Source: a phage. From it: 62,144 nt of DNA. The translations under genes and the position numbers were made by a program. Below are positions 1 through 62,144 of this stretch, one piece after another. The notes beneath the pieces are model-generated. The model did no database searches. It was not told the origin of the DNA and was given only the letters and a program-made list of their open reading frames with translations. How positions within the stretch are numbered: position 1 is the first letter of the stretch; the number at the start of each line of letters is the position of its first letter. The stretch lies in the sequence record PX021331.1; one strand, written 5' to 3'.

Positions 1-111
1 TTGCACACCGTTTCGCCAGTAGACAGGTTATCCGTTGGACTATGTCACCTCACCCATCCTAAACTTACCCCGTACCTTACACATCCACCCATAAATACTC
101 GAGAGATCACT

Positions 112-333
112 ATGTATATTCCAATGGGCTTTATTTACATCGCGTTTCTGTATGTTATCTTCCAGAGCGTGTTCATTGCGTTCAGCGTTGGTTCCGTGGC
201 TGCGTTTGTCGTCTATGCGGTGCTTGCAATGCTTACCCGTAATAACACACGGGATATGTGGAACGGTTTCGTTCTGTTAGCGACCAGCATTGTAGCAGTC
301 TGGACAGTGGTAGACTTCTACGCGACTCGCTAA
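112..333 (+). CDS. small hydrophobic protein, two predicted transmembrane helices
   Basis: First in-frame ATG of track ORF 1..333 (the track start at nt 1 is a window-edge TTG). Hydrophobic stretches IYIAFLYVIFQSVFIAF and VAAFVVYAVLAML. Weak SD. Confidence 0.4.
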   Translation: MYIPMGFIYIAFLYVIFQSVFIAFSVGSVAAFVVYAVLAMLTRNNTRDMWNGFVLLATSIVAVWTVVDFYATR

Positions 334-422
334 TGTGGTCACCAGAATCAACTTGCTAGCTATTTAAATCCGTCCTAGCTCCCTGCTATATTAGCTCTAC
401 GACAACAAAGGGGAGTAAAAGA

Positions 423-803
423 ATGGCCAGATTTACGAAGGATGTTTGGACGAGCCTACGCTCGCACTCTAAGCCGACGCGCACTATGTTAATCGTTGTG
501 CCGTCACGGTCGTATATGGTGGAGCTGTTGGCTCACATGTTCGACGATAAAGAGTCGACAGGTATGCGTCACCAAAGTATGTTCTGCGTTAAGGTTCAGT
601 TCCTTAATTTTAACGCCATTGTTATGGTGCAGAACTACCACGGCGAAGGCATGGTCCAGCGTGTCCACGAGATGACGATTGGGCGCTGCGATATTGACCT
701 TTGGCTGGTGGACGTTGTGAACGTTGGTGCTAACGACCGCCGCGCTTTGCAGCAGGTTATGTCGGCTCGGATGGGTACAGTCAACGCGCTGGAGTCCAAA
801 TGA
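423..803 (+). CDS. hypothetical protein
   Basis: 126-aa ORF; SD-like AAAGGGGAG upstream of ATG; no recognisable motif. Confidence 0.6.
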   Translation: MARFTKDVWTSLRSHSKPTRTMLIVVPSRSYMVELLAHMFDDKESTGMRHQSMFCVKVQFLNFNAIVMVQNYHGEGMVQRVHEMTIGRCDIDLWLVDVVNVGANDRRALQQVMSARMGTVNALESK

Positions 804-1138
804 AAGACATTAACTTGCCTAAACTGTACACCTCGCTCCGCGATACCCTTCTCCAGGCCGATTGGGTCACCACACATACGAATCCCGAGGACACGTTTGT
901 AGTTCTGGTGTCGCCTGACAATGTGCTGCGCTGCGTGTTGCACTATATGCCGGAGTGCTCCAACGTGTACCCTGACGGCTCCTGGACACTCAAGCTCAAC
1001 ACGGACGAAGGGACGTGGCAAGTCGAAACGGCCACCCGTCCGATCTGTAACGACACGACACTCTTTATGGCGGACTTCCGTCGTCTCACATCAATCAGTG
1101 TCATCCTCAAAGACCAAATCAGCAAGGATCCATTCTAA
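800..1138 (+). CDS. hypothetical protein
   Basis: 112-aa ORF; start overlaps upstream stop (ATGA coupling). Confidence 0.6.
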   Translation: MKDINLPKLYTSLRDTLLQADWVTTHTNPEDTFVVLVSPDNVLRCVLHYMPECSNVYPDGSWTLKLNTDEGTWQVETATRPICNDTTLFMADFRRLTSISVILKDQISKDPF

Positions 1139-1599
1139 TGCGTGCAATCGAACATCAGACACAACCTACGGGCTTGGCGTGCATCGCGACGTGCCTGGCA
1201 ATGCTCACCCGCCGTAAAGCGAAGTTCGTGGACGAGGAGTTCACTCCGAAGTACGTCCGTAATCAGGCGGACATCCCAATGTGGCTGGCAACTTACGGCA
1301 TCCGCTGCATCCCTCACCTGACTTCCGGGATCCACCAGTTGCATCAGGGAAAGTTATACCTCGCAACCGTACCGTCGCTGATGACTGCTGGGCTGTTCCA
1401 TCAGGTTATTATCGATACTCGCTTGGGAACCGTTGCGGTCTATGACCCTGCTGAGGGTTTCAGCAAGACAACGCAGTTCTACATCGATCCGGATCACAAC
1501 CGTCTGAAGATGGATCACCCGGATTACGATCGTTTGGCGTTCCCGCTGAAGAGCTGGATCATTGATTACGAGTTGGAGTATCTGGAAGATGGCGAATAG
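1138..1599 (+). CDS. C39-like (papain-fold) cysteine peptidase domain protein
   Basis: N-terminal HQTQPTGLACIATCLAMLT resembles the Gln/Cys motif of C39 peptidases; later HQVIID...VAVYDPAEG resembles the C39 His/Asp region. Start overlaps upstream stop. Confidence 0.5.
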   Translation: MRAIEHQTQPTGLACIATCLAMLTRRKAKFVDEEFTPKYVRNQADIPMWLATYGIRCIPHLTSGIHQLHQGKLYLATVPSLMTAGLFHQVIIDTRLGTVAVYDPAEGFSKTTQFYIDPDHNRLKMDHPDYDRLAFPLKSWIIDYELEYLEDGE

Positions 1600-1740
1600 T
1601 AGACCGGCGCACTTTACGTCGTATGAAGCGGCGTATAAATATGCAAAGGATCTCGCATTTCGCCAGGGTGCTGTACGCGCTGTGGGCTGTTTAAGCCGGG
1701 CGAGTGGCTCGTTGGTACTGTAAGGCAGCTAGGGGAAGAA

Positions 1741-1923
1741 ATGGGCCTGGAGCCGCTGGTGCGCGTGGGTACTGCGAGGCAGGTGCGCCGCACGCTGGAG
1801 GAGCGTAAGCAGATTTTCACCTACGTTAACAACACGGGAGACGTCAAGAAGACTGCTAAGAAGTTCGGCTGTTCGGAAAGCAACGTCTATCGAATCATTC
1901 AAGAAATGAGGAATAAGAAATGA
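1741..1923 (+). CDS. small helix-turn-helix DNA-binding protein
   Basis: 60 aa; C-terminal KKFGCSESNVYRIIQEM looks like an HTH; SD GGGGAAG before ATG. Confidence 0.55.
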   Translation: MGLEPLVRVGTARQVRRTLEERKQIFTYVNNTGDVKKTAKKFGCSESNVYRIIQEMRNKK

Positions 1924-2441
1924 CAGCTATTGCATGGGACGGTACTACTTTAGCAGTGGATCGAGCTACCTTCGGCGCAGACCAGATGATGGAGTGTTGT
2001 AAACTTCACATAATCTACAAGAAGGATACTCCGATGATGTATGCTTCTTGCGGTTCGACCTATAACATCAATCAGATTGTTCGCTGGTTTGAGAACGGGT
2101 GTGAGGGTAAGCCTGACATCGACAAGGAAGCGGATACGATCGGAGCGTCCTTTGGGATCATGGTTGATGGCTGGGGTACTGCGTGGACCGTGTTCGGCAA
2201 CGGGACGCTGGAACGCATTATACCGCCCTTTGCAGCGGATGGAGCTGCAACGCCTTTCCTGTACGGTGCGCTGGCGGCTGGTGCAAGTGCCGATAAAGCA
2301 GTACAGTTAGCGGTACAGATGCGCGGGGACGCGGGTATTGGTGTCGACGCCTTTGAATGGAAAGGTCTGTCGAGCATTGAACTCCGCATGGCTGCGATTG
2401 CCCACTTTAAAAAGTCAATCTTAAGAGGAGAACGATCTTGA
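1920..2441 (+). CDS. hypothetical protein
   Basis: 173-aa ORF; start overlaps upstream stop (ATGA). Confidence 0.6.
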   Translation: MTAIAWDGTTLAVDRATFGADQMMECCKLHIIYKKDTPMMYASCGSTYNINQIVRWFENGCEGKPDIDKEADTIGASFGIMVDGWGTAWTVFGNGTLERIIPPFAADGAATPFLYGALAAGASADKAVQLAVQMRGDAGIGVDAFEWKGLSSIELRMAAIAHFKKSILRGERS

Positions 2442-2833
2442 CAACATGTGATGGCGGTGCGTGTTTCGACAACGTGATACCGAACATCTTGTATCTGGCG
2501 CGGGCTATTAAGACGTGCCATTTCGAAGAGACGCCGCTTGGCGTACATGTGGTTATTAACGATGAATTGCACTTGTGTCAAAGCGAAGACCTTGCAATCG
2601 CAGTCTTAGACAGTAATACTAAGTGCAATGAAGAGTTATACGTGTATTGCGCGGAAACTGAAACCCTCGTTCTACATGGCATCGGTGTTGTCATGGGGAT
2701 CGCGGATTGTGCTTACCACATACGGGAGATCCTGGATGACCAGATTAAAGCTCGCGAGGCCGATCAAGCCAAGGGGCAAGGTAACGCGGACAACCCTCGT
2801 GACGGCTCTTTTAACCAGGCCTACGAAGGGTAA
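2438..2833 (+). CDS. hypothetical protein (TTG start)
   Basis: 131-aa ORF with no in-frame ATG near the 5' end; TTG preceded by AAGAGGAG; overlaps upstream stop. Confidence 0.45.
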   Translation: MTTCDGGACFDNVIPNILYLARAIKTCHFEETPLGVHVVINDELHLCQSEDLAIAVLDSNTKCNEELYVYCAETETLVLHGIGVVMGIADCAYHIREILDDQIKAREADQAKGQGNADNPRDGSFNQAYEG

Positions 2834-2846
2834 GAAGCGGAAGTTT

Positions 2847-3014
2847 ATGTGTCTCGGCGGGCCGTTTGATGGAAAGAAGATTGCCCTATGGGACGAAATG
2901 CCAGGTAACACTGGCACAATGGAATTCAGCATACCCAGCTTTAACAACGGTGAGAAAGGGATGTATAAACCGGATGCAGAGTTTGCTGATTCCGTCGTCT
3001 GGAGACCTGTATGA
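2847..3014 (+). CDS. small hypothetical protein (55 aa)
   Basis: Internal ATG of track ORF 2628..3014, chosen because it lies just after the upstream gene's stop; stop overlaps start of Rz-like gene. Confidence 0.3.
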   Translation: MCLGGPFDGKKIALWDEMPGNTGTMEFSIPSFNNGEKGMYKPDAEFADSVVWRPV

Positions 3015-3550
3015 ATTGGATCCCTGCATGGGTTCCAAAGTGGGTTATCAGTGCCCTACCATATCTGGTAGTGGCGCTGATTATCGCTTTGGGTGTCTGG
3101 AAGTATAACCACGACGTAGAGAAAGCCCGGACTGGAGGTTTCAATGACGGTGTCGCGTACCAAAAAGGCATTGAGGTCCAGGATACTCTACGCACACGAC
3201 AGGAGCGAGAAGATGAGAAGAAGCGAATTGAAGGGCAGGCGGCTGCTCGTGTTGCTGATGCTGATCGCGATCGTGCTCTTGCTTTGTCTCAGCTTGATGG
3301 GCTGCACAAAGAACTCGAGCGGATACGTGCAATCGGACAGCGCTATACCGGACCTCAGTCCGCTGGCACGTCAACCGGAGAGATCATCAATATGCTTGCC
3401 GACTTGTACGAAGCGAGCGAACGAGACTACAATGCAGCGGCAGCAGAAGCTGACAAGTATTACAACGCCGGACTCACCTGTGAAGTCCAATACGACTCCT
3501 TAAAGGCCAAATATGATGAAGCAAAAGGTCGCCAGACGACAAACCGATAA
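3011..3550 (+). CDS. Rz: i-spanin (Rz-like)
   Basis: N-terminal TM helix (ISALPYLVVALIIALGVW), long charged coiled-coil region, C-terminal ERDY-containing segment as in Rz-family spanins; a lipoprotein ORF is embedded in another frame. Confidence 0.6.
   Translation: MNWIPAWVPKWVISALPYLVVALIIALGVWKYNHDVEKARTGGFNDGVAYQKGIEVQDTLRTRQEREDEKKRIEGQAAARVADADRDRALALSQLDGLHKELERIRAIGQRYTGPQSAGTSTGEIINMLADLYEASERDYNAAAAEADKYYNAGLTCEVQYDSLKAKYDEAKGRQTTNR
3213..3503 (+). CDS. Rz1: o-spanin (Rz1-like outer-membrane lipoprotein), embedded in Rz
   Basis: Internal ATG of track ORF 3144..3503 preceded by AGGAGCGAG; signal peptide MRRSELKGRRLLVLLMLIAIVLLLCLSLMGC with lipobox-like LMGC; Pro-rich mature part; lies wholly inside 3011..3550. 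Confidence 0.45.
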   Translation: MRRSELKGRRLLVLLMLIAIVLLLCLSLMGCTKNSSGYVQSDSAIPDLSPLARQPERSSICLPTCTKRANETTMQRQQKLTSITTPDSPVKSNTTP

Positions 3551-3734
3551 AGAAATCCACGCCAACGCCACAAAGGTGGGGCCGGAGTGTGTTGAGCAGT
3601 ATGAGAAACACTTGAAGGTACTCACTATGATGCTGGAGGACGTGACCGATGAAGGTGGTGAAGCATTGGCTGGATTCATGTTTGCCTTTGCCAGTCTTGG
3701 TAATGAAATCGCACGGCGCAATAATATTAAGTAA
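3513..3734 (+). CDS. hypothetical small protein
   Basis: 73-aa ORF beginning inside the 3' end of the Rz-like gene; AAAGG upstream; followed by a terminator. Confidence 0.35.
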   Translation: MMKQKVARRQTDKEIHANATKVGPECVEQYEKHLKVLTMMLEDVTDEGGEALAGFMFAFASLGNEIARRNNIK

Positions 3735-3765
3735 CATTGCGCAAACAATTATCACGTCTTACCCT

Positions 3766-3794
3766 GCTCCTGCCTAATCAACAGGAGCTTTTTT
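3766..3794 (+). terminator. rho-independent terminator (stem GCTCCTG/CAGGAGC, T6)
   Basis: Inverted repeat followed directly by TTTTTT; the 3' arm also supplies the SD (AGGAG) for the next ATG at 3795. Confidence 0.5.
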
Positions 3795-4232
3795 ATGGCA
3801 ACTCAACCTCGCGGTATCCGCAACAACAACCCCGGCAATATTCGCTGGGGCGACGACTGGAAGGGACTTGTCCCTCAAGCCAAGAGAACGGATAAATCGT
3901 TCTGTCAATTTATTGAGATCAAATGGGGGATTCGCGCACTGGTGAAAGTGCTGTTAAACTACCGTAAGCGGCCGGGGATGCCAGGAGTTGGCAATTCAGG
4001 GATCGATACGGTGAGGGAAATCATCTCTCGTTGGGCTCCGCCTAATGAGAACAACACCGAAGCATATATCCAATCGGTCGCGAAAGCATGTGGTGTGAAG
4101 CCGGACGCCCCAATTGACCTCATGGATAAAAATCTTATGCTGGCAATGGTGAAAGCCATTATCTCGCACGAGAACGGGGTTCAGCCTTACACAGACGCAG
4201 TTCTGTTGAATGGCATTGGACTCGCATACTAA
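3795..4232 (+). CDS. hypothetical protein; positional candidate for endolysin
   Basis: 145-aa ORF with strong SD, between spanin and holin-like genes; no hydrolase motif I can name (N-terminal GIRNNNPGNIRWGDDW). Confidence 0.6.
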   Translation: MATQPRGIRNNNPGNIRWGDDWKGLVPQAKRTDKSFCQFIEIKWGIRALVKVLLNYRKRPGMPGVGNSGIDTVREIISRWAPPNENNTEAYIQSVAKACGVKPDAPIDLMDKNLMLAMVKAIISHENGVQPYTDAVLLNGIGLAY

Positions 4233-4247
4233 AAAGGAGCCACAAAG

Positions 4248-4586
4248 ATGGATCCAATTAAAGTTGACTGGGATTGGTTTAAGGTCGCAGTCTTTACGAT
4301 TATTGCCGTAGTAGGCGGCTGTCTGGGCTACACAGCGCGTAAGCTGGACGCAAAAGAGAAGTTTAGTCTTGGTGTCTTTTTCTTTGAGGGCATCTCTGCT
4401 GGCTTCTTTGGATTCCTTGTAGGAGTCATCGGCATGGAGCATAATGCGTCCTTAGGATGGGGCGGTTCTGCGATTGGCGTGTTATCCTGGTTCGGGTCCA
4501 GATCCATGGTGGCATTATTGAAACCGATCGTAGTCAAGCGCCTCGGTACTATCTTCGGAGTAAACACTGATGAGAAATCTTCGTGA
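4248..4586 (+). CDS. putative holin (three TM segments)
   Basis: 112 aa; three hydrophobic helices then a charged C-terminus (KPIVVKRLG...DEKSS); position in lysis block. Confidence 0.5.
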   Translation: MDPIKVDWDWFKVAVFTIIAVVGGCLGYTARKLDAKEKFSLGVFFFEGISAGFFGFLVGVIGMEHNASLGWGGSAIGVLSWFGSRSMVALLKPIVVKRLGTIFGVNTDEKSS

Positions 4587-4872
4587 TACCCGCGGATGGC
4601 TGCCTAGCCCGACTCTAATACTGCATTACGCCATGATTGCTTGTTTTCTGACAGCATTGAGTGGCGCATCAGTATACTATTTTCACGTGGAGAAGGCGAT
4701 GGCAGTCGTGGACGGTACTGCAAAACAGGTCGCAGGTATTGCAGAACGGTTGAAAGGGGAACTCCCTGACAGCCCGGAAGCAGAAGCTAAAGTCGTAAGA
4801 CTTCAAGTGAAGGCCGATCAATTGCAAAGTACCGCTCAGTCCGTAGCGCCAACGGTGCAAGCCGTCAACTGA
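4570..4872 (+). CDS. membrane-anchored protein (single N-terminal TM), lysis-associated by position
   Basis: 100 aa; TM segment LILHYAMIACFLTALSGASVYYF then helical soluble part; SD GGAG; overlaps end of holin candidate. Confidence 0.5.
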   Translation: MRNLRDTRGWLPSPTLILHYAMIACFLTALSGASVYYFHVEKAMAVVDGTAKQVAGIAERLKGELPDSPEAEAKVVRLQVKADQLQSTAQSVAPTVQAVN

Positions 4873-4878
4873 CCGCAA

Positions 4879-4910
4879 GCCCACCCATCTCATTCGGGGT
4901 GGGCTTTTTT
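4879..4910 (+). terminator. rho-independent terminator (stem GCCCACCC/GGGTGGGC, T6)
   Basis: 8-bp GC-rich inverted repeat followed by TTTTTTATT just after the stop at 4872. Confidence 0.65.
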
Positions 4911-5002
4911 ATTCCCTCCTGTATCAATCTACTTGCTTTAGCTTGCGTTTTGTGTATCCAGCACTTATATTCCTGTCATATGTGATATGGGGATACAGCG
5001 CA

Positions 5003-5554
5003 ATGGCCAACACACCTTTACCGTGGGATCGAAGCATCGAGTACGAGAATGATCTCACTCCAGACGAGATGATGCTGCGTGACGCTGTCGTTACGGAATA
5101 CCGCTTTGACCACAATTGGGTGAACGCTTGCAAACGTTTGGGCATGAACTCACAAATGGCTCACGAGTACGCCCAGCGATTCGCGTCTGATTCTTACGTC
5201 CAGAAACGTCTTAAAGACTTTGAACTTGCTGAAGCTGCGAAGCCTGAGGCTAACAAGAAAGCCGAGTTCGACCAGAAGAAGCAACGCATTATCGAGCAGC
5301 TCGAGGAACAAGCTGTTTACAACGGTCCAGGCGCGTCCCATGCTGCGCGTGTTGCTGCGCTCAAGCAGCTAGCAGTCATCTATGGCTTCGAAGCACCTAA
5401 GCAGACGAAGGTAGATGTGGGCGTGTCCAGCGGTGTGATGCTTGTTCCAATGACCAGCGATATGGGCTCATGGGAGCAGTCCGCCAAGGACGCACAGAAG
5501 AAACTTCAAGAGGATACGATGAATGGACTCGACATTGACCCGACCGTCCACTAA
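5003..5554 (+). CDS. terS: terminase small subunit (positional)
   Basis: 184-aa ORF (internal ATG of track ORF 4943..5554) directly upstream of and overlapping the large terminase; charged helical protein. Confidence 0.5.
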   Translation: MANTPLPWDRSIEYENDLTPDEMMLRDAVVTEYRFDHNWVNACKRLGMNSQMAHEYAQRFASDSYVQKRLKDFELAEAAKPEANKKAEFDQKKQRIIEQLEEQAVYNGPGASHAARVAALKQLAVIYGFEAPKQTKVDVGVSSGVMLVPMTSDMGSWEQSAKDAQKKLQEDTMNGLDIDPTVH

Positions 5555-7121
5555 GATCGTTTGGAAGCCACATCCAGGGTCACAGGTGCTGGCCCTGAGT
5601 TGCCCGGCTGACGAAATCCTCTATCACGGTACTCGTGGCCCTGGCAAGACTGACGCCCAGCTAATGCGTTTCCGCCGATACGTTGGTATGGGGTACGGGA
5701 AGCACTGGCGCGGCATTATCTTTGACCGCGAATATAAGAACTTGGATGACTTAGTAGCCAAATCCCAACGTTGGTTCCCTGAGTTTAACGATGGGTGTAA
5801 ATTCCTGTCATCCAAGTCAGATTATAAATGGGTATGGCCTACTGGCGAAGAGCTTATGTTCCGTGTTGCTAAGAAGCGCAAGGACTACTGGCTCTATCAC
5901 GGTCAGGAATTCCCGTTCATTGGCTGGAACGAATTAACCAAATACCCTGACGGTGATTTGTACGAAGCAATGAAGTCTTGTAACCGTACATCGTTCATCG
6001 CAGAAGAGAACCCAATCATTATTGACGGGGATATCTACCATGAGACGGGCCAGCTTGTACTGGTTCAACCGGACCACTATGCGGCGCAGAAGTTTATCCT
6101 TCCTGAGCTTCCATTGCAAATCTTTGCCACGACGAACCCCTTTGGTGTGGGCCACAACTGGGTCAAGAAATACTTCATTAACATGAGCCCGCTGGGCAGC
6201 ATGTATAAAGAGACAACGAACGTATTCAACCCACGAACGCAAAGTTATGTCGATGTTGTGCGCACGCGCTGCCACATCTTTGGGAGCTACCGCGAGAACC
6301 GCAACCTGACGCCAGAGTACGTCGCGCAACTGGTCAACATTGATGACCCGAACTTAAAGCTCGCCTGGTTGGGCGGGAGCTGGGACATTACTGCGGGCGG
6401 TATGTTTGATGACCTGTGGCGCAGAGCTGTACATGTGGTCACACCATTCCGTATCCCTGATAGCTGGAAGATAGATAGAACGTTCGACTGGGGCTCAAGT
6501 AAACCGTTCTCTGTAGGCTGGTGGGCACGCTCAGACGGGTCCGATGTCATCCTGGGTGACGGTACTCGAATGTCTACGGTGCGAGGTGACCTGTTCCGAA
6601 TCATGGAGTGGTACGGTACAAACGGGAAACCGAACGAAGGGCTGCGAATGTTGGATTCACAGATCACTCGTGGTATTATCCTGAAAGAACTTGAAGCGGG
6701 CATCTACGGCAGGGTTATGCCAGGGGCAGCGGATAATAGCATATGGGACGTCAAGGACGGTAACAGTACGGCAGCGACAATGGCGAAGCCTATTGAGATC
6801 AACGGAAAGAAATATCCTGGAGTCCAATGGAAGCGGTCTGACAAGACTGCTGGTTCCCGTAAAGCTGGCTGGAAGCGGATGCGTGAATACCTTGCTGCTC
6901 CGCTTCGTAAACCAGGCGACACAATCATTCGTGAGAAGCCTGGCATCTTTGTATTCGAAAACTGTACACACTTTATAGACCTTGTTCCATCGCTACCACG
7001 TGATGAGGAAGATCTGGATGACGTCGATACTGACGCTGAAGATCACATCGGTGACGAAACTCGTTATCGTGTTCTGGATGAAGCGCGTGGCGGTGGTACT
7101 GGTAAGACAACAGGCACATAA
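5523..7121 (+). CDS. terL: terminase large subunit
   Basis: 532 aa; Walker A-like GTRGPGKT near N-terminus, nuclease-sized C-terminal half; followed by portal. Confidence 0.85.
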   Translation: MDSTLTRPSTKIVWKPHPGSQVLALSCPADEILYHGTRGPGKTDAQLMRFRRYVGMGYGKHWRGIIFDREYKNLDDLVAKSQRWFPEFNDGCKFLSSKSDYKWVWPTGEELMFRVAKKRKDYWLYHGQEFPFIGWNELTKYPDGDLYEAMKSCNRTSFIAEENPIIIDGDIYHETGQLVLVQPDHYAAQKFILPELPLQIFATTNPFGVGHNWVKKYFINMSPLGSMYKETTNVFNPRTQSYVDVVRTRCHIFGSYRENRNLTPEYVAQLVNIDDPNLKLAWLGGSWDITAGGMFDDLWRRAVHVVTPFRIPDSWKIDRTFDWGSSKPFSVGWWARSDGSDVILGDGTRMSTVRGDLFRIMEWYGTNGKPNEGLRMLDSQITRGIILKELEAGIYGRVMPGAADNSIWDVKDGNSTAATMAKPIEINGKKYPGVQWKRSDKTAGSRKAGWKRMREYLAAPLRKPGDTIIREKPGIFVFENCTHFIDLVPSLPRDEEDLDDVDTDAEDHIGDETRYRVLDEARGGGTGKTTGT

Positions 7122-7133
7122 GGAGCGGCTCAG

Positions 7134-8663
7134 ATGGCTGTCACTACTGTTCACCCGCAATACGAGATCTTCCGCCCCTTATGGGAGAAGATGTTGGATT
7201 GCTTTAAGGGTGCGGATCATATCAAGACGCTGGGGACTAAATACCTGCCAGCGTTACCGTCAATGGACTATGACGGTATGGGCACGGGCGAAGATGGATA
7301 TAAGCGTTATCAGGCGTACTTAGCACGCGCTCGCTTCCCTGAGTACGTGACAGACGCAGTCCTCAACCACGGCGGCACGTTGCACCGCAAACCGGCCGTA
7401 ATTAACTTACCCGAGGGGATGGAATTTCTGCGTGAGAAAGCCACCAGTAAGGGTGAGGGGCTGGATCAGCTGCTACGCCGCATAAACGAGCTACAGCTTC
7501 GCGATGGCCGCTTGGGGCTTCTGGTAGACCTGCCAGCGGGCGAGAGTCGCGGCACAATGCCGTACATTGCCGTATACGAGGCTCTGTCCGTGCGAAATTG
7601 GGATGACGGGGAGCATACACTTGGCTCAACGAACCTCAATCTGGTAGTATTGGACGAAAGTAAAGACGTCCTGGATCACAACTCTATGGGCTGGTCCTGG
7701 AAGACCCGCTATCGTATTCTTTCGCTGGGTGCTATTGCTACAGACGAACCGGAGGAAAGCGGAGCAGTGTACCGTCAGCGTATGTCCGAAGTGATTGGTA
7801 CTGACGGTTCCGAAAGTGAAGAGCCGGATACGGTTGAGTGGATTACTCCAATGTTCAACGGTAAAACGATGGAGCGTATTCCGTTCGTTTTCTGTAACGC
7901 AATGGACCTCGTAACCGAACCAGACCGTCCGCCACTGCTTACCCTTGCGAACGCATCCATCGGTATTTACCAGGGCGAAGCAGATTATCGTCAGTCGCTG
8001 TTTATGCAGAGCCAGGACACCCTCATCGTTAAGGGCGGCATGACGAACGGTAATCAGGTGGACGATAAAGCTCCTGTCCGTGTTGGTGCTGGTGCTCGTA
8101 TTGACGTAAGCCCAGAGGGTGACGCTAAATACATTGGCACGAACTCACAGGGTATTCCAGAGCAGCGTAAGGCGCTGGAGGCTGACCACACTGACGCAGC
8201 AGCACGCTCAGGGCAGCTTACCAGCAGCGAAAGCGCGTCGCAGGAGTCCGGTGATGCACTGCGCATTCGTACCGCTACCAAAACGGCGTCACTGGTGGGT
8301 ATTGCACACACCGGCGCGGCCGCACTGGAAGAAGCTCTGCGTATGATTGCTGAGTGGATGGGCTTTGATCCTAAGGCTGTCAAAGTTACACCTAACGTTG
8401 ACTTCAGCAAGTCCGTAATGTTGGGCCAGGACTTCGTGCAGATCATGACCGCTAAGAACCTTGGAGCTCCGCTGTCCTACCAGTCTGTTCACACGTGGCT
8501 GGAAGATAACGGTATGACTAACTTGTCGTTCGAGGACGAAATGAAAGTCATTACGTCAGAGCGCGATAAGTATAAAGAGGTTCTGGCTCCGGTGGGTACA
8601 GCAGACCAAAACGGCCTCCAACAAGGCGGTAACAAGGACACCAAAACGCCTCCTAAAGAATAG
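7134..8663 (+). CDS. portal protein
   Basis: 509-aa ORF immediately after terL and before scaffold/capsid; size and position typical of portal. Confidence 0.7.
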   Translation: MAVTTVHPQYEIFRPLWEKMLDCFKGADHIKTLGTKYLPALPSMDYDGMGTGEDGYKRYQAYLARARFPEYVTDAVLNHGGTLHRKPAVINLPEGMEFLREKATSKGEGLDQLLRRINELQLRDGRLGLLVDLPAGESRGTMPYIAVYEALSVRNWDDGEHTLGSTNLNLVVLDESKDVLDHNSMGWSWKTRYRILSLGAIATDEPEESGAVYRQRMSEVIGTDGSESEEPDTVEWITPMFNGKTMERIPFVFCNAMDLVTEPDRPPLLTLANASIGIYQGEADYRQSLFMQSQDTLIVKGGMTNGNQVDDKAPVRVGAGARIDVSPEGDAKYIGTNSQGIPEQRKALEADHTDAAARSGQLTSSESASQESGDALRIRTATKTASLVGIAHTGAAALEEALRMIAEWMGFDPKAVKVTPNVDFSKSVMLGQDFVQIMTAKNLGAPLSYQSVHTWLEDNGMTNLSFEDEMKVITSERDKYKEVLAPVGTADQNGLQQGGNKDTKTPPKE

Positions 8664-8753
8664 TTTGCATCAACCTTCTTAATGTCTTAACTTTACAACG
8701 TGCGGGGACGGCCTCGCACGTTTCGTGACACGGGTCACACAATGGAGATTATT

Positions 8754-9638
8754 ATGCGTAAGAACTTAATTACAGTCGCACTGGCTCACTTCGGTGCTAT
8801 CGCCTTTGCTTTACCTCGTTTCGGCGGTATTGCATTGGAGTACAGCTCCGAGGACGATGTCCCGGAAGCCCACAAAGAACTGTATACCGAACGAGACGGT
8901 AAATGGGTCCTCACTGGTGTTGACGGTGGCGGCTATGATAACGTTCGCCGTTTGGAAGGCTCCCTGGAAAAGGAGCGCAAGGACCACAAGGACACGAAAG
9001 GTAAGTATTCCAAGTTGAGCGGCAAGAACATTGACGAGCTGCTGGAACGCGATTCCCAATTCGACGAACTGAAGATCCGCGCTGAAAGTAACAAGCTCGA
9101 CGACAGCAAGATCGAAGAGATGGTTTCGATCCGTCTGAAGCAGAAGCTGGCGCCGATTGAGCGTGAGCGTGATGAGTGGAAGGGTAAAGCTACTACCTTT
9201 GAAACTCAGGTGAGCGAGCTGACTGGCAAAGAGAAGTCCCGCGCTATCCGCGACAGCATCCGTAAGGCGGCAAGCACGCATAAAGCACTCGACACCGCAA
9301 TCGAAGATATCGAAGTGCTGGGTGAGCGCCTGTTTGAGATTGACGACTCCGGCCGCATCGTTGCGAAAGAGAACGTCGGTATCACTCCAGGGATCGACCC
9401 TGCAATGTGGTTAGGTGACCAGCGTGACAAGAAACCGCACTGGTTCCCGGGCAACGTCGGCGGTGGCTCCGGTGGCGGTAAAGGTAACGGCGGTGGCGGT
9501 GTCAACCCGTGGAGTCACGACGGTTGGAACCTGACCGAGCAGGGTAAAATCCTGCGTGAAAACAAAGAGAAAGCGACCCGCATGGCTTCCATGCACGGCG
9601 TGGATATTAACAACCCGAAACGTCCTGCTAAAAAATAA
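8754..9638 (+). CDS. scaffolding protein (positional)
   Basis: Internal ATG with GGAG 6 nt upstream; highly charged Lys/Glu/Asp-rich protein with Gly-rich C-terminus, between portal and major capsid. Confidence 0.55.
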   Translation: MRKNLITVALAHFGAIAFALPRFGGIALEYSSEDDVPEAHKELYTERDGKWVLTGVDGGGYDNVRRLEGSLEKERKDHKDTKGKYSKLSGKNIDELLERDSQFDELKIRAESNKLDDSKIEEMVSIRLKQKLAPIERERDEWKGKATTFETQVSELTGKEKSRAIRDSIRKAASTHKALDTAIEDIEVLGERLFEIDDSGRIVAKENVGITPGIDPAMWLGDQRDKKPHWFPGNVGGGSGGGKGNGGGGVNPWSHDGWNLTEQGKILRENKEKATRMASMHGVDINNPKRPAKK

Positions 9639-9657
9639 TTTGTAGATGTTGCAAGGC

Positions 9658-9692
9658 GCTCCTGTTGGTGTTACTTTTACATCAACAGGAGC
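9658..9692 (+). promoter_or_regulatory. RNA hairpin between scaffold and capsid genes (10-bp stem GCTCCTGTTG/CAACAGGAGC), no U-tract
   Basis: Perfect 10-bp inverted repeat with ~15-nt loop, not followed by a T-run; possible processing or attenuation element. Confidence 0.3.
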
Positions 9693-9774
9693 ACGGGCTC
9701 CAGTTCATATAGGAAATTTGGAGCCGTCCACGGGGATATGGCGCCATTAACTTAAATCGTTTGTGGAGACGACC

Positions 9775-10890
9775 ATGTCTAAAATCATCTTGGGAGCGCC
9801 GATGCTGAACCTTCGCGCAACCAATTCCGTTATCCGTGATGCCGTCCGTCGTGGTGCTATCGCGGAACTGTCAAGCATCATTGTTCCTGAGATCTTCGTG
9901 CCGTACGTGCAAAACCGTACCACTGAGAAATCCCGTCTGGTTCAGTCCGGCGCCTTACAGGTTTCCGAACGTCTGAACGCCGCGCTCCAGGGCGAAGGTA
10001 CTACCTTCAACCAGCGCTTCTTCCGTGATCTGGATCGCAGCGACGAAGAGAACGTATCCTCTGCGTCCAACCCTGCTGATTCTACTCCGGACGGTATCAG
10101 CTCTGGCAACGAAGTTCAGGTTCGCCTGTCTCGAAACAACTCTTGGGGCTCCGCTGACCTGCTGGACTCCCTGATCTCCGTCGACCCGATGGATGCTATT
10201 GCCAACCTCGTAGCTGGCTGGCGTGCCGGTCGTTTGCAGCGTGCATTCGTTGCAACCGTTAAGGGTGTATTCGCAATGAACGCCGCGGCGCCTGTTACCA
10301 CTGGTGACAAAGCGTCTACGCACACTCAGAACGATATGTCCCATAACATCTCCGGTGCTTCGTTCATCGACGGTACTACCAACTTCAACCCGGCCGCAGT
10401 AATTCTGGCGTCTGGTACGATGGGTGACTCCCTGAACGAGCTGACCATGATGATGGTCCACTCCGTAGTCTACCAGCGTATGCAGTTGCTGAACCTGATC
10501 GACTACATCCCGGATTCGCGCGGTGAGACAATGATCTCCACCTACATGGGCCGTGAAGTTATCGTTGATGACTCCATGCCTGCGTCGAACGGTGTGTTCG
10601 AAACCTGGCTGGTCGGTGCTGGTGCATTCCAGCTCGGTAGCGGTTCCCCGAAAGTTCCGCTGGAGATCGAGCGTAAGCCTGCCTCCTATAACGGTGGTGG
10701 TTCTGAAGTTATGTACCATCGCTGGGAAAACATCATTCACCCTGTTGGACATGCGTGGGTCGGTACTGCTGCTGAAGGCGGCCCGAACAACGCCGGTCTG
10801 GCAACTGGTGCGAACTGGGCGCGTAAGTTCCCTGAGCGCAAACAGATCAAAGTCGCGCGTCTGGTCACCCGCGAATTTGCAGGGTCTTAA
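9775..10890 (+). CDS. major capsid protein
   Basis: 371 aa from ATG with GGAG 6 nt upstream (track start 9763 is a GTG); biased highly-expressed-type codon use; after scaffold; followed by a strong terminator. Confidence 0.7.
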   Translation: MSKIILGAPMLNLRATNSVIRDAVRRGAIAELSSIIVPEIFVPYVQNRTTEKSRLVQSGALQVSERLNAALQGEGTTFNQRFFRDLDRSDEENVSSASNPADSTPDGISSGNEVQVRLSRNNSWGSADLLDSLISVDPMDAIANLVAGWRAGRLQRAFVATVKGVFAMNAAAPVTTGDKASTHTQNDMSHNISGASFIDGTTNFNPAAVILASGTMGDSLNELTMMMVHSVVYQRMQLLNLIDYIPDSRGETMISTYMGREVIVDDSMPASNGVFETWLVGAGAFQLGSGSPKVPLEIERKPASYNGGGSEVMYHRWENIIHPVGHAWVGTAAEGGPNNAGLATGANWARKFPERKQIKVARLVTREFAGS

Positions 10891-10910
10891 TATCCGGTGT
10901 CAGTGTAATC

Positions 10911-10932
10911 AAAGGGCCTTCGGGCCCTTTTT
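10911..10932 (+). terminator. rho-independent terminator (stem AAAGGGCC/GGCCCTTT, TTCG loop)
   Basis: GC stem with tetraloop and T-run directly after the capsid stop. Confidence 0.6.
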
Positions 10933-10958
10933 CGTAAGCAACTAAGAAGGGGATAAAA

Positions 10959-11300
10959 ATGCGATACGGCCGACATCTTCGTCACAGACGACATAGCAGA
11001 CATGAACGCTGGGGCTTTAAGCTCCGTGAGAATGCGGCTGGTCCGTTGACGGTGTCACTCCCTGCGACGTTATCCGTTGCCACTGGTGCGGCGATTAACA
11101 TTGCAGGGACTATCACGGGTGGCGTTGCACCTCTGAGCTACGCATGGAAGAAAGGGTCTACGGCTGTAGGTGGCAACACGCCGACTTATAACGTACCGAC
11201 CGCGGCAGCAGGTAACGCTGGCAGCTATACGTTGACAGTCACTGATGCTACAGGGAAGTCCGTGACTTCCAACGCCTGCGCTGTTACAGTAACCGCATGA
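10959..11300 (+). CDS. Ig-like domain protein (possible capsid decoration protein)
   Basis: 113 aa; strong SD AAGAAGGGGA; C-terminal PLSYAWKKGSTAVGGNTPTYNVPTAAAGNAGSYTLTVTDATGKSVTSNACAVTVTA is an Ig-like repeat also found at the C-terminus of the major tail protein; basic His/Arg-rich N-terminus. Confidence 0.55.
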   Translation: MRYGRHLRHRRHSRHERWGFKLRENAAGPLTVSLPATLSVATGAAINIAGTITGGVAPLSYAWKKGSTAVGGNTPTYNVPTAAAGNAGSYTLTVTDATGKSVTSNACAVTVTA

Positions 11301-11336
11301 TCACAGCCTTACGGTAAGGTTGTGACATTTGATAGA

Positions 11337-11374
11337 GGGGTGCTACACTTCAGACTGTAGTACCCCTTTTATTT
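11337..11374 (+). terminator. rho-independent terminator (stem GGGGTGCTAC/GTAGTACCCC, T-run)
   Basis: 10-bp stem with one G-U pair followed by TTTTATTT. Confidence 0.5.
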
Positions 11375-11387
11375 AGAGGATAGGACA

Positions 11388-12179
11388 ATGAAACAGAAGA
11401 TTGTAGAAGCGTTGCAGAAACTGGATCCGCAGAACGACAACCAGTGGACTCAGGATGGTCTTCCGAAGCTGGACGCACTGAAGTTCCTGGTTGGCGATAC
11501 CGTGACCCGTGAGCAGGTGCAAGAAGCCGCTCCGGACTTCACCCGTACCAACACGACTATCGGGGAGAAGGCTAACGATGGTTCTAATGACCGCGCAGTC
11601 GACAATGCTGCCGTCCAGGTCTCTACGGACGAGCAAAAGAACTCCATCTCTCCTGATGGCACCGTTGCTGGCGCTGCCGCAGAGCTGGGTAAAGAGACCC
11701 AATCGCACGAGATCCCTTACAATGAACCTGTATCGGATCCAGGAAAAGTGGGCCTCAACGCACCAGACCCGGCAACCGTGGAAGAAGTGAAAGCCAGCGG
11801 TAATGTGGTCACCATGTCTGTAGGCGTCAACGTTGAGCTGTCAGATGTGCTGAAGAACTTCATCGGTGACTTCCATGAGAAACCGATCTCTGAGCTGTCT
11901 GACGAAGAGCTGCTGAAACTGCATGAAGCTCACAATGACATCGTATCCGCTGACAACGAGTTCCAGTCCGCGGTGAACGAGTTCATTCGTAAGCGTGCGT
12001 TCTACCTGAACGACGTTGCAACTGCTGTTCACGATCGCGTTCTGCAGGAAACGACTATGGATCAGCTGGCAGCGTTCCGCGCTCAGGTTGGTTCTGGTAA
12101 AGACCTGCCGGTGAACCGTCCGCAGCAAGTTCAGCGCCGCGGACCTCAGTTCCTGGGCCACGGTAAGAAAGAGGATTAA
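11388..12179 (+). CDS. hypothetical structural protein
   Basis: 263-aa acidic ORF with SD GAGGA, in the head module. Confidence 0.6.
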   Translation: MKQKIVEALQKLDPQNDNQWTQDGLPKLDALKFLVGDTVTREQVQEAAPDFTRTNTTIGEKANDGSNDRAVDNAAVQVSTDEQKNSISPDGTVAGAAAELGKETQSHEIPYNEPVSDPGKVGLNAPDPATVEEVKASGNVVTMSVGVNVELSDVLKNFIGDFHEKPISELSDEELLKLHEAHNDIVSADNEFQSAVNEFIRKRAFYLNDVATAVHDRVLQETTMDQLAAFRAQVGSGKDLPVNRPQQVQRRGPQFLGHGKKED

Positions 12180-12182
12180 TCC

Positions 12183-12296
12183 ATGAAGGCGCCGCTTTCT
12201 AAAGCCCAAGTTTTATGGTTTCTGCGTCAGCAGAAGAAACGGCGCCAGGATCCTGTACCCCTGGCGCAGGGCGTAACTTTCGAACCAAAGCAATAG
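12183..12296 (+). CDS. very small basic ORF (37 aa), tentative
   Basis: ATG 3 nt after upstream stop with AGAGGA upstream; Lys/Arg-rich; below track length cut-off. Confidence 0.25.
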   Translation: MKAPLSKAQVLWFLRQQKKRRQDPVPLAQGVTFEPKQ

Positions 12297-12307
12297 GACG
12301 GTGACAA

Positions 12308-12817
12308 ATGGCTGCGACATTGATTGTGGAGACTGGTACGGGCAACCCTGATGCCAACTCTTACGTCACAGCTGATTTCGTCCGCAACTACCTCGAAGGA
12401 CGCGGGGTAGTTGCTCCGGCGGATGATAAGCTAATCCCCATGATCATTCAGGCAGCTGACTTCATGGAGTGTATCCCGCGCTATGCGGGCCGTAAGACCA
12501 ACTACGACCAGGCCTTGCAGTACCCGCGCACAGGCGTTCGTATTGATCGCCAACCCATACCCATTGACGGCGTGCCGGTAGCGCTACAGCGTGCCCAGGC
12601 GCAGCTTGTTATGGATCAGGTGCAGAGCGGTAAACCGCTTTTATCTAGCAAGACCGAATACGCGCTCAAGCGTCGTACGCTGGGCCCGTTGACCCAAGAG
12701 TGGGCAGTGGGTAGCAACCAGCAAGTCCAGGGCGCTACACCTCACCCGCGCTTCTGGTCATATATGAACCTGTTCTTGCTGGGTGGAGGTAACAGCAACG
12801 GTGGAGTGATACGATGA
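12308..12817 (+). CDS. head-tail connector/adaptor-like protein (positional)
   Basis: 169-aa ORF in head-completion block. Confidence 0.55.
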   Translation: MAATLIVETGTGNPDANSYVTADFVRNYLEGRGVVAPADDKLIPMIIQAADFMECIPRYAGRKTNYDQALQYPRTGVRIDRQPIPIDGVPVALQRAQAQLVMDQVQSGKPLLSSKTEYALKRRTLGPLTQEWAVGSNQQVQGATPHPRFWSYMNLFLLGGGNSNGGVIR

Positions 12818-13185
12818 CCATCGCTAGCGAATTTTATGACATGGCTGTAGAGATGTTGTCTGACCCTGAGATTGGGTTTGACGGCACTTTGCAACTGAAG
12901 GTAACAACGCCTAACCCTGCGAAGCCTTGGGATCCTACTGTAACGACCGAAAACGTTGCTATCCGTCTGTTCTACACAGACCAGAAAGCGGGGTTCGTTA
13001 ACGGTAGCCCAATCGCTAAAGGTGAAAAGGTGTTTCTTTGCTATGCACCGCAAGGCTACGACTTCGGTACTATCGAAGGTGCGAGCTTCACTGACCACAA
13101 GAACCGCAAATGGAAAGTGAACGCCGTAGAGGTAATCGGTGCGGGTAACGTCGACATCGTTTATTATCTGAAGATAGGTGTATAA
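12814..13185 (+). CDS. head-tail joining protein (positional)
   Basis: 123-aa ORF, ATGA-coupled to neighbours. Confidence 0.6.
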   Translation: MTIASEFYDMAVEMLSDPEIGFDGTLQLKVTTPNPAKPWDPTVTTENVAIRLFYTDQKAGFVNGSPIAKGEKVFLCYAPQGYDFGTIEGASFTDHKNRKWKVNAVEVIGAGNVDIVYYLKIGV

Positions 13186-13598
13186 TGGCTAGACCTCGTT
13201 TCCGTGACCAGTTCACTAAAGCGCAGTTGAACGCAATGCAGGCAGCGGCCAAGCAGGTCAAGCAGCGAGCCTATGGCTTCGTTGCTGCCGTAGTGGATGA
13301 CACACCTGTAGATACTGGCGCAGCTAAAGGCGGGTGGCAGATTGTTAAGTCACCAGACCAGATCACGGAGGATACTCCGCTTGATCCAACTGGCGCAGAA
13401 ACGAAGGCAATGCTGATTAAGAAGATCCGCTATCTCCCTATTCACATGGACTGGGATATCTACTTCGGTAACGGTAAACCGTATATCTCCCGCCTGGAGT
13501 ACGAAGGTTATTCCAAGCAGGCTCCGAATGGTATGCTTCGCAAGAACATTGCACGCGGCGGTGAAGCCTTCAACGGATTTAAATTGGGAGACTTCTAA
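13185..13598 (+). CDS. HK97 gp10-like neck/tail-completion protein
   Basis: 137 aa; DTPVDTGAAKGGW resembles the VDTG motif I recall for the HK97 gp10 family; coupled starts. Confidence 0.5.
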   Translation: MARPRFRDQFTKAQLNAMQAAAKQVKQRAYGFVAAVVDDTPVDTGAAKGGWQIVKSPDQITEDTPLDPTGAETKAMLIKKIRYLPIHMDWDIYFGNGKPYISRLEYEGYSKQAPNGMLRKNIARGGEAFNGFKLGDF

Positions 13599-14071
13599 TG
13601 AGCTATCCATTCGATTGGGTGGAAGATCTTGTCAAGTCACATCTGGCAGCAGCTATCCCTGACCTAATTGCGTCGAATAGCGTTGCCTGGAAGAACTGGA
13701 CATTTGACCCCGCTGGCCGTACAGTGTGGTTAAAAGTTATCAATACGCCCGTCACTGAAGAAGGTGTCACATTAGGTCCGACTGGCGATAACGAACTCCG
13801 CGGTTACTTGCAGGTTGGCGTCTACTCGGAGCTTAACACTGGTACAGCGGAAAGTAACGAAGTCTATGGGCGCGTCAGTAAGGCTTTTGACGTACCCTTT
13901 AGATTAGCAGGCCCTGCGACAGATAGCTTCTTAAGGTTTACCAGTAAGGGATATTCACAAGGTGGACAGACCTCAATTGGTGACTTTACACGGGGTGGCA
14001 CAGAAGGCGTCTGGGATGCGAATTACATTACGATATACTGGCTCGCACGTGAGCCTAAACAGAGGACATAA
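13598..14071 (+). CDS. tail terminator-like protein (positional)
   Basis: 157-aa ORF immediately before the major tail protein. Confidence 0.55.
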   Translation: MSYPFDWVEDLVKSHLAAAIPDLIASNSVAWKNWTFDPAGRTVWLKVINTPVTEEGVTLGPTGDNELRGYLQVGVYSELNTGTAESNEVYGRVSKAFDVPFRLAGPATDSFLRFTSKGYSQGGQTSIGDFTRGGTEGVWDANYITIYWLAREPKQRT

Positions 14072-14073
14072 AG

Positions 14074-15246
14074 ATGGCTGAAGGTTCACGCTACAGTAGC
14101 TATTTTATCAAGGAGGCGTCTTCCGGTGTCACCCCTGCAACGGGGCAACTGAAGATCTTCCGTGCTACCAAATCGGGGCTGGATATCAACATCGCAACTT
14201 TGCAGTCTGAAGAGATCCGCGACGATGCGGAAATCGCAGACTTCCGCCTGGGCACCCGCCACGTTGAAGGCACGGCGTCAGCTGAACTGTCCTACGAGAC
14301 GTTCGATGACCTGTTGGCCGCAGCGTTGCGCTCTACCTTTGTGGGTAACGTTGTGAAGGGTGGCATCCTGCGTCAATCCTTTACCTTTATCGACTACAAC
14401 GCCGACATCACTGACTTCCCGTATACCATCTACAAAGGTTGCGAGATTAACACTGTAGCGATTACCGTTGCAGCGTCTGCGATGGTTGGTATTGAGTTCG
14501 GTATCGTTGGTCGCTCCATGGAGCCGCTGGCAGCACTTCCGGCAGGTCTGACGGTGGGTTCCCGTACCACTACCAGCCCGATGGATGGCTTCTCCGGTGC
14601 GCTGAAGATGGGTTCTACGGTGGTGGATGTTATCACCGAGATGGCTATCAACCTCGAGAACGGCATTGAGCCGCGCTTCGTTGTTGGTTCCAAATACTCC
14701 ATCAAGCCTGGTGCGAAACGCCGTAACGTCAGCGGTACACTGACAGCATACTACGAAGACAACGCGCTCCGTAGCAAGTTCCTCAATGAGGAAGAAAGCA
14801 TTCTGTCAATTGACATCCTGGACGGTACTACTGGCGCGGGCTACCGCTTCGAACTTCCACGCATTAAGATCACTGAAGCACCTCGTCCGATTGATGGCGA
14901 AGGTGACATCATGCTCAACATGAGCTATCAGGGTCTGCTGGATCAGTCTAAAGGTTACAGCGTGCAGATCACGAAGCTGACTCCGATCACCTTCACTACC
15001 AACTTGACTCCAACTAAGTCGGTAGCAACGGGTGACGCGCTGACTATGACTGTTGCAGTTAGCGGCGGGACTACGCCTTACACCTACGTCTGGAAGAAAG
15101 GCGGCGTAGTTGTATCAGGCCAAACTACCGCCACCTTCAACAAGGCGAGCGCAGCGGCAGGAGATGCAGGGAGTTACGTCTGTGAAGTTACCGACGCAAC
15201 TGGTCGCACCGTGTCAAGTGTTGCATGTCTGGTGAACGTAACTTAA
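14074..15246 (+). CDS. major tail (tube) protein with C-terminal Ig-like domain
   Basis: 390 aa; before chaperone and tape measure; C-terminal ~70 aa is an Ig-like domain (PYTYVWKKGGVVVSGQ...AAAGDAGSYVCEVTDATGRTVSSVACLVNVT); strong terminator follows. Confidence 0.75.
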   Translation: MAEGSRYSSYFIKEASSGVTPATGQLKIFRATKSGLDINIATLQSEEIRDDAEIADFRLGTRHVEGTASAELSYETFDDLLAAALRSTFVGNVVKGGILRQSFTFIDYNADITDFPYTIYKGCEINTVAITVAASAMVGIEFGIVGRSMEPLAALPAGLTVGSRTTTSPMDGFSGALKMGSTVVDVITEMAINLENGIEPRFVVGSKYSIKPGAKRRNVSGTLTAYYEDNALRSKFLNEEESILSIDILDGTTGAGYRFELPRIKITEAPRPIDGEGDIMLNMSYQGLLDQSKGYSVQITKLTPITFTTNLTPTKSVATGDALTMTVAVSGGTTPYTYVWKKGGVVVSGQTTATFNKASAAAGDAGSYVCEVTDATGRTVSSVACLVNVT

Positions 15247-15269
15247 TATAGCGTTACCAGTTACCAAAA

Positions 15270-15291
15270 GGGGTCACTGGACCCCTTTTTT
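15270..15291 (+). terminator. rho-independent terminator (stem GGGGTC/GACCCC, T6)
   Basis: AAAAGGGGTCACTGGACCCCTTTTTT after the major tail stop; likely partial to allow read-through. Confidence 0.65.
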
Positions 15292-15305
15292 ATTGAGGAT
15301 TGTAC

Positions 15306-15797
15306 ATGGCCCGCGCACCAAAGAATAAACCTGCAACCGCACCACGCGAACCGGAGACCTCTAGTGTGGTCACTACCGAAGCCGGTAAAGAAGCAGTCGT
15401 TAAGTCGTTCCGCGACTTCAACATGAAGAAAGATCTGGAAAAGGATCCCACTGTCATTTATCCGTTTGTGTACCCTGGGCAGGGTGACACGGGTTACTGG
15501 CTTAAGATCCGTAGCCAGTACAGTAAGGCGTACCGCGATGCGGACCTGAAAGCACAGCGTCAGATCAGTGCAATGATTATCGCTGCTGGCGGTAAAGTGG
15601 AAGAGGTCGATCCGGAACTGATGGCTGACATCCGTCTGCGTGCTTTCACTAAGCTGATCGCAGAATGGAACTTCCCTGACGAGATGACTGAAGACAACCT
15701 CGTTGAGTTCCTGACTACTAACGAAATCGCATACGACGAGATCAATAACCTGGCAGCTCAGGATTCCCTTTTTTTCTCGAAGAGCGCGAACGCTTAA
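15306..15797 (+). CDS. tail assembly chaperone (gpG-like)
   Basis: 163 aa from ATG with GAGGA 7 nt upstream; acidic; directly upstream of tape measure; contains a slippery heptamer near its 3' end. Confidence 0.65.
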   Translation: MARAPKNKPATAPREPETSSVVTTEAGKEAVVKSFRDFNMKKDLEKDPTVIYPFVYPGQGDTGYWLKIRSQYSKAYRDADLKAQRQISAMIIAAGGKVEEVDPELMADIRLRAFTKLIAEWNFPDEMTEDNLVEFLTTNEIAYDEINNLAAQDSLFFSKSANA

Positions 15798-16159
15798 TTA
15801 AATTCCTGCTGCTCGAGTGGAAGCTGAAAAGCTGTCCGCTCGGCAGCACTACCCCCACACTGACGCACCTCAAACAAGTCCGCAAAGTTACTGGCAAGAC
15901 TCCATCACAGCTAGCGGAGTACGAAGCTAACTCCATACCACAGTCACTCAGATACATTTACAACTTCTTTCTTGACTTCTATAATGGTGATAAGTTCAGC
16001 TATACCGAGCTCCAGTCCTGGCAACAATACATGGGCGTGGAACTAGATTACAGGGAAGCGGAACTCATTCGCCAGATCTGTCTTGAACGTCAAGCGTTTG
16101 ATTACAAGCGCCAACAAGCAGAGCTAGAATACATGAAGTCCAAGAAGCCCAAGAGGTAG
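15306..16159 (+). CDS. tail assembly chaperone frameshift product (gpGT-like), via -1 frameshift at 15770-15776
   Basis: The -1 frame is open from the slippery site to a TAG at 16157-16159, 3 nt before the tape-measure ATG; no ATG-initiated ORF covers this 390-nt gap. Confidence 0.5.
15770..15776 (+). other. candidate -1 programmed ribosomal frameshift slippery heptamer T_TTT_TTC
   Basis: Codons CTT TTT TTC in the zero frame (X_XXY_YYZ with X=Y=T, Z=C) 7 codons before the G stop. Confidence 0.5.
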
Positions 16160-16162
16160 TCC

Positions 16163-19100
16163 ATGGCTGATGCAGCTGATATCGTCATCCGAGTTAGAAC
16201 AGACGGGGTCTCTGGTGCAGACGCTGCATTGCGCCGTCTTGAACAAACGGGTGTACGAGTTGAGACTGTTAGCTCTCGAGTAGAGAACGGCTTCCGTCGT
16301 ACCGCACAGAGCGCAGAATTCTTTCACCAATCCGTAGCCGCAGTCAACACCGTAATGACTGCGACTGCAATGCTTGCCTATGTGGGCGGGCTTGCTAAAC
16401 TGTCCGACGCATGGACAGACGTAACAAACAAACTTGCGAACGCCAACAGCGCACACGAAAGCATGGCGGTCATCCAGGAAAGGGTGTTCGGTATCGCACA
16501 GCGTACCCGTACCAGCCTGGAGGGAACCTCGACGTTGTATGCGCGTATGGAGCGTTCGCTTGCTCAGTATGGCGTGACTGGTAAGCAGGTCGCGCAGGTC
16601 ACTGAAACCATCAACAAATCCATGATCGTTTCCGGTGCTACAACTGCGGAAGCGACAGCGGCCATTATCCAGTTCTCACAGGGCTTGCAATCAGGTGTCC
16701 TGCGCGGTGATGAATTCCGTTCCGTTATGGAACAGGCTCCGCGTCTTGGTAAGATGATTGCAGACGGTCTTGGCGTTGGTACTGCTGGTCTGCGCGAGAT
16801 GGCGAACAACGGCAAGCTGACAGCTGATGTGGTCATCAACGCAATCTCCAAGGCAGCGTCTACTATCGATGAAGAGTTCGGTCGTACGATGCCAACCTTT
16901 GCGCAGCGCTGGGCAATGGCTACCAACAACGTCGAGCGCTTTGCTGGTACGTCTGTTCAGGTGCAAACGCTTGTTAAGGCAATGGGAGACGGTGTTGAGT
17001 TCCTGTCTAACAACCTTAACGGTCTGTCTACGATAATCACTGGTGTTGCTGCTGTTCTTGGCGGTCGAATGCTCACTGCATTGGCTGGTCAGGTTGCTGC
17101 AATGATCCAGTATAACGCAGTGCAGGCAAGTAGTTCAAGACTGAACATTGCCACAATTGACGCGCTGACCCGCTCCAGTGTTGCACGCTACAACGAAGCA
17201 CAGGCAACCTTACAGCAAGTCGCAGCAGAACGCACGCGGATCCAGGCTGCTTTAGCTGCCAACCAGCAATATTATAAAGGCATAGCGACAACGAACGCGC
17301 TTATGCAGAACACCCGCCAGGCTCGGGAGGCTACGGTCGCAGCAACGGCGGCGCAGGCCGCGATGTCTACCGCGATGGGTACTGCTGCCACTGCTAGCCG
17401 CGTGCTTACCATAGGCCTTACAGGCCTGCGTACAGTGATCGGTGTAATGGGTGGCCCGCTGGGCTTAGTGTTGCTCGCTGCGACTGCATGGTACACCTAC
17501 AGCCAGAACGCGAAGCAAGCGGTACAGGATTCCAAAGAACTTGCATCCTCGCAGGAAGATCTTAAGACTAAGCTGGAAGGATTGAACCTTGTACAGCAGA
17601 GAGCGCTTGAGGTCCAGCTCCAACGTGCGCAGGTAACGTTGGCAGACCAGATCAAGGAAGAACAGAACGCCCTGGCAGAGCTTAATAACCGTCTTAGCAC
17701 GACTAACACGGTTATGGAGAATAACAAAGAGGGCACTGACGCCTGGAACAGTGCATACGAAGCTCACAAACAGCTTGCGGGTGACGTTGCAATTAAACAG
17801 GCGGAATTGTCAGGTCTCCAGGAGAAAGCTGCTCAGGTACAAAGTAACCTCACGACCGTTCAGGATAACCTCCGCGCGGCGGTGATGGGTCTTACTGGTG
17901 CTATCGTTGCACAGAACCAGGCAATGAACATTAACATCAGCGCAGCGGCGGGACGTTCTAAAGAACTCCAGTCTGCTCTGCAAGCGCAGAACGCTGAGAT
18001 GGACATTGCTAACCTACGCCTGTCAGGTAACGCGCGAGGTGCGTCAATCCTCCAGGATGCACAGAACCGCCTTGGCAAGCAGTACGGGGTGAACGAGAAG
18101 TTCATTAAGAACTATATTAGCGGCCACCGTGACGCGACTGCTGTACTTAGTGATGAGCAGCAAGGCCTTGTTGACTTCTTAGACGCAGCGGGTAAAGCGT
18201 ATGACGCTCAGGAGCAACTGCGTCAGAATAAGAAAGACGATGCACAAGCTAAACGCGACGCTAAGGCTGCCGCTAGTTATGCGGAGCAGTGGGACAAGGC
18301 TTATGAGCGCGTAGAAGCGCGGGGCGCTACTGGTATTCAGCGTCTTAAGATCCAGCAGGATGCTGAAATCCGTATCATTAAGGACAAGGCAGCTAAGGCC
18401 AATGCAACCGAAGAAGAGTTGCAGAACGCCCTCAATGCTATTGATCAGAAGTACGCGCGTCAGCGTGCAGACCTTGCGGGGCAGTACAAGCCTGGCGCCC
18501 AGATGGTGCGTGAATGGCAGATCGCACAGCAGGAACTGAAAGAACTGCGTGAAGGTGGCTTGCTTGACGAAGAGCAGTATAACACCGCGCGGTTGAATCT
18601 TGCGTCCGAGTATTACCAGAAGCGTGCAGAGATGCAAACGCTTAACCCTGAAGGTCGTGCAGAGGACATGAAACGGTCCGAGCTTGACGCATTGCAAGCG
18701 CAGTATGACACGCAGATGGTTATGGCTGAGGGTAACGAACAGCAACTGACAGCCATCAAAGAGAACTACGAGCGGCAGCGCTACGAGATTCAACTCAAGT
18801 ACGCGCAGCAGCAAGCAGTCGCACAGAACCAGACGACCATGTCTTACATCAACAGCGTAAGCACCATGGCGGACTCTATGGCGACCATACTTGCAGCGGC
18901 AGGTGACAAATCTTCCGCAGCGTACAAGACCATGTTTGCGCTGTCTAAAGCCTTTGCGATTGCGAACGCCACGCTCAACTTGACCACAGCTATCAGCCAG
19001 GCAATGGCAGCTCCGGACGCGCTGTCTCCGGTGCAGAAGTTCGCTAACATGGCTGCAATTGCTGCCGCAGGTGGTGCGCTCGTTAGTCAGATTGCAGGTG

Positions 19101-19420
19101 CAACGATGACGGGTATGGCGCACGATGGTATCACAGAGATCCCGCAAGAAGGTACGTGGCTCCTTCAGAAAGGCGAACGTGTTCTGTCCGCACAGCAGAA
19201 CGCCGACTTTACGAACTATATGCGTAACGGTGGCGGTGGTGGTACTGCGGGCGCTGGTGGTGTTACTATACATCAAACAATCCAGGTCTCTGGTAACGGT
19301 GATAAAGCGCTTAGTGATGCAATGCAGCAGGCAGCGCGGGACGGTGCAGAACAAGGCTACAACAAAGTTCTAACCGATACCAAATCCCGCGGACCAGTTA
19401 GTCGCAGCATCGGGAGATAA
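16163..19420 (+). CDS. tape measure protein
   Basis: 1085 aa, Ala/Gln-rich helical, between chaperone and tip genes; Gly-rich segment near C-terminus. Confidence 0.85.
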   Translation: MADAADIVIRVRTDGVSGADAALRRLEQTGVRVETVSSRVENGFRRTAQSAEFFHQSVAAVNTVMTATAMLAYVGGLAKLSDAWTDVTNKLANANSAHESMAVIQERVFGIAQRTRTSLEGTSTLYARMERSLAQYGVTGKQVAQVTETINKSMIVSGATTAEATAAIIQFSQGLQSGVLRGDEFRSVMEQAPRLGKMIADGLGVGTAGLREMANNGKLTADVVINAISKAASTIDEEFGRTMPTFAQRWAMATNNVERFAGTSVQVQTLVKAMGDGVEFLSNNLNGLSTIITGVAAVLGGRMLTALAGQVAAMIQYNAVQASSSRLNIATIDALTRSSVARYNEAQATLQQVAAERTRIQAALAANQQYYKGIATTNALMQNTRQAREATVAATAAQAAMSTAMGTAATASRVLTIGLTGLRTVIGVMGGPLGLVLLAATAWYTYSQNAKQAVQDSKELASSQEDLKTKLEGLNLVQQRALEVQLQRAQVTLADQIKEEQNALAELNNRLSTTNTVMENNKEGTDAWNSAYEAHKQLAGDVAIKQAELSGLQEKAAQVQSNLTTVQDNLRAAVMGLTGAIVAQNQAMNINISAAAGRSKELQSALQAQNAEMDIANLRLSGNARGASILQDAQNRLGKQYGVNEKFIKNYISGHRDATAVLSDEQQGLVDFLDAAGKAYDAQEQLRQNKKDDAQAKRDAKAAASYAEQWDKAYERVEARGATGIQRLKIQQDAEIRIIKDKAAKANATEEELQNALNAIDQKYARQRADLAGQYKPGAQMVREWQIAQQELKELREGGLLDEEQYNTARLNLASEYYQKRAEMQTLNPEGRAEDMKRSELDALQAQYDTQMVMAEGNEQQLTAIKENYERQRYEIQLKYAQQQAVAQNQTTMSYINSVSTMADSMATILAAAGDKSSAAYKTMFALSKAFAIANATLNLTTAISQAMAAPDALSPVQKFANMAAIAAAGGALVSQIAGATMTGMAHDGITEIPQEGTWLLQKGERVLSAQQNADFTNYMRNGGGGGTAGAGGVTIHQTIQVSGNGDKALSDAMQQAARDGAEQGYNKVLTDTKSRGPVSRSIGR

Positions 19421-19422
19421 TT

Positions 19423-20016
19423 ATGGCGGACATTCTTACTTGGCCGGAGGGGTTATACCCCTCTACATTTAAATGGACTCTGAAGTCCAATGGGACATCA
19501 TTTACCAGTCCATTCACAGGCTCAACGCAGACTGTCCGCTGGGTAGGTTCTTCCTGGAGAGCTACCCTCACAATGGACAGACTGGACGAACTGGAAGCTA
19601 TTGCAATGGAAGCTCTCCTGTTTGAAATGGACGGTATTGCAGGTCGTGTGAAGCTGTACGACTTCGGACGGACGCCTAATGTGGTCAGGGGCACACCTCG
19701 CGTTAACGGTGCTAACGTGCTGGGAACTACAATACCGACTGACGGTTGGACTCCTAGCGTTAAGGTTCTTAAGAAAGGTGACTACTTTACCGTGAACAAC
19801 GAGTTGAAGTATGTACTGGCGGACGTAATGTCTAACGCAAGCGGTCAAGCGACTGTTAAGTTTGCACCTCAGCTCCGCGTAGCACCTCCGGACAATGCGT
19901 TGCTGGAGGTTGCGAAACCTTATGCAATCTTCCGTCTTGCAGATAACGAGAACGGTGTGGACCGCAAACCAGCGTTCGATAATGGCTTCTCCCTTGACTT
20001 CATTGAGGCCTTCTAA
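19423..20016 (+). CDS. minor tail protein (lambda M/L region equivalent)
   Basis: 197-aa ORF immediately after tape measure. Confidence 0.6.
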   Translation: MADILTWPEGLYPSTFKWTLKSNGTSFTSPFTGSTQTVRWVGSSWRATLTMDRLDELEAIAMEALLFEMDGIAGRVKLYDFGRTPNVVRGTPRVNGANVLGTTIPTDGWTPSVKVLKKGDYFTVNNELKYVLADVMSNASGQATVKFAPQLRVAPPDNALLEVAKPYAIFRLADNENGVDRKPAFDNGFSLDFIEAF

Positions 20017-20603
20017 TGCTTATTAACCCATTCTCTCAAACGGTAGCGCAAGCAATGATGAGTGATCATCTTGACCTGCTTATCGCTGCTGAACTTGACT
20101 TTGAATCTGGTGTTACCCGTGTGCATAGTGGGACGGGTAACTTCACCATCGCTGGGAATAACTTCATCGGTGTCGGTGCGCTGGGTAGCGTGTCTGAAGT
20201 GAAAGAGCAGAACACTACCAGCCCAACACAGCTCAACTTGACATTGGGCGGGTTGGATACTGCATTGCTGGGTACTGTATTGAATGAGAACTGCGTCGGT
20301 CGCTTCGGTTCGCTCTACATTGGGGTACTAAACGAGAAGGGCGAACTCATTGACTATGACGTGCTGTTTCGTGGTAAAATCAGATCCACGACGTTGGTAA
20401 CGGGTACTAAGGGCGCTATCAACTTAACGCTGTCAAACATCTTTGAGGATTGGTCACGTGGGAAGAGCTGGCGCTACACTGATGAATCCCAACGGAAGCG
20501 TAATGGGGACGATAGAATTTTCCGTTATGTACCACAAATGGCTGACAGAAGCATATATTGGGGATCTAAGAAAGACGCCCCTCCATTCAGGTACATCCGA
20601 TGA
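20016..20603 (+). CDS. minor tail protein
   Basis: 195-aa ORF, overlapping start/stop with neighbours. Confidence 0.6.
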   Translation: MLINPFSQTVAQAMMSDHLDLLIAAELDFESGVTRVHSGTGNFTIAGNNFIGVGALGSVSEVKEQNTTSPTQLNLTLGGLDTALLGTVLNENCVGRFGSLYIGVLNEKGELIDYDVLFRGKIRSTTLVTGTKGAINLTLSNIFEDWSRGKSWRYTDESQRKRNGDDRIFRYVPQMADRSIYWGSKKDAPPFRYIR

Positions 20604-21007
20604 AGAAATTAAACTGGTCAGTAGCGTTCATTCAATTCACACAAACGAACCGCTCGACCCCGTTTGCATGGGGCTCGAACGATTGCGTGATGTTTGCAGC
20701 AGACGCCGTGAAGCTAATGACGGATGTGGATCCTGCGAGGGACTCTCGTGGGAAATATAAAACGGAAACTGGCGCGAAGCGTCATCTGGCTTCGAAATAC
20801 GGCGATCTCTATAAAGCGTGGGATTCGCAACTGGAGCGACTCGAAACTATTCACTTTGTGCAAAACGGTGACGTTGTTCTGTTTGATGGCGCTCTGGGCC
20901 TTACTAGTGGCATTTATTGGAATGGTGGCGTCTTCGCTCCTACATTAGAGGGCGTTCGCTTTATGGATGAGATGCACAATTCGCTCTTAGCGGCGTGGAG
21001 GGTCTAA
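20600..21007 (+). CDS. tail tip assembly protein (lambda K-like position; possible Cys-His peptidase-like)
   Basis: 135 aa; conserved-looking Cys in WGSNDCVMFA; sits just upstream of the J-like protein. Confidence 0.5.
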   Translation: MKKLNWSVAFIQFTQTNRSTPFAWGSNDCVMFAADAVKLMTDVDPARDSRGKYKTETGAKRHLASKYGDLYKAWDSQLERLETIHFVQNGDVVLFDGALGLTSGIYWNGGVFAPTLEGVRFMDEMHNSLLAAWRV

Positions 21008-21010
21008 GCA

Positions 21011-24000
21011 ATGCCACCAGCAATAATTGCAGTCGGTATCGGCCTTGCAGCGTCCGCAGCAGCGGCAGCAGGTTACATCGCTGTATCCGTTGCGCTTGCT
21101 ATTACTATCGGCGCATCCATTGCGGGCGCGTTGTTGACTAAAGCTCCAGCCTTTGGCGGGTACACTTCACAACAAGAACGTAAGCAGGTGCTCCGAACGA
21201 GTACCGCACCCGCCGTGACCATATACGGACGCAGTGTGGTCTCTGGCTTGCTGTTCTTTGCAGAGGAAGAAGCTGGGGACAGTGAAAAGGAATGGGTTCA
21301 CCTTGCTATTTGTCTTGCTGACCACGCTATAGAGGAAGTTGAAAAGGTGTGGCTCGGTGACGACCTCATTGAAGCATATGGTGATCTCGCTCAATACCAG
21401 ATTCATAGTGCTCGCACAACTGTAGACCCGTTTATGCGGTCTAAATGCTCGTCCTGGAAGGATGACATGATTGGCCGTAACATTACGTGGGCGCGTGTGT
21501 CCCTGAAGTTCAATCAGGACAAGTTCCCAGCAGGTCTGCCGAACATTAAGTTCCAGATCAAAGGTAAGCGCGTCTATGACCCGCGCAACGGTTCGACCGC
21601 ATGGAGCAATAACGCCGCGCTCTGCATCCTGGACTACTACCGCACTCACTTGCAGGTTCCTGACACCGATATCAACATGGATATGTTTATCCAGGCTGCT
21701 AACGTGTGCGACCAGAACATGAACGATGGCGGTGGTGCTCGTAAGCGTTACACCCTTAACGGTACGTTCGACGCAGACGAGTCTCAGGCTACCGTACTGG
21801 ACGAGCTTCACAAGGCGTGCGCGGGTGAACCTACCTACATGGCGGGCAAACACGGGATCCTGGCTGGTGCGTACTACGGGCCAGCAACTATGGAACTGCA
21901 TTCCTCGCAGATCATTGACGATGTAACCATTACCCCTGAAGCGTCATTTGGCGAGAAGCTGAATATCGTTACAGGTACGTTCCTGGACCCTCAACAGCAG
22001 TACACCGAAGTAGATTACCCGCCTGTAACAGTGCAAGCGTATATCGACGCTGATGGTGGGGAGTACAGCGACGACCTGAAACTCCGCTTTGTTGACAACG
22101 AGTACCAGGCGCAACAACTTGCACAGATCAAGATCAACCGAACCCGTGTCGGTCGTACTGTTAAGTGCAAAGTAAACCTTTCAGGGTACAGCTACCGCCC
22201 AGGTTATTATGTCAATCTGTTCATCCCCGAGATGGGAATCAATGGCGTTGAACATAGGATAACCGAATGGAGCATCGCAGCAACAGAAGGCGTTGAGCTT
22301 ACCCTGCGTCAAGAGACTCCTGCTGTATGGGGTGACGCAATTGGTAAGCCTATCGAACGTCCGGATATTACTGACTTCCCGTCTGTTGGCGTGGCGCAGC
22401 CTGCGAACCTTGCGTTTACCCCTACAACGATTGGCGACGTTGTCCAAGGTATCTTCAGCTGGACCAACACGGGTCTTTATACTTATAACTTAGTTTACGT
22501 CCGCAAGGACGGCAACCTGATTCGCACTATGCAGGTGCCGGGGCAAAACACCCCGCTGAATGGGCTGCCCCGTGGGGACTACGTGCTCGGCGTAGCCGCT
22601 GTTGGCCCAATGGGGAACCGTAGTGCGGAAGCAACGTTGCCCGTGACCATAGCGGCCCCTGCTGCCCCTACGGGGTGCGACATTATCCAGCAGTTCTTCG
22701 GGTTTACGTTGAAGCCAAGAACGGGTGAGCTGTATAATGTGAACACTCAGTTCGACTTCTGGACGTCAGGTGAGACCCGTCTACCTAACAGCGCGACCGC
22801 AACCGTGGAGCAGTATGCAACACGTAAAGGTCTTGGCCGTCAGATGGCAGACTCAGACCTGAAGAACAATCACACTTATTACTGGTACATCCGCGCCGTT
22901 AACATTTACGGCATGTCCGAGTTCCTGGAAGTAGCTGCATTGTGCTTCACGGAGATTGGCGACCTGATGGACCAAATTGATCAAAACTTCCACAACACGA
23001 CCGCTTATAAAGACCTGTTCAAGCCTATCGAAATGAACTACCTGGCTATCCTCCAGGCTGCGGCGGCAGTGGGTGCGGACGTTGATCACCAGTTCAAACA
23101 GCAGGGTGAATTCCGTGCAGATGTGCTTACCATTAAGACAACGATTGTTGACCAGGATAAAGCACTTGCGGAACTCAACCAGCAGGTAATCGCAGCAGGT
23201 AAAGCTATTGATGAAGTAACCGGCGACGTTATCGACCTGACCTCCACTGTGAGCCAGAAGATGACAAGTGTGGTCTACAGCAATGGCACCGCGAAAGCTA
23301 GTTACGTGCTGAACCTCGGTATCAACCGTGGCGGTGTGTACTACAGCGCAGGGATGGCGATTGCAATCGAGCCTTACAACGGTACGTATCGTTCAACAAC
23401 GCTGTTCAAAGCGGATAGCTTTGGTTTCTACAGTGGCAGCGATCCTGGCGGTTATAAGTTAGCACTGGCAATCTATAACGGGCAAGTGTTTATCGCGGAT
23501 GCAATGATCCGTGACGCTTCCATTACGAACGCTAAGATCGGCAACCAGATTCAGTCTAACAACTGGAACGGTTCCACTGTAGGTTGGATGATTAATAAAG
23601 ACGGTACTGCGTACTTCAACAACGTTGTAGTCCGTGGCACCATCTATGCCAACTATGGTGAACTCAATAACGTTGTGATCCGTGAGAACTGTACTATTCT
23701 GGGCACCCTGAGCGCCAAGAATATCCGCGGTAACTTGGCGGACGTTAAGGTTGTGGATATTAACGGTTTGCCCAATAATGAAAGCCACCAGTGGAACTAT
23801 TATTTCACGCTGAACCCGGATCCAGAGAACGAACGTGTTCTGTATATTACTGTTCCAATGACTGCTAAAGGTTATTACAGCGTAGGGAACAACCATGATA
23901 CATCTGGTTCTGCTTCGATTTGGTTACGTCTCTATATTAATGGAGTGCAGCAACCAGAACGCCAAGTCTCATCCGGTAGTAACGGATCTGACTCAAGCAC

Positions 24001-24151
24001 TGTTGCAGCGTATGCAGTTAACGTCGGTGTCAACCAGACTATACAGATACGTTTCCAGATTTATAAATGGGTCTACGGTCGTGGGGCAGCCGCAATCATT
24101 GAACCGGCGTCTATGCTTGTAACGGCCCGCGCCAACTCTAAATGGCAATGA
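21011..24151 (+). CDS. tip attachment / host-specificity protein (lambda gpJ-like)
   Basis: 1046 aa; segments PVTIAAPAAP...FDFWTSGE...YYWYIRAVNIYGMSEFLE and NVVIRENCTILGTLSAKNIRG match, by eye, lambda J (RIAAPAAPS...FEFWFSEKQ...YYFYIRSVNTVGKSAFVE; NVTIAENCTINGTLRAEKIVG). N-terminal 45 aa is a Gly/Ala-rich hydrophobic segment. Confidence 0.8.
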   Translation: MPPAIIAVGIGLAASAAAAAGYIAVSVALAITIGASIAGALLTKAPAFGGYTSQQERKQVLRTSTAPAVTIYGRSVVSGLLFFAEEEAGDSEKEWVHLAICLADHAIEEVEKVWLGDDLIEAYGDLAQYQIHSARTTVDPFMRSKCSSWKDDMIGRNITWARVSLKFNQDKFPAGLPNIKFQIKGKRVYDPRNGSTAWSNNAALCILDYYRTHLQVPDTDINMDMFIQAANVCDQNMNDGGGARKRYTLNGTFDADESQATVLDELHKACAGEPTYMAGKHGILAGAYYGPATMELHSSQIIDDVTITPEASFGEKLNIVTGTFLDPQQQYTEVDYPPVTVQAYIDADGGEYSDDLKLRFVDNEYQAQQLAQIKINRTRVGRTVKCKVNLSGYSYRPGYYVNLFIPEMGINGVEHRITEWSIAATEGVELTLRQETPAVWGDAIGKPIERPDITDFPSVGVAQPANLAFTPTTIGDVVQGIFSWTNTGLYTYNLVYVRKDGNLIRTMQVPGQNTPLNGLPRGDYVLGVAAVGPMGNRSAEATLPVTIAAPAAPTGCDIIQQFFGFTLKPRTGELYNVNTQFDFWTSGETRLPNSATATVEQYATRKGLGRQMADSDLKNNHTYYWYIRAVNIYGMSEFLEVAALCFTEIGDLMDQIDQNFHNTTAYKDLFKPIEMNYLAILQAAAAVGADVDHQFKQQGEFRADVLTIKTTIVDQDKALAELNQQVIAAGKAIDEVTGDVIDLTSTVSQKMTSVVYSNGTAKASYVLNLGINRGGVYYSAGMAIAIEPYNGTYRSTTLFKADSFGFYSGSDPGGYKLALAIYNGQVFIADAMIRDASITNAKIGNQIQSNNWNGSTVGWMINKDGTAYFNNVVVRGTIYANYGELNNVVIRENCTILGTLSAKNIRGNLADVKVVDINGLPNNESHQWNYYFTLNPDPENERVLYITVPMTAKGYYSVGNNHDTSGSASIWLRLYINGVQQPERQVSSGSNGSDSSTVAAYAVNVGVNQTIQIRFQIYKWVYGRGAAAIIEPASMLVTARANSKWQ

Positions 24152-24161
24152 GGATAAGAAC

Positions 24162-24947
24162 ATGCCAGCAGGAACAATATTACTGACAGAAAACTCTACG
24201 GCGGTTCTTGGTGCGGGTACAACCTTCACGACTGACGTCGTAGCAGGTAACGTCATTGCAGCAACCGCCAACGGTATTACCTACGCGCTACAGGTTAAAA
24301 GCGTAACGTCGAACACTGCCTTAGTTCTGGAGAAGCCCTACGTGGGCTTCACCGCTTCTAACCTTGCTTATAACGTCATGCCTGCGAGCCTGCTTATGCA
24401 GGTTCCCGCGCAACTGTCTTACGACGTTCAATATCTCATGCGTGCATTTATTTATGAGAAGGACGCATGGACTAAACTGTTAACTGAGTCACAGAACGAA
24501 GTTACCATTAAAGCACCTGACGGGACTGAAGTAAAAGGTCCAACGTGGAAGTATCTGGTAGAGCTTGTTGAGCAGGCGACCAGCGTTGATCCTAACCCGC
24601 CACCGACTACTGCATTCGGCTTGTATAAGGCCAGGGCGTTGTCGGTGACCACAACGGCAGCTCTTGATCTGAGCCTTGCTTCCTCGTGGGTATTGACCCT
24701 CAACTCCCCTAACTGTACAATTTCGTTCAGTAAGCCGAGTACGCTCACCGATGTCACGCAAGAGATTTCTATTAAGCTCAAGCAGGGTAACGGGACGAAC
24801 AAGGTTACATGGCCGAGCAATATTAAATGGCCAAACGGGATCCCTCCGACTCTGTCTTACACAGCAAACAAGATCGATGTGATCACGCTGGTAAGCGACG
24901 ACAAGGGTGTCACATGGTATGGGTTCTTTGCTGGAGCTTCCTTCTAA
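24162..24947 (+). CDS. tail/fibre-associated protein
   Basis: 261-aa ORF between J-like protein and large fibre. Confidence 0.6.
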   Translation: MPAGTILLTENSTAVLGAGTTFTTDVVAGNVIAATANGITYALQVKSVTSNTALVLEKPYVGFTASNLAYNVMPASLLMQVPAQLSYDVQYLMRAFIYEKDAWTKLLTESQNEVTIKAPDGTEVKGPTWKYLVELVEQATSVDPNPPPTTAFGLYKARALSVTTTAALDLSLASSWVLTLNSPNCTISFSKPSTLTDVTQEISIKLKQGNGTNKVTWPSNIKWPNGIPPTLSYTANKIDVITLVSDDKGVTWYGFFAGASF

Positions 24948-27900
24948 TGAATATACAACTGCTCGCGACGCGACGCAGTGCCATCACGCAGGCCATAGCG
25001 CTTGCGTATGGTCACGAGGACTTTTTGCAGCGTAATACAGGGCTGACGATTGACGCACACGTCCAGCACTATCTCATCAACCCTGACGGGGTGTTGTCTA
25101 ACAACCGTCACTTCATTGCGGACACGATGGCCGAGTACCAGCCTAACGGCGACGGTACTACGGAAGGGCAGGCTCTGCTGATCATCGGTCACTGCCATAT
25201 GTATCTGGCGACCAAAGATGAAACGTTCCTTAACCTTGCGAAGCAAGCCTGGGACGCTTACATCAACTATTTCTATGCTGGGCAAGCGATACCAACTACG
25301 CCGCAACGCTTCATCTGCAACTGGCTGGTAAACAGCAAAGAGCCGGTGTTGGCTAACTACCCCGTAAACCCCACAGAACCGACGCAGGGCGGTTTTAAGA
25401 GCGTACCCCTCGTCTTTATTAACGGTACGGCGCAAATCCCCCACGGTGCCCCGTTTTGGGGCGAATATTTGGACACTGCAACCATTGCACACCGCGGCCA
25501 TATGACGTGGGAAGCAATCAACGCATCTGTTCAAAAGATCAAGGAAGACGTGGACGGCCTTATTGACTGGAACGTCGTGTACAACAACTGGCGCATCACA
25601 ACGGGTGTGACAGAACCGTGGAACTCACAGGCGTGGATCAATTGGGTGGGCTACCTGGGCGACACTTATACTCCGGTATGGGGTGGCACTGACCCGAAAG
25701 CTAAAGAGTATCCAGTAGAGACCATCGTTGCATGGACTGGTAACAAAATCGATCCTGACTCTGGTGATATTATACAGAGCGGTTTACCGGAAGCCGATAA
25801 AGGTAAGATCGTGCTCCGCGACAAGACCATCAACGGGGTATGGCTGTTCAACTACGCGACTAAGAACCCTGTAAGCGCAGGCGGTTACTTGTTCGCACGT
25901 AATGAACCGTGGCACAACCGCCCAGTCCATACCCCGTTCATGGCGCTCAAGAATAACCCGCCAAGCTATAACCAGCTAGGCAACGCAGCGGACGCTGAAT
26001 TGTGGTTTATTGACGCCTGTTACCTGCTTTGGCGTATTACTGGTGAGACTAAGTACAAGCGAGCGCTCGATTGCTGCTTCTACACCGCTCACGAATACAC
26101 CTATATCGACTCAACGGATAAATATTTCCGTCAGAGTAAGGCAGCTACTACCCCATTCACGGATGGTATCTCGTACGACTTTACTTATCCGAACACCACA
26201 CTGATCGAGTACGGTCGTGACGCGAACGGTTACATCACTGTCGCAGCTAATGCTGAATCACAGCACTTCCTGGAGCAGCAATCCGTCTGGTTCCGTGTTG
26301 ACCAGAACGCAAAACTGCGAACTGTCTACGGTGGGCTGGGTAACGCTGGGGCGCTGGTAGGTTGCAAGGTTATGCTCGACGTTAGTGCGACTAAGACTGA
26401 GGTCACGAACCCTACATGGTACGGGATTTCACTTCCTAAGTCCTCCAGCATGACACCAGTTCAACGCGACGTGTCTATCACTTCGCTTGCACTGATGACT
26501 AACCCTATCACGAACGACGACTACCTCGTAGCTGACGCACGCGCTGCAACCGATTACGGTGGATGTGTATGGGTTGAAGCATTCGAGAGCGGTGTTAACG
26601 GTGACCGTGAAGGAACCATCATTAAAGCAACCTTCCCGAACGAAGATGCTGGTTTCATTATCGGGTTCTGGCTAACTCAGGACGAACTGGTGAACCCTGT
26701 CTCCATTACCTATCGCGCGGATGCACAGTTCAACATGCGTGTAACGGATGACAATCTGTGGCGCTGGTATTGGATGCTACCTGCAACGAACGGTCAATGG
26801 GCGACCGTGTCCGTCAGTAAAGCGAGCGCAACGCTGTCAGGCTACCAGCCGGATCACCCTACTGATCCAGCACCGAGCGCACCAGCTTACAGCCGACTGA
26901 CGCAGATTACAATCGTGCAGGACGGTAACGTAGCGAACGCGCATTTCGATTACTACTGCGTTAACGATATTCCACCTCTGTTTAATATCTCCAATGGTTG
27001 GACGATGACGTATCGTATGATGCTCAACTCCAGCGAACCGTGGAAAGCAGTGGTTGGCGACTGTACGATTATTGATTACCGTCTGGACTCCCTTGCGTAT
27101 ACGCCTGGAACCATACCGTTCTCAAACATCTACTCAGAAGGGTCAGACCAGATTGGCGCTTGGCATGGTATGCCTTACCCTGGCTATCAATACCCGTTCA
27201 TGTACACCATTCACAAGCATCCGGAGAACTATGCCTGGTGGTTCCAGAACCAGATAGACTTCATGTTTGAGAGCCAGGCGGCGTATGCAAGCAAGGTAGG
27301 CCAGCTGGGCCCAGGGTGTGCCGCTTACATCTGGAACCGTTGGGATAACTATAAATACGGAAAAGCGGATACGTGGGTCAACTACCATTGGGGCGACGGG
27401 CACCCGTGGGCCGGCTACCAGCCGCGCGCATACAACGCCGCTGCTCGTGCATGGTACGAGCTCAAAGTCCGCGGACAAGCCGTACCAGTGCGCCTACAGC
27501 AGTACGTAGAAAACTGGGCTGTATGGCTGGTAGACTTTGCACGCCGTTACCCTGGCAAAACGCCTAACGACTTCCCGTCCGGTGACGTTCCTGCTGTATG
27601 GGTGGCAGACGATTTCACCGCTCACATGTGTGCATTGTGGTTAGCAGGTAGCGCCTTTGCACTTATGGCAGGTTGCGAGGTCGAAGGGCTGGAGCAGCTT
27701 TGCGAATATGCAGTTAAAGAACTAAGTGAAGGGTACACCGTAACCAGCACACCAGGCGCAGGGATCAACGGTGCATGGTCACCAGCAGCGCGTGAAGGTA
27801 CGGACAATGGTATGGCCTTCGGGTTCTACACTGGTGAGATTTACCGTGGGCTGGGCATGTACATGATGTACAAAGAGTTCGGTCCTGGTTATAACATCTA

Positions 27901-30010
27901 CGCGAACACCGCTATCCCGGCGCACGCGAACGCAGTTATTGACCAGAACAGCGGTATCGTAGACCCTACTTCACTGTCCATTAGCCCTATCAATAAGAAG
28001 GTCTACTATCGGGGTGTAACGCACCGACTGAACCTTATTATTACGCCTTCCATGCAGCAGGTAAAAGGGACGTGGAGCTTTACCCGCACCTCGGGCAGTG
28101 GCGCAGGCCCAATTCAGCTTAACGCCACCACAGGTGAGTTCACTGTCGTTGGGAGTGGAAACTTTAGCGTCAAGTTTGAAGGGACAGACACCAAAGGCGT
28201 GGCAGTAAGCGCGACGCAGACGGGCGGGGTTGCTAATGGTTATCAGGTGACCACAGTTAATCCGTCGGTCTACCCTGTCATTCCTGCTGGTGAAGCAACT
28301 TCCGTGAAGGTTAATCCTGGAGCTGAGTTCCTTGCGCAGCCTGGTCTCCGTATTGGGTTCAGCAGCAACGCACCTGATAGCAGAGCGACCGTTGATGGTA
28401 CGACTGGTGAGATCCTTACCCTGCCAGGTGGTACGTACCCGTCATCAGCTTACACTATCACGGTGAAGGTGTTCGCGTACCAGGATTTAATCTTTAGCGA
28501 GCAAGTTACTTTCCAGGTCGGGAAACCGCTTACAGGTCTTAATATTGCATGGCAACCGGCAGCGGACGCAACCTTTGACGGGAACACGTTAACAATGAAG
28601 TATCTGGAGGACTTTGCAAACTCACAGATTAACTTCGTTGTCACACCAGTGCCTAGCGATGCAGTGCGCGGAGACATTACAGTTACGTCCGCGGCACCAA
28701 CGAAGGCGAAGGTTGCAGCAAGTAGCCCAGCTGACTTTGGTGTCACGCCTGTTGCAGTGGACGTCACTGGTACAGTGTTCACGGTACGCGCGTTCAGCAA
28801 GGCTAAGACTATTACGGTCAAGACGCTGGAAGCGAGTCGCCCAACTGGCCCGGTTCCTGCTACCAGCATCCAGATCTACGAGGGTGAGACCATCAGTATG
28901 GACTACACTGGTGGGGGTGAGGACTACACCCTTCACGCGCAGGTGTTGCCTGTTGGTGCAACGGACACAAGCTATACGTGGAACTCGTCAGACACTACCG
29001 TCCTTGAAATTGCATTCGACGGTAAAGTAACGTTGAAGAAAGGTGGCACCGCTACCGTGACAGCAACGTCTACGGATGGAGGTTTCACTGACTCTATCGT
29101 TGTTACCGTTATTGACCGGACGCTCCCTGTTCCTGCGACTGGTGTTACTATAGACGAAGGTGCGTCTATTAGCTACAACTGGACTGGCGTTGCTGGTACT
29201 AACGTTCTTCATGCAACGGTTGCACCGTCCAACGCAGCTAATAAGGCGGTTACATGGTCGTCCAGCAATACATCGGTTCTGACTATCGACGCAACAACTG
29301 GCGCCGTAACCCTCGTTAAGTATGGGTCTGCGACGGTGACAGTAACTACCGCCGACGGTGGGTTTACGGACACTATTGCGGTGACGGTTGTAGACAAACG
29401 ACCTGTAACGGATGTCAGTACCGCGTCGAACTACGATTATGTCGTAGGTGGAACCAACATGCCAGCTCTGCCAATCCAGATCACACCGGCGGACGCGCAG
29501 GGTTACACCTTGGCTTACTCACTGGTCGACAGCGTGGGCGTGCCTACTACCATTGCGGGGATTACAATCAACGCCACTACAGGCGCAGTGACCATCGCAA
29601 GCGGTACAGCAGACAACAACTTCCGCGTGAAGGTACAGTTGACGGACAGCTCAGGTAATGTGGTCAGTGATTACAGCGAGGTTAAACTCTACAACCTCAG
29701 CATCACTACTGACACCATCCCGAACTCCCGTACACTGAAAGTCGGTCAAACTTATACGTTGGGCTTCACTTATGACAACGCGATTGACTTTAAATACGAC
29801 TTCGGCGGGGCTTCGATCAACGGGCCACAACCAACGTTGAGCTCTACAGCAGGTGGATCAGCTGCTAGCATGGTAACTATTAACGCTGACGGGTCTGTAA
29901 CTATCAAGTCAGACGCAACCGTCGGGACAGGTGGGAACCTTGGCAGAACGGTCACCTACTACGGGGCAACCGCGTCGGACACATCATCGTTTACGATAGT
30001 GGCGGCGTAG
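24947..30010 (+). CDS. large tail fibre protein with tandem Ig-like (Big_2-type) domains
   Basis: 1687 aa from ATG overlapping upstream stop (track start 24827 lies inside the upstream gene); large Trp/Tyr-rich N-terminal domain, then repeated Ig-like units (e.g. ...KKGGTATVTATSTDGGFTDSIVVTVID and ...KYGSATVTVTTADGGFTDTIAVTVVD). Confidence 0.7.
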   Translation: MNIQLLATRRSAITQAIALAYGHEDFLQRNTGLTIDAHVQHYLINPDGVLSNNRHFIADTMAEYQPNGDGTTEGQALLIIGHCHMYLATKDETFLNLAKQAWDAYINYFYAGQAIPTTPQRFICNWLVNSKEPVLANYPVNPTEPTQGGFKSVPLVFINGTAQIPHGAPFWGEYLDTATIAHRGHMTWEAINASVQKIKEDVDGLIDWNVVYNNWRITTGVTEPWNSQAWINWVGYLGDTYTPVWGGTDPKAKEYPVETIVAWTGNKIDPDSGDIIQSGLPEADKGKIVLRDKTINGVWLFNYATKNPVSAGGYLFARNEPWHNRPVHTPFMALKNNPPSYNQLGNAADAELWFIDACYLLWRITGETKYKRALDCCFYTAHEYTYIDSTDKYFRQSKAATTPFTDGISYDFTYPNTTLIEYGRDANGYITVAANAESQHFLEQQSVWFRVDQNAKLRTVYGGLGNAGALVGCKVMLDVSATKTEVTNPTWYGISLPKSSSMTPVQRDVSITSLALMTNPITNDDYLVADARAATDYGGCVWVEAFESGVNGDREGTIIKATFPNEDAGFIIGFWLTQDELVNPVSITYRADAQFNMRVTDDNLWRWYWMLPATNGQWATVSVSKASATLSGYQPDHPTDPAPSAPAYSRLTQITIVQDGNVANAHFDYYCVNDIPPLFNISNGWTMTYRMMLNSSEPWKAVVGDCTIIDYRLDSLAYTPGTIPFSNIYSEGSDQIGAWHGMPYPGYQYPFMYTIHKHPENYAWWFQNQIDFMFESQAAYASKVGQLGPGCAAYIWNRWDNYKYGKADTWVNYHWGDGHPWAGYQPRAYNAAARAWYELKVRGQAVPVRLQQYVENWAVWLVDFARRYPGKTPNDFPSGDVPAVWVADDFTAHMCALWLAGSAFALMAGCEVEGLEQLCEYAVKELSEGYTVTSTPGAGINGAWSPAAREGTDNGMAFGFYTGEIYRGLGMYMMYKEFGPGYNIYANTAIPAHANAVIDQNSGIVDPTSLSISPINKKVYYRGVTHRLNLIITPSMQQVKGTWSFTRTSGSGAGPIQLNATTGEFTVVGSGNFSVKFEGTDTKGVAVSATQTGGVANGYQVTTVNPSVYPVIPAGEATSVKVNPGAEFLAQPGLRIGFSSNAPDSRATVDGTTGEILTLPGGTYPSSAYTITVKVFAYQDLIFSEQVTFQVGKPLTGLNIAWQPAADATFDGNTLTMKYLEDFANSQINFVVTPVPSDAVRGDITVTSAAPTKAKVAASSPADFGVTPVAVDVTGTVFTVRAFSKAKTITVKTLEASRPTGPVPATSIQIYEGETISMDYTGGGEDYTLHAQVLPVGATDTSYTWNSSDTTVLEIAFDGKVTLKKGGTATVTATSTDGGFTDSIVVTVIDRTLPVPATGVTIDEGASISYNWTGVAGTNVLHATVAPSNAANKAVTWSSSNTSVLTIDATTGAVTLVKYGSATVTVTTADGGFTDTIAVTVVDKRPVTDVSTASNYDYVVGGTNMPALPIQITPADAQGYTLAYSLVDSVGVPTTIAGITINATTGAVTIASGTADNNFRVKVQLTDSSGNVVSDYSEVKLYNLSITTDTIPNSRTLKVGQTYTLGFTYDNAIDFKYDFGGASINGPQPTLSSTAGGSAASMVTINADGSVTIKSDATVGTGGNLGRTVTYYGATASDTSSFTIVAA
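28853..29400 (+). repeat. tandem duplicated Ig-like coding unit (~270 nt x 2, diverged) inside the fibre gene
   Basis: Two adjacent ~90-aa units with the same pattern (VPATxxxIxEGxxIS...TW(N/S)SS(D/N)T(T/S)VL(E/T)I...GGFTD(S/T)I(V/A)VTV(I/V)D). Confidence 0.5.
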
Positions 30011-30016
30011 TGCAAA

Positions 30017-30048
30017 CAAAAAGGGGGCTTCGGCCCCCTTACTTTTAG
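30017..30048. terminator. bidirectional terminator at the convergence of the two arms (stem AAGGGGGC/GCCCCCTT, TTCG loop)
   Basis: GC stem flanked by A-run on one side and T-rich run on the other, between the last plus gene (stop 30010) and the last minus gene (stop 30045). Confidence 0.6.
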
Positions 30049-30380
30049 AGTTTTGGTATTCCCTGAAACTGTTGTAAACCTGGAGCATAAGTGCGTTCCT
30101 GTCTTAGCTCAACCAACGTTTCCCGCCAGTCGTAACCTTCCAGATCACACTCACCCGCGCAACGTATTCGCCCACCAGCTACAGCCATCCACTCTTCGTC
30201 GTAATCGGTTGGACCCGTTTCAAAGATGTAGATCTTACCGTCGGGGTCAATAACAACGTAGTCCGCCCACTCTTCCACAGGTACAGGGAAACCGTACAGC
30301 TCTACGAACTGCATGTGCGGGCCTTCAACGTTAGGAATGTCATCGTCGTGACGTTCTTTATCCATACCAAGATATAACAT
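30045..30380 (-). CDS. hypothetical protein
   Basis: Internal ATG of track ORF 30045..30395 with GGGAG 8 nt upstream; acidic 111-aa protein. Confidence 0.5.
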   Translation of the reverse strand: MLYLGMDKERHDDDIPNVEGPHMQFVELYGFPVPVEEWADYVVIDPDGKIYIFETGPTDYDEEWMAVAGGRIRCAGECDLEGYDWRETLVELRQERTYAPGLQQFQGIPKL

Positions 30381-30382
30381 AG

Positions 30383-30646
30383 TCACTCCCACCATGTGAA
30401 AATGAAAGTTTCGTCTCTACGGTTCTTAACCGTTTCAACAAACGTATCCAACGGGATATTATGCTCACGCAAAAAGTTCTTGCGGAACTCAACTTGCAGA
30501 GCCCATTGGCGCTGGTACTCTTTGAAATCTTCTTCCGTCCCCAATGGGTCACGGAACGCACGTTGGCGGGCATAATGGGCTTTACCCATAAACTCCTCGA
30601 TCCCAATGTATTCTTTAAACGGTACTATAAGGACTTTACGTTGCAT
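30383..30646 (-). CDS. hypothetical protein
   Basis: ATG 6 nt inside the GTG-initiated track ORF 30383..30652, with GGAG upstream. Confidence 0.55.
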   Translation of the reverse strand: MQRKVLIVPFKEYIGIEEFMGKAHYARQRAFRDPLGTEEDFKEYQRQWALQVEFRKNFLREHNIPLDTFVETVKNRRDETFIFTWWE

Positions 30647-30648
30647 GT

Positions 30649-30825
30649 TCACTCCAGATACGTGTCGTAAATAGTAAGAGTTTGGTGTTCTTCGTGATCT
30701 CGTTTACTATAGATGACAATGTCACCGTGTTCTTCAACGAATGCAAGAAGCTCTTCCATCGTGTTTATTTCAATTGGTTCTTCCCTTTGCCAATTGGATG
30801 CCTGTTTTAACGTAAATACAGCCAT
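30649..30825 (-). CDS. small hypothetical protein (58 aa), not in ORF track
   Basis: ATG preceded by GGAGAACTAAT; encodes MAVFTLKQASNWQREEPIEINTMEELLAFVEEHGDIVIYSKRDHEEHQTLTIYDTYLE; stop overlaps the next start. Confidence 0.4.
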   Translation of the reverse strand: MAVFTLKQASNWQREEPIEINTMEELLAFVEEHGDIVIYSKRDHEEHQTLTIYDTYLE

Positions 30826-30965
30826 ATTAGTTCTCCTCTTAGGTATGAACTAACTTTAAGGGAATGCAACTAGGAATGCAAGCGGGTAATGGCGGGGCAA
30901 TATGCGGCGATTTGCGGGGTTGTGTACCCTGGCCAATGGGTATGTATTGGCCAGGGTATTTGCGC

Positions 30966-32951
30966 TTAACTGTACCCGAGTTTCTCGAGCAATTTTTCGG
31001 CTTTAGCAATGTAAGTGTCGTAGTCAATGTCGCTGGGTAGCTGGTCAACCAGTTCCATCATCGGTTTACCGCCCAAAGACTTGCCTACACGGTTGCCAGA
31101 CTTAACGATCTGGATTTCTTCCTGTGGCTCACTGCTCCAGTACCATCGCACAACTTTACCGAGCGGGACGCCACCTTGCGCAGCGCCACCCGATACTGCT
31201 TTGATACAAATGAACTTGCGAACGTCCTTACATTCTGTGATCGTTTTAGCAACTGGTGTTCCATCGATAAGGGTTTTAACGACCGCATCCATAATGATCT
31301 CACCCTCAGCGTTCTTCTGGAGACCAGTTTCGCCAAACCATCCTTTACGCTTAACCTCAATCTTACCCTTCTCGTCCGGTGCTTTGATTGCGATATAGTT
31401 GTTAACGTTTGCAGCATTAAGGCGCAGGTAGTGTGACACTTCCATCTCGAAGCGTGTCTGACCTTCCCACCACTGAATAATCTGCTCGAACAACTGTTTC
31501 TGAGCTTTCTTGTACTTAACAACGATGCCGTCCGTGTTCGCGCTGACCACATGTATTCCGTTCAGCTCGAAGGTCTCGATAAGCATAAGCAGCGAAAGCT
31601 GACCTGTCAGTGTTACCTGAATGATCAAGTGCGGTGCGTACAGGATAGAGTAAGGGTTCCCGAACTTACCATACGAACCGTTGATAACGATCTTAAGGCT
31701 GTTGGCTTTCTTTTTGTCCCCTGCACGCTTCGCAGCGATACGGGTGTCAACAATCTTCTTAAACACGTCCAGGAAGCGAATCCCGAGGTGCTCAGGGTAG
31801 AGCTGCTGGTTGATGATCGCAATCGGGTAGTAAGACGTGACGTCCGCGTCCACCATTTCTTCATCGTCATCGACAAGCTGCTGCATGGTGCTTTCACAGG
31901 AGTGCAATCCCCCGATGCCCATGTTGTAGGTTGTACCGTTGATCGTGAAGTTCAGGGTGTCCATTGTGTGCGGTTGCTTAACGTACCCGTCGTCACCAAT
32001 CTTAAACACCGCATCCCGTACAATGTCGAACACGGAATTCATTAGCGGTGTCTGGAAGCGCAGGAACGTTGGCGGGTGGAAGCGGAAACGACGTCCAACC
32101 TCTACAACTGCTTTCTGCGGCTGGTAGCCCAGGATCGCTTTCATCTCGTGCTTGATTACATCTTCTGCAATCTGCGCATCAGAGCGTGAACGCAAGTCCA
32201 CCTGATACTCCAGGCTCATTTGCTCGCGTAGCGCTATCTGCTCGTCCAGTGACAGGAACAGCTCAATAGTTGTATCCAAGTCGTTAATACAGTAGAAGCG
32301 TACGATTGCAGCTTGCTCGCGGGACAGCGCCCAGTGAGGTGGGAACGGTAAATCCTGGAGCTTCTTCATGTGCATACGGCCACCGTATTGTTTCAGTGAA
32401 CCGAAGCCAGGCGCCACCTCCTGAATATCAATGTGGTCATGCCACCACTTCTTAACCCCTACGCTCTGCAACACGTCCCACGGTGCCCACTCCTCAACGA
32501 TCATACGGTCAGCAGCGGTCTTGAGGGCGTCACATGGAGCACCAGCGCACGCCATGTAAGTTAACGTGTTATCGAAGTTCCTGGAGTTGAACCCTACGGT
32601 GCGGAAGTTTTTCATTATCCATTCGTATTTAGCGGTGTCGATGGTTTCACCCGCAAACATTTCAAGATAATAAACCTTCCTGGACTTAACCCCTTTAAAA
32701 CCGACCAGGAAATAGTTCTTATAGATTTCGATATCGTATATGAACGTTTCTTGTGCGAGGTACAGCTCAATGAGCTCACCATCGGTCATTCGTGGGTCGT
32801 TGCAAGCGAAGGCAATCGCCTCCGCTAGTCCTGGCAGGTAGTCCGGTCGCTCCCAGACCTTTTCAACTGGTTGACGCTTGATCTTTTCTTTCTTGGGTTT
32901 AGCTGCTGGTGGCAGGTCTTCCCAAAAGAAACCTATGGCGTCTTTTCTCAT
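30966..32951 (-). CDS. DNA polymerase, family A-like with 3'-5' exonuclease motif
   Basis: 661 aa; Exo I-like FIYDIEIY; motif-B-like KKKANSLKIVINGSYGKFG; motif-C-like HVVSANTDGIVV. Confidence 0.75.
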   Translation of the reverse strand: MRKDAIGFFWEDLPPAAKPKKEKIKRQPVEKVWERPDYLPGLAEAIAFACNDPRMTDGELIELYLAQETFIYDIEIYKNYFLVGFKGVKSRKVYYLEMFAGETIDTAKYEWIMKNFRTVGFNSRNFDNTLTYMACAGAPCDALKTAADRMIVEEWAPWDVLQSVGVKKWWHDHIDIQEVAPGFGSLKQYGGRMHMKKLQDLPFPPHWALSREQAAIVRFYCINDLDTTIELFLSLDEQIALREQMSLEYQVDLRSRSDAQIAEDVIKHEMKAILGYQPQKAVVEVGRRFRFHPPTFLRFQTPLMNSVFDIVRDAVFKIGDDGYVKQPHTMDTLNFTINGTTYNMGIGGLHSCESTMQQLVDDDEEMVDADVTSYYPIAIINQQLYPEHLGIRFLDVFKKIVDTRIAAKRAGDKKKANSLKIVINGSYGKFGNPYSILYAPHLIIQVTLTGQLSLLMLIETFELNGIHVVSANTDGIVVKYKKAQKQLFEQIIQWWEGQTRFEMEVSHYLRLNAANVNNYIAIKAPDEKGKIEVKRKGWFGETGLQKNAEGEIIMDAVVKTLIDGTPVAKTITECKDVRKFICIKAVSGGAAQGGVPLGKVVRWYWSSEPQEEIQIVKSGNRVGKSLGGKPMMELVDQLPSDIDYDTYIAKAEKLLEKLGYS

Positions 32952-33940
32952 ATCTTGAACCCTGCAATAACCCCGCGCATATTCTCGCCATAGAATATGA
33001 TGGGCGTGTTCATGTTTCTTGCATCCATCTCGTTAAAGCGGGATGCGTCCCATTCGGTTGCCAGACCTTTAAGTTGCAGTAAAAGATCTATGTTGTAAAC
33101 CCCGACCGTCTGGAATTCTTTAAACATAGCAGAAGCACCATCAAGCTCCACATAGTGGGTTCGAGCGAGCGCGTTCTCGATGTAGACCTTACCCATCTTA
33201 TCCGCGAACGGTTTGATCTTTTCGAGGGAATTAAATAACTCGGGGTCGATAGGGTAGCATTTTGCACCCGTCTCGGTGCGTTCAATGATCGTATCAATGT
33301 TAGGCCACTCCAGAGCTAAGAGCTGGGTACGCAACCAGCACCCGTCCGCATAGTGGAACGTCATGCTGTTAGTCGCTGCGCTGATGTGCGTAGGCGCCTT
33401 TTTAATGCGCAGAAGCTCTTTGATTGCCATGCGTGGAACAACACAATCCACAGGGAACACAGCACCGAACCAGTATTGCACGATGCTAGCGTTGTTGGTC
33501 GCGTACATGCTGCCGGCTTTCACCAGCACCCCACAAGACCATGGGCGGGACGCATCGTCGCTTATAAACGGCTGTACGCGCTCTAAACCGCTGAGGAACG
33601 CATCGCCGTTAATCTCGTACATTTCACCTTCAGGTTCAACGTGTACAGTTGGCCCCGTTAAGGTGTCCACACTAACCTTAAACCCTCCAGACTTGATGTT
33701 TAACTTCCCGTTTGCAAGCATGGTCATTTGCACCGCATCTTCACAGGCTGCGATTGCTTTGAGCATGGGCTCCGCTTTAGGAGTACAGTCAATCTGGAGA
33801 CCGATTGGGGCGCAGAGTGCTATCGTACCGTTGAACCCGCGCACGTATCCATTCTCGATACGGAAGTGGGTGAGCCCCTCCTGGAGCTCTTTACGGGCGA
33901 TAGAACCCTGCACGAAACGCAGTGCGCCAAGTAATTCCAT
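32948..33940 (-). CDS. hypothetical protein coupled to DNA polymerase (speculatively clamp-like)
   Basis: 330-aa ORF, ATGA-overlapped with polymerase start; N-terminal pattern vaguely like sliding-clamp N-termini; weak basis. Confidence 0.55.
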   Translation of the reverse strand: MELLGALRFVQGSIARKELQEGLTHFRIENGYVRGFNGTIALCAPIGLQIDCTPKAEPMLKAIAACEDAVQMTMLANGKLNIKSGGFKVSVDTLTGPTVHVEPEGEMYEINGDAFLSGLERVQPFISDDASRPWSCGVLVKAGSMYATNNASIVQYWFGAVFPVDCVVPRMAIKELLRIKKAPTHISAATNSMTFHYADGCWLRTQLLALEWPNIDTIIERTETGAKCYPIDPELFNSLEKIKPFADKMGKVYIENALARTHYVELDGASAMFKEFQTVGVYNIDLLLQLKGLATEWDASRFNEMDARNMNTPIIFYGENMRGVIAGFKI

Positions 33941-34146
33941 TATTCACCCGCGTCGATGCGACGTTGCAGTTCGTTGTCGATTTCCATCATGGTGTGGACG
34001 TAAGCGCTGGAGGCTTGACTTAAATTCTGACGCAGGGTTGCCGCCGGTGCTTCGTTTTGCAGTGCTGCCGCAAGGTTGTCACAAGCTGCTTTCAGACGTT
34101 CATACATCTCTTTAGTTGTCATAGTTGTCATAATTACCTCAGTCAA
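33940..34146 (-). CDS. small hypothetical protein (68 aa)
   Basis: ORF overlapping both neighbours; helical, acidic. Confidence 0.5.
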   Translation of the reverse strand: MTEVIMTTMTTKEMYERLKAACDNLAAALQNEAPAATLRQNLSQASSAYVHTMMEIDNELQRRIDAGE

Positions 34147-35089
34147 ATAGGTCGTGAAGACGTTCGTTGAATTTCCCGTTGTGGTTAGCTAAGATCATAG
34201 CGTTGACCACACCATACGCCCACAAGTTATACGCCGCACGACTTTCATATATGGTCGATAAGCGCTCGTAGGTGAAACCGTTCTCTTCCAAATACCTTAA
34301 AACGTTGTCTTGCTCGGTTTCCGAAAGATTACAAATGTGCTGCCCTTGGGCGTGTCTTGAAGGAGATTTTTCAGAGACTTGCATTGGTCCCCATCGAGGT
34401 GTCTCAATAGCACCGAAAGCAGCGCTTTGAATCCATGAGGATGAGTCGCAGGAATACCATGGATATCTTTCCATAAGAGGTCGGGAGGTAATACCAAATC
34501 CATGGACTTTGATTTTAGCTCGTCCGCTTCCGTCCACCAGATGTTTATCCCATACTCGATCCAACCATACCTGGAGCTGTTGCGTAGACGCGCCAACAAG
34601 CCCTCCAAGAGTGATATAGTCATAGTTGGCGACGTAGTGATCGAGGTACTCAAATGGCTCATTGGCGTGGAAGCAAGGGAGGGGTCTAACTCCTCGAAGT
34701 TCCATTTCCTGCTGGTTACGCCAAGTTTGCAAGGGGTCTCCGATTCCATCAAGGACTGACGCCATAACGTTTCCATCTTCAATCCTAATGATGTCGCGGT
34801 TTCGTTCGATGTAAGCGCAATACTCTTTAACGGAGAGGGTAACTCCCAATGTATAGGCGGAGAAGGCTCCACTATCGAGGAATATCTGTGCCCCATCAGC
34901 TCGCATGGCGTCAACGAAAGACTGCTTTCCGACGTAATGCCACGATTCGAGGATGTTGGGAATATTGCGCACGAGATTTTGTTCATGCTCAGTGAGTTTG
35001 ACATAACGGTTCATGCCCGGTTTGTAGCTGTTCGTATAAACAGCAGCCATATAGATTTGGAAGGTGTAATCACATTCCGCTTTATACAT
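34139..35089 (-). CDS. dpdA: DpdA-like 7-deazaguanine DNA transglycosylase (TGT superfamily)
   Basis: 316 aa from ATG with GGAG upstream (track ORF extends to 35137); FLDSGAFS motif at the position of the TGT/DpdA catalytic Asp; adjacent to folE/queD/queE/queC. Confidence 0.7.
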   Translation of the reverse strand: MYKAECDYTFQIYMAAVYTNSYKPGMNRYVKLTEHEQNLVRNIPNILESWHYVGKQSFVDAMRADGAQIFLDSGAFSAYTLGVTLSVKEYCAYIERNRDIIRIEDGNVMASVLDGIGDPLQTWRNQQEMELRGVRPLPCFHANEPFEYLDHYVANYDYITLGGLVGASTQQLQVWLDRVWDKHLVDGSGRAKIKVHGFGITSRPLMERYPWYSCDSSSWIQSAAFGAIETPRWGPMQVSEKSPSRHAQGQHICNLSETEQDNVLRYLEENGFTYERLSTIYESRAAYNLWAYGVVNAMILANHNGKFNERLHDLFD

Positions 35090-35417
35090 CTTTCTGCTCC
35101 GGTTGCTTGACATGTTTCTCAAGTTCGGAGTGATCAAACTCAGCTTCGCTATCGCTGGTGATCAGACCGGCGTTCTTTAACCATTTCAGCATCACACGCT
35201 GACCAATGCTGATCGCATCCACCGGAGTAGGCCACTTAACCTGCTTCGCTTTGATACCGGGCACCAGCATCACAATCTTATATCGGTTCGGGTCGTCCTT
35301 GCGCCCCATACCATCGAAGGCAACGAACGCAACCTTAACAGTTCCCATCATCAGGGAATAGCTAGGTTGAGACCAGCCCTGAGCCGGGCTATAAATCCAC
35401 TTCAGTTTAACTAACAT
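35082..35417 (-). CDS. hypothetical protein inside the deazaguanine cluster
   Basis: 111 aa from ATG with GGAG 8 nt upstream (track ORF 35082..35498); stop overlaps dpdA start. Confidence 0.55.
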   Translation of the reverse strand: MLVKLKWIYSPAQGWSQPSYSLMMGTVKVAFVAFDGMGRKDDPNRYKIVMLVPGIKAKQVKWPTPVDAISIGQRVMLKWLKNAGLITSDSEAEFDHSELEKHVKQPEQKDV

Positions 35418-35475
35418 TGGAAATCTCCAAATACGAAAGCACCCCGCTATTATAACGAGCGAGGTGCTTTGATTG

Positions 35476-35598
35476 CTACAGTACGAGCCACGCGACAACC
35501 GCTACAGCAGCGATCCACCGAACGGCTTTCCACATCTTAGCGCCTTCGGTATAAGCCGGATTAACGGTCGTGTACTCTACAACGTATTTATTAGACAT
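35476..35598 (-). CDS. very small membrane-anchored ORF (40 aa), tentative
   Basis: ATG preceded by GGAGG; encodes MSNKYVVEYTTVNPAYTEGAKMWKAVRWIAAVAVVAWLVL (C-terminal TM helix); coordinates hand-counted. Confidence 0.3.
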   Translation of the reverse strand: MSNKYVVEYTTVNPAYTEGAKMWKAVRWIAAVAVVAWLVL

Positions 35599-35662
35599 GT
35601 TAAAGTCCTCCAGTGGGTATAAATTAACTATACACTAGAGGACTTTTAATGCAACTAGATAA

Positions 35663-36259
35663 TTACGCCTTGTGGCACAGGGCCAGGAACTCCGCGCGGG
35701 TCTGCGGCTCGTCCTTTATCGCGCCGCGGAGAGCAGTCGTAACAGTGTGGTGACCGTGTTGACACACTCCGCGAGACTCCATGCACATATGACGAGCTGT
35801 AATATACACCCCAACCCCAACAGGCTCGAGATGTTCCTGAATTGCATCTGCGATATTGTTGGTAAGCCGCTCTTGAACCTGTAGACGTCGTGCAAAGGCA
35901 TCCACAACACGATTGAGCTTACTAAGGCCGACAATGCGCCCGGATGGAATGTAGGCAACAGTAGCGTGGCCAAAAATGTCGGCCATGTGATGCTCACATT
36001 TGCTATAAAAAGGAATACGTACAACCGCCACCATCTGATCCGCACCTTCTGCCCCATCTTCGAACACCTTAAAGAGCCCAGGGATATCAACAGCGTAACC
36101 GCCAAACCAGTGTTCAAACGCTTTCGCAACACGGATTGGAGTTTCAAGCAAGCCCGGGCGCAGTGGGGCATCGCTATCGCCAGATTCAATAATACCCAGG
36201 ATCTCTTCCATGCGATTTGCAATCTGGGCGCGGTTCAATGCTTTATCCGTTTCGTTCAT
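35663..36259 (-). CDS. folE: GTP cyclohydrolase I
   Basis: Conserved FYSKCEHHMADIFGHATVAYIP (CEHH zinc motif) and family-typical length; start set at ATG that is ATGA-coupled to the queD stop (track start 36280 is an alternative). Confidence 0.85.
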   Translation of the reverse strand: MNETDKALNRAQIANRMEEILGIIESGDSDAPLRPGLLETPIRVAKAFEHWFGGYAVDIPGLFKVFEDGAEGADQMVAVVRIPFYSKCEHHMADIFGHATVAYIPSGRIVGLSKLNRVVDAFARRLQVQERLTNNIADAIQEHLEPVGVGVYITARHMCMESRGVCQHGHHTVTTALRGAIKDEPQTRAEFLALCHKA

Positions 36260-36756
36260 TTCGTGTATCCTACGTGACATTTAGAGGTTTCTTCAATGAC
36301 GCATTTTACCAGCTTCACACCATGTTCGGCAAGAAGCTGAGGGCCGACAACTTCGACCATATGCGCCGCCAGGTTTTCAGCGGTAGGATTGAACGGCAGT
36401 GAGACCATAGACGAGAACCAGTGCGGGCTTTCATCAATTTCGTTCGGTTCGTTTGCAATCAACATACCGATAGCGCGGATCAGCTCGTCCTCTTCCCAAT
36501 GCAAGAACTTATGATCCCAATTGTCTTCCAGCCACTGGCAGAGCGTAGTCTTAACCACACTGAAGTCAATCACGCGGCCAACATCGTCCAGGTCGGTTTC
36601 TTTGAACCCGTCTTTAGCGTGCTGGTGGATCTGGTCCGCTTCAACATGGAAGTGGAATTTGTAGTTGTGTCCGTGCAGGTGACGGCACTTGCTCTCATGG
36701 CCAACTACACGGTGGCCAGCGCAGATTTCATGCGAACGGATTACTTCATACGGCAT
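36256..36756 (-). CDS. queD: 6-carboxy-5,6,7,8-tetrahydropterin synthase (QueD-like)
   Basis: 166 aa from ATG with GGAG upstream; CxxxHGH motif (CRHLHGHNY) of the PTPS/QueD family. Confidence 0.8.
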   Translation of the reverse strand: MPYEVIRSHEICAGHRVVGHESKCRHLHGHNYKFHFHVEADQIHQHAKDGFKETDLDDVGRVIDFSVVKTTLCQWLEDNWDHKFLHWEEDELIRAIGMLIANEPNEIDESPHWFSSMVSLPFNPTAENLAAHMVEVVGPQLLAEHGVKLVKCVIEETSKCHVGYTK

Positions 36757-37147
36757 TGGATTTCTCCGCTTCAATAGCAGCTTTAATGTCACGCAGTGCG
36801 CGGATTTCATGTGCAATATATCCGTCACTGTCAGCTACTGTTTTGTTTTCAAGGATTTGGATAAGCGTATCAACATGTGTTGACATCATATCCGCAAGGT
36901 TGGAATGACCTTTGTAAATGTCTTTCCCACTAATGCGATTATACAACGCAGCCGACGCTGATTGGTACTCCGGCCAGTCATTGGCGATAAAGATACCTTC
37001 GATAACACCTTTGCCCTCGGCCACACGGCCCAGCACAACGATGTCAGTCAGGTCTTCGATCGCTTCACGCTGGTCGCGGGTAAGGTACTGTTTCACGTCC
37101 GCGTGTTTCAGCACCAGATAACGGTTCTCGAAACGTTTGTCACGCAT
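36746..37147 (-). CDS. hypothetical protein inside the deazaguanine cluster
   Basis: 133 aa from internal ATG with GGAG upstream; overlaps queD start by ~10 nt. Confidence 0.5.
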   Translation of the reverse strand: MRDKRFENRYLVLKHADVKQYLTRDQREAIEDLTDIVVLGRVAEGKGVIEGIFIANDWPEYQSASAALYNRISGKDIYKGHSNLADMMSTHVDTLIQILENKTVADSDGYIAHEIRALRDIKAAIEAEKSNAV

Positions 37148-37406
37148 TTGCTTGCTCCATAAATTCACGATATTTGCGGACGCACTCGTCTTTACTACGG
37201 GACGCAAAACAGCGCCAACCGTTGTCCAGCTTGTACGACCAGTAAAAGGCGCCAAAGCGTTTTTTCATCTGCTTAGTTACGCAGACGCTCTGTTTCAGCA
37301 TTGGGTTTTGAGACTTGATAAAGGCAGCACGTTCAGCGGCAGGTAACATCTCATAGGCCTCCTTCTGCATACTGGCATAAACCATCTCACGAAAGTTCGG
37401 TTTCAT
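37140..37406 (-). CDS. hypothetical protein inside the deazaguanine cluster
   Basis: 88 aa from internal ATG with AGGAG upstream; basic C-terminus. Confidence 0.5.
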   Translation of the reverse strand: MKPNFREMVYASMQKEAYEMLPAAERAAFIKSQNPMLKQSVCVTKQMKKRFGAFYWSYKLDNGWRCFASRSKDECVRKYREFMEQANA

Positions 37407-37437
37407 AGGTCTCTCCTGGACGTCCCTGTCCGCGGTG

Positions 37438-38853
37438 TTAGTCATTCAGATAATTAATTACTTCTGCTGCGTTATTAATACTAAACGCAGTCTTACGCAT
37501 CATGCAAGGGCCGCACGTACCGCAATGCAGATCGCCGTTCTTGTAACAGCTCCACGTATGGGCCAACGGTGCTCCCTGCTCGAGCCCCAGGGCCACGATC
37601 TCGTGCTTCATTAAGTTACCCACGGGCATGAGCACCCGCACGCGCTTGCCGTCGCCTACAGCGAACGGTAATATCGCATTAAAGCGGTTAACGAACTCGG
37701 GTTCGTTATCGGGGTAGGCGCCCGCTTCTTCCAGGTTGTTACCCAGCACGATATAATCAAACCCTTTCGCTTCTGCGTAGGCAGTGGCGACAGACAGCAT
37801 AACAAGGTTACGAGCAGGAACCCACTCATGAGCGAACTCCGCACCGGCTTCACCTCCGGCGATGGTGGAATTGTGGTCAAAGAGGGGACTATCTGTTGGA
37901 TCGTAAATGGGAATCGGGAAAAGGACAAGCGGCACCCCCATCTCTTCAGAGATTTCTTTAATCGCTTTCAGCTCGTGCTCTTCAGCACGGCAACCATATT
38001 GGAAGTTAATCAGAGTGACGTCCATACCCTGATTCTTACACACCTGCGCGGCAACGGTGCTATCCAGCCCACCACTGGCGACGACCAGTGCGCGAGGTGC
38101 GCGGGCTTCACCGTGACTAAAAAGGCTGACGCGATGGTTGCTGGAGCTGTACTTGTCGATCAGTTGACAGGTGTAAGGCTCTTGCATGTAAGGAACGCAG
38201 TTATGCGGAAGCATACTGCGCTCACTTGCTAACCACATACCTGAGTCGTTCTTACCAATCCAGATCGGACGGTAGTTGCACGCAGTGAAGATCACACCTT
38301 TAAAGGATTCATGCGTCGCCAGGATTGCGTAGCTACCTTTCAGCTCTTCAATAACACCGATAAAGATCCCGTAGGCTTCGTCCAGTGTGCGGATACCGTC
38401 TTCCGGTTCGCGCTTGGCTAACATCTCAACGATCGCAGAGCTATCAATAGCCGTTTCCAGTTTATTGGTGCGCAGCTCTTTATCATTGGCGATAGTACCG
38501 TTATGCACGATTGCCCACTTGCCCATGACATACGGTTGCTGATCGTACCCGTGTTTTTCTTTCACCCATTCGGTAGTCGGTTCAGCGCGGGCATTACCGA
38601 TCATTGTGAGCTCTTCACGGTGGATGGTTGCGTGCGTAACGATGTCGTTAATGGTTTCGTTATGCAGGTAAGAACCAGCTTTTTCCGTTGTCATGCACTG
38701 ATATGACACGTAAGGCGCTGGCAGATGGGTGATACGCGCACCAATACCATCGCGTCCGCGGTTGACAGCGTTGCGAACCATGTCGTCAACCATAACACGC
38801 AGGCGTTCTTTATCTACAACGCCGTTAGTAACAAATCCGAAGATTGAACACAT
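37438..38853 (-). CDS. queC: glutamine amidotransferase-QueC fusion (Gat-QueC)
   Basis: 471 aa; N-terminal MCSIFG (class II Ntn glutaminase, Cys2), central PP-loop ALVVASGGLDSTV, C-terminal zinc cluster CYKNGDLHCGTCGPC as in QueC. Confidence 0.8.
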   Translation of the reverse strand: MCSIFGFVTNGVVDKERLRVMVDDMVRNAVNRGRDGIGARITHLPAPYVSYQCMTTEKAGSYLHNETINDIVTHATIHREELTMIGNARAEPTTEWVKEKHGYDQQPYVMGKWAIVHNGTIANDKELRTNKLETAIDSSAIVEMLAKREPEDGIRTLDEAYGIFIGVIEELKGSYAILATHESFKGVIFTACNYRPIWIGKNDSGMWLASERSMLPHNCVPYMQEPYTCQLIDKYSSSNHRVSLFSHGEARAPRALVVASGGLDSTVAAQVCKNQGMDVTLINFQYGCRAEEHELKAIKEISEEMGVPLVLFPIPIYDPTDSPLFDHNSTIAGGEAGAEFAHEWVPARNLVMLSVATAYAEAKGFDYIVLGNNLEEAGAYPDNEPEFVNRFNAILPFAVGDGKRVRVLMPVGNLMKHEIVALGLEQGAPLAHTWSCYKNGDLHCGTCGPCMMRKTAFSINNAAEVINYLND

Positions 38854-39182
38854 TAGTTAATTCCTTCATCTGGTGAATACGGACGCCACTGAACAATTGC
38901 ATTGCGCGGCGGTGTCACAGTGGGGTTGTAGACCAGTTTAACACGGGCGTCGTTGACATTGCTATTACGGATCGTGGAACCATCCTGCAAGCGCAGATCA
39001 ACCGTGTAACCGGCGCGAAGCACTTTGAGCATCGCAAGAATCGACTCTTCCTGGCCCAGGATATCTTTCTTGTGTACTACGCATACAGAGCCAAGGAATA
39101 AGCGCTTGCGCTCGACATCAGTAAACAGCTCTTCAACGATCTCAATTGATCGTTTAGGGCATGGAGAGAACGGCGTATACAT
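38853..39182 (-). CDS. hypothetical protein between queE and gat-queC
   Basis: 110 aa from internal ATG with AGAGGTGG upstream; start abuts queE stop. Confidence 0.5.
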   Translation of the reverse strand: MYTPFSPCPKRSIEIVEELFTDVERKRLFLGSVCVVHKKDILGQEESILAMLKVLRAGYTVDLRLQDGSTIRNSNVNDARVKLVYNPTVTPPRNAIVQWRPYSPDEGIN

Positions 39183-39883
39183 TATTCCACCTCTAAGTAT
39201 TTGTGAACCTGCAATTGCACAATATACCCGTGGAACTGGCATGAAGCAACAACCGCCTGAATATTTCGTTTGTTAGCCGCCGGGTCTTGCTCGTCCATTG
39301 GTTGCAGGTAAATCGGGCCACGGTAATGAGCGGGCGGACGGGCGATGTGTGGTGTAGCGCGGTGCATAAGCGCCTGCAACGGTAAACCGTCTTCCTCGCG
39401 CATGTTGCCGGCCTGTAGCACGTATTTAAAGGCGTTTGCGCGGGCTGCTACGCTGGGATGGATCTTAGCTGCTTTTGGACTGCAAACGACGGTCGCTTCA
39501 TGGTGAAGCTCCAGCGGGATCTGCATGGTGCCGTTCGTTTCAATTTGCACCTTCAACCCTTTAATATCGATCAACCAGTTAATCAGTTGAACGACTTCAG
39601 GTTGACGGAACGGCTCGCCACCAGTGATAACGATCAAGCTCGTTTTCGCTTCACCTGTTACGCGCACAACTTCGTCCCAGATTTGATAGTGCATCATGCG
39701 CTGGCGGCCTTTAGTGTATTCCGTATCACAACCAGGACACTGAAGGTTGCAGCCAGCTAAACGGATGAACACGGCGGGGTGACCACAGTACGGGCCTTCA
39801 CCTTGGATCGTGTGGAAAATGGAATGAACATCCAAATGACGGTCACGATCAATCTTCTCAGGTTCCTGAGTATTTAGTTTCAT
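39182..39883 (-). CDS. queE: 7-carboxy-7-deazaguanine synthase (radical SAM, QueE-like)
   Basis: 233 aa from internal ATG; CNLQCPGC (CxxxCxxC) cluster and ITGGEPF motif. Confidence 0.75.
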   Translation of the reverse strand: MKLNTQEPEKIDRDRHLDVHSIFHTIQGEGPYCGHPAVFIRLAGCNLQCPGCDTEYTKGRQRMMHYQIWDEVVRVTGEAKTSLIVITGGEPFRQPEVVQLINWLIDIKGLKVQIETNGTMQIPLELHHEATVVCSPKAAKIHPSVAARANAFKYVLQAGNMREEDGLPLQALMHRATPHIARPPAHYRGPIYLQPMDEQDPAANKRNIQAVVASCQFHGYIVQLQVHKYLEVE

Positions 39884-39960
39884 AGTGTGTTCTCTGTGAA
39901 TGATGCGTAATGCTTGAAGGTATGACAAATGAAGGATAGCGGACATATGAACCTCGGGGT

Positions 39961-39991
39961 AAAGATAACAAAGGGGCCGTTAAGACCCCTT
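39961..39991 (-). terminator. rho-independent terminator for the Ala/Lys-rich gene (stem AAGGGG/CCCCTT)
   Basis: Hairpin 25-50 nt downstream of the stop at 40015, followed on the minus strand by a T-rich run. Confidence 0.5.
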
Positions 39992-40014
39992 CTGAGTTGC
40001 CGAGTTTTTACTGC

Positions 40015-40902
40015 TTACTCTGCGGACTGGTTGCCGTCCTGCGCCGTTTCAGGCTGCTGGTTTGCGCCAGCTTCCGGTGCTGGTTGGCCAGCGGTCGGAA
40101 TACTTACGCTTGCGGCCGCTGCTGCGATGTTAGCCGGAACCGGAACAGCTACACGACCGCTGATACCGTTGTATTTCTTCCAGCGAGCGTATTCAGCTTT
40201 CACGTTCGCTTCGTTCAGGCCTTTTTCCAGCGCTACCGGCAGCACGTAGGAGATCGGTGCGGTTTGACCCATCGTTGCAGAGATAGCGTCAAACAGATCC
40301 CACGCAGCGCGGCACAGGGTGCCAACGGACGGTTTACGGATACCGTTCTGCTCAGGTTCTTTCTTAGACTCGCGCTCCTGGCGTTTGCGTTCCGCTTCAG
40401 CTTCGCGGTCAGCTTTTTCCTGCGCCTTTTTAGCGTCGCGGTCTTTCTTGTCCTGCTCGGCCTGGGCTTTCTTAACTTCGCCCAGCTTGTCTTTCAGACC
40501 TTTGCCAGCGGTTTCAATCGCAGCAACCAGGCCTTCAGACTCAGTAACAGCCTGTTTCAGCGCTTCGCTGTCTTTCGCTTTGCGACCGGCAGCTTTAACA
40601 ACTTTCAGACCGTCTTTAGCGGTTTTCAGGTTGTCAGCTACAGCAGTCTGAGCGGCTTTGACGTCGTCAGCGGTAGAAGTTTCGTTCAGCGCACCGATCA
40701 CAGCGTCAACGTTGCCTTTAGCAGCGGTGATGGAGTTGTAACCGTTAGTCGCTTCGGTGATAGCAGCCTGCTCTTTAGCAGCAGCGTCGTCTTTCGCTTT
40801 CTGCTCAGCGGCAGCTTTTTTGTCTGCTTCTGCTTTGTCAGCTGCTTTCTTTGCTGCTGCTTCAGCTGCGAGTTGCTCTTTAGTTTTTTCTTTACCAGCC
40901 AT
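40015..40902 (-). CDS. Ala/Lys/Glu-rich low-complexity protein with C-terminal globular domain
   Basis: 295 aa; first ~180 aa almost entirely A/K/E/D/Q; GGAG upstream; own promoter-like element and terminator; the opposite-strand ORF 39997..40908 is Phe/Ser/Leu-rich junk. Confidence 0.65.
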   Translation of the reverse strand: MAGKEKTKEQLAAEAAAKKAADKAEADKKAAAEQKAKDDAAAKEQAAITEATNGYNSITAAKGNVDAVIGALNETSTADDVKAAQTAVADNLKTAKDGLKVVKAAGRKAKDSEALKQAVTESEGLVAAIETAGKGLKDKLGEVKKAQAEQDKKDRDAKKAQEKADREAEAERKRQERESKKEPEQNGIRKPSVGTLCRAAWDLFDAISATMGQTAPISYVLPVALEKGLNEANVKAEYARWKKYNGISGRVAVPVPANIAAAAASVSIPTAGQPAPEAGANQQPETAQDGNQSAE

Positions 40903-40958
40903 TTGTAACGCTCCGTTTAGTCAGTTTGGGTGTCAGTGAACTGCTTTAATGTGTTTGC

Positions 40959-40987
40959 AGCATAGCTAATCATAAGCTGATACGCAA
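40959..40987 (-). promoter_or_regulatory. candidate sigma70-type promoter (TTGCGT-17-TATGCT) for the Ala/Lys-rich gene
   Basis: Hexamers read on the minus strand in the 100-nt gap upstream of 40902. Confidence 0.3.
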
Positions 40988-41002
40988 CTATTTAAAAGAC
41001 GA

Positions 41003-41737
41003 TTATACAATTCGCTCTTTCTGCCATGCCCCGAGCGTGTTGCTGGATGTATTACGCTTCACACCTTGCGCTTCCAATGCGTTCATAATCTCCTTACGCA
41101 GAGCGAGAACAACTTTCGGGTCTGTAGGTTTACCAGCAGCTTCCCACATATTGTCCGCAACCTCGAAGATAACGTCGCGTGTGCCGCTTGCGCGCGGCGC
41201 TGTACTGCGTTCGCCGCTGCTCGGTGCTGCTGTACTGCTGGTATCCCTGCCAGGCCTCCAAGCCGGCTGGGTGCCCGGTGTCACGGGTACGGGCGCTCCC
41301 GCCTCAATGGCAGACTCTCCAGCGTGATCTGGTAGGGTTTTGAAGAAAGGAGCCTCGCCATCATGCACAATAGGATAAGGAGCGGAACTGCTATACAAGC
41401 AAGAACCTTGCCTATCAGAGTCAATAGCCCACTGGGCTTGTGAATCACTATTCTCACCAATTTGTGTCTCCTGCATTTTGTTGAAGTAGTAGACCAGGAT
41501 TTGACATACCACATTACGCGCGTAACCTGCGCCGTCCATGTTTCCGGTCGTGTTGATGTACAGGAGCTGAAGCTGGGTATCGTCGAACTCACTTTTAAAT
41601 GCGTCCGGTTCCAGCGGCAGCACAATAGAGCACTCGCTACAGGTCAAGATCCCGTAGTCGTGCAACCGTTGCCAGTTAGGGTGCTTGGCGAGGGCACGCA
41701 TATTATCGCCATCAATTAGAATGTACATTATCACCAT
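41003..41737 (-). CDS. hypothetical protein
   Basis: 244-aa ORF; N-terminal domain, Ser/Thr/Pro-rich linker, helical C-terminus; alternative start 41728. Confidence 0.6.
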   Translation of the reverse strand: MVIMYILIDGDNMRALAKHPNWQRLHDYGILTCSECSIVLPLEPDAFKSEFDDTQLQLLYINTTGNMDGAGYARNVVCQILVYYFNKMQETQIGENSDSQAQWAIDSDRQGSCLYSSSAPYPIVHDGEAPFFKTLPDHAGESAIEAGAPVPVTPGTQPAWRPGRDTSSTAAPSSGERSTAPRASGTRDVIFEVADNMWEAAGKPTDPKVVLALRKEIMNALEAQGVKRNTSSNTLGAWQKERIV

Positions 41738-41970
41738 CCATTACATTCGTGAGCCATAGCCCAGATTTCGTCGTACGGATCAAAGTCACCATCGTCGCTT
41801 GAAGGCATGTACGCGACTTGTGATTCGTGGAACACTGCAACCCCGTGAACGAAGCGGCGAGCCTTCTCACCTTTTAGAACTCCAAAGTTAAGCTCTCGCC
41901 ACTGCCGAAACGTGCGCCACTGGCCTTCCTCTGGAGTGTGGTCATCAGCTCTAAATGTTATCTTTGCCAT
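41731..41970 (-). CDS. hypothetical protein
   Basis: 79-aa ORF overlapping the downstream gene start. Confidence 0.55.
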   Translation of the reverse strand: MAKITFRADDHTPEEGQWRTFRQWRELNFGVLKGEKARRFVHGVAVFHESQVAYMPSSDDGDFDPYDEIWAMAHECNGW

Positions 41971-41978
41971 ACGTTACC

Positions 41979-43994
41979 TCAAAACGGGATGTCGTCATCA
42001 AAGTCCATAGGCACTGGTTCACCTTTACCATTTAGCATATGGGTATTGGCGTTGAACTGCAAACTGGTAGGCTTTGCAGGTTCATCATCTTCGTCGTATT
42101 TGTTGGTGTAAGTGCCAGCACTCTTGAAGACGCTATTTTCTGCAACGACTTGCACTTCAGGGACATGCTCGCTCTTCGCTTCTTTACCGAATGCTGTACC
42201 GTCGTAACATGCGTTAAGCACATCCGGGAACTTCTTAGACATGTCAACGTAGATGTGCGTTGGTACTTTCAGTTGAGCGACAACTTCCAGCGCCTGGTCA
42301 ATACTGGTAGGAACGGGCATCGTAGTATGCTCACGCCACCAGCGACGCGCCTTGTTACCAGCGAATCCATCATGCAGTAAACAAATCCATTGGCTGATAG
42401 CGCGACCGTTGTTTCCGTCTACATGGTAGTCGACACGCAGTGTAGGCGGTTTGCTTGCGTCCCCTCTGTTGTAGTGCGCATAGTAGCTCACCAGGCTAAC
42501 GCGGAACACCTCAGTCACCGGAAGGTCATTCTTGATAATCTGTTTGGTACTTGCGCTGGCCATAAGTTTCTTCTCGAACGTAAACTCATGTCCGCAGAAG
42601 TCTTTTGCGGTAGCAATACCGTTCTTACCGCGCACGAAGTACCCGCGCAGGATAAGCTCGTTAACCTCACCGAAGGTCATGCCAGTTGTGTCGATAGGAG
42701 GTAGACCCCCACAATAACGGACTGACGCATGGTTCCACGATGAGCAGGTTGGGCACATCTTAACAGGTGCGGTGGACTTGCCTTTCTGCCCTGGACGCTT
42801 AGGCATAACAGGGTCGTTGATTGGGCCAAGGCGGCGGGTGTTACCGGAATAGTCCAGTACCAGACAGTTCTGCTTGTGTGACGCGGCTATGGCTTGCAGA
42901 CGGCCAGCAGTAGTAGACAGGTCAAACCCATCAGCATAGTCTGGGCGAGTCCCACGGCCAAGAATCTGTACCCACAACCGTGAGGATTCAGACGGTCTAA
43001 GAACGACGATAAGATCCAGGCCAGGATGGTCAAAGCCAGTAGTGAGAACGTTGTTGTTGACAACGGCGGTGATCCTTCCAGACTTAAAATCATTTATTAT
43101 TGTATCTCGTTCTTTCTTCGGGGTGTCCCCCGTCACCATTGCGCAGCTAACGCCGTGCATCTTCAGCACGCGGATAATATCTTTACAGTGCTCAACACCA
43201 GACCCAAAGATCAACCAGGATTCGCGGTTGTCCTCGCGTGCAATGTTAATCGCGTCTTCAACAAGGTACTCAGTAACCTCAGGATTGTTAACAACCTTCT
43301 GAAGCTCACTCTCAATGAATTCACCTCCGCGCTTATGTACACCGCTGACATCCAATTCTTTCTTTGTTGCCTTTGGTACTACCGGCAGCAGGTAGCCTTC
43401 ATTAATGAACCAGTTGAAGCATTCCATCGTACAAGCGTCAAACACAATTTCATCAAACATTGCGTTAGGCGCGTCATCATCCTTAACGATAGAACCGTAA
43501 CCAAGACGCCAACCTGTTGCAGTTAAGCCGATTACTTTCAAGTGTGGGTTATGCTTACGAATCTCAGCAAAGAACTTTTGATAGCTGGTCTGCTGGTTAG
43601 GACTGATCAGGTCACATTCGTCAACGATAATAATATCAACGTCTTTGAATGCTTCCGCTTTCTTAGCGACAGACTGGATGCCCGCAAATGTAATCATTGC
43701 GTTAACATCTTTACGACCGATGCCCGCGCTGTAAATACCAGCAGGAGCACCGGGCCACAGCTTCTGGAACTTATCATGGTTCTGCTCGATAAGCTCCTTA
43801 ACGTGTGTAACAACCATGGAGCGAACGCTGCCCCAATTTTCGTTGATGAACTTTAACAGACCTGCAATAACGAGGGACTTACCCGTACCCGTTGGCAGTT
43901 GGATGAGCGGGTTCCCCGACTTGTCACCATGCTTGATAAAATAACGAATGGTGGAGTCAACTGCTTCTTGTTGGTAGTCGCGGAGTTTAAACAT
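41979..43994 (-). CDS. SF2 (DEAD/DEAH-type) helicase
   Basis: 671 aa; motif I QLPTGTGKS, motif II DECD, motif III TATGWR; C-terminal Cys pair CPTCSSWNH. Confidence 0.75.
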   Translation of the reverse strand: MFKLRDYQQEAVDSTIRYFIKHGDKSGNPLIQLPTGTGKSLVIAGLLKFINENWGSVRSMVVTHVKELIEQNHDKFQKLWPGAPAGIYSAGIGRKDVNAMITFAGIQSVAKKAEAFKDVDIIIVDECDLISPNQQTSYQKFFAEIRKHNPHLKVIGLTATGWRLGYGSIVKDDDAPNAMFDEIVFDACTMECFNWFINEGYLLPVVPKATKKELDVSGVHKRGGEFIESELQKVVNNPEVTEYLVEDAINIAREDNRESWLIFGSGVEHCKDIIRVLKMHGVSCAMVTGDTPKKERDTIINDFKSGRITAVVNNNVLTTGFDHPGLDLIVVLRPSESSRLWVQILGRGTRPDYADGFDLSTTAGRLQAIAASHKQNCLVLDYSGNTRRLGPINDPVMPKRPGQKGKSTAPVKMCPTCSSWNHASVRYCGGLPPIDTTGMTFGEVNELILRGYFVRGKNGIATAKDFCGHEFTFEKKLMASASTKQIIKNDLPVTEVFRVSLVSYYAHYNRGDASKPPTLRVDYHVDGNNGRAISQWICLLHDGFAGNKARRWWREHTTMPVPTSIDQALEVVAQLKVPTHIYVDMSKKFPDVLNACYDGTAFGKEAKSEHVPEVQVVAENSVFKSAGTYTNKYDEDDEPAKPTSLQFNANTHMLNGKGEPVPMDFDDDIPF

Positions 43995-43999
43995 GTTTC

Positions 44000-44947
44000 T
44001 TATCCGTAGTAATCAGCGGCTTCGTATTTGTCGCAACCGGCAAGCTGATCTTCTTTACTCAGTGTGCCTTCGCTACCGTCGGTGATGGTGTTTGCGCAGA
44101 GTGCTACCTGCAAACCACATCTCCAGGTTCCGTCTTCCTGCGCATAGCTATGCTTACAGGTTCGGCAGTTTACTTCTGGCATCTCACCAAGATGGCAGAC
44201 GGGACGGTGATCGCACCATTTGCATTTCCAGAAGGTTTTATCACGGGACATCTTTGGTGGAGGTGCATCCGCAAGTACGATAACGTGTCCGCGGTCTTTA
44301 TACCGCTCTGCAACGTCACGCTCAAACGGAACAATCTCAGCCCAGAGCTCATCCGTGTTTTTGTTCACTGCAAGGTACAGCGCTGCTGGCAGACCGTAGT
44401 ACAACATATACTCTTGCATCTGAACAAAGTGTTCATATTTACTTTCACGCACACCGTCAGTCTTGAGCTTGGCAAAAGACTTGTCGTTGTGTGTTTTCAT
44501 CTCAGTAAGGATAGGTGTTGATGGAACTGGCATATCCGGGCAGCCAATGATGACGCCATCAATAGCTGAACCGAAGTGTCCGTTGAGATAGCTGATGCGA
44601 TACTGTCCGCCAGTTTCGTCTTGTTGAACAATCTGCATACCGGAAGCGAGTATGAGCGCAACGAAGCGTCCTTCCTCAAGATGCCCACGGTTGAATAAAC
44701 GGATAGTCTGTCCGCTAAACTTGGGTTTAGTAGCCCAGCGCCAACCGTAAAAGATCTTGGCAGAGCATTCATCGCCGATAAGGCTGATACCGAGGTGCGT
44801 GCGAAAGCCGCCATCGCCTTCTCGATATGCGTCCTCAATGTGTGGTAAGACTTTTCCGAGCCAAACGCGGAATGCAGATCCTTGATCTCGTTCAATACAC
44901 TCATTGAAGAGCTCCATTGTTTTTACTGCTGGATAGAAGTGTCCCAT
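44000..44947 (-). CDS. PD-(D/E)xK-type nuclease with C-terminal Cys cluster (Cas4/RecB-nuclease-like)
   Basis: 315 aa; acidic/Lys-containing core; C-terminal CKWCDHRPVCHLGEMPEVNCRTCKH...WRCG; sits in the recombination block. Confidence 0.5.
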   Translation of the reverse strand: MGHFYPAVKTMELFNECIERDQGSAFRVWLGKVLPHIEDAYREGDGGFRTHLGISLIGDECSAKIFYGWRWATKPKFSGQTIRLFNRGHLEEGRFVALILASGMQIVQQDETGGQYRISYLNGHFGSAIDGVIIGCPDMPVPSTPILTEMKTHNDKSFAKLKTDGVRESKYEHFVQMQEYMLYYGLPAALYLAVNKNTDELWAEIVPFERDVAERYKDRGHVIVLADAPPPKMSRDKTFWKCKWCDHRPVCHLGEMPEVNCRTCKHSYAQEDGTWRCGLQVALCANTITDGSEGTLSKEDQLAGCDKYEAADYYG

Positions 44948-45011
44948 GATACCCTCAGCTTAGAAAAATACAGCGCCCTGAGGCGCTGTATGTAATTGTA
45001 AGACCTTTTTA

Positions 45012-46028
45012 TTATTCCTGCGCAGGTTTTTTCCACGGAGGCGTCTGGGACTGCGCGGCTTGCGCAATATCATCTGCCGGTTCCTGGACCTGCTGTTGCT
45101 GAGTGTTCACCTGCTGCTGGGGTTGCTCGGCGCCAGGCTGAACTTGCTGCTGTGCCCAGGTAGGTTGGCCGCCCTGCTGTTGTTCCGGCTGTTGCTGCTG
45201 TACCGGCTGCTGTTGCGGTTGCTCCTGCTGGGGTTGCTGCTGTACAGGCTGCTCCTGTTGCACCGGCTGCTGGGCCGTTTGCTGCGGCTGCTGTACCGGC
45301 TGTTCCTGCGCTGGCTGCTGGGTGTTACCGTTCTGACCCCACGGCTGAGTCTGCGCAGCCTGAGTGAAGTTCACGTTACCCTGCTGTTGAGGCTGCTGAA
45401 CGGGCTGCTGTTGCTGTACCGGCTGTTGAGCTGGCTGCTGGGTCTGCTGCGGAGCTGCCCAGCCAGGCTGAGAACTCTGCGCCGGTTGCTGCTGCGGCTG
45501 CTGGGTGAAACCCTGCTGCGGCTGCTGGACCGGTTGCTGGCCGCCGAATGCGCTGCCCGGTGCTGCCGGACCTTTGTTGATGTCCGCTTTGGTTGCGTAC
45601 ACAACGTTCGCCATATCGGAGATCGGTTTGTACTGGACCGGCTCGTTGTTGTCGTTGTAGCCTTCCTGCTTACGGATTTTGATTTTCAGGTTCAGCGGGA
45701 TTGCGTGAAGTTCCTGAGTATCGTTCCAGATCGGCTTACCAACTGCGCGAGACAGTTCCGCCAGCTCTTCCATCGCGATTTGCACCGCTACCGGATTGGA
45801 GTTCTGCACGTTGTAACCGCCGAAGATTACACGCCCAGCGAAGTCACCGGACAGCACTTTAAACTGAAGGTTCAGTCGTGCGCCGCCAGGGGTTTTGGTA
45901 GGCTTCACTTCAGAGTTAACAATCTGCACCGGATACCAGCCAGCGGGCAGTGCGTCGATCTGGCGTTCGTTGTGATCACCAGCGTTGAAGGAGAAGCCCA
46001 GTCCAGCCATTGCGAGAAGCATAGTCAT
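45012..46028 (-). CDS. ssDNA-binding-like protein with Gln/Pro-rich tail (speculative function)
   Basis: 338 aa; ~150-aa N-terminal domain, then ~180 aa of QQPxQQ-type repeats with acidic end. Confidence 0.5.
   Translation of the reverse strand: MTMLLAMAGLGFSFNAGDHNERQIDALPAGWYPVQIVNSEVKPTKTPGGARLNLQFKVLSGDFAGRVIFGGYNVQNSNPVAVQIAMEELAELSRAVGKPIWNDTQELHAIPLNLKIKIRKQEGYNDNNEPVQYKPISDMANVVYATKADINKGPAAPGSAFGGQQPVQQPQQGFTQQPQQQPAQSSQPGWAAPQQTQQPAQQPVQQQQPVQQPQQQGNVNFTQAAQTQPWGQNGNTQQPAQEQPVQQPQQTAQQPVQQEQPVQQQPQQEQPQQQPVQQQQPEQQQGGQPTWAQQQVQPGAEQPQQQVNTQQQQVQEPADDIAQAAQSQTPPWKKPAQE
45038..45578 (-). repeat. low-complexity Gln/Pro codon repeat tract inside the SSB-like gene
   Basis: Plus strand shows CTGCTG/TTGCTG-rich imperfect tandem repeats over ~540 nt. 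Confidence 0.5.
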
Positions 46029-46759
46029 TATGCGATACCTTTAATCTTATTGATAATCATACCCAAATGCGGATATTCCATTTGTGCCAGCATACCAGAA
46101 CGATCTTTAGCGACGTTCTGCAGATCTGGCTGTGTCAGCAGGTAGCGGAAATCCTGCTGGGTGTTCTGGTCTTTACCGATACTTAATTTAAATACTTCAT
46201 CAAAGAAGTACGGTAATTCCGGACCGAGCTTCGCACCAGGCATGGACGGACCATACGCTGTAATGCCTGTCAGCTCATCTTTATTACGCGACATCTTTGC
46301 AGACATGTAAACGTTGAAGCCTGCGATATCACGGAATGCACGTACCAGCGTCTGCATCTTTTCGATCAGCTCGCCGTAAGCCTGGCGCGGGTCTTTAACC
46401 GAGCGTTTGGCGTTGTTCAGGCACTGCTCTGCAATCTCGGTCAAGGAGTCCAGCGCGATAGAATCGAACTGCTCTTTGATGCCGTTTGCAGGGTTAGTAA
46501 TGTACAGGAACGCCTGCTCAACATCCTGGATCGTGCTGACCTTAATGGTCGGGATGTCGTAGCAGATATTTGCCTGATCCACACCGTACACGCGCTCAAT
46601 GTTTGCGCGGGTAAGTGACAGCAGACCAGATTCAGCAGAGATCAACAACGGGCGCGGTAACGTTGCAGCGAGCATCGTTTTACCGTAACCCGCTTCACCA
46701 AAGACCAGGAGCTTAACACCTGTGTCCAGTACCGCTTGTGACGTAGTAGTGAATTCCAT
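46028..46759 (-). CDS. RecA-fold ATPase (Sak4-like recombination ATPase)
   Basis: 243 aa from internal ATG with AGAGG upstream; Walker A LLVFGEAGYGKT near N-terminus. Confidence 0.65.
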   Translation of the reverse strand: MEFTTTSQAVLDTGVKLLVFGEAGYGKTMLAATLPRPLLISAESGLLSLTRANIERVYGVDQANICYDIPTIKVSTIQDVEQAFLYITNPANGIKEQFDSIALDSLTEIAEQCLNNAKRSVKDPRQAYGELIEKMQTLVRAFRDIAGFNVYMSAKMSRNKDELTGITAYGPSMPGAKLGPELPYFFDEVFKLSIGKDQNTQQDFRYLLTQPDLQNVAKDRSGMLAQMEYPHLGMIINKIKGIA

Positions 46760-46824
46760 TTGGAACCTCTTAAGTGGTGAGGGGTGCATATTACCCCTCG
46801 GGGTTAACGGATGTAAACGGTCAA

Positions 46825-47772
46825 CTAGCTCATATCCACTGGATCACGGAAAGACTGGTGCGTAGGGATCCGCAGCTTGTCTTTCATACCGTGGAGGAAG
46901 AACTTAAACTTAGAAATCCGTCCCAGGAACTTATCCGGGTTCTGGAAGTAGTAAAGTCGTTCCTCATGGGTAAGTTTACCCGCGCCAACCGTCATTTCAT
47001 CACCGACCTTCAACTTAATGTGGTCAGGTAGATTTTCGGGTACGGTCAGAAGTGTGACCACATATGACCCGATCATTCCGTTCGGCACCATGTTGTCCTG
47101 ATGCGTACTGCGGAACGTTTGTCCCAGCTCGTTGATCTGAGCTTCGTTCTGGTTGGACATACCTTCATTAATGCGGACAATAACACCTTCCCCATCAGTG
47201 AAGCGTTTGATGCGACCGTACCCGCCTTCGCGCGAAGTGGCGCGTCCGCGTTTGCACGGCTTGCCGGGTTTGCGGGTAATGACACCCTCGTAACCCATTT
47301 CAATCCAGATTGCTTCCTGCTCCAGCAGCTCGTTCATGTTGTTAACGAGTACCATTGGCACAACCTTCAGATCCATTAAGCGACCTTCCAATTGTTCCTG
47401 TTCTACGTACTCGCTTAACATAGCATGACGTTTTTCGTATGGCAAGTGTTGAACACTGTCCGCGCACAAATCAAAAACGTGCCACGTCCAGAAGAACTCG
47501 CCTTCGATAGTGCTACTCGCAGAGCTGGTCTTACGACACAGATCCGGATCACACTCATCACCAGCAGCAAGCTCACCATCAAAACCCTCATAACAAGGTT
47601 TAGAGAATAAGCGTGTCAGGTGTTTGTTCGCAAACGGTTTCAAGCTACGACCCGTCAGCGTACCGTCATAGTTAAGACCGCGCACACCGTCAATCTTAGG
47701 CAGTGCGTACAGTGGGAACGAATCAGGCCGCTCCTCAAAGTCACACGCCAGGAAAGGTTTAAACTTACTCAT
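46825..47772 (-). CDS. ATP-dependent DNA ligase
   Basis: 315 aa from internal ATG with GAGGAA upstream; adenylation motif I KIDGVRG. Confidence 0.8.
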   Translation of the reverse strand: MSKFKPFLACDFEERPDSFPLYALPKIDGVRGLNYDGTLTGRSLKPFANKHLTRLFSKPCYEGFDGELAAGDECDPDLCRKTSSASSTIEGEFFWTWHVFDLCADSVQHLPYEKRHAMLSEYVEQEQLEGRLMDLKVVPMVLVNNMNELLEQEAIWIEMGYEGVITRKPGKPCKRGRATSREGGYGRIKRFTDGEGVIVRINEGMSNQNEAQINELGQTFRSTHQDNMVPNGMIGSYVVTLLTVPENLPDHIKLKVGDEMTVGAGKLTHEERLYYFQNPDKFLGRISKFKFFLHGMKDKLRIPTHQSFRDPVDMS

Positions 47773-48383
47773 TAACTGTTCCTCAGACGAATAGAGGTTG
47801 TGTCCACCAGTAGCTGACGAAACTTGCGTTTCCAATACTCTACGCTGTTTTCGTCGTTCACCTTTGCGACTGGTGTGACCTTCTTTGCACTCGCAGGCTT
47901 AGAGTCTTGTATCTGTTTCTTTAAACCTGCGCAGTGGATCTTCTGACGCTCCATCCGCATGTACTTGCCCGCAGTTTCATCACATCTGTTTTGGGCTTTG
48001 GTGCGGTTCTGGTCACAGCGATTATTGTGCCCTTTAATATGCTTGAACTGCAATGTGAGGTCGTTTGCTTTAGCAATACGCTCCATCCAGTCCAGCGCTT
48101 CTTTCTCTGCGCGGCGTGCGGGACGCTTGCGCGTAAACATATCGATTGCTGGCATACAATCCATTTGAAGCAGAATACGGTCACCCCGCATTACGTAGCC
48201 GTTTGTGATAGCATGGTGCAATCCGTTGCACGCGGCTTTAGCTTCCGCTTCACCGCTATCCTTTGTGCCAGTTAACGGCCCGCCGAATGTACCCCTGCCG
48301 CGGTTCGACGCAACCCACACGCCATATCCGCCAGCAAGGGTATTCGGGCAGAATGACGCATCAGTAATGATGGTCACTAACAT
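47772..48383 (-). CDS. ribonuclease H
   Basis: 203 aa; IITDASF...GGYGV and later KGHNNRCD resemble RNase HI motifs (TDGS...GGxG, KGH...CD). Confidence 0.7.
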   Translation of the reverse strand: MLVTIITDASFCPNTLAGGYGVWVASNRGRGTFGGPLTGTKDSGEAEAKAACNGLHHAITNGYVMRGDRILLQMDCMPAIDMFTRKRPARRAEKEALDWMERIAKANDLTLQFKHIKGHNNRCDQNRTKAQNRCDETAGKYMRMERQKIHCAGLKKQIQDSKPASAKKVTPVAKVNDENSVEYWKRKFRQLLVDTTSIRLRNS

Positions 48384-48386
48384 CTG

Positions 48387-48812
48387 TTAACCCTTAATCT
48401 TAATAGAAACCTGAGGCGAACCCCATTTGGACGTGACACATTCGTCCATCACGTTGCGCTGCTCTTCGGTCAACTTCTTATAGTTGCCTACGCGGAGTTC
48501 AACTTTGGTCTCAACAACCTCGTTGACGTCAACACCTTTCTCCATCAGCTCCTGCACGATGTTAGAGAAGATCGCCTTGTCAACTTTGCGGTCAATACCG
48601 CAAACGATTTTCAGCTCATCGCCGGTAGGAAGTTTGACGGTGTTAGTCCCTTCCTTCTTCTGGTCTTCCGGCAGGTAAATACTGACCACAGTATCACGCA
48701 GAGCACGCTCTTGCGCCTGTACGGTCTGGAGCTCTTGCTTTTTGTTATACCAGTTGAACAGCAGCTCCAGCTTGGCTTCCGGAGTCATTTCGGTCTTTGG
48801 TAACTGAACCAT
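48387..48812 (-). CDS. hypothetical protein
   Basis: 141-aa ORF with good spacing from neighbours. Confidence 0.6.
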   Translation of the reverse strand: MVQLPKTEMTPEAKLELLFNWYNKKQELQTVQAQERALRDTVVSIYLPEDQKKEGTNTVKLPTGDELKIVCGIDRKVDKAIFSNIVQELMEKGVDVNEVVETKVELRVGNYKKLTEEQRNVMDECVTSKWGSPQVSIKIKG

Positions 48813-48893
48813 GATGCACCTCGTGCGGTTGTGGGTAGTTGTTAGAGGGTACTTTATAGTGAACTAACTCACTTGTAAATACCCTCTACCGGA

Positions 48894-49481
48894 TTAAAAC
48901 TTCTTACCGCCTTCCAGCTTGCGGTTCTCTAACTTGTGGTCAGCACGGTTGGCGTTATATGCACGTTTATCACCAATGGCAGCAGGAATATCCCAGCCCC
49001 AATTCTCAGCGTGATAAATCATGTCCATAACGATCGCCAGCTCGAATGCAGCAACAGGCAGAGTTGTTTCAATAGCGGCGTCAAGCTGCATGATTTGGTC
49101 TTTGCGAACACCTTCCAGCGCGAAGCCAATGTGAGCGTGAAGGTCTGCGTAATACTTATAGAAGTTTACGTTTTCGTAAGACAGTGGAACCACTTCCGCA
49201 GCGTCCAGGCTGTATACAGCTTGCAGCGCTTTCTCAATGTTCCACCCTTTGTGACCAAAGAAGTCGTAGATGCGAATTGCAGCATCCGCCAGCTCAACGA
49301 CTGCGTTTTGGTACTGTGGCAGGTGATGATCAGGAATGTCCTGCTCAAACCCCACATAGGACTCAACTACTTCTGAATGGATCAGAGCAATGGTAGTCCC
49401 GTCTGGGCGGCCATCCGCCCACCAGCCAGCCTTGACGTTATGGTCGTAGATAGCTTTTACCAGTTCATTAGTGATGTTCAT
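48894..49481 (-). CDS. MazG-like nucleoside triphosphate pyrophosphohydrolase (putative)
   Basis: 195 aa; all-alpha NTP-PPase-like acidic motifs ALIHSEVVESYVGF and AVVELADAAIRIYDFF. Confidence 0.5.
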   Translation of the reverse strand: MNITNELVKAIYDHNVKAGWWADGRPDGTTIALIHSEVVESYVGFEQDIPDHHLPQYQNAVVELADAAIRIYDFFGHKGWNIEKALQAVYSLDAAEVVPLSYENVNFYKYYADLHAHIGFALEGVRKDQIMQLDAAIETTLPVAAFELAIVMDMIYHAENWGWDIPAAIGDKRAYNANRADHKLENRKLEGGKKF

Positions 49482-49942
49482 GTTGCGCTTCCGTTACGTT
49501 TGATATATTCAAGGGCGTGCGCTTTAAAGATTACACGGAAATCATCCAGTGAGATCTCGCAGCGCGGGGGATCATCTGCGTGATGGTGCTTCTCATCAGC
49601 AAACAGTATGATAGGATTCATAAACAGAATGACTTTCCACTTCTGTTTATTCTGACGATAGATAAGTACGGGAAACTTATTAACTTCGAGCGCACTTACT
49701 AAACACTGGCGCCACCATGTGTTTATTGAGAGCGCTTCTTGTCTCTTAACTTCGACAGCATAGAAACAAGTATTGGAAATATCACAACCGCCAACAGCCG
49801 ACTGGTTCTGATTTCGTTGGGCGATAGGCTTAGGTGGGAGCGGCATGTGTAGCGCTGCATATACTTCTGCATAGATGCTATTAAAGAAGTCACAAATTTC
49901 TCTTTCACCAGTTTGCCCCTTAGTTCTTACGTTGATTGCCAT
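49478..49942 (-). CDS. PD-(D/E)xK-like endonuclease (possible resolvase)
   Basis: 154 aa; GGCDIS...YAVEVKRQ fits a D...E-x-K pattern. Confidence 0.45.
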   Translation of the reverse strand: MAINVRTKGQTGEREICDFFNSIYAEVYAALHMPLPPKPIAQRNQNQSAVGGCDISNTCFYAVEVKRQEALSINTWWRQCLVSALEVNKFPVLIYRQNKQKWKVILFMNPIILFADEKHHHADDPPRCEISLDDFRVIFKAHALEYIKRNGSAT

Positions 49943-49953
49943 GTCTGACTCCA

Positions 49954-49983
49954 GTTAAAAAAATGGGGCGCATCAAGCGCCCC
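49954..49983 (-). terminator. rho-independent terminator (stem GGGGCGC/GCGCCCC)
   Basis: Hairpin followed on the minus strand by TTTTTTTAACT, between genes ending at 50049 and starting at 49942. Confidence 0.6.
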
Positions 49984-50048
49984 GAAATACGTCACAGCAA
50001 TTAAAATTCCGATGGTTGCAGTTGACGGCGCCCACTTTCGAAAAGGGG

Positions 50049-50399
50049 TTAACTACTCGTGCCACCGTCCCCCTGCAAAGTAAATTTTAATTGCTTCTGC
50101 ACTCGATTGTAAACTATGAGATCCAGATAATACACATTATCAGGCATATCCTTTGCAACTTCGAATGGCTCGCCAAGGATAGTCTCTTTGCAGTCTTCAG
50201 TGACTGACGCAACGTCGTAATAGTTGGTAACGCAACTAATTATCTCGGAGCGAGTCCGCGGACTGACAGTTATACGAACGACCAGATCGTTGGGACTGAT
50301 AGCATGGTCTGTCAGATACTGGATCTTCTGACGGTAGACCGTGTCCTTGACCTGCTCTAGCGCGTTCATCGGGCTATCTCCCAATGTCCGAAGCCCCAT
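50049..50399 (-). CDS. hypothetical protein
   Basis: 116-aa ORF. Confidence 0.55.
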   Translation of the reverse strand: MGLRTLGDSPMNALEQVKDTVYRQKIQYLTDHAISPNDLVVRITVSPRTRSEIISCVTNYYDVASVTEDCKETILGEPFEVAKDMPDNVYYLDLIVYNRVQKQLKFTLQGDGGTSS

Positions 50400-50656
50400 G
50401 CGGTAGACGGGATCACACGCTCCGCACCGTTGTTATCGCGCACTACTGCCAGCGCTACGCCGCCGCGTACAGGGTGCGCCATGCGCTCAATACGGTAGCG
50501 CTGCATATAGGAAAAGTCGCTAGCGTTCGCGTTGGTGCAACGTAACACCTGGCCTGGAAACACCAGCGGGCAAGGCATCTTCACAGCGTCAACAACTGCC
50601 TTTTCCTTCTTGGTGTGGGGACGGACTACAACTGCGCTAATGATGGACATAATCAT
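50366..50656 (-). CDS. hypothetical protein
   Basis: 96-aa ORF; start ATGA-overlaps the stop of the small HTH ORF. Confidence 0.5.
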   Translation of the reverse strand: MIMSIISAVVVRPHTKKEKAVVDAVKMPCPLVFPGQVLRCTNANASDFSYMQRYRIERMAHPVRGGVALAVVRDNNGAERVIPSTAWGFGHWEIAR

Positions 50657-50826
50657 TCCTCTTTCAGTGAGTTGAGGCGTTCGCCACGCTCTACAGCGGA
50701 CTTCACCTGATGGGGTTGATAGTTCAGGGTGGACGCGATTTCGTTGGTCGTGTAACCCTCTAAGCGCATTTTATACGCAGTGACCGCACGATTGCGAGCG
50801 TGAATTACTTGACGTTTAGTTGCCAC
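50653..50826 (-). CDS. small HTH protein (sigma-70 region 4 / LuxR-type), GTG start, not in ORF track
   Basis: 57 aa: VATKRQVIHARNRAVTAYKMRLEGYTTNEIASTLNYQPHQVKSAVERGERLNSLKEE; GAGG ~10 nt upstream of GTG. Confidence 0.3.
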   Translation of the reverse strand: MATKRQVIHARNRAVTAYKMRLEGYTTNEIASTLNYQPHQVKSAVERGERLNSLKEE

Positions 50827-51215
50827 GGGCAGAACCTCACAGGTTGTGGTAAAGCGAGTTCGGTCTTAGTACCGTACAGATGAGAGTGCATTTCACGCAA
50901 CATGTTCACCTGATCGAGGGTAAGATCATTCCGTTGCATCAATTCAGCCATCAGGTGGCAAATAGATGTCTTAAGGTACTCATCCGAATGGGATGGACCG
51001 AATTGATAGAGCCTTACAGAACCGACGCGCATATGTGCCGGCATTTTGTTATTCCAGATCATCTTGACCACATTAAACAGGTGGCCAGTCCGCATCTCGC
51101 TTGGACGTAAATGATCACCGCCATTGACTGCGGCCATCTTCCAACGGTAGTTCGGATCAACCTGAACTCCCATCTGCTTTGCCAGTTGGCAAGCTACTGT
51201 CAATTCTCTGCTCAT
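50805..51215 (-). CDS. hypothetical protein
   Basis: 136-aa ORF. Confidence 0.55.
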   Translation of the reverse strand: MSRELTVACQLAKQMGVQVDPNYRWKMAAVNGGDHLRPSEMRTGHLFNVVKMIWNNKMPAHMRVGSVRLYQFGPSHSDEYLKTSICHLMAELMQRNDLTLDQVNMLREMHSHLYGTKTELALPQPVRFCPWQLNVK

Positions 51216-51421
51216 AACTTTCTCCCAGCATATTCTTCAACGACTTTAGTAATGGCCTTGCATACATCTGAATTTAACCAGTATGCTTCAGCAAAGTCAG
51301 GGTCTACGTCTGAAGACTGGTCCGCTGCTGCGCGGTAGCCTTCAAGGAATGCTTTCTTGGACGTGTCTGCAAGCGCCAACAGACCCGCTTCATAAATCTT
51401 TTGTTCCTGTTCTTTAGACAT
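51212..51421 (-). CDS. hypothetical small protein
   Basis: 69 aa from internal ATG with GGAG upstream, just after a terminator-like hairpin. Confidence 0.5.
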   Translation of the reverse strand: MSKEQEQKIYEAGLLALADTSKKAFLEGYRAAADQSSDVDPDFAEAYWLNSDVCKAITKVVEEYAGRKL

Positions 51422-51430
51422 TTCTCGCTC

Positions 51431-51471
51431 CAAATAAAAAGGGTGTACAACTATATTAGCTGCACACCCTT
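51431..51471 (-). terminator. terminator-like hairpin (AAGGGTGT.CA / TG.ACACCCTT) with U-run on minus strand
   Basis: Imperfect 10-bp stem followed on the minus strand by TTTTATTTGGAG. Confidence 0.4.
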
Positions 51472-51490
51472 TATACTGCAACGTTGACCA

Positions 51491-51814
51491 TTAAACGTCG
51501 GACTTATACTGCCTCGCGAATACCCTAGCAGCTTCCAGAACGGGTTCACCGTGATGATCCCACATATCTAAAGGTGAGTGCCCGCAGTTATAACCAGGAT
51601 CGTGACCCTGCATGTTATCTCCACAGCAACAGACACCCGTTTCAATGTGTGCATGGTCCAGCACGTAAAGCAGGTCACACAGCTTCTCGATTGCTTCGTC
51701 AGCGCGGGCTTGCTCTACCTCTGCTTTGTGCTCCAGCACCATTGCAACGACCATAAGGCTAACAACGAACATAATTAACCCGAAGATTATCCACTCTGCT
51801 TGTGAGCCTATCAT
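51491..51814 (-). CDS. membrane-anchored Cys/His-rich protein
   Basis: 107 aa; N-terminal TM (WIIFGLIMFVVSLMVVAMVL) then HAHIETGVCCCGDNMQGHDPGYNCGHSPLDMWDHHG. Confidence 0.55.
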   Translation of the reverse strand: MIGSQAEWIIFGLIMFVVSLMVVAMVLEHKAEVEQARADEAIEKLCDLLYVLDHAHIETGVCCCGDNMQGHDPGYNCGHSPLDMWDHHGEPVLEAARVFARQYKSDV

Positions 51815-52143
51815 TTCTGCACCTTAACGCGCACATGGCGACCAATTAGTTGGGTGAAGCAACCATTGGGAATAGCTTTACAGCTCGCATTGTGCCGCAC
51901 TGTAAGGCGTGCAAGGTCGCGCTCGAATATAACGTGGCGCAGTTGCGTCGCAAGGCGCTCATAATAGCCTGCGTTGCCTACGTCGTTGTCGCTGATCGCT
52001 GTAGCGTAGGTAAGCAGGTCATTCAGATCGTGCGGACGCTTTACACTAAGGTCAATCATCGCGACGTCTGGATGTGGGAATTCGTTAGCAGGAAAAACCG
52101 CCTCATAGACGATCCGCACTGCTGCGACTGTAACACGGTTCAT
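51811..52143 (-). CDS. hypothetical protein
   Basis: 110-aa ORF with AGGAG upstream. Confidence 0.55.
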   Translation of the reverse strand: MNRVTVAAVRIVYEAVFPANEFPHPDVAMIDLSVKRPHDLNDLLTYATAISDNDVGNAGYYERLATQLRHVIFERDLARLTVRHNASCKAIPNGCFTQLIGRHVRVKVQK

Positions 52144-52180
52144 ACTGCACTCCTGGGATTAAATTTAGTTCCGAGTCCTA

Positions 52181-52208
52181 TTGCAAACGGTCCAATAGTG
52201 TTTATACT
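52181..52208 (+). promoter_or_regulatory. candidate sigma70 promoter (TTGCAA-16-TATACT) with overlapping inverted repeat CTATTG...CAATAG
   Basis: Hexamers ~35 nt upstream of the plus-strand ORF at 52243; a 6-bp inverted repeat overlaps the -35. Confidence 0.35.
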
Positions 52209-52242
52209 GTAATTATACAAACAAGGCACAGAGGATTACAAA

Positions 52243-52530
52243 ATGAACACACTGGCAATTAACATCGACAACATCAAACGCGCGATGACTAAAGACGAAC
52301 AGTATTCCGACACCGACGCCTACGGTAACTACAAGATCACCTTCGGTGCATACGGTCGTCAGATTACTGTTACTGCAACCGCACTGACACAACCTACTGT
52401 AGAGCAACTGGAAGACGGTGACTTCCCTGTACGCTACACCGCACCAATGGATCCAGACTTTAATACTACCGACTATGACGAAATGTTTGACTTCGTTGCA
52501 GACGTGTTCATGTCGTACTACCAGGATTAA
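52243..52530 (+). CDS. acidic small protein encoded opposite to the surrounding arm (moron-like)
   Basis: 95 aa; SD GAGGA; about 17 Asp/Glu versus 6 Lys/Arg; own promoter-like element and a terminator 14 nt after the stop. Confidence 0.6.
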   Translation: MNTLAINIDNIKRAMTKDEQYSDTDAYGNYKITFGAYGRQITVTATALTQPTVEQLEDGDFPVRYTAPMDPDFNTTDYDEMFDFVADVFMSYYQD

Positions 52531-52543
52531 GCCACTGCATAAC

Positions 52544-52568
52544 AAAAAGGGCCCAGCGGGCCCTTTTT
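52544..52568. terminator. bidirectional rho-independent terminator (stem GGGCCC/GGGCCC, A5 and T5 flanks)
   Basis: AAAAAGGGCCCAGCGGGCCCTTTTT between the plus-strand acidic gene and the minus-strand primase-helicase stop. Confidence 0.7.
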
Positions 52569-55108
52569 CATGAGTTTTCAAGGAGTTCGTTGACCTTGTC
52601 TATTGCTACAAGGTAAGCAGCACCCCTGAAAGGTTTGTGCTCATCGTCACAATAAGGCGGTTGACTTAACTCCGCACTCCCCATAGGTTTCAACGCGCCG
52701 AGGCTACATAGTGCCCTCAGTGTATCGTCAAACGCCTTCACGTTGTCCTTAGTTGCACGGAACGCGGAAAGGTTGACCGTGTTTGTACGGATATCGCTAT
52801 ACGTATATACAAAGTTATCCGTAAGAAGTTTATATCGTTTCTGATCTCTTCCACTGCGTTTTTCAAACAAAGTGTTAATCTTGGCCAGAACGAGTTTCTC
52901 ACGTTTCACGCCATCGATACCAATTTGCCCTTCCTTGTGCTTTTTGATAATACGTTCGTTACTGGTATTAATGAACGTGGATGCCCATTCAAAGTGCTTC
53001 ATAGTCACTTCAGGGTTGTAGCAGTTATCCGCAACCGCCAACAGACATGCAATCTTTAATGTCTTAAACGCGCGACGGCTATGCGCTTGTCGAATAACTT
53101 CATCCTTCTCTTCGTTACCGTCTACACCATTTAACAGCGCATTAATTTCTACGTCAAGGCTGTCATACCAGTCCATTGCATCCGGCTGCATACGTACGAT
53201 GCAAGGTGCTGTCCCTGCGTGCAGCTTAACAGCCTGCGTGATTAACTCGCCCAGCCCACGCAATAAAGGCTCAGGCATTTGCTGGTTCGCGTTCTTGTTC
53301 TCCAGTGGCCGCTGTACACTACAATCCCAAATAGTAAGGCGCGACACAAAACCGCTTGACAGCATGTCTTCTGTCATTGTCGAATAAAAATCATCCGGTG
53401 TACATTCACCCGCGAAACTGTAAGCAGCAACGCGCCCACCAGCGTGGTTATTCTCTTTGTTGGAATACTTAAAACCATCCGCACGAGAATAGAAGTCACT
53501 GAGGTTGTACATCATCAACATCGCGTGTGCAATCTCAGGGGCCTTACCGTATCCAGTTGCAAGACCTTTAAATAACTTACTCACTTCATCCATGTAGTGA
53601 ATAAAGGATAAGCGTTCCATAGACCCATCTGGTACAGTTACGGACTTCATTAATGCTTGCTCGGAACCATAACTAGCAGTATCGATAAAACTACCAGCAC
53701 CGAACAACTGAGTACCGTCTTTCCCACCAAACATTTCAACAGTTCTTAACACTTTCTGAATGTTAGAACGGAACGCGTCTTTACCCAGCCCGGATCGTGC
53801 AACAAGAACAAAGTAATTGTTTAGGCCGCCATTGGTATGGGTGTTCCACGCTTTACCACATATACCGCTCAGGAGTGACAGCGCAGACAGTATTGCAATG
53901 TCCTTCACCGGACGCAAGCTAATGCTGAACATGTAACGTGCAAGCTCACCAGCAGCACCAGGCGGCCAGTCTAGCCCACCGTCGTCCTCGATTGTATAGT
54001 TACCGTCAGTGGCTAAGAATTCGCTCGGTGCTGGAGCAGGTAGCGACGCTTCATACTGCTTTGCTTTCATCTCTAACGTGCGTTGGATGTTAGCCTTCAT
54101 AATGGCTTCACGTTCCATGTTGGACACTTGCTCGTCCATACGGCGACGTTTAATCATACGGTCTAAATGGTAGGGCTTCTTGATCTTGTCGTCATGCTTG
54201 CGACGGTCATCAAAGTAGCGGTCACCCATCTTAGACATATAGAACATACGTCTAACCTGGAAATTATACTTCGTATAGAATGCCAGGATGTCCACCAGCG
54301 CGAACTCTGCTTCCGACTGCGACGGGAACCCGCGCTCACCTAATGTGTAGTTGACATCCGCTACATCAAAGCGCCCATCCCATAGCTGACGGAATAACGC
54401 ACCGTTTGCAGCTTCGCACGCTTTTACATACAGGTCTTCATCGCGTAGGGAATACGGGTCATTCTCATATTCCTCTTCGGTAAGTTCCACCATGTCAAAG
54501 GATTCAAGCAACGACACACCGTTCATCTGGCTGCGCATGTTGTACAGCAGCTCCGCGATGTATGCTTCGCTTTCGTGCCCAGGCGCACCGGACAGCGTTA
54601 AAGGGGAAATATCCCAATGCTGACCAGTACAAATCATAAACCGGTATTGTGTGTAGATTTCAACCCCGTCGCGACGCTTGCCTTCTTGTGGTAAAGCGTA
54701 GATCCACAAGTGCAGACCGTTACCGCTACGGGAAACTTCAGTATAACTATGGAAGGATTTTACTATCTGCTCGTAACGAGCACCAGCTTTCTGAATTGTT
54801 TCAGCATCCCACTCCTGTTTGATATCCATATCAATACAGCAGAACGGGTCAGACGGCATAAGGTAGAACCCCGCCATTAACGTGTGCCCGTTCATATTAT
54901 AATATTTGATGCACTGCTGGACGCTGTCAAAGTCCATAAGCAGATGCAAGTTGGAAGGATGCTTATCGTTGCCGTCTTTACGAAGTGGAACCATGTTACC
55001 AACTTCATTATCCCAGACATACGGTTGTTTTTCGGAAGACCCGTTATTCTTAAATCCGCAGACGGCCCACTGTGGCACATCTTTTATCGCTTGCGGGAAC
55101 TTGTCCAT
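52568..55108 (-). CDS. primase-helicase (AEP prim-pol domain + SF3-type helicase)
   Basis: 846 aa; AEP-like motifs CCIDMDIK (DxD) and SRSGNGLHLWIYA (SGxGxH); central Walker A VLVARSGLGKD. Confidence 0.75.
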   Translation of the reverse strand: MDKFPQAIKDVPQWAVCGFKNNGSSEKQPYVWDNEVGNMVPLRKDGNDKHPSNLHLLMDFDSVQQCIKYYNMNGHTLMAGFYLMPSDPFCCIDMDIKQEWDAETIQKAGARYEQIVKSFHSYTEVSRSGNGLHLWIYALPQEGKRRDGVEIYTQYRFMICTGQHWDISPLTLSGAPGHESEAYIAELLYNMRSQMNGVSLLESFDMVELTEEEYENDPYSLRDEDLYVKACEAANGALFRQLWDGRFDVADVNYTLGERGFPSQSEAEFALVDILAFYTKYNFQVRRMFYMSKMGDRYFDDRRKHDDKIKKPYHLDRMIKRRRMDEQVSNMEREAIMKANIQRTLEMKAKQYEASLPAPAPSEFLATDGNYTIEDDGGLDWPPGAAGELARYMFSISLRPVKDIAILSALSLLSGICGKAWNTHTNGGLNNYFVLVARSGLGKDAFRSNIQKVLRTVEMFGGKDGTQLFGAGSFIDTASYGSEQALMKSVTVPDGSMERLSFIHYMDEVSKLFKGLATGYGKAPEIAHAMLMMYNLSDFYSRADGFKYSNKENNHAGGRVAAYSFAGECTPDDFYSTMTEDMLSSGFVSRLTIWDCSVQRPLENKNANQQMPEPLLRGLGELITQAVKLHAGTAPCIVRMQPDAMDWYDSLDVEINALLNGVDGNEEKDEVIRQAHSRRAFKTLKIACLLAVADNCYNPEVTMKHFEWASTFINTSNERIIKKHKEGQIGIDGVKREKLVLAKINTLFEKRSGRDQKRYKLLTDNFVYTYSDIRTNTVNLSAFRATKDNVKAFDDTLRALCSLGALKPMGSAELSQPPYCDDEHKPFRGAAYLVAIDKVNELLENS

Positions 55109-55195
55109 TCACTACCCCTTTATGAAACAGGCCCCACAAGGTGAGGCCGTAGACGCGCAGTTATACAGTGACAGCGCCACTTCATGCAAATTATG

Positions 55196-55735
55196 CTACT
55201 TTTCCCAGCGGATGAATTCTCTTGTAAGCTGCGCCCACGGTAGAGGGCGCTCGAACGGAGTTACCGGACGGTCGTCAATAATTAACATCTGAGTCTTGAC
55301 GTGTACCTCGCGACCGTTCGGACCGTTTGCAGTATCGGTCTCAGTAATTACAGCAGCATACGTCTGACCGTTACCTTCAGAACGGCCCATGAAACGGCGC
55401 CCAGGGACAATAGCGTCCATGAGAAGCGGTTCCCTTTTAGGCGCATGTGCAGGAGAGATCGGCATAATGGAAAGAGGGTTGTTCAGCGTTCCATACGCAC
55501 GTTCCGCACCTTCTTTCGCTGCGACCGTTATCGCTTGCTGGATTTCCACATCGCCTGTGTATTCTTCCGCTTCTTTAGCCAACAACTCGCAATCAGCGAC
55601 AAGGTTGTTGAACTCCGAAGTTTCGAAGTGGTACGGGCCACCGTCACGCGCTTGCGCGTTCGCATCCGCCATTTTAAGCGCTTCGATCATCAGCGCGTTG
55701 CTACGGATAAGCATTGCAATCAATTTACCGTTCAT
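55196..55735 (-). CDS. hypothetical protein
   Basis: 179-aa ORF. Confidence 0.6.
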   Translation of the reverse strand: MNGKLIAMLIRSNALMIEALKMADANAQARDGGPYHFETSEFNNLVADCELLAKEAEEYTGDVEIQQAITVAAKEGAERAYGTLNNPLSIMPISPAHAPKREPLLMDAIVPGRRFMGRSEGNGQTYAAVITETDTANGPNGREVHVKTQMLIIDDRPVTPFERPLPWAQLTREFIRWEK

Positions 55736-55739
55736 ATCT

Positions 55740-55949
55740 TTACCTGAAAGGTTTATCTAACTGGCTAGCGGGAACCATGCGGATTACAGTATCATAATCC
55801 TCATAGCGGGATGGATCAAAGAGAGGCATTGCATCTGCCGCTTGATCCTGGTTGTCGAAGACCTGGAGCACCTTGCGCACCTTGCACAACGTACCGTCAA
55901 ACTCTTCGTCAAAGAACTGCTCTACTTCGCAGATGCAGAACTTTTCCAT
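55740..55949 (-). CDS. small acidic protein
   Basis: 69 aa, rich in Asp/Glu/Phe (EVEQFFDEEFDG). Confidence 0.5.
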   Translation of the reverse strand: MEKFCICEVEQFFDEEFDGTLCKVRKVLQVFDNQDQAADAMPLFDPSRYEDYDTVIRMVPASQLDKPFR

Positions 55950-56369
55950 TTAGAACTCCTTGAGCTGGATGTAAGCGTCAAGAGTGAGTACGTAGTGACC
56001 GATCAGCCATTCGTACTCCGCCACCTCGTTGCACTGGTTGCCCTTGGCGAGGGTCACATGTGGTTTAAAGTCGTAGCCCGTATAGGTAAGGCCCAGGCGG
56101 TCGTACACGTGACGCGCTTCGGCCCAGTCGCGCGGGTTAAGCACTGCAACGGTAACGTCCGCGCCTTCCCAATACTCGATTGACATTACAGGCGAGCGTG
56201 ACGGTAACGGGCCAGTAAGCGAATCACACGGAATGTAAGTCGTACCAGCAGCGTCCAGGAATGCCATAGTCACGTGCAGCTTGCTTTGATCAAAGCCAAT
56301 CAAGTCCAGTACAGACGGGCAATCGTCGAACGCTACGCGAACGCCCACAATCATTTTCAGTTTAGACAT
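55950..56369 (-). CDS. 2H phosphoesterase superfamily protein (two H-x-T motifs)
   Basis: 139 aa from internal ATG with AAGGA upstream (track ORF extends to 56447); KLHVTMAF at residues 30-37 and KPHVTLAK at 102-109, 72 aa apart. Confidence 0.55.
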   Translation of the reverse strand: MSKLKMIVGVRVAFDDCPSVLDLIGFDQSKLHVTMAFLDAAGTTYIPCDSLTGPLPSRSPVMSIEYWEGADVTVAVLNPRDWAEARHVYDRLGLTYTGYDFKPHVTLAKGNQCNEVAEYEWLIGHYVLTLDAYIQLKEF

Positions 56370-56712
56370 CTTCTTTGTCCTTCTGATGGAACGTTGGTTC
56401 CATGGTGTAAGTATAGCGACCGTTCGGTGTTGCTGTACGGTTGCCAATGATTGCTACAATACGTTCCAGTTCTTGAAGTTTAGGAAGGATTTCCCTTGCA
56501 GAGCTATACTTCTTATCTTCAATTGCGGACTGGAGCTCTTCGATTGTCTTATCACGATAGTCACAAAGAGCACAGAAAAGAACGCCGGAATCCACTGTAA
56601 TTGTGTCTTCCTTTTTGTATGGCCCGTGGAACGGGTCGTACAACATAGTGCCGCCAAAAGGCGGTTCGCTAAACACGGGTTGATTAAACGCGTCAGGAAT
56701 TTTGTCAGCCAT
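56362..56712 (-). CDS. hypothetical protein
   Basis: 116 aa from internal ATG with GGAG upstream. Confidence 0.5.
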   Translation of the reverse strand: MADKIPDAFNQPVFSEPPFGGTMLYDPFHGPYKKEDTITVDSGVLFCALCDYRDKTIEELQSAIEDKKYSSAREILPKLQELERIVAIIGNRTATPNGRYTYTMEPTFHQKDKEDV

Positions 56713-57161
56713 TAGTAAGCTCCAGACAGGTTCATGATTTGACGGATGCACTTCATAATTGAAGGGCCTTTGATACTACGACGACGTTTAGGACGCCCAA
56801 GGTGATCCAGCTTAGGTGGGTTCTCCAGGCGCCATTGCTCCAGCTTGCGGGTCTCCGCTTGCTGCATAACCTGCGCCTGATGTTTAATGCTTGACCACAT
56901 TGTGTCGGTCAAGACTTCGTTTGATTGGAGTAGCATATCCCAGGCGAGCGTCGGACGTCGCTGGTCAATATTGTAGGCTTCGATGATTCCGGAGTACCAC
57001 TTGATATGGCTGTACGAACCCTGGAAAATAGTGATGCGCCCAAGCGTAACGCCCGCAGCGTCCAGCACATAAACACGCGCATAGTCGGCGTGACCCGTTG
57101 TCTGGAACTTACCCTTCAGACCGATCAGCGCCAGTTTGGCGATGGTTTCATTTACGTTCAT
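56712..57161 (-). CDS. hypothetical protein
   Basis: 149 aa from internal ATG with GGAG upstream; basic C-terminal patch RPKRRRSIKG. Confidence 0.5.
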   Translation of the reverse strand: MNVNETIAKLALIGLKGKFQTTGHADYARVYVLDAAGVTLGRITIFQGSYSHIKWYSGIIEAYNIDQRRPTLAWDMLLQSNEVLTDTMWSSIKHQAQVMQQAETRKLEQWRLENPPKLDHLGRPKRRRSIKGPSIMKCIRQIMNLSGAY

Positions 57162-57393
57162 TTCGTTCTCCAAGATACACTTCGAGGTACACACCCTCAG
57201 TCGCCCACCCTCTGTGGGCACATATATTATACGACCGAGAATACATGAATTTCCATACCTTCTGCCCTTGATACCAGCCCTCTTGGACAGCGTCGCTTTC
57301 CGCAACCATATGCCCGCCGTGAAGCTGGTCATAAATGACGTCGCCTTTCACGATGTGCTGGATGCGTTTCAGTTTATAATGAGGCTTGCCCAT
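57148..57393 (-). CDS. hypothetical protein
   Basis: 81 aa from internal ATG with GGAGG upstream. Confidence 0.5.
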   Translation of the reverse strand: MGKPHYKLKRIQHIVKGDVIYDQLHGGHMVAESDAVQEGWYQGQKVWKFMYSRSYNICAHRGWATEGVYLEVYLGERNERK

Positions 57394-57394
57394 G

Positions 57395-57637
57395 TTACCT
57401 CCAGCGCGGGTAATCGTCGCAGGTGTATTGATACTCCGTGTCCCATACAGGGTACATGGATTGGATGTTGCCCTTGGAATCGTAGATATAATTCCAGTGC
57501 ATGGTTTCGCGCGTGTTCCCGTTGCGCTTGCAATGCTGCTTTTCCATCTCCTTGGCGTCCAGGATGCAGACCCAAATGACCGCAATGACAGCAACGACGA
57601 ACAGGAACGGAATGATCCAGGCTTTACGTTCGCTCAT
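57395..57637 (-). CDS. small membrane protein (one TM)
   Basis: 80 aa from second ATG (GGAG upstream); TM IIPFLFVVAVIAVIWVCIL. Confidence 0.5.
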   Translation of the reverse strand: MSERKAWIIPFLFVVAVIAVIWVCILDAKEMEKQHCKRNGNTRETMHWNYIYDSKGNIQSMYPVWDTEYQYTCDDYPRWR

Positions 57638-57718
57638 AGGATACTCCATATCTGAAGGATAAGATTCAGACCAGAAAACACAACAGCGAACACGGAGAAC
57701 CAGAATACACGGCCCATA

Positions 57719-57904
57719 TTACACCCCGTAAACACAATAGATGATTGCATCACGCAGAGACTTGTGATACATGGTGCAAGCGTACCATCCTTCAGGTTTC
57801 TTCTTGATGGTAAGAGTTTGCTTACCTCTTTGAATCACGTAGTAGCAGTGATTCGCGATGTCCCGCTTAACAATATACGGGACTTGACGGAAGCGCTTCT
57901 GCAT
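57719..57904 (-). CDS. hypothetical small protein
   Basis: 61-aa ORF, basic. Confidence 0.4.
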   Translation of the reverse strand: MQKRFRQVPYIVKRDIANHCYYVIQRGKQTLTIKKKPEGWYACTMYHKSLRDAIIYCVYGV

Positions 57905-58215
57905 TATTTGTGCCCTTTAAGTTTAGCAACGATTGCATCCAGCTTCTCATTGTTGTTGACACCCAGCACCTCGCCCAGGAAGTGCAGCTCCAGGAGCATC
58001 TCTGCCATCTCCGCAGCGCACTCAATAGCGCGAAGGTTAGCAGCCAGCTCCGCCTCTTTAGCGACACGCTTGCTGTCCTGCGTTGTGTAGTCGCCGTCCA
58101 TCTTAACCAGCACGTGAGCGATAGCACCATGCAGCGGAGCGTCGATGCTAGCGTGGTTGGTGTAGAACGATTCGCCCGACTTCCACGGGCCTTTAGTGCC
58201 TTTGAAGAATTGCAT
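57904..58215 (-). CDS. hypothetical protein
   Basis: 103 aa from internal ATG with GAGGAG upstream. Confidence 0.5.
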   Translation of the reverse strand: MQFFKGTKGPWKSGESFYTNHASIDAPLHGAIAHVLVKMDGDYTTQDSKRVAKEAELAANLRAIECAAEMAEMLLELHFLGEVLGVNNNEKLDAIVAKLKGHK

Positions 58216-58266
58216 ATTGTTACTCCTCTGTTGAACTAAATACATAGTACAACGTTCGGACTTGAT

Positions 58267-58740
58267 TTACAACTGGTTCCCGTTCGTGTCGAACACACGA
58301 TTGCCCACGGTTGTGATTACATACATGTTCTCGTCGTGCGGCCCTTGCTGGTACGCAACGATAAGCATATCGCCGCCCGTTTGCTTATCCTTCACTTTCC
58401 ACGGATCACATTGCACATACCTCATCTTGATGCAGTGCGACTGAAGCGACACGCCTGTATTTTTAAGGCACTTGCTGACAATACCACTCTGCGAAACCGT
58501 ATACCGTCCCGTGTCCAAGTCGACACGATGCGTGGCCTTGTTTTGAACGAACCAGTTCGGTTTGACGACATACCCAGCAGCGACCAGCCGCGCCACGATG
58601 CCCACCGTATAGCGGTCTCGGCCCTGACGCATGTTACGCGGAGCGTCAGCCAACACCTCCTCGAACTTGAGCGCCACCGCTTCGTTGCGTGGATCCACAC
58701 CGAACATATCATACAGCTGAACATTGTTTATAACTGTCAT
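58267..58740 (-). CDS. hypothetical protein (first gene after the iteron region)
   Basis: 157 aa from internal ATG with GAGGAG upstream; a TATAAT hexamer lies ~40 nt upstream on the minus strand. Confidence 0.55.
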   Translation of the reverse strand: MTVINNVQLYDMFGVDPRNEAVALKFEEVLADAPRNMRQGRDRYTVGIVARLVAAGYVVKPNWFVQNKATHRVDLDTGRYTVSQSGIVSKCLKNTGVSLQSHCIKMRYVQCDPWKVKDKQTGGDMLIVAYQQGPHDENMYVITTVGNRVFDTNGNQL

Positions 58741-58897
58741 ACGACTCTCCTCGCCGGCCGCCGCAATAGAGGTGACCACATTATAAGGTTGTGCAGTGTG
58801 GTCAGCCTACCGAGCCTCACCCATACTCCACGCCTGTTGAGATTTGCAAATGGGATTTTAACAGTTTTTATAAACGGATTTAAATTTGATTGTTTGT

Positions 58898-59156
58898 AAA
58901 CTGCGATCACTAGACGATTCGCAGTTTTGCATTTGGCGGTATGCTGATCGCAGTTTTTGCAATGATCGCAGTTTGCTGATCGCAGTTTGCTAGTTTTTGC
59001 ATTTCTTGCATTGCGTTGCATTTTATGAACGAAATGCAGGTTTGGGAACCGCGAATCCCGCGGCTGGTGCGGGTTTTAGCGCGATGCCACCTCAGGCAAT
59101 GCGTGGCTATGGTACGTTAACCTCTAAAATCTTAAACCGCGATCAGATCGCAGTTT
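58898..59156. repeat. iteron cluster: 11-mer GATCGCAGTTT (4 direct perfect, 1 inverted perfect, 1 imperfect) plus TTGCAT repeats
   Basis: Copies at ~58946, 58964, 58978, 59146 (direct), 58898 (inverted, AAACTGCGATC), 58917 (GATTCGCAGTTT); TTGCAT repeated at least 5 times at 58926-59024; each 11-mer contains a GATC. Confidence 0.6.
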
Positions 59157-59157
59157 C

Positions 59158-59300
59158 ATTAAAAACATAAAAAAATAAAATACAAACAATACAACTACTT
59201 ACTAACTACTACTTTTACCTTTATTTTCAAGCACTTACAGCACTAATTTTTTGCATTTCATCAAAGAAATACAAGCAAAATACACCAATGCAAGAATTTT
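59158..59300. other. AT-rich tract next to the iterons (possible DNA unwinding element)
   Basis: ~140 nt dominated by A/T (ATTAAAAACATAAAAAAATAAAATACAAACAATACAACTACTTACTAACTACTAC...). Confidence 0.45.
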
Positions 59301-59308
59301 GACATGTC

Positions 59309-59350
59309 CGCGCGTGCATGGATGCGCGTAGCGCCTGCGTGCGTGTGCGC
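59309..59350. other. GC-rich alternating purine-pyrimidine tracts (Z-DNA-prone)
   Basis: CGCGCGTGCATG and TGCGTGCGTGTGCGC are strictly alternating Py/Pu runs of 12 and 15 nt. Confidence 0.35.
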
Positions 59351-59414
59351 CCGCGTTATTAGCACAAAAATTGCAGCCTGTAAACGATTCTTTTTCGGAT
59401 AGCGTTTCGGTGTA

Positions 59415-59623
59415 GCGAAATGGATTTTTGTGGAGGCAAAACGATTCTATTTTGGAGTGAAAATCGGAAAACGGTTCGGGAAAACGCCGTTTATCAGCGT
59501 TTGCCAGGGCTAAAAGGGTCGCAAAGGTGGGCGAAAATCGCGAAAATAGGCCGGGTTTTCGGGGTGTACAGGCCGCGCTGTAGGCTCGCCAGTAGGGTAG
59601 CCAGGGTATGGGGGTGAAAATCG
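59415..59623. repeat. array of ~8 short A-tract motifs G(N)GAAAA(T)CG
   Basis: GCGAAATGG, GGCAAAACG, GTGAAAATCGG, GGAAAACGG, GGGAAAACG, GCGAAAATCG, GCGAAAATAGG, GTGAAAATCG over ~210 nt; consistent with bent DNA or a protein-binding array. Confidence 0.45.
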
Positions 59624-59792
59624 CTTAAACTCGCGCATATTGGCCCACCAGCGGGGTCGCTGTAAGCCGATATAAGCCGGCGTTATTTGGGTCTGTATAT
59701 TAGTATAGAGTGAAGGTTGGGCGTGTTATAGGGCGATACAGCGAGGATTTACCGTGGTCAAGCTGGTGCGGTAGGTGTTTTGCGGGTGCTAT

Positions 59793-59826
59793 AAACGATA
59801 AAAACCCGTTGGATATCAACGGGTTA
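59793..59826 (-). terminator. rho-independent terminator of the right-end early unit (stem AACCCGTTG/CAACGGGTT)
   Basis: 9-bp stem with GATATC loop followed on the minus strand by TTTTATCG, 25-50 nt after the stop at 59849. Confidence 0.55.
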
Positions 59827-59848
59827 TGGGGTGTATAATGCAGTTGAA

Positions 59849-60094
59849 CTATTTAACTGCTAACAATACCGCAATGGTACTATCAGGAAGCGTACCAGTT
59901 CCCAGCAGCTTAAAGTGGCGCGTGTTTGCGCTGTTGTAGCGGTCGAGCAGCTCTTGCGCAGCGTATGCAGCGTTGCCCTCATCGGTGAGAGCATGGTCTT
60001 GCCCGGTAATAACACACAGGTCGAGACCCATAGCTTTAAAGCGAGTACCCTTGCGTTCGGAGGGTGCAAGTTTCTTCACGTGGATAGCTTTCAT
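59849..60094 (-). CDS. hypothetical protein
   Basis: 81 aa from internal ATG with GGAGGG upstream. Confidence 0.5.
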   Translation of the reverse strand: MKAIHVKKLAPSERKGTRFKAMGLDLCVITGQDHALTDEGNAAYAAQELLDRYNSANTRHFKLLGTGTLPDSTIAVLLAVK

Positions 60095-60375
60095 TGCTGA
60101 CCCTCCGCCCAGCGCTTGCAATTCTTTAGCAGGCTAATGAAACCCACCAGCGTCGAAGCGCTTACAGCGAGGCGGCCGAAGGTCCAAAGTTCAGCATGGA
60201 CGCGACCGTTCTCGTAGATGTATAAATATACATTATAGTCGGCGCAGCGAACACGGTACTTCCGGAACATGTTACCGAAAGTTTCCACTTCGGCGGTAAT
60301 GGTGGCACCGAGCTTGAACATACGCTTGCCGATAATGCGACGGGTAATGATTGACTGGCTAACGATTGCAGACAT
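60091..60375 (-). CDS. hypothetical protein
   Basis: 94 aa from internal ATG with AAGGAA upstream. Confidence 0.5.
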   Translation of the reverse strand: MSAIVSQSIITRRIIGKRMFKLGATITAEVETFGNMFRKYRVRCADYNVYLYIYENGRVHAELWTFGRLAVSASTLVGFISLLKNCKRWAEGQQ

Positions 60376-60443
60376 AATTAGTTCCTTTGTTAAGTATGCG
60401 GAGTGCATATTATTGCCCACAGTGACTATGGGCAATGTATATG

Positions 60444-60920
60444 TCACTCAGCGTGCTCGAGCAGGTAGATAACCTTTTCGAATGCTTTACGCGCCTCGAT
60501 TAGGGTAGCAACGCAGTCACCGTCGGTTGTAAAGTTTTCGTCGGTCGCTTTCGCCCACGCTAACAGTTCACCGGCGGAAAGCTGTTGGAACACGGTGTAG
60601 AACTGGTCTGGTGTATCGGCAGCTTCTTCGAGCTCCGGAGGGTTGTACCCGTCAACTGTTACACCGTAGTCGAACATGCGCTGGCAGAAGCGCTCGACAA
60701 GTGTGGTCAACGGAAATTCGTCTTTCACGCTCGGCTGTACTGTTAAGGTATACACGCCCGAAATGCTGTCTTGCTGAATGTTAACAGTCTTGAACGTTGC
60801 GTAAACAAACTGGTCACGGAAAAATTCGTGAATGGTAATGTCCGCATTGTAGTTCTCCGCGTGTGCGATAGCCAGGTTGCGGAAAGCAGAGGTCAGTTTC
60901 AGAGTCAGAATAGTTTTCAT
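60444..60920 (-). CDS. hypothetical protein
   Basis: 158 aa from internal ATG with AAGGTG upstream; acidic. Confidence 0.55.
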   Translation of the reverse strand: MKTILTLKLTSAFRNLAIAHAENYNADITIHEFFRDQFVYATFKTVNIQQDSISGVYTLTVQPSVKDEFPLTTLVERFCQRMFDYGVTVDGYNPPELEEAADTPDQFYTVFQQLSAGELLAWAKATDENFTTDGDCVATLIEARKAFEKVIYLLEHAE

Positions 60921-60998
60921 TTTAAGCACCTTATTTTGAGAAGTAGAAGCCCGCGACCAGCGGGCCAGCAAATACGATAAACGCTGCGACGTAGTAAA

Positions 60999-61487
60999 TC
61001 ATTTGTTGTAACCGTGGAATTTGCGCCAGCCGTAGAACTCGATGGTAGCGTTGTTAATGTTCCAACCGTGTGATTCAGCGAGCGCTTTCACTTCGGTAAT
61101 GGTAATCGGCGCATCGGTTTCGCTAGCTTCCTGAACTGCTGTCAGGGTGGCCCAAACTTCTGCGCATTTACCTTTAATTGGTTTGCGCACACCGTTGCGA
61201 ACTTCGGAACGCGCTTTGCTTGCTTTTGGTTCTGCTGGTGCTGGTGCTGCGGCAGGTGCTGGAACCGCAACGGTAGCAACTTTGTCAGCTTCGATAGACG
61301 GGTTAGCAGCGCGGTTAACAGCAGCTTCGGAGAACCAGTAGCGGCCACCATCTTCCAGCGCTTCCATGTTAATAAGGGAATTTGCAACTTCGGTAGAGCA
61401 GTTGAAAACCTTTTTCAGAGCGCGACGCGCGTTAGACATGTTGGTGAAGAATTTAGCGTCTTTAGTTGGTTTGATTACAGTAGTCAT
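60999..61487 (-). CDS. hypothetical protein (first gene of the minus-strand arm)
   Basis: 162 aa; SD AAGGGG; Ala/Pro-rich linker (VAVPAPAAAPAPAEP) between two small domains. Confidence 0.6.
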   Translation of the reverse strand: MTTVIKPTKDAKFFTNMSNARRALKKVFNCSTEVANSLINMEALEDGGRYWFSEAAVNRAANPSIEADKVATVAVPAPAAAPAPAEPKASKARSEVRNGVRKPIKGKCAEVWATLTAVQEASETDAPITITEVKALAESHGWNINNATIEFYGWRKFHGYNK

Positions 61488-62144
61488 TTTAGAACCCCTT
61501 ATTTGGTTTGGGCTCCAGCGGTTGCTGGTCTACCCTGCTTTGCTGCGTTACTACATACTACACTTTTATAATAGCATTTCTAGACATAAACACAATCTAG
61601 ATATTGTAAAGTTCTGTAAAGATAGAATGCGCTTACTAGTGCTCGGGGTCTGCTGCGTGCGGTGTGCTGGTGGACCCCTGCTGGGGTGTAGGGTGCATGT
61701 ATAGGTAACGGGTGCGCGCGGATAGCACATCTATCTATACATAGCAACTACTAATAAAAGAATTCTTGTGCAAAAAGTGCGAAATAGAGATCGGCGCAGA
61801 TCTATGCTAGCGTACAGGGTAGAGGGTAAAACCGCCTACAGGGGCATACAGGGGCCTATAGGCAGGGTGTATGTATATACAGGAACATGCAACAATCATA
61901 CCAATGTGTAGATGCACTATAGTAGTGCATACATGTACACATATCTATACAGACAAAGAACAACAAACAATCTAATCAATGTGCGTAACAGTTAGTGTGC
62001 TAATGTATAGACAAGCACTCAGTCACATGAAGTGACTATCACCTCACCGATCATCACCGATGCAGCTGATAAATCGCCCGGGCGGGCCTTTGAATCGCAT
62101 CTCCGCTTCGTCGTTACAAGATTGTCTTGCCACTAGACACTTTG
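61488..62144. promoter_or_regulatory. divergent non-coding control region (continues into 1-111 if the genome is circular or permuted)
   Basis: ~650 nt with no convincing ORF, between the leftward gene at 61487 and the rightward gene at 112; perfect palindromes TGCACTATAGTAGTGCA and TGTATATACA, inverted repeat AGTCAC-N5-GTGACT, two TCTAGA sites 12 nt apart, repeated TACAGGG and TGTATA(G/C) motifs, TATAAT-like hexamers on both strands. Confidence 0.35.

Follow-up and report, generated by a model that had tools for sequence, protein, structure and literature searches.

A stand-alone C39-like cysteine peptidase family of virulent phages with an intact catalytic centre and a probable intracellular target

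We find that a small gene near the start of a Queuovirinae-like siphovirus genome (record PX021331.1; the window is the whole stretch of 62,144 nucleotides that was analyzed) belongs to a sizeable phage family of C39-like cysteine peptidases that has an intact catalytic centre, has no transporter, and is structurally outlying relative to C39 proper. We propose that its product is probably an active, soluble, cytoplasmic papain-fold endopeptidase that makes a limited, site-specific cut, the substrate most probably being a host protein. The records nearest to the window are Escherichia phage Ec1-ASingh and Klebsiella phage vB_Kpn_K9PH25C2, which are about 80% identical to it at the nucleotide level over part of the first 6 kb. 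In the window and in its relatives, the C39-like gene is the fourth gene of a plus-strand block that begins past a divergent intergenic region. The features of this region are as follows.

363..392, plus strand: sigma-70-like promoter match, TTTAAA-18-TATATT with TG, preceding the first gene of the block (a consensus match only)
800..1138, plus strand: 112-aa ORF, phrog_21152, with a 1-nt overlap with the peptidase start
1124..1128, plus strand: AAGGA Shine-Dalgarno sequence of the peptidase gene, 9 nt 5' of the ATG, read from the sequence
1138..1599 including the stop codon, plus strand: coding sequence of the C39-like cysteine peptidase (phrog_4049), 153 aa, from the ORF list and homologues
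1589..1723 and 1741..1923, plus strand: late transcriptional activator gene (phrog_532), split into two ORFs, from the ORF list and alignment
1920..2441, plus strand: proteasome-beta-like Ntn peptidase gene of the HslV family, phrog_1040 (E 2e-16), whose product begins MTAI
4884..4903, plus strand: intrinsic-terminator-like site, an 8-bp stem followed by a T-run, the first such plus-strand site 3' of the peptidase gene

The peptidase ORF runs on the plus strand from an ATG at 1138 to a stop codon ending at 1599. On its 5' side are two ORFs without assigned function, the nearer of which is phrog_21152. The peptidase ATG shares the letters TAATG (1136..1140) with the stop codon of this preceding ORF, an overlap that suggests translational coupling between the two. 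In 13 of 27 loci, phrog_21152 directly precedes the C39-like gene. Its product might regulate or inhibit the peptidase, or act together with it as a partner. The N-terminus of the peptidase reads MRAIEHQTQ9PTGLAC15IATCLAMLT and a second motif segment reads H88QVIIDTRLGTVAVYD103PAEG. An earlier note on this DNA, made by eye, had compared a Gln/Cys N-terminus and an HQVIID...VAVYDPAEG segment with the motifs of C39 peptidases. Both can be read in the 153-aa ORF and the motif residues are correct, but the notation Q-x5-TGLAC is not, the true spacing being Q9-x5-C15.

The sequence relationship to known C39 peptidases is distant. The protein matches phrog_4049, a family without a PHROG function, with an E-value of 4e-37 (residues 3-148 on profile positions 2-140 of 145). 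As a single query the 153-aa protein has zero Pfam matches even at E<=10, no NCBIfam match, and no relevant match among PDB sequences. We used two family alignments, A1 with 34 close homologues and A2 with 143 diverse members. For A1, neither the profile searched against the PDB nor a Pfam scan of each member gave a C39 match. Pfam Peptidase_C39 is contacted by 41 of the 143 A2 members at E<=1, a number that falls to 5 at E<=1e-3 (best 2.4e-6). C58 is contacted by 10 members and C39_2 by 7. Two family members for which scores were listed reach 15.3-15.6 bits against PF03412, for which the gathering threshold is 22 bits. The A2 profile searched against PDB sequences is non-significant (E 0.14-1.2), yet the Gln, Cys, His, and Asp-Pro of LahT fall in register. 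When A2 is compared by hhalign with a 121-sequence alignment of the LahT family and PCAT1, the match reaches 94.7% probability (E 6.2e-8) over 97 columns and pairs Q9/C15/H88/D103 with LahT Gln21/Cys27/His101/Asp117; the figure is 69% with the single LahT sequence as template and 85.8% with a two-sequence template, in which case the C-terminal part is mis-registered. The Peptidase_C39 relationship put forward in the earlier note is therefore absent from the single-sequence search and emerges when alignments are compared. As there is a profile match, and as Cys and His are placed as they are in LahT, the C39-like interpretation stands.

When 1.84 billion cluster representatives were searched exhaustively with an HMM, 685 relatives were returned at E<=1e-3. 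The best 150 of these 685 are 98-283 aa long, and we therefore consider them to be stand-alone proteins. Extra pieces found in longer members are MazG-like, YunG-like, or zinc-ribbon, some of which are possibly artefacts of gene calling, and no consistent Gly-Gly motif is present at the junctions of the N-terminally extended members.

Conservation within the family points to a working active site. We counted non-gap positions in a set of 184 relatives that includes 150 representatives from a 50%-identity cluster search, with the following result for the predicted catalytic residues.

1162..1164, plus strand: Gln9 codon, predicted oxyanion-hole residue, conserved in 179/180, equivalent to LahT Gln21
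1180..1182, plus strand: Cys15 codon, predicted nucleophile at the start of helix alpha1, conserved in 179/180, equivalent to LahT Cys27
1399..1401, plus strand: His88 codon, predicted general base on a beta-strand, conserved in 184/184, equivalent to LahT His101
1444..1449, plus strand: Asp103-Pro104 codons, Asp103 being the predicted third triad residue, each conserved in 183/183, equivalent to LahT Asp117-Pro118

The roles of Gln21, Cys27, His101, and Asp117 in LahT have been described (PMC6363468). In the alignment the phage family keeps the clan CA residue order Gln-Cys-His-Asp, and Asp103-Pro104 sit inside a conserved D-P-x-x-G motif. The likeness to the C39 motifs first seen by eye is thus beyond chance, as these residues are near-invariant in the 184 relatives and the LahT-type alignment is in register. 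In an AlphaFold2 model computed from A1 (pLDDT 92.9, pTM 0.89), Cys15 opens helix 15-24, His88 belongs to strand 87-93, and Asp103 comes immediately past strand 100-102, an arrangement that matches the one published for LahT (PMC6363468). The fold predicted by this model is the clan CA alpha/beta papain-like fold, with the Cys-bearing helix packed on the antiparallel sheet that carries the His. The earlier note had named structure prediction as a check on its reading, and the modeled positions of Cys15 and His88 agree with those of LahT. In a Foldseek comparison of the phage model with the PDB, the top matches are PCAT1 and LahT, with E-values of only about 1e-2.

These data bear directly on whether the domain could be catalytically dead and serve solely to bind a partner, as in HlyB. 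We regard this as extremely improbable, since near-invariance of Cys, His, Asp, and Gln in 184 sequences is not expected of a non-catalytic domain. Whereas the HlyB-type CLD has lost its catalytic cysteine, the phage family keeps Cys15 (179/180). Because all of the catalytic residues are conserved, we predict that the phage protein is active and is not a binding module of the CLD type.

We next consider how the phage family relates to C39 proper and to other papain-fold proteins. Its nearest relatives are the C39 double-glycine peptidase domains of the bacteriocin exporters PCAT1, LahT, and ComA (AMS/PCAT, PF03412). However, the structural score of the phage model is only 10.0, as compared to 14.5 for the HlyB domain versus LahT and 16.3 for Cpe1 versus ComA. 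Based on this score and on a sequence that falls under the Pfam threshold, we treat the phage family as a divergent sister family in the C39 neighbourhood of clan CA, outside the C39 core. Matches to C39_2 (PF13529), FapD, YopT/AvrPphB (C58), and AvrRpt2 (C70) are weaker than those to PF03412, and these proteins, secreted effectors or enzymes of the periplasm, have other targets.

The phage protein also differs from C39 proper in its setting. C39 proper is fused or linked to an ABC exporter, whereas the phage protein is a stand-alone 153-aa ORF and the closest annotated relative has no annotated ABC transporter. C39 proper has a cognate precursor with a double-glycine leader, whereas none was found for the phage peptidase in the window: a leader regular expression applied to all window ORFs gave 2 loose matches versus about 2.4 in shuffles, a pattern that a divergent leader would escape. 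The sole strict match was rejected, as it lies antisense in a gene of 1046 aa without a PHROG match. C39 proper cleaves after Gly-Gly, Gly-Ala, or Gly-Ser, and for the phage enzyme we infer a specificity of the Gly-Gly type. Given the lack of both an ABC-transporter module and a leader-peptide partner, a limited cut in a single intracellular protein, or in a few, is the most likely activity.

There is precedent for C39 peptidases that act free of an exporter. The free C39 toxins Cpe1, delivered by a T6SS, and StbD-CT, delivered by CdiA, enter the cytoplasm and cleave GyrB and ParE between Gly101 and Gly102 of LHAGGKF; only in 2025-2026 were free C39 peptidases established as precise intracellular topoisomerase II toxins. 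The Cpe1 and StbD toxins form the C-terminal domain of a carrier protein (PAAR, Rhs, VgrG, or CdiA) and are encoded next to an immunity gene. Unlike these toxins, the phage family has no carrier domains, and the genes downstream encode a transcription activator and an HslV-like peptidase.

In the mechanism that we propose, Cys15 at the N-terminus of helix alpha1 would be the nucleophile, His88 on the adjacent strand would act as general base and be oriented by Asp103, and Gln9 would occupy the oxyanion-hole position. During infection, the enzyme would make a limited, site-specific cut in a single intracellular protein or a small number of them, probably beside small residues (Gly-Gly, for example). 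By analogy with the cutting of GyrB and ParE by Cpe1 and StbD-CT, the most probable target would be a host protein whose cleavage serves host takeover or counter-defence.

By tblastn, homologues of the peptidase are present in 171 of 50,697 phage records, and the carriers fall into at least eight unrelated groups: Queuovirinae, Ackermannviridae (Kuttervirus and Aglimvirinae), Stephanstirmvirinae, Vequintavirinae, Samunavirus, Knuthellervirus, Enhodamvirus (phiVC8), together with a jumbo Rivsvirus. A free-standing C39 domain, which the earlier note had called unusual in a phage, is thus a recurrent gene of virulent phages from many lineages. In these records the homologues are mostly annotated as hypothetical and only occasionally as C39. 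The literature search found no experimental study of a characterized phage C39 peptidase, only the C39-type label given to phrog_4049 in an annotation table, where it is listed under moron/host takeover (PMC9409062). In 185,579 bacterial and archaeal species genomes, searched with patterns suited to close relatives only, there are two matching contigs, each of about 1 kb or less. These are Sulfoacidibacillus thermotolerans contig88 (1073 bp) and Dyella japonica Contig_130 (577 bp), with identities of 45-47%, and most likely both represent phage DNA contaminating the assemblies.

In the window, the genes 3' of the peptidase gene are those for the late transcriptional activator, the HslV-family peptidase, the spanin, the endolysin, the holin, and the terminase. 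The activator gene, which is split here, is a single intact gene of 114 aa in relatives; alignment with these shows a 7-nt gap and three 3-nt indels, so that the split is a frameshift, which may be real or due to sequencing error. The strong terminator-like hairpin at 4884..4903 falls between the last ORF of the lysis region and the small terminase gene. Taken with the promoter match at 363..392, this site makes it possible that 423..4872, including the peptidase and lysis genes, is co-transcribed as one unit. The block had been described as early in the note, but such a timing can be no more than tentative: a sigma-70-like promoter match precedes the block, yet no terminator-like site lies between the peptidase gene and the lysis cassette.

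Proximity to the lysis genes raises the question of a lysis-associated peptidoglycan endopeptidase or amidase, comparable to the phage pseudomurein endoisopeptidases PeiW and PeiR or to CHAP and NlpC/P60 lysins. The Pei enzymes have N-terminal wall-binding repeats and cut the isopeptide of the archaeal cell wall. PeiW, PeiP, and PeiR (MEROPS C71) come from phages and prophages of methanogens, whereas the peptidase described here is a bare 153-aa domain whose carriers infect Gram-negative bacteria and already have a full lysis cassette, as the genome in the window does. The 153-aa protein matches no Pfam family, and a Pfam scan of ten longer family members found no wall-binding domain. No signal sequence is present, and in the model the hydrophobic N-terminal stretch is catalytic helix alpha1 of a confidently folded globular domain. 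In addition, most other lineages hold the gene far from their lysis genes. A role in lysis is therefore very unlikely.

The gene just 3' of the C39-like gene encodes the HslV-like peptidase in 17 of 27 loci, essentially all of them from Queuovirinae (in the window, the split activator gene stands between). Adjoining genes for putative peptidases in one operon are unusual. We considered whether the C39-like enzyme removes a propeptide from the HslV-like protein and rejected this, as all of the HslV-like proteins start with M-T-(A/V)-I and removal of Met alone exposes Thr1. Functional coupling of the two genes is likewise unsupported, given that the HslV-like gene is largely limited to Queuovirinae and the C39-like gene occurs elsewhere without it. 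Inherited synteny best explains the pairing.

Cleavage of a phage protein is a broader alternative, in which the enzyme would mature a scaffold, major head, or other structural or replication protein. Such a role would fit a gene that shares its strand and a long direction of transcription with the late genes. It would also fit the closest annotated relative, in which portal, scaffold, and major head genes are annotated but a prohead protease is not. However, several kb and many genes lie between the peptidase gene and the head module, the HslV-like protein encoded downstream has no propeptide to remove, and other lineages carry the gene in early-type arrays or replication modules. Furthermore, the virion architectures of the carrier groups are unrelated, so that no common structural substrate is evident. 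We consider maturation of a phage protein unlikely.

Comparison of loci in other lineages favors a host target. In Samunavirus, Stephanstirmvirinae, and Vequintavirinae, the C39-like gene lies within arrays of small hypothetical genes. The homologue in Klebsiella phage vB_KpM_FBKp34 is placed by its sequence context in an apparently early gene array of the anti-restriction type. A protein with a Lar restriction-alleviation domain is encoded two genes 3' of this homologue (locus L035, 3616..3855). In the jumbo phage the gene is flanked by replication and recombination genes, in phiVC8 a helicase gene lies downstream of it, and in PMBT14 it comes after the lysis genes. No partner gene is conserved across lineages among the loci compared. 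Since this is an accessory-type gene found in many virulent phages and mostly in early or DNA-metabolism contexts, a host target is likelier than the virion or the cell wall.

The Ackermannviridae loci suggest what one such target could be. In these phages the C39-like gene is located between the genes for the large and medium subunits of topoisomerase II. In Escherichia phage AV101 (locus L004, 3079..6768) it overlaps both subunit genes, and in Salmonella phage SeF6a (locus L028, 1580..5266) it again lies between them. One attractive reading is that the peptidase inactivates host type II topoisomerases by cutting GyrB and ParE in the ATP-lid at LHAG|GKF, stopping chromosome maintenance, and that phages with their own topoisomerase II would be spared. 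Consistent with this, LYAGSNF stands in the AV101 large subunit at the site that corresponds to LHAGGKF, the motif of E. coli GyrB cleaved by Cpe1 and StbD. In contrast, the closest annotated relative of the window phage has no annotated topoisomerase, and we give this reading a low probability.

A different use of the papain-fold triad would be non-proteolytic or isopeptide chemistry. The protein might, for example, act on bacterial ubiquitin-like defence conjugates as a deubiquitinase-like clippase or deconjugase, or else work as a glutamine deamidase or acyltransferase. Such proteins are matched less well than C39 peptidases, the gene has no genomic link to a defence system of any kind, and the literature search found no described phage protease that acts on such systems; we judge this quite improbable. 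Rather unlikely, and offered as a tentative proposal, is a host-takeover or counter-defence clippase, in which a C39-type enzyme without a transporter would cut one particular host target at Gly-Gly and so disable it. Candidate targets are GyrB/ParE and the ubiquitin-like conjugates of bacterial immune systems that end in Gly-Gly. A GyrB/ParE target would explain the presence of the gene in the topoisomerase II operon of Ackermannviridae, whose own ATP-lid is without HAGGK. If true, such a clippase would be the first phage example of the mechanism.

Virulent phages might remodel their hosts by proteolysis, a route that has been little explored. The carriers of this gene include tractable phages of E. 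coli, Salmonella, and Klebsiella, several of which are considered for therapy. If the enzyme is merely an accessory housekeeping protease, phrog_4049 would still gain a firm functional class. A phage equivalent of the C39 toxins, if true, would carry the topoisomerase-toxin principle from bacterial warfare to viral takeover.

Follow-up and report, generated by a model that had tools for sequence, protein, structure and literature searches.

What does the short gene directly behind the major capsid protein (MCP) gene of this phage encode, where in the particle would its product sit, and why does its Ig-like domain resemble the one at the end of the tail tube protein of the same genome? The window, i.e., the whole 62,144-nt stretch of sequence record PX021331.1 that was analyzed, represents the genome of a siphovirus related to the 9g-like phages (Queuovirinae). 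Its closest public relatives are the Klebsiella phages vB_Kpn2-P2 and K9PH25C2, with ~76% nucleotide identity in the capsid-to-tail-tube region. In this part of the genome, a portal gene precedes the scaffold gene (8700..9638), which is followed by the MCP gene (9763..10890, + strand) and, immediately downstream, by the small gene for a 113-aa protein (10959..11300, + strand). Next come the genes for a conserved 263-aa protein of unassigned function (11388..12179) and for the adaptor Ad1 (12308..12817), three more neck or head-completion ORFs (12814..14071), and the gene for a 390-aa tail tube protein that combines a Phage_tube_2 and an Ig-like domain (14074..15246, + strand). The MCP has an SPP1 gp13-like HK97 fold, as seen from its matches to phrog_247 (major head protein, 8e-104) and to the SPP1 coat protein in the PDB (4an5/6r3a, E=2e-41); the latter was the sole match of the PDB search, which returned no 9g-like capsid structure, and the Pfam match to Gp13-like was weak.

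The 113-aa ORF is present after the capsid terminator with the sequence and the His/Arg-rich N-terminus that the first-pass annotation had quoted, and the terminator itself, which that annotation had only named, is borne out by sequence and folding. A GC-rich terminator-like hairpin, AAAGGGCC-TTCG-GGCCCTTT, followed by a T run, occupies positions 10911..10932 (+ strand) between the MCP stop codon and the ribosome-binding site of the small gene and has a dG of -13 kcal/mol. An automatic terminator scan did not list this hairpin because its stem runs into the T run; direct folding resolved it. An equivalent hairpin with a T tract separates the MCP gene from the small gene at all nine of the anchor-bearing loci examined, with differing stem sequences and dG values of -12 to -20 kcal/mol. 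The small gene is also followed by two hairpins (11298..11375, + strand), the second of which (11335-11368, GAGGGGTGCTACA...TGTAGTACCCCTT) leads into a T-rich tract and is found in most relatives as well. This downstream region folds with -37 kcal/mol (z = -6.1), and none of 200 shuffled sequences was equally stable.

The first-pass annotation had left the true start of the small ORF in doubt on account of its unusual N-terminus, a doubt that can be dropped: the annotated ATG is correct, and no other part of the protein is as constrained as the His/Arg-rich stretch, which is translated. The ATG at 10959 is the first start codon past an in-frame TAA at 10935-10937 and is preceded at a distance of 5 nt by a Shine-Dalgarno-like GAAGGGGA (10946..10953, + strand). 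The arrangement 'taagaaggggataaaa ATG' is kept in four related loci (L001, L004, L005, and L008), with TAGGAGG or AGGAGA in its place in 9g, EC151, and L006. Comparison with vB_Kpn2-P2 revealed 5 identical, 13 synonymous, and only 1 non-synonymous codon among codons 1-19; for codons 20-112, 12 are identical, 19 synonymous, and 62 non-synonymous. Thus, since the first 19 codons drift synonymously (13 versus 1), the N-terminal peptide is both translated and under the strongest constraint. Two other arrangements were considered and rejected. A fusion to the MCP by frameshifting or read-through is out because the two frames differ, the in-frame TAA at 10935-10937 intervenes, and the small gene has its own Shine-Dalgarno sequence behind the hairpin. 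An internal start that would drop the His/Arg-rich peptide is likewise out, as there is no internal ATG, the codons of the peptide drift synonymously, and the peptide is common to all classes of C-terminal cargo described below.

Residues 30-113 of the small protein (codons 30-113 plus stop, 11046..11300, + strand) form an Ig-like beta-sandwich domain of the type found in the C-terminal domain of phage T5 pb10 and in Hoc. In phmmer searches of the PDB, the small protein matched pb10 (8zvi_a, 8.9e-16; 5lxk_A, 5.9e-15) and Hoc (3shs_A, 1.3e-5), and its best PHROG was phrog_2973, 'Hoc-like head decoration' (5e-22); the Ig domain also matches PHROGs of major tail proteins. The Pfam match to Ig_2 (E=1e-4, 22.9 bits) fell below the cut-off of 27, and close homologues carry precomputed Pfam matches to PF13895 and PF13927. 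An AF2 model built from 22 homologues places 10 strands in residues 30-113 with pLDDT >90. The top Foldseek matches were the N4 gp17 and Moo19 capsid decoration proteins, the I-set domains of Dscam and NCAM, and RB49 Hoc, with a probability of 1.00. With these matches to pb10 and to the Hoc-like PHROG, and with its gene immediately behind the MCP gene, the small protein is plausibly associated with the head. The similarity to known decoration proteins is confined to the Ig-like part: the alignment with pb10 pairs only pb10 residues 70-158 with residues 27-112 of the small protein, and the Hoc matches comprise Ig domains only. Compared to the T5 pb10 family, the small protein has no ~75-residue helical N-terminal domain, only 29 residues preceding its Ig domain; compared to the T4 Hoc family, it lacks the C-terminal capsid-binding domain and the tandem Igs, its single Ig being C-terminal and ending with ...VTVTA.

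A second copy of this domain is located at the C-terminus of the tail tube protein (residues about 303-390, ~14980..15243). The remainder of the tube protein matches Phage_tube_2 (PF18906, 7e-42, residues 10-287) and the major tail structural protein 8xan_B in the PDB (5.5e-64, residues 1-300), and its C-terminal part exceeds the Pfam cut-offs for both Ig_3 (32.6 bits, cut-off 30, residues 311-373) and Ig_2 (28.0 bits, cut-off 27). The first-pass annotation had judged by eye that the two domains are about 50 percent identical, and the alignment is indeed significant: BLASTP aligned the small protein with tube residues 290-390 (101 aa; identity 45%, positives 61%; E=4e-17), and a tblastn search with the domain only placed the match at 14995..15243 (83 aa; identity 52%; E=1e-23). 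The small ORF and the tube gene carry the only two significant Ig copies in the window.

It had also been proposed that this resemblance reflects domain shuffling within the genome. The part of this proposal that stands is that the same Ig family is found on both proteins, one of which is the tail tube; copying within the genome does not stand, as the two domains fall into separate lineages. We compared 23 Ig domains in a neighbour-joining tree. One of its clades unites the small-ORF Igs from 13 phages or contigs, and a second contains the tube Igs along with Ig domains of proteins from unrelated sources, so that the tree splits by host protein and not by genome. The 45-52% identity between two domains of one genome is what a recent copy from the tube gene to the small ORF, or the reverse, would have in its favour, but each domain is closer to its positional orthologue than to the other. 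The tube Ig shares 77% identity with its counterpart in vB_Kpn2-P2 and 51% with the small-protein Ig of the window, and the small-protein Ig is 59-88% identical to its own positional orthologues. Even P0032, a protein with an Ig domain encoded on chromosomal contigs of E. coli, is nearer to the tube Ig (73% identity). Together with the existence of sister phages in which one of the two proteins bears unrelated cargo, this makes a recent intragenomic copy very improbable.

Judged from the sequences of the relatives, the cargo of the small protein and that of the tube vary independently. The window and vB_Kpn2-P2 have a pb10-type Ig on both proteins; EC151 has the pb10-type Ig on the small protein and a Big_2-like domain (weak match) on the tube; and L005 and L008 have Big_2 on the small protein and the pb10-type Ig on the tube. 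The small protein of 9g carries a phrog_18016 domain and its tube the pb10-type Ig, L006 has the phrog_18016 domain on the small protein and a tube of 308 aa without cargo, and in Vid5 neither the small protein nor the 310-aa tube carries cargo. Because relatives mix their cargo in this way, the presence of the same Ig type on both proteins of the window is one combination among several, and the resemblance within the genome reflects two acceptor sites supplied from one pool of domains that is exchanged horizontally.

What distinguishes the small protein is its N-terminus. Codons 1-19 (10959..11015, + strand) encode an M-(R-[H/Y/W]-x)x6 repeat, MRYGRHLRHRRHSRHERWG, which we propose as a virion or capsid anchor, and the linker FKLRENAAGP (codons 20-29, 11016..11045, + strand) leads from it to the Ig domain. 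The repeat has a period of three residues, RYG-RHL-RHR-RHS-RHE-RWG, i.e., (R-[H/Y/W]-x)x6, and is unique in the window when all six frames are scanned. In its homologues, an M-(R-[H/Y]-x)n repeat opens the protein and closes with [HY]-E-R-[HYW], a pattern to which the small protein conforms (MRYGRHLRHRRHSRHERW); the number of units is seven in 9g and six in most 9g-type homologues. Among ten members with mixed cargo, the invariant columns are M1, R2, R5, R8, H9, R11, R14, E16, and R17, and no column beyond residue 17 is invariant. The linker codons 20-29 are variable in the alignments except for G28 and P29. The AF2 model predicts, at low confidence (pLDDT 54-63), a helix at residues 6-27; its end and the start of the first strand lie within the linker codons. 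A phmmer search with the N-terminal 30 residues against 1.84 billion representatives retrieved only the protein P0005 and a cadherin-repeat adhesin, P0093 (linker match). We found no description of an R-[H/Y]-x anchor in the literature searched, and the literature on decoration proteins, Ig-like domains, and cryo-EM of Nonagvirus, Seuratvirus, and Queuovirinae yielded nothing relevant.

Conservation analysis traced the repeat to three or more recognised genera (Nonagvirus, Seuratvirus, and Vidquintavirus) and to allied unclassified phages. The same peptide opens the positional orthologues of vB_Kpn2-P2, Ec1-ASingh, Enterobacter phage EC151, 9g, and several metagenomic contigs, and public data contain over 35 protein clusters of the small-protein family. 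A survey of sampled genomes by profile searches, sequence searches, and gene-context look-ups revealed five kinds of C-terminal part behind the repeat, four of which are cargo domains. A pb10-type Ig in proteins of 113-116 aa is found in the window, the vB_Kpn2-P2 group, EC151, L001, L003, L004, and P0001-P0025, and an I-set Ig in the Seuratvirus Dru_SM1. Big_2 domains are carried by proteins of 120-126 aa (P0019, P0029, P0034, and P0037), and a beta-rich phrog_18016 domain with a weak He_PIG match by proteins of 136-147 aa (9g gp54, P0026-28, P0031, P0035, and P0039). Gp07 of Pantoea phage Vid5 and the protein P0095, of 40 aa in total, have no cargo domain, only a 21-residue acidic tail. A search with the 40-aa Vid5 gp07 returned only itself and P0095.

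At every locus examined, the repeat gene lies directly 3′ of the MCP gene and 5′ of the adaptor and neck genes, and the window shows the same layout, with an SPP1-type MCP gene ending at 10890, the hairpin at 10911-10932, and the ATG at 10959. The slot is occupied by other genes, and the repeat gene is absent, in Nipunavirus, Sphingomonas phage MMDA13, Stenotrophomonas phage BUCT627, two Vibrio phages, PW916, and Kagunavirus, all of which have more distant SPP1-type capsids. The repeat is restricted to 9g-, Seurat-, and Vid5-like phages. At the level of sequence, it is a conserved module that defines this lineage, and the cargo behind it is exchangeable. We consider the repeat to be probably a minimal virion anchor that relatives reuse for different display domains.

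The strongest support for reading the repeat as an anchor comes from Vid5. Its gp07, described as a protein without homologues, was identified in virions by LC-MS/MS (PMC6266253), where ORF07 (4.78 kDa) was covered by 2 peptides to 57.5% (PMC6266253, Table S3). The sequence of Vid5 gp07 (AVJ51762), MNKSRYVRYRRHSRYIRYRANVNETPVEPPEEGGETGEGQ, aligns with the repeat of the window without gaps, shares R5, R8, R10, R11, H12, S13, R14, and R17, and shows exchanges between H and Y at positions 6, 9, and 15. Moreover, its gene is positioned 3′ of the MCP gene and of a GGGCC hairpin, the same layout as in the window. The detection of gp07 in virions indicates that a protein consisting essentially of the anchor is carried in the particle; what it establishes is virion association, and this for a fairly divergent homologue devoid of cargo. 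The paper on phage 9g contains no proteomics.

These data also bear on whether the ORF has a product at all. Its shortness, the odd composition of its N-terminus, the sub-threshold Pfam Ig_2 match, and its position between two terminator-like hairpins might suggest a spurious or decaying reading frame. Such a frame would not be expected to keep its length, start codon, Shine-Dalgarno sequence, and synteny across genera under strong purifying selection, to be represented by more than 35 public protein clusters, or to have a homologue seen by mass spectrometry, and we regard this explanation as barely credible.

Where in the particle the small protein would be attached is a separate question. 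Its gene lies between the MCP and connector genes, a position that would also suit a neck protein; the repeat might then dock to the connector or tail, with the Ig domain decorating a neck, collar, or tail structure in the manner of a whisker. Public records label orthologues of the small protein 'tail protein' or 'tail fibers protein', the Ig domain matches a 'putative neck whiskers protein gp24' (9occ_A, 3e-5) besides the PHROGs of major tail proteins, and the Vid5 proteomics gives no location for gp07. However, the 'tail' labels probably follow from Ig-domain homology, an error that was formerly made for pb10, which was once mis-annotated as a tail protein owing to its Ig domain (PMC7602432), and the best family matches of the small protein are head decoration proteins. 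In addition, the adjacency to the MCP gene and the upstream hairpin persist where the downstream genes differ, as in Vid5, in which a depolymerase gene is inserted between gp08 and the adaptor gene. A neck or tail accessory therefore seems an unlikely, if respectable, alternative, and the capsid would be the binding site.

The composition of the repeat, with 8 Arg and 5 His in 19 residues and a predicted helix, also recalls nucleic-acid-binding motifs such as those of lambdoid N proteins or the capsid arms of ssRNA viruses, which could bind packaged DNA inside the head or an RNA hairpin such as the flanking terminators and would imply an internal or regulatory role. Stable hairpins flank the gene on both sides, and the virion association of Vid5 gp07 would be compatible with an internal, DNA-bound peptide. 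Yet the cargo fused to the repeat is always of the extracellular, Ig-like type usually displayed on the exterior of virions, and swapping such domains would make no sense for an internal or regulatory protein. Moreover, none of the searches revealed homology to N proteins. A specific RNA-peptide pair is further disfavoured because the hairpin stems vary while the peptide is near-invariant. We therefore rate nucleic-acid binding as a distinctly poor prospect.

The reading that we favour, with somewhat better than even confidence, is that the 113-aa product is a two-module virion decoration protein resembling pb10, with a minimal basic N-terminal anchor and an Ig domain as cargo. Residues 1-19, strongly basic and probably helical, would attach the protein to the particle, most likely to the outer surface of the SPP1-type capsid, and residues 30-113 would project into the solvent as an Ig-like domain. 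Once exposed, this domain may make weak contacts with carbohydrates, as is thought for such domains, and might thereby have an adhesive role. The hairpin between the MCP gene and the small gene presumably attenuates transcription, and from its position the accessory protein is probably less abundant than the capsid protein; with a ribosome-binding site of its own, the small gene would then provide a decoration that is sub-stoichiometric to the capsid protein. The cargo would come from the same reservoir of phage Ig-like domains as the C-terminus of the tube.

The closest known parallel is T5 pb10 (5LXK, 8ZVI; PMC5292684), which is also a small protein with an N-terminal anchor, a linker, and a C-terminal Ig domain, the Ig domains of both proteins being homologous in sequence. 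In pb10, the N-terminal domain carries positive charge and attaches to the acidic hexamer centre that the MCP A-loops form, and the Ig-like C-terminal domain stands free in the solvent (PMC5292684). By analogy, the anchor of the small protein might bind electrostatically. In contrast to the folded five-helix, ~75-residue anchor of pb10, however, the repeat is a 19-residue, period-3 sequence, about four times shorter and without sequence similarity to the pb10 anchor, and the MCP lineages differ, that of the window being SPP1 gp13-like. A comparison of MCPs for acidic residues specific to anchor-bearing phages identified a single column, E69, and with only one qualifying column, co-variation lends no support to binding between anchor and MCP.

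T4 Hoc and Hoc-like proteins (phrog_2973, phrog_4069; 3SHS, 5VF3) share Ig-like, I-set-type domains with the small protein, as judged from matches of both sequence and fold. Hoc displays Ig-like domains on the head and is composed of a conserved capsid-binding module and variable Ig modules (PMC10385173). Unlike Hoc, the window protein has one Ig, and its anchor is an N-terminal peptide that does not resemble the binding domain of Hoc. A third comparison is offered by SPP1 gp12, which is a trimer whose gene adjoins that of the MCP on the upstream side. This decoration protein sits at the hexamer centres of a capsid whose subunit, gp13, is homologous to the MCP of the window, but an Ig domain is lacking, and a similarity in sequence to the small protein was not found. 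It is described as a collagen-like and alpha-helical protein (PMC5292684, PMC7602432).

Also close are the post-MCP positional orthologues with the same N-terminal repeat, Vid5 gp07 (AVJ51762) and 9g gp54 (YP_009032377; phrog_18016). They differ from the small protein in that the former has only its acidic tail and no Ig, and the latter has seven units followed by another, beta-rich cargo. The two proteins are annotated as 'hypothetical' or as lacking homologues, and their link to the Ig-bearing forms is drawn here. The new element is a near-invariant anchor of ~19 residues that is retained while the cargo changes freely and that, in one phage, is carried in the virion without cargo. If it binds the capsid, groups now labelled 'hypothetical', 'tail protein', or 'tail fibers protein', phrog_18016, and Vid5 gp07 would be united as one functional family, with a natural design of an anchor and exchangeable cargo in which the display domains of head and tail assort independently. 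The peptide would also be a candidate for a short tag to display proteins on capsids of the SPP1 type, and it is much shorter than the ~75-aa N-terminal domain of pb10 or entire decoration proteins such as T4 Soc and lambda gpD.

Such an anchor raises the question of how a monomer recognises a symmetric site on the capsid. In a helix with 100 degrees per residue, R2, R5, R8, R11, R14, and R17 are placed at successive 60-degree steps, and the Arg/Lys moment at this angle is only 1.0 of 7. Because of this spacing and the low moment, the modelled helix would have no single basic face but a pseudo-six-fold one, which speculatively suggests insertion into a surrounding site, for example along the quasi-six-fold axis of the hexamer. 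It is conceivable, though we think it doubtful, that the helix acts as a symmetry adaptor that inserts along this axis and offers one Arg-aromatic pair (Arg with the adjacent His or Tyr) to each subunit. If this were true, an asymmetric monomer could occupy a six-fold site by means of a ~2 kDa peptide, its His residues would make binding tunable by pH, and no smaller anchor of a capsid decoration protein would be known; the peptide would then be usable as it stands for display.

As for the cargo, Ig-like domains on the heads and tails of phages are well known, and their resemblance within one genome is in itself ordinary. Phage structural proteins with Ig-like domains are reportedly the subject of Fraser et al. 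(2006). The domains are found in major tail proteins, in tail fibres, and in head and decoration proteins, and they are exchanged horizontally (PMC7602432); this literature describes the cargo and not an R-[H/Y]-x anchor. The window fits the known distribution with its tube, its small protein, and a fibre-like 1727-aa protein: a third, weak match to the Ig domain (29120-29389, E=0.037) lies inside the Big_2-rich ORF of the latter.

In relatives without an RH-repeat gene, the proteins encoded behind the major capsid protein (MCP) gene have another N-terminal motif, M(x)KGLPRS(L/T), in common: Sphingomonas MMDA13 gp06 (L011:2613-3131), Nipunavirus Quinobequin gp70 (L012:2589-3098) and Kagunavirus St162 gp44 (L018:2609-2899). 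This motif may represent a further lineage-specific anchor. St162 also encodes gp45, a single-Ig protein of 116 aa that carries the annotation 'tailspike'. The metagenomic protein P0089 (243 aa) joins a 9g-gp54-type domain and a Big_2 domain behind a different, non-basic N-terminus, and the cargo domains are therefore found on other scaffolds too.

The RH repeat itself varies in length. Phage 9g gp54 (L002:2677-3120) carries seven R-[H/Y]-x units, the additional one being RYQ, and the far commoner 9g-type homologues, e.g., protein cluster P0027 with 211 member sequences, carry six. The head of phage 9g is reportedly slightly elongated (PMC4276943).

An additional stretch of ∼25 residues (..GAPMLNLRATNS..RRGAI..) is present at the N-terminus of the MCP in the window (9763..9860), vB_Kpn2-P2, 9g and the related loci L005 and L008, and is missing from the MCPs of EC151, the Seurat-type loci (L006, Dru_SM1) and more distant relatives. 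It might be a propeptide that is removed by cleavage, or it might extend the N-arm; the true start of the MCP may also lie further downstream than the GTG listed at 9763. In L008, a metagenomic contig, the large terminase region (L008:1-2191) harbors a LAGLIDADG/Hom_end insertion, an intein or a homing endonuclease, with a product of 875 aa that contains PF14528 and PF05204.

The hairpin 3′ of the MCP gene (window 10911..10932, with equivalents in L001-L013) is constant in position and variable in stem sequence, and its loop is in many cases a stable tetraloop: TTCG in the window, L005 and L008, TACG in L001 and L004, and GCAA in Vid5. This pattern fits selection on structure rather than sequence.

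Directly 3′ of the small gene, the plus strand encodes a 263-aa protein of unassigned function (11388..12179; phrog_10966) with neither a Pfam nor a PDB match. Its N-terminus, M..KIVEAL.KLDP.N...WT.DGLPK, is kept even in Vibrio phages without an RH-repeat gene, and the protein may be a further head or neck component.

A 1727-aa ORF on the plus strand (24827..30010) carries several tandem Big_2-like repeats close to its C-terminus and presumably encodes a tail fibre or host-recognition protein. Its product brings the structural proteins with Ig domains in this genome to three, and a weak match to the small ORF's Ig domain (E=0.037) lies within the ORF at 29120-29389.

Follow-up and report, generated by a model that had tools for sequence, protein, structure and literature searches.

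The 62,144-nucleotide phage sequence PX021331.1, analyzed here in full (the window), very probably carries a complete 7-deazaguanine DNA-modification module of the 9g type, which combines DpdA1 with a Gat-QueC fusion protein. Its five deazaguanine genes, queE, gat-queC, queD, folE, and dpdA, lie on the minus strand at 34139-39946, with four small conserved ORFs (orf109, orf88, orf133, and orf111) scattered among them. The initial annotation had described five adjacent minus-strand genes at 34139-39883: all five are present on that strand and in that place, but the small ORFs break the adjacency and the right edge moves to 39946, the start of queE. The cluster is embedded in the replication block, with the helicase gene (41979-43994) on one side and the genes of a clamp homologue (32948-33940) and the DNA polymerase (30966-32951) on the other, a synteny common to phages 9g, ChristophMerian, and K9PH25C2. 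The likeness to 9g noted earlier is borne out by the same enzymes in the same order and location, with 62-90% protein identity. The cluster is a further example of a well-described system, as had been recognized, and not a new one.

Sequence features of the five enzymes

Profile searches were run against Pfam, NCBIfam (with trusted cut-offs), and PHROG. FolE, QueD, QueE, and QueC matched the families anticipated in the initial annotation, and DpdA matched a single PHROG. QueD, QueE, and QueC scored above the Pfam cut-offs and at or below the NCBIfam equivalog cut-offs. Every motif quoted earlier for the five proteins was located in the translations. All four activities leading to preQ0 (FolE, QueD, QueE, and the QueC domain) thus appear to be encoded with intact catalytic motifs.

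The gat-queC gene (37438..38853, minus strand) encodes, in a single ORF, a 471-aa fusion of a class-II (Ntn) glutamine amidotransferase and the preQ0 synthase QueC. Pfam recognizes both parts (GATase_7, 6.4e-7, aa 104-215; QueC, 2e-55, aa 254-459), and PHROG 10428 matches along the full length (6.8e-220). Against the QueC model TIGR00364 the protein scores 150.1 bits, 0.2 bit short of the cut-off of 150.3. It is colinear with its homologues in 9g (62% identity), ChristophMerian (64%), and K9PH25C2 (85%), and its divergence from the 9g enzyme falls mostly within the Gat half. The sequence starts with MCSIFG (aa 1-6) and contains an SGGLDS PP-loop (aa 260-265) and a cysteine cluster (C436/C444/C447/C450). 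Conserved elements comprise Cys2, RGRDG, HNGTIAN, D137-S138 (within IDSSA), the PP-loop, and the C-terminal cysteine cluster; across the proteins of the window, 9g, ChristophMerian, and K9PH25C2, these motifs vary only at L263 of the PP-loop (Leu/Met) and S139 of IDSSA (Ser/Ala). The fusion is retained at full length in 66 phage records. An assignment to QatC, the QueC-like protein of the Qat anti-phage defence, was rejected, as NF041925 gave 24.8 bits over 31 residues only, against a cut-off of 280.

The dpdA gene (34139..35089, minus strand) encodes a 316-aa DNA guanine transglycosylase of the DpdA1 type, most likely starting at ATG 35089 and not at TTG 35137. The protein carries the FLDSGAF motif (aa 70-76) and is 90% identical to DpdA of 9g, 73% to that of Vid5, and 68% to that of CAjan, in which the active-site residues are identical. 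Its profile support comes from PHROG 887 (5e-95); nothing in Pfam, including TGT (PF01702), or in NCBIfam matched at E <= 0.01, and comparison with PDB sequences gave no meaningful match. The predicted structure, of moderate confidence (pLDDT 67.8), shows a TGT-like TIM barrel with two catalytic Asp residues and a putative preQ0 pocket, as in DpdA1 proteins. Foldseek returned generic TIM barrels only, and kinship to TGT and bacterial DpdA is visible at the fold level alone.

The three remaining genes, all on the minus strand, supply the precursor. Motifs, profiles, and likeness to 9g identify queE (39182..39946) as the gene of a 254-aa radical-SAM 7-carboxy-7-deazaguanine synthase, with CNLQCPGC at aa 66-73 and GGEP at aa 109-112. 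It matches Pfam Radical_SAM (3.6e-10), as well as Fer4_12, and the QueE-like PHROG 2076 (4.9e-62); its top NCBIfam matches are five QueE models, at 66-89 bits and under their trusted cut-offs. Identity is 72% to the 9g protein and 94% to that of K9PH25C2. Because ATG 39946 is preceded by a GAGG ribosome-binding site and yields a protein colinear with the 254-aa QueE of both phages, we take it as the start, which makes position 39883 the internal Met22. The queD gene (36256..36756), whose ATG follows a GGAG ribosome-binding site, encodes a 166-aa 6-carboxytetrahydropterin synthase that is 65% identical to 9g QueD. It has a CxxxHGH-type motif (CRHLHGH, aa 24-30) and matches Pfam PTPS (1.6e-22) and the QueD-like PHROG 2389 (8.4e-51), with TIGR03367 (QueD) at 4.4e-17, under its cut-off. 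Finally, folE (35663..36259) encodes a 198-aa GTP cyclohydrolase I, 62% identical to 9g FolE, which contains CEHH (aa 88-91) and HMCMESRG. It matches Pfam GTP_cyclohydroI (2.7e-62) and exceeds the NCBIfam cut-offs of NF006825 (203 bits; cut-off 174) and TIGR00063 (191 bits; cut-off 181.6). The longest folE ORF extends to 36280, and the alignment with 9g FolE begins at its Met8.

Small ORFs and the upstream hairpin

The four small ORFs are also on the minus strand. Between queE and gat-queC lies orf109 (38853..39182), whose ATG overlaps the queE stop and follows a GAGGTG ribosome-binding site. It is 47% identical to LOCUS61 of K9PH25C2 and aligns at 34-39% identity with residues 21-98 of 9g gp7 (253 aa) and of ChristophMerian gp33; orf109 is thus a truncated form of these proteins. 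A match to PDDEXK_7 is weak and sub-threshold (E 4e-4). The conserved orf88 (37140..37406), which has an AGGAG ribosome-binding site, is 94% identical to ChristophMerian gp31 and 90% to K9PH25C2 LOCUS63, and gave no family match in the Pfam, NCBIfam, and PHROG searches. Its neighbor orf133 (36746..37147; PHROG 7810, 1.4e-14) is 81-84% identical to ChristophMerian gp30 and K9PH25C2 LOCUS64 and is variably present among close relatives: positions 36767-37144 are the sole part of the cluster absent from contigs L007 and L008, which are otherwise 96-99% identical. The lineage-specific orf111 (35082..35417) is an insertion that separates folE from dpdA and shares 8 nt with the start of dpdA. It could possibly encode a lineage-specific accessory factor of DpdA, a weaker proposal than the one drawn below from the palindromes.

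Just upstream of queE, a consensus scan found a terminator-like hairpin (39970..39992, minus strand; 9-bp stem followed by a T-run). This candidate may separate the transcript of the cluster from that of the 295-aa gene upstream.

Proposed pathway and product

From these features we infer the enzyme activities and the final base. The module would belong to a lytic Queuovirinae siphophage and be co-expressed with its replication genes. FolE would convert GTP to dihydroneopterin triphosphate, from which QueD would form 6-carboxytetrahydropterin, radical-SAM QueE 7-carboxy-7-deazaguanine, and the QueC domain of Gat-QueC preQ0. After replication, DpdA would act as a TGT-like transglycosylase, with Asp215 as putative nucleophile and Asp72 as base, and replace guanines of the phage DNA with the deazaguanine base. 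The Gat domain, with Cys2 as nucleophile, would supply the ammonia by which the nitrile becomes the archaeosine formamidine, whether ahead of DNA insertion or following it, and the end product would be 2'-deoxyarchaeosine (dG+).

Work on related phages points the same way. The folE, queD, and queE genes of 9g complement the matching E. coli mutants; 9g DpdA alone puts preQ0 into DNA, and together with Gat-QueC it yields dG+ and EcoRI resistance (PMC6884629). In Vid5 virion DNA, dG+ was measured at 7.6% of G (PMC8306585), and a published account of Nonagvirus phages with Gat-QueC treats them as dG+ phages (PMC8594841). The dG+ share of G is about 25% in 9g, and modification levels differ widely among relatives. 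The initial annotation's association of Gat-QueC with dG+ agrees with the measurements in 9g and Vid5, and since both carry Gat-QueC clusters, dG+ is by analogy the most likely final base here. This extrapolation spans proteins 62% (Gat-QueC) and 90% (DpdA) identical to those of 9g. No alternative tailoring gene (QueF, ArcS, YhhQ, or methyl-/formyl-transferase) turned up when 30 further ORFs were scanned against Pfam.

A possible palindrome footprint of the modification

Modified G would probably lie in GA and GGC contexts, which together make up 28% of all G in this genome; these DpdA target motifs were measured in CAjan, a dPreQ0 phage whose DpdA is 68% identical, rather than in a dG+ phage, and we infer them here. 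The genome itself shows a matching pattern. Strong depletion affects 10 of the 31 testable 6-bp palindromes without GA/GGC, versus 0 of the 21 with them (Fisher p 0.003). Depleted sites containing GA/GGC amount to 0/37 in K9PH25C2, 9g, Vid5, and CAjan (Vid5, 0/5; CAjan, 0/6), as against 17/45 in the control phages T1, T7, HK578, and KP36, a comparison of related test genomes with four controls, three of which (T1, HK578, and KP36) have records that each list one or two annotated DNA methyltransferase genes. The observed/expected ratio of the GGC class is 0.11-0.29 in controls versus 0.70-1.19 in the deazaguanine phages, with small expected counts in 9g and CAjan.

Six depleted sites recur in the window, K9PH25C2, and 9g, and the HindIII, KpnI, ApaLI, ScaI, SphI, and NsiI sites are absent from both the window and 9g. 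Sites for EcoRI, EcoRV, and BamHI occur 13, 14, and 17 times, respectively, in the genome. DNA of 9g resists EcoRI, EcoRV, BamHI, and BglII, all of which have GA in their sites, and RsaI, with the GA-free site GTAC, cuts it; Tsai et al saw no flanking-base bias at the resistant sites (PMC5567051). These authors listed 13 six-cutter sites that 9g lacks, for which they saw no clear reason or thought coincidence possible (Tsai et al, 2017). In a text search, two papers on DpdA motifs (Kot 2020; Olsen 2023) proved to say nothing of avoidance, depletion, or palindromes.

We tentatively propose that the genome bears a readable footprint of its own modification, in which palindromes are purged only if they lack the DpdA contexts GA and GGC. 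Sites with these contexts would be shielded by the modification from type I and type II restriction, and those that cannot be protected would be purged from the genome instead. Such site avoidance, complementary to modification, is the only part of our results that goes beyond the literature consulted for comparison.

Alternative explanations

The footprint may instead stem from common descent or from whichever restriction systems the hosts possess, and not from DpdA specificity, an explanation that we consider rather unlikely though worth weighing. The window, K9PH25C2, and 9g are related and have the six depleted sites in common, and the small control set and GGC-class counts leave room for it. 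Yet the more distant Vid5 and CAjan, from different hosts or genera, fit the pattern too, and GA/GGC sites are depleted in each of the four controls, whose hosts are E. coli or Klebsiella. Moreover, CAjan DNA is cut at precisely the contexts that appear unprotected here (GC, GT, and GGT).

With regard to the product, an active module could yield dPreQ0 as its main base, or a mixture (dPreQ0 with dADG, for example), if the glutaminase domain were weak or inactive in this lineage. The divergence of the Gat half would allow this, as would the insertion of preQ0 by 9g DpdA alone, the dPreQ0 traces seen in 9g at low Gat-QueC expression, and the mixed products of Vibrio phage nt-1 (PMC6884629). We nevertheless regard it as improbable: Cys2, RGRDG, HNGTIAN, and D137-S138 are invariant in the four aligned sequences, the fusion persists across the 66 records, and both Gat-QueC phages measured, 9g and Vid5, have dG+ with negligible dPreQ0 (PMC6884629, PMC8306585). 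Far less probable still is an action on tRNA (queuosine/archaeosine), or on host queuosine supply so as to tune translation, in place of phage DNA. FolE, QueD, QueE, and QueC do form the precursor pathway of tRNA queuosine, and PHROG and GenBank label the DpdA homologue "queuine tRNA-ribosyltransferase"; however, 9g DpdA fails to complement an E. coli tgt mutant and inserts preQ0 into plasmid DNA (PMC6884629), the protein studied here matches no family in Pfam or NCBIfam, tRNA genes are absent from the phage, and the palindrome footprint speaks for DNA as the target.

Implications

A DNA-modifying module of the 9g type, here one more and somewhat divergent example of a well-studied anti-restriction system, is relevant to annotation, to selecting restriction enzymes and a sequencing chemistry suited to this phage, and to gauging likely type I and II restriction resistance should phage therapy be considered. 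If the footprint is genuine, modification and site avoidance would be two complementary anti-restriction layers, partial modification (about a quarter of G) would be supplemented by selection on the sequence itself, and DpdA target motifs could be inferred in silico, cheaply, from sequence alone.

Comparison with known systems

Bacterial Dpd systems (DpdA/DpdB/DpdC, Salmonella Montevideo) and tRNA-guanine transglycosylases show no detectable sequence similarity to the DpdA described here. The DpdB ATPase and DpdC are absent from the window, and the bacterial products, dPreQ0/dADG, make up <0.1% of G within a restriction-modification system. Escherichia phage CAjan (Seuratvirus) has the FolE-QueD-QueE-DpdA core in the same genomic position, but with a stand-alone QueC (30% identical to the QueC half here) and a preQ0 transporter, and its product is dPreQ0. 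A pathway of this type, usually accompanied by a YhhQ/VUT preQ0 transporter, was rejected for this phage, as its QueC is fused to Gat and no transporter-like match occurred among the ORFs scanned. Pantoea phage vB_PagS_Vid5 (Vidquintavirus) shares the Gat-QueC cluster and synteny and differs by an additional VUT/YhhQ-type transporter gene and its modification level of 7.6% of G.

In Enterobacteria phage 9g (Nonagvirus), all five enzymes recur with gene order and orientation unchanged, flanked by the helicase gene on one side and the clamp and DNA polymerase genes on the other. Three small genes are extras relative to 9g, namely orf111 in the folE-dpdA interval and, in the queD/gat-queC interval, orf88 and orf133; in addition, the 253-aa gp7 is cut down to 109 aa, and GC content is 51% compared with 44%. 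Megablast aligns 15% of the cluster with 9g, nucleotide likeness outside dpdA being too low. Membership of Nonagvirus, judged by genus-level nucleotide similarity to 9g and its relatives (about 70% or more across the genome), was rejected, since megablast covers 15-38% of the cluster and 18-25% of the first 25 kb at 74% identity.

The closest database relatives are two Klebsiella phages, vB_Kpn_K9PH25C2 and vB_Kpn2-P2, and one Escherichia phage, Ec1-ASingh, with 82-85% nucleotide identity across 80-85% of the cluster; in the structural region, roughly half aligns, at 76-78%. These values are well below species level. K9PH25C2, recorded as Queuovirinae with no genus given, shares orf88, orf133, and orf109 and has a 57-aa ORF in the place of orf111. 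Judged by sequence, the phage is an unclassified member of the Queuovirinae, nearest to Klebsiella phage K9PH25C2.

Gene content and layout of the cluster

The region from 31 to 43 kb consists of minus-strand genes without interruption, and five of these, at 34139–39946, encode the enzymes that the initial annotation had named as a 7-deazaguanine DNA modification gene set, an interpretation that our analysis supports. The sequence motifs cited for these enzymes were each found at the reported position, and Pfam profile searches recovered the expected family for four of them. FolE (35663–36259, in a long ORF reaching 36280) matches GTP_cyclohydroI in Pfam (2.7e-62), with NCBIfam scores above the trusted cut-offs. 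QueD (36256–36756) matches PTPS in Pfam (1.6e-22) and a "QueD-like" PHROG (8e-51). QueE (39182–39946) matches Radical_SAM and a "QueE-like" PHROG (5e-62), and its five top NCBIfam matches are all QueE models, with scores below their cut-offs. The 471-aa Gat-QueC (37438–38853) has a GATase_7 domain (aa 104–215) followed by a QueC domain (aa 254–459; 2e-55) and is matched over its entire length by PHROG 10428 (7e-220). The fifth enzyme, DpdA (34139–35089), was recognized by PHROG 887 ("queuine tRNA-ribosyltransferase"; 5e-95) only.

Some details of the layout had to be revised. The right edge previously placed at 39883 corresponds to the internal Met22 of QueE; the gene itself stands, but begins at the ATG at 39946, which is preceded by a GAGG ribosome-binding site and yields a product of 254 aa colinear with QueE of the Nonagvirus 9g and of the closest Klebsiella phage, K9PH25C2. 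For dpdA, the most likely start is the ATG at 35089 (316 aa), as in 9g, and not an upstream TTG. Furthermore, the five genes are clustered, but not strictly adjacent, as four small ORFs are interspersed among them. Apart from a hairpin upstream of queE, the sites found in a scan for promoters and terminators did not exceed chance expectation. A gap of ~165 bp (35498–35662) separates folE from the small orf111 and includes a weak promoter-like site (35603–35574, minus strand); relatives have a called 40-aa ORF there. The folE–dpdA spacing in 9g is only 70 bp. Directly upstream of queE lies a gene for a 295-aa, highly charged protein rich in Ala, Lys, and Glu (40015–40902, minus strand), which has no Pfam family match and keeps its position in relatives. 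The genes at this position in the Seuratvirus CAjan and the Pantoea phage Vid5 are annotated as "transcriptional activator", a likeness of position.

Small interspersed ORFs

The four small ORFs, orf109 (38853–39182), orf88 (37140–37406), orf133 (36746–37147), and orf111 (35082–35417), are all on the minus strand, have Shine-Dalgarno sequences, and are conserved in relatives. The orf109 product (109 aa) is a relative, in shortened form, of the N-terminal part of 9g gp7, a 253-aa protein whose gene separates gat-queC from queE in 9g as well as in another Nonagvirus, ChristophMerian. The orf109 product also shows a weak, sub-threshold match to PD-(D/E)XK_7. The orf133 segment (36767–37144) is the only part of the cluster absent from two near-identical metagenomic contigs (L007 and L008; 96–99% identity); since homologues are present in ChristophMerian and K9PH25C2, this ORF comes and goes in the cluster. 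In every contig examined, orf111 sits between folE and dpdA, with an 8-nt overlap with the dpdA start; it is absent from 9g. It is confined to the Queuovirinae sublineage of this phage, with eight protein clusters in 5.8 billion, and its AlphaFold2 model is confident (pLDDT 83.5), with no structural or sequence relative pointing to a function. For 9g gp7, orf88, orf133, the upstream proteins of 295 and 244 aa, and CAjan gp39/gp40, Pfam searches returned either nothing or only matches with E values of 0.028–0.09.

Active site of DpdA

Pfam and NCBIfam profile searches with DpdA returned nothing, and phmmer against PDB sequences gave only chance matches, such as the MS2 coat protein; the fold of the protein was therefore examined. 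An AlphaFold2 model built with 33 homologues as input reached moderate confidence (pLDDT 67.8), and Foldseek retrieved only generic TIM barrels from the PDB. In CAjan DpdA, the role of nucleophile has been assigned to Asp206 and that of base to Asp63, with a pocket formed by Ser64, Phe67, Asp105, His132, Gly153, Gly154, and Phe189 (Kot et al., PMC7544227). Alignment to CAjan DpdA, with an offset of 9, gives as equivalent residues D215, D72, S73, F76, D114, H141, G162, G163, and F198; all nine are present in DpdA of this phage and invariant across the 33 homologues.

Predicted product of the pathway

The best prediction for the base made by this module is 2'-deoxyarchaeosine (dG+), an identity that we infer, as the initial annotation had also marked it, because the Gat-QueC elements are kept, 9g and Vid5 make dG+, and no pathway-diverting gene was found among 30 further ORFs. 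In an alignment with 9g, ChristophMerian, and K9PH25C2, the class-II amidotransferase elements of Gat-QueC (Cys2, RGRDG, HNGTIAN, and D137-S138), the SGGLDS PP-loop (residue 263 being Leu or Met), and the Cys cluster at the C terminus are all retained. Full-length Gat-QueC occurs in 66 phage records. The QueC half shares only 30% identity with the stand-alone QueC of Seuratvirus phages that make dPreQ0. For 9g, folE, queD, and queE were shown to complement E. coli mutants; its DpdA alone introduces preQ0 into plasmid DNA, and DpdA together with Gat-QueC yields dG+ (≤ 18% of G) along with resistance to EcoRI, and does so even when queC is mutated (Hutinet et al., PMC6884629). Vid5 has a Gat-QueC cluster with the same synteny as in the window, and dG+ accounts for 7.6% of G in its DNA, where dPreQ0 is negligible (PMC8306585). 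Genes that could divert the pathway (QueF, ArcS, DpdL/M/N-like, YhhQ/transporter, or methyl-/formyl-transferase) were not detected in Pfam scans of the 30 ORFs, a set of ORFs of at least ~100 aa, with a few of 100–120 aa excepted.

Two other roles of the gene set were considered and rejected: tRNA modification, given the 9g data (PMC6884629) and the lack of tRNA genes in the window (ARAGORN), and a QatC defence function, based on the NCBIfam profile search.

Palindrome footprint

Counts of all 64 six-base palindromes were compared with a maximal-order Markov expectation, which revealed ten that are nearly absent from the window (observed/expected): GGTACC (KpnI, 0/19.8), AAGCTT (HindIII, 0/16.8), ATGCAT (NsiI, 0/14.8), GTGCAC (ApaLI, 0/11.9), GCATGC (SphI, 0/11.3), AGTACT (ScaI, 0/11.3), CTGCAG (PstI, 2/21.5), GCGCGC (BssHII, 3/28.7), ACGCGT (MluI, 2/15.0), and ACCGGT (AgeI, 2/11.1). 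GA and GGC, the target contexts reported for CAjan DpdA, occur in none of these ten, and none of the 21 testable palindromes with these contexts is depleted (Fisher p 0.003). Palindromes with GA or GGC occur about as often as expected, for example EcoRI (13 observed, 10.8 expected), EcoRV (14 and 14.1), and BamHI (17 and 14.8). Other sites counted in the window are those of BglII (15), StuI (10), RsaI (GTAC, 270), SspI (12), and DraI (22). Of all G in the window genome, 28% stands in a GA or GGC context, which is near the modified fractions found by mass spectrometry in both 9g (25%) and CAjan (32%).

The same holds for other deazaguanine phages, where GA or GGC is found in none of the depleted sites (K9PH25C2 0/7, 9g 0/9, Vid5 0/5, CAjan 0/6), versus 3/8 in T1, 4/9 in T7, 4/11 in HK578, and 6/17 in KP36, E. 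coli and Klebsiella phages that are free of deazaguanine. The pooled difference is 0/37 versus 17/45 (p = 1e-5), with the qualification that sites among related phages are not independent, the test genomes are related, the controls are few (four), and the records of T1, HK578, and KP36 carry genes annotated as DNA methyltransferase. For GGC palindromes, the observed/expected ratio is 0.92 in the window; the remaining deazaguanine phages have ratios of 0.94, 1.19, 0.72, and 0.70, compared with 0.11–0.29 in the four controls. The contexts cleavable in CAjan DNA (GC, GT, and GGT; PMC7544227) are those that the footprint points to as unprotected here, and 9g DNA is fully digested by RsaI (GTAC) and left uncut by EcoRI, EcoRV, BamHI, and BglII (PMC5567051). 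We read the footprint as indirect support for an active module, for a CAjan-like specificity of its DpdA, and for complementary roles of modification and site avoidance.

Relatives and comparison with known systems

Megablast with the cluster retrieved 23 phage records, and all those with an assigned taxonomy belong to Queuovirinae or relatives. The top matches (82–85% identity over 80–85% of the query) are the Klebsiella phages vB_Kpn_K9PH25C2 and vB_Kpn2-P2 and the Escherichia phage Ec1-ASingh; Nonagvirus phages (9g, JenP1/2, JenK1, and ChristophMerian) match mostly at dpdA. For the structural half of the window, identity to the same phages is 76–78% over about half of its length; the phage is thus a new species and falls short of Nonagvirus genus-level similarity. 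Uncultivated 62-kb contigs from two sequencing runs are 96–99% identical across the cluster, except for the absent orf133. Because these near-identical contigs measure 61.9–62.2 kb, the window (62,144 bp) probably represents about one whole phage genome. Outside the cluster, we observed minus-strand replication and repair genes, encoding an SF2 helicase (41979–43994), an ATP-dependent ligase (46825–47835; sub-threshold match), an RNase H (47772–48383), a PDDEXK_15 nuclease (49478–49942), and an 846-aa primase-like protein with AEP, NrS-1 helix-bundle, and DUF3987 matches (52568–55108).

The window shares the gene order polymerase, clamp, dpdA, folE, queD, gat-queC, queE, and helicase with 9g, ChristophMerian, K9PH25C2, CAjan, and Vid5, and identity to the 9g proteins is 90% for DpdA, 72% for QueE, 65% for QueD, and 62% each for FolE and Gat-QueC. 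The missing sites of 9g were tabulated by Tsai et al. (2017), who called their cause unclear, and neither avoidance, depletion, nor palindromes came up in a text search of two papers on DpdA motifs (Kot 2020; Olsen 2023). The cluster is a further example of an already known system and no surprise to a specialist; the palindrome footprint is the only element of the case that may be new.

Follow-up and report, generated by a model that had tools for sequence, protein, structure and literature searches.

A predicted helical-rod protein of Queuovirinae-type phages carries the C-terminal domain of a large, apparently phage-restricted family

In a Queuovirinae-type siphophage whose DNA is 7-deazaguanine-modified, the gene directly 5' of queE encodes a 295-aa protein that is predicted to form a long helical rod joined to a small basic domain, and this domain, as judged from sequence comparisons, belongs to a large, undescribed and apparently phage-restricted family. 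The gene lies on the minus strand of the 62,144-nucleotide stretch of phage DNA that was analyzed (sequence record PX021331.1; hereafter the window). It is real and conserved and, according to its substitution pattern, under purifying selection. With codon bias taken as a proxy for abundance, the protein is probably very abundant, and it is probably a non-virion component of the replication/DNA-modification module of Queuovirinae-type phages. Its predicted function, which we propose tentatively and put somewhat below an even chance, is that of a stoichiometric architectural or adaptor protein associated with DNA or with the replisome.

The window shares about 83% nucleotide identity with the Queuovirinae siphophages Klebsiella phage vB_Kpn_K9PH25C2, vB_Kpn2-P2 and Escherichia phage Ec1-ASingh. 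In an annotated relative, one strand carries the genes for SSB, a Cas4-type exonuclease, a DNA helicase, three unknowns, QueE, a Gat-QueC type protein, QueD, FolE, DpdA, a clamp and DNA polymerase, and the gene for the 295-aa protein is the last of the three unknowns. The same gene was found at the same position in CAjan (gp46), 9g, JenK1, K9PH25C2 and vB_KppS-Pokey, where the orthologues are labelled hypothetical or, without support, 'FtrA domain', 'transcriptional activator' or 'outer capsid'; two homologues are labelled 'membrane protein involved in colicin uptake' by JGI. The 'FtrA domain' label comes from database annotation only, and Pfam detected neither an AraC-type HTH nor a DJ-1/PfpI domain. 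A literature search found no experimental work on these orthologues and nothing specific on the family, the 'FtrA' label, virion proteomics or defence-escape mutants.

A 303-aa ORF covers the same DNA on the plus strand (39997..40908), and an earlier reading of the DNA made from sequence alone had allowed for this opposite-strand ORF being the expressed one. This is contradicted by comparison with the K9PH25C2 orthologue (79% identical): codon positions 1, 2 and 3 of the minus frame carry 25, 27 and 107 differences, with 76 synonymous and 49 non-synonymous codons, and the C-terminal domain alone carries 2, 0 and 15. Each third position of the minus frame is a first position in the plus-strand ORF, so the minus strand is the coding one, and the 303-aa ORF is a shadow that arises as a by-product of coding rich in GCN, AAR and GAR. 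In addition, the protein matched the phrog_11298 profile at E 1.5e-91, its residues 4-270 aligning with positions 17-268 of the 273 in the profile, and 102 homologues were detected at E<=1e-3. The gene and the parts of its product are the following.

40015..40902, minus strand: coding sequence of 295 aa with ATG start, phrog_11298 (unknown function); from the ORF, PHROG match, homologues, codon-position differences and codon bias
40762..40902, minus strand: aa 1-47, N-terminal motif EKTKEQLAAE and then a low-complexity A/K/E helix with 91% AKEDQ; from composition and AlphaFold2 (AF2)
40492..40761, minus strand: aa 48-137, helical insert of normal complexity found in long family forms only; from alignment, composition and AF2
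40363..40491, minus strand: aa 138-180, K/E/R/A-rich charged helix of ER/K type; from charge and AF2
40141..40362, minus strand: aa 181-254, conserved basic C-terminal domain with a beta-hairpin and three helices; from motif and AF2
40015..40140, minus strand: aa 255-295 and stop, low-confidence, A/P/Q-rich acidic tail ending in -SAE; from pLDDT and pI

The protein had been described as about 180 residues of near-pure A/K/E/D/Q ahead of a globular C-terminal domain of about 100 aa. Two stretches of this composition are indeed present (aa 1-47 and 138-180), but an insert of 90 aa and normal complexity lies between them. The AKEDQ content is 45-54% in aa 48-137 and 66% over aa 1-190; the 73% obtained for aa 136-190 includes the first residues of the conserved domain. 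The globular domain also exists, but it spans only about 74 aa (181-254) and is followed by a low-confidence tail of about 40 aa, with a pI of 4.05 for aa 251-295. The net charge is 0 in aa 5-47 and +2 in aa 138-180, with 2% and 5% bulky hydrophobics, respectively, and the A/K/E regions of 126 family members have a median net charge of +5 per 100 residues, and 44% of their residues are charged. Near-neutral and highly charged, these stretches carry the signature of ER/K-type single helices or of a helix like TolA domain II, and not that of a polycation.

AlphaFold2 modelling with a 57-sequence alignment gave a mean pLDDT of 89.8 for the full-length protein and 81.1 for the domain alone. Helices were placed at residues 8-70, 78-108 and 113-179, with pLDDT values of 95-97 in aa 1-47 and 91-98 in aa 138-180, and the tail scored 47-74. 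The C-terminal domain was modelled as a beta-hairpin (184-189) followed by helices at 196-211, 217-226 and 231-244, and its topology was the same when it was modelled alone. The predicted protein is a long rod, in which two near-neutral A/K/E helices flank the helical insert, followed by the small basic domain and a flexible tail. A fold search of the PDB with the full-length model matched generic three-helix and helical bundles, none at E<=0.001. The N-terminal motif recurs in a KTxEQ[IL]xA-like form (KTxEQ[IL]AAE) in 83 of 246 family members, and the proteins of the same set end in -AE (64) or -AA (56) after A/P-rich tails of median 22 aa. From their recurrence in the sequences, the N-terminal motif and the -AE/-AA tips may be short linear motifs.

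The C-terminal domain is characterized by the motif PEQNG[VI]R[RK]P..LC..W..D...G.P......GLNE.NV.AEYARW[RK]K[FY].G..GR. Searches of Pfam (including the domain alone at E<=10), NCBIfam and PADLOC gave no match for the protein or the domain beyond compositional or insignificant ones, and the same was true when the single sequence and two profiles were run against the sequences of the PDB. Pfam searches with 54 diverse family members returned compositional matches and one weak HNH_repeat match, and a BFVD search returned only uncharacterised family members. A search of 1.84 billion proteins with a 79-position profile brought up 2131 cluster representatives at E<=1e-3, or 1031 when the limit was E<=1e-10, and the representatives with the domain were almost all from phages. 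The domain was located by tblastn at 210 places in 151 phage records. A stringent pattern scan of 185,579 species genomes yielded eight loci, mostly on MAG contigs, several of which are phage-sized (55-57 kb) and two tiny. The domain is basic: its median pI is 9.5, and 90% of 126 family members exceed a pI of 8.5. The model appears winged-helix-like, and the closest folds include the protein-binding winged helices RPA32C, MCM-WH and cullin WHB. Among the best 150 matches, an A/K/E helix followed by the domain was the commonest architecture; the domain also stood behind SAP/HeH-like or CxxC-containing N-termini, was repeated two or three times in tandem, or made up a whole protein of 89-108 aa. 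Within one genome, two or three proteins carry it on differing N-terminal parts.

Two further copies of the domain were detected in the window.

61008..61205, minus strand: second canonical copy of the C-terminal domain, within a 162-aa protein (60999..61487, phrog_17772); from tblastn, translation and the same PHROGs as the 295-aa protein
41015..41188, minus strand: divergent copy at the C-terminus of the 244-aa neighbour (41003..41737, phrog_7864); from hhalign, E 2.4e-4, probability 44%, 51 columns

The 162-aa protein, encoded near the upstream end of a minus-strand block, consists of an N-terminal domain of about 60 aa, an A/P linker and the canonical domain, and the codon-bias z of its gene (5.7) is among the three highest of the window. 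The 244-aa protein encoded next upstream of the 295-aa gene has an N-terminal domain, a P/A/S-rich linker and the divergent domain. Direct BLASTP of the 295-aa protein against this neighbour detected nothing; their kinship emerged only from profile-profile comparison and from architectures, as the N-terminal domain type of the neighbour is fused to the canonical domain in other phages (P0212, P0240, P0249 and others, E about 1e-31 to 1e-24).

The 295-aa gene is accompanied by its own expression signals.

40911..40914, minus strand: Shine-Dalgarno sequence GGAG, 8 nt before the ATG; read from the sequence
40959..40987, minus strand: promoter-like TTGCGT-17-TATGCT (-35 at 40982..40987, -10 at 40959..40964), 56 nt upstream of the ATG; from sequence and conservation
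39960..39992, minus strand: terminator-like hairpin (39992..39970) and T-rich tail between the stop codon and queE; from sequence and folding energy

A good Shine-Dalgarno sequence, this promoter-like element, a dedicated terminator and high independent expression had all been proposed for the gene; the three sequence elements are present, and high independent expression is probable. The promoter-like element fits the sigma-70-type consensus at 8 of 12 positions. A consensus scan preferred the overlapping TTTAAA-16-TATGAT at 40996..40969, and the scan yielded 2 promoter-like sites against 1.7 in shuffled sequence, so that the promoter call rests on conservation. In a comparison of seven lineages, namely the window and L001-L006, a scripted search found TTGnnn-16/17-TAnnnT 36-65 nt upstream of the orthologous ATG in six of the seven loci; in the seventh, L003, TTGCAA-17-TATATA was read by eye only. 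The hairpin 3' of the stop codon has a stem of 9 bp with 5 G-C pairs, a folding energy of -21.4 kcal/mol and the tail GTTATCTTTA, and termination there is predicted from these features. A GC-rich hairpin was present between the gene and queE in all seven lineages, its structure recurring with differing sequences. In the same seven lineages, gaps of 67-144 nt flank the gene, whereas its neighbours are tightly packed.

The fraction of optimal codons (Fop) is 0.756 for the 295-aa gene against a median of 0.51, and its composition-corrected codon-bias z of 9.4 ranks first among 72 ORFs, with lower values for the major head protein (6.9), SSB (5.3) and the 162-aa paralogue. The optimal-codon set is of the E. 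coli type, which we assume here and which may not be that of the host. High independent expression is supported by this proxy together with the promoter-like motif and hairpin of the gene, which recur in most distant relatives. Strong minus-strand sites with a hairpin followed by T residues were found only four times between 30 and 50 kb, one after the 295-aa gene and one after the SSB gene. The latter, a 10-bp hairpin with a T-run (44968..44991, minus strand), lies directly 3' of the SSB gene, which alone among the other non-structural genes has a comparable codon bias, and has the same design. We also observed an outer stem, CUCGG/CCGAG, around the terminator hairpin of the 295-aa gene (39946..40005, minus strand), which overlaps the GAGG Shine-Dalgarno sequence of queE and could reduce queE translation still more. 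Only the window and its close relative L001 showed this stem. An Rfam search of 39800-41100 detected no riboswitch or other RNA element.

The position of the gene was examined in the best 80 related loci from IMG/VR, in three of which the contig ends before the queE position. In all 77 evaluable loci, the domain gene is directly upstream of queE, and the QueE homologue starts 52-380 nt (801 nt once) past the domain match. A ResIII helicase is encoded upstream in 77 of the 80, the other three being cut near the contig end, and a second copy of the domain is present in 40 of the 80. The order helicase, domain gene, queE was also observed in Vibrio phage VpKK5, Microcystis phage Me-ZS1, Pseudomonas phage PSASB_03 and CAjan, and in Rhizobium phage RHEph04 the domain protein is encoded about 1.8 kb upstream of queE. 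Since the whole module is common to all these phages, the link to queE is inseparable from common descent. Two cases depart from this arrangement. In L009 (2280-3170), a 296-aa protein with three tandem copies of the domain is encoded between the helicase and DpdA-clamp-PolA, and this stretch lacks the preQ0-synthesis genes for QueE, QueC, QueD and FolE; in Synechococcus phage Ssp-JY38, the domain is present, and the 14 kb examined there contain no annotated que gene.

Other features of the neighbourhood were noted. The helicase of the window (41979..43994, minus strand) has the C-terminal tip DFDDDIPF, which we take to match the C-terminal tip of E. coli SSB. Of 77 related loci, 75 encode a helicase with a C-terminal tip of the DD[IV]PF type, and the phage's own DUF669 SSB (45012..46028) is without a DDIPF-type tip. 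A 79-aa ORF (41731..41970, minus strand) matches part of the N-terminal domain of the ArdC anti-restriction factor (PF08401, E 1.3e-5, above the gathering score) and looks like a stand-alone fragment of that domain.

Some relatives of the protein carry putative export signals. A positional orthologue in L008 (2938-3657; 39% identical, same synteny) starts with a Sec-type signal peptide, MNKIAFLLASAALSVPARAFA|D, behind an AGGAG Shine-Dalgarno sequence, and its 'PARAF[AD]' leader is common to three more cluster representatives (P0220, P0247 and P0284). These sequences imply export of the orthologue in some phages; they suit none of the cytoplasmic readings well and are hard to square with a DNA-bound cytoplasmic role for the whole family. 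Hydrophobic 'MYR.AEPG' leaders of some other members may be start-codon miscalls, because an internal Met occurs at the end of each hydrophobic stretch.

In the reading that we tentatively favour, the basic domain would bind nucleic acid, or else a common replisome partner, and the rod would act as a spacer or oligomerisation element, so that the protein would be made in stoichiometric amounts, as for SSB, and would serve to coat replicating phage DNA, to organise it or to tether it. The hairpin before queE would permit far more of the 295-aa protein than of the downstream que enzymes. DNA binding is compatible with the basic and, in the model, winged-helix-like character of the domain, and the co-occurrence of SAP/HeH-like and CxxC-containing modules with it speaks indirectly for a DNA or replisome role; against such a role, no DNA-binding family was matched by sequence in Pfam, NCBIfam or the PDB. 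Presence in virions, which the sequence-only reading had raised, is not favoured by the virion proteome of Alteromonas phage R7M, which comprises structural-module proteins only, namely 13 proteins of predicted structural function and one head-tail-module hypothetical (PMC8265664). From the text of that study, we infer that R7M virions lack the homologue. The domain might instead dock on a protein, bringing different N-terminal parts to one hub of the phage replisome or the host without binding DNA. This is a possible explanation, although a less probable one than binding to DNA or the replisome, and several observations fit it: one genome holds two canonical copies and one divergent copy of the domain on unrelated N-terminal parts, several of the nearest structural matches are winged helices that bind proteins, the conserved N-terminal motif and the recurrent tips resemble short linear motifs, and the adjoining helicase nearly always bears the SSB-like tip. 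However, the occurrence of two or three copies in tandem points to avidity for a polymer and not for a single site, and L009 has a domain protein though its helicase is without the IPF tip. The latter locus also weakens a more specific proposal, in which the C-terminal domain docks on the DDDIPF tip of the helicase.

The constant place of the gene at the head of the que block, with its promoter-like and hairpin elements, the predicted winged-helix-like fold and the 'transcriptional activator' label of some GenBank records would suit a transcription factor for the que-dpdA-polA block or for middle genes. Yet no Pfam match backs the 'FtrA domain' label, the top-ranking codon bias and SSB-like expression signals are atypical of a regulator, and paralogues and tandem arrays misfit a dedicated one; we regard this role as unlikely. 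An accessory factor of 7-deazaguanine DNA modification, for example one that delivers DpdA to DNA or raises the extent of modification, is equally unlikely. It would account for the position directly 5' of queE in every evaluable locus and in distant phages and for the retention of a domain protein beside DpdA in L009, where preQ0 synthesis genes are missing, but the synteny is confounded by common descent and Ssp-JY38 has the domain without an annotated que gene. In E. coli plasmids, DpdA and Gat-QueC of phage 9g alone modified 9-18% of G (PMC6884629). As these two proteins suffice, the 295-aa protein is not required for the modification chemistry, and an obligatory DpdA cofactor is ruled out. 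Less probable still is an envelope-directed, TolA-like protein or a structural mimic of a host envelope protein, as had been suggested. The composition resembles that of TolA domain II, two homologues bear the colicin-uptake label, and some orthologues have Sec-type signal peptides, but the N-terminal transmembrane anchor of TolA was not found in the 295-aa protein (N-terminus MAGKEKTKEQLAAE...), a hydrophobicity scan of the first 45 residues raised no flag for a 99%-identical cluster representative, and a TolA/TonB-type C-terminal domain III was likewise not found in the protein. The suggestion that the A/K-rich region condenses DNA as a histone H1-like tail has the least to recommend it: Ala and Lys content is high, but the A/K/E stretches are not polycationic in this protein or, at the median, in its family.

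Beyond the favoured DNA- or replisome-associated role, a wider proposal can be made, which we consider speculative and rather doubtful. The C-terminal domain would found a phage-restricted module family of more than 2,000 clusters at 50% identity, the two or three proteins per genome would tie different N-terminal parts to one target, and the rod, made in capsid-like amounts, would scaffold a 'factory' for replication and deazaguanine modification on phage DNA. If this were true, the Sec-exported orthologues would point to a target that exists also outside the cytoplasm.

The gene itself is already known as 'hypothetical' in 9g, CAjan and JenK1, and a helical rod with a small basic domain is a familiar design that holds no surprise in kind; the large, multi-copy domain family, in contrast, is undescribed. 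Queuovirinae and their relatives are the main model for 7-deazaguanine DNA hypermodification, and the gene of their replication/modification block that is most strongly expressed by codon usage is unnamed and unstudied. If the ligand of the domain were named, whether DNA, its single-stranded form or a protein of the replisome, thousands of phage proteins now called 'hypothetical' would gain an annotation at once, and the result could also reveal how Queuovirinae-type phages organise replication and modification.

The nucleoid-associated proteins H-NS, Bacillus Rok and plasmid KfrA combine a helical oligomerisation region with a small DNA-binding domain, which in Rok and KfrA is of the helix-turn-helix or winged-helix type. 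Like them, the phage protein joins a long, partly alanine-rich helical region to a small basic domain, and its abundance is likely to be high. Unlike them, it gave no sequence match to these proteins in Pfam, NCBIfam or PDB-sequence searches, its domain order is reversed relative to KfrA, and its helical part is nearly without bulky hydrophobics, which makes a classical coiled-coil oligomer doubtful. With TolA, the protein shares A/K/E/D-rich long helices of the domain II type (aa 1-47 and 138-180) before a C-terminal globular domain. ER/K single alpha-helices (SAHs) serve as spacers in myosin VI/X and caldesmon. The phage helices differ from these in being very Ala-rich and in showing a modest excess of opposite-charge pairs at i/i+3 and i/i+4 (z 1.6-1.8 against shuffles), but resemble them in being highly charged, near-neutral, poor in hydrophobics and predicted with high confidence.
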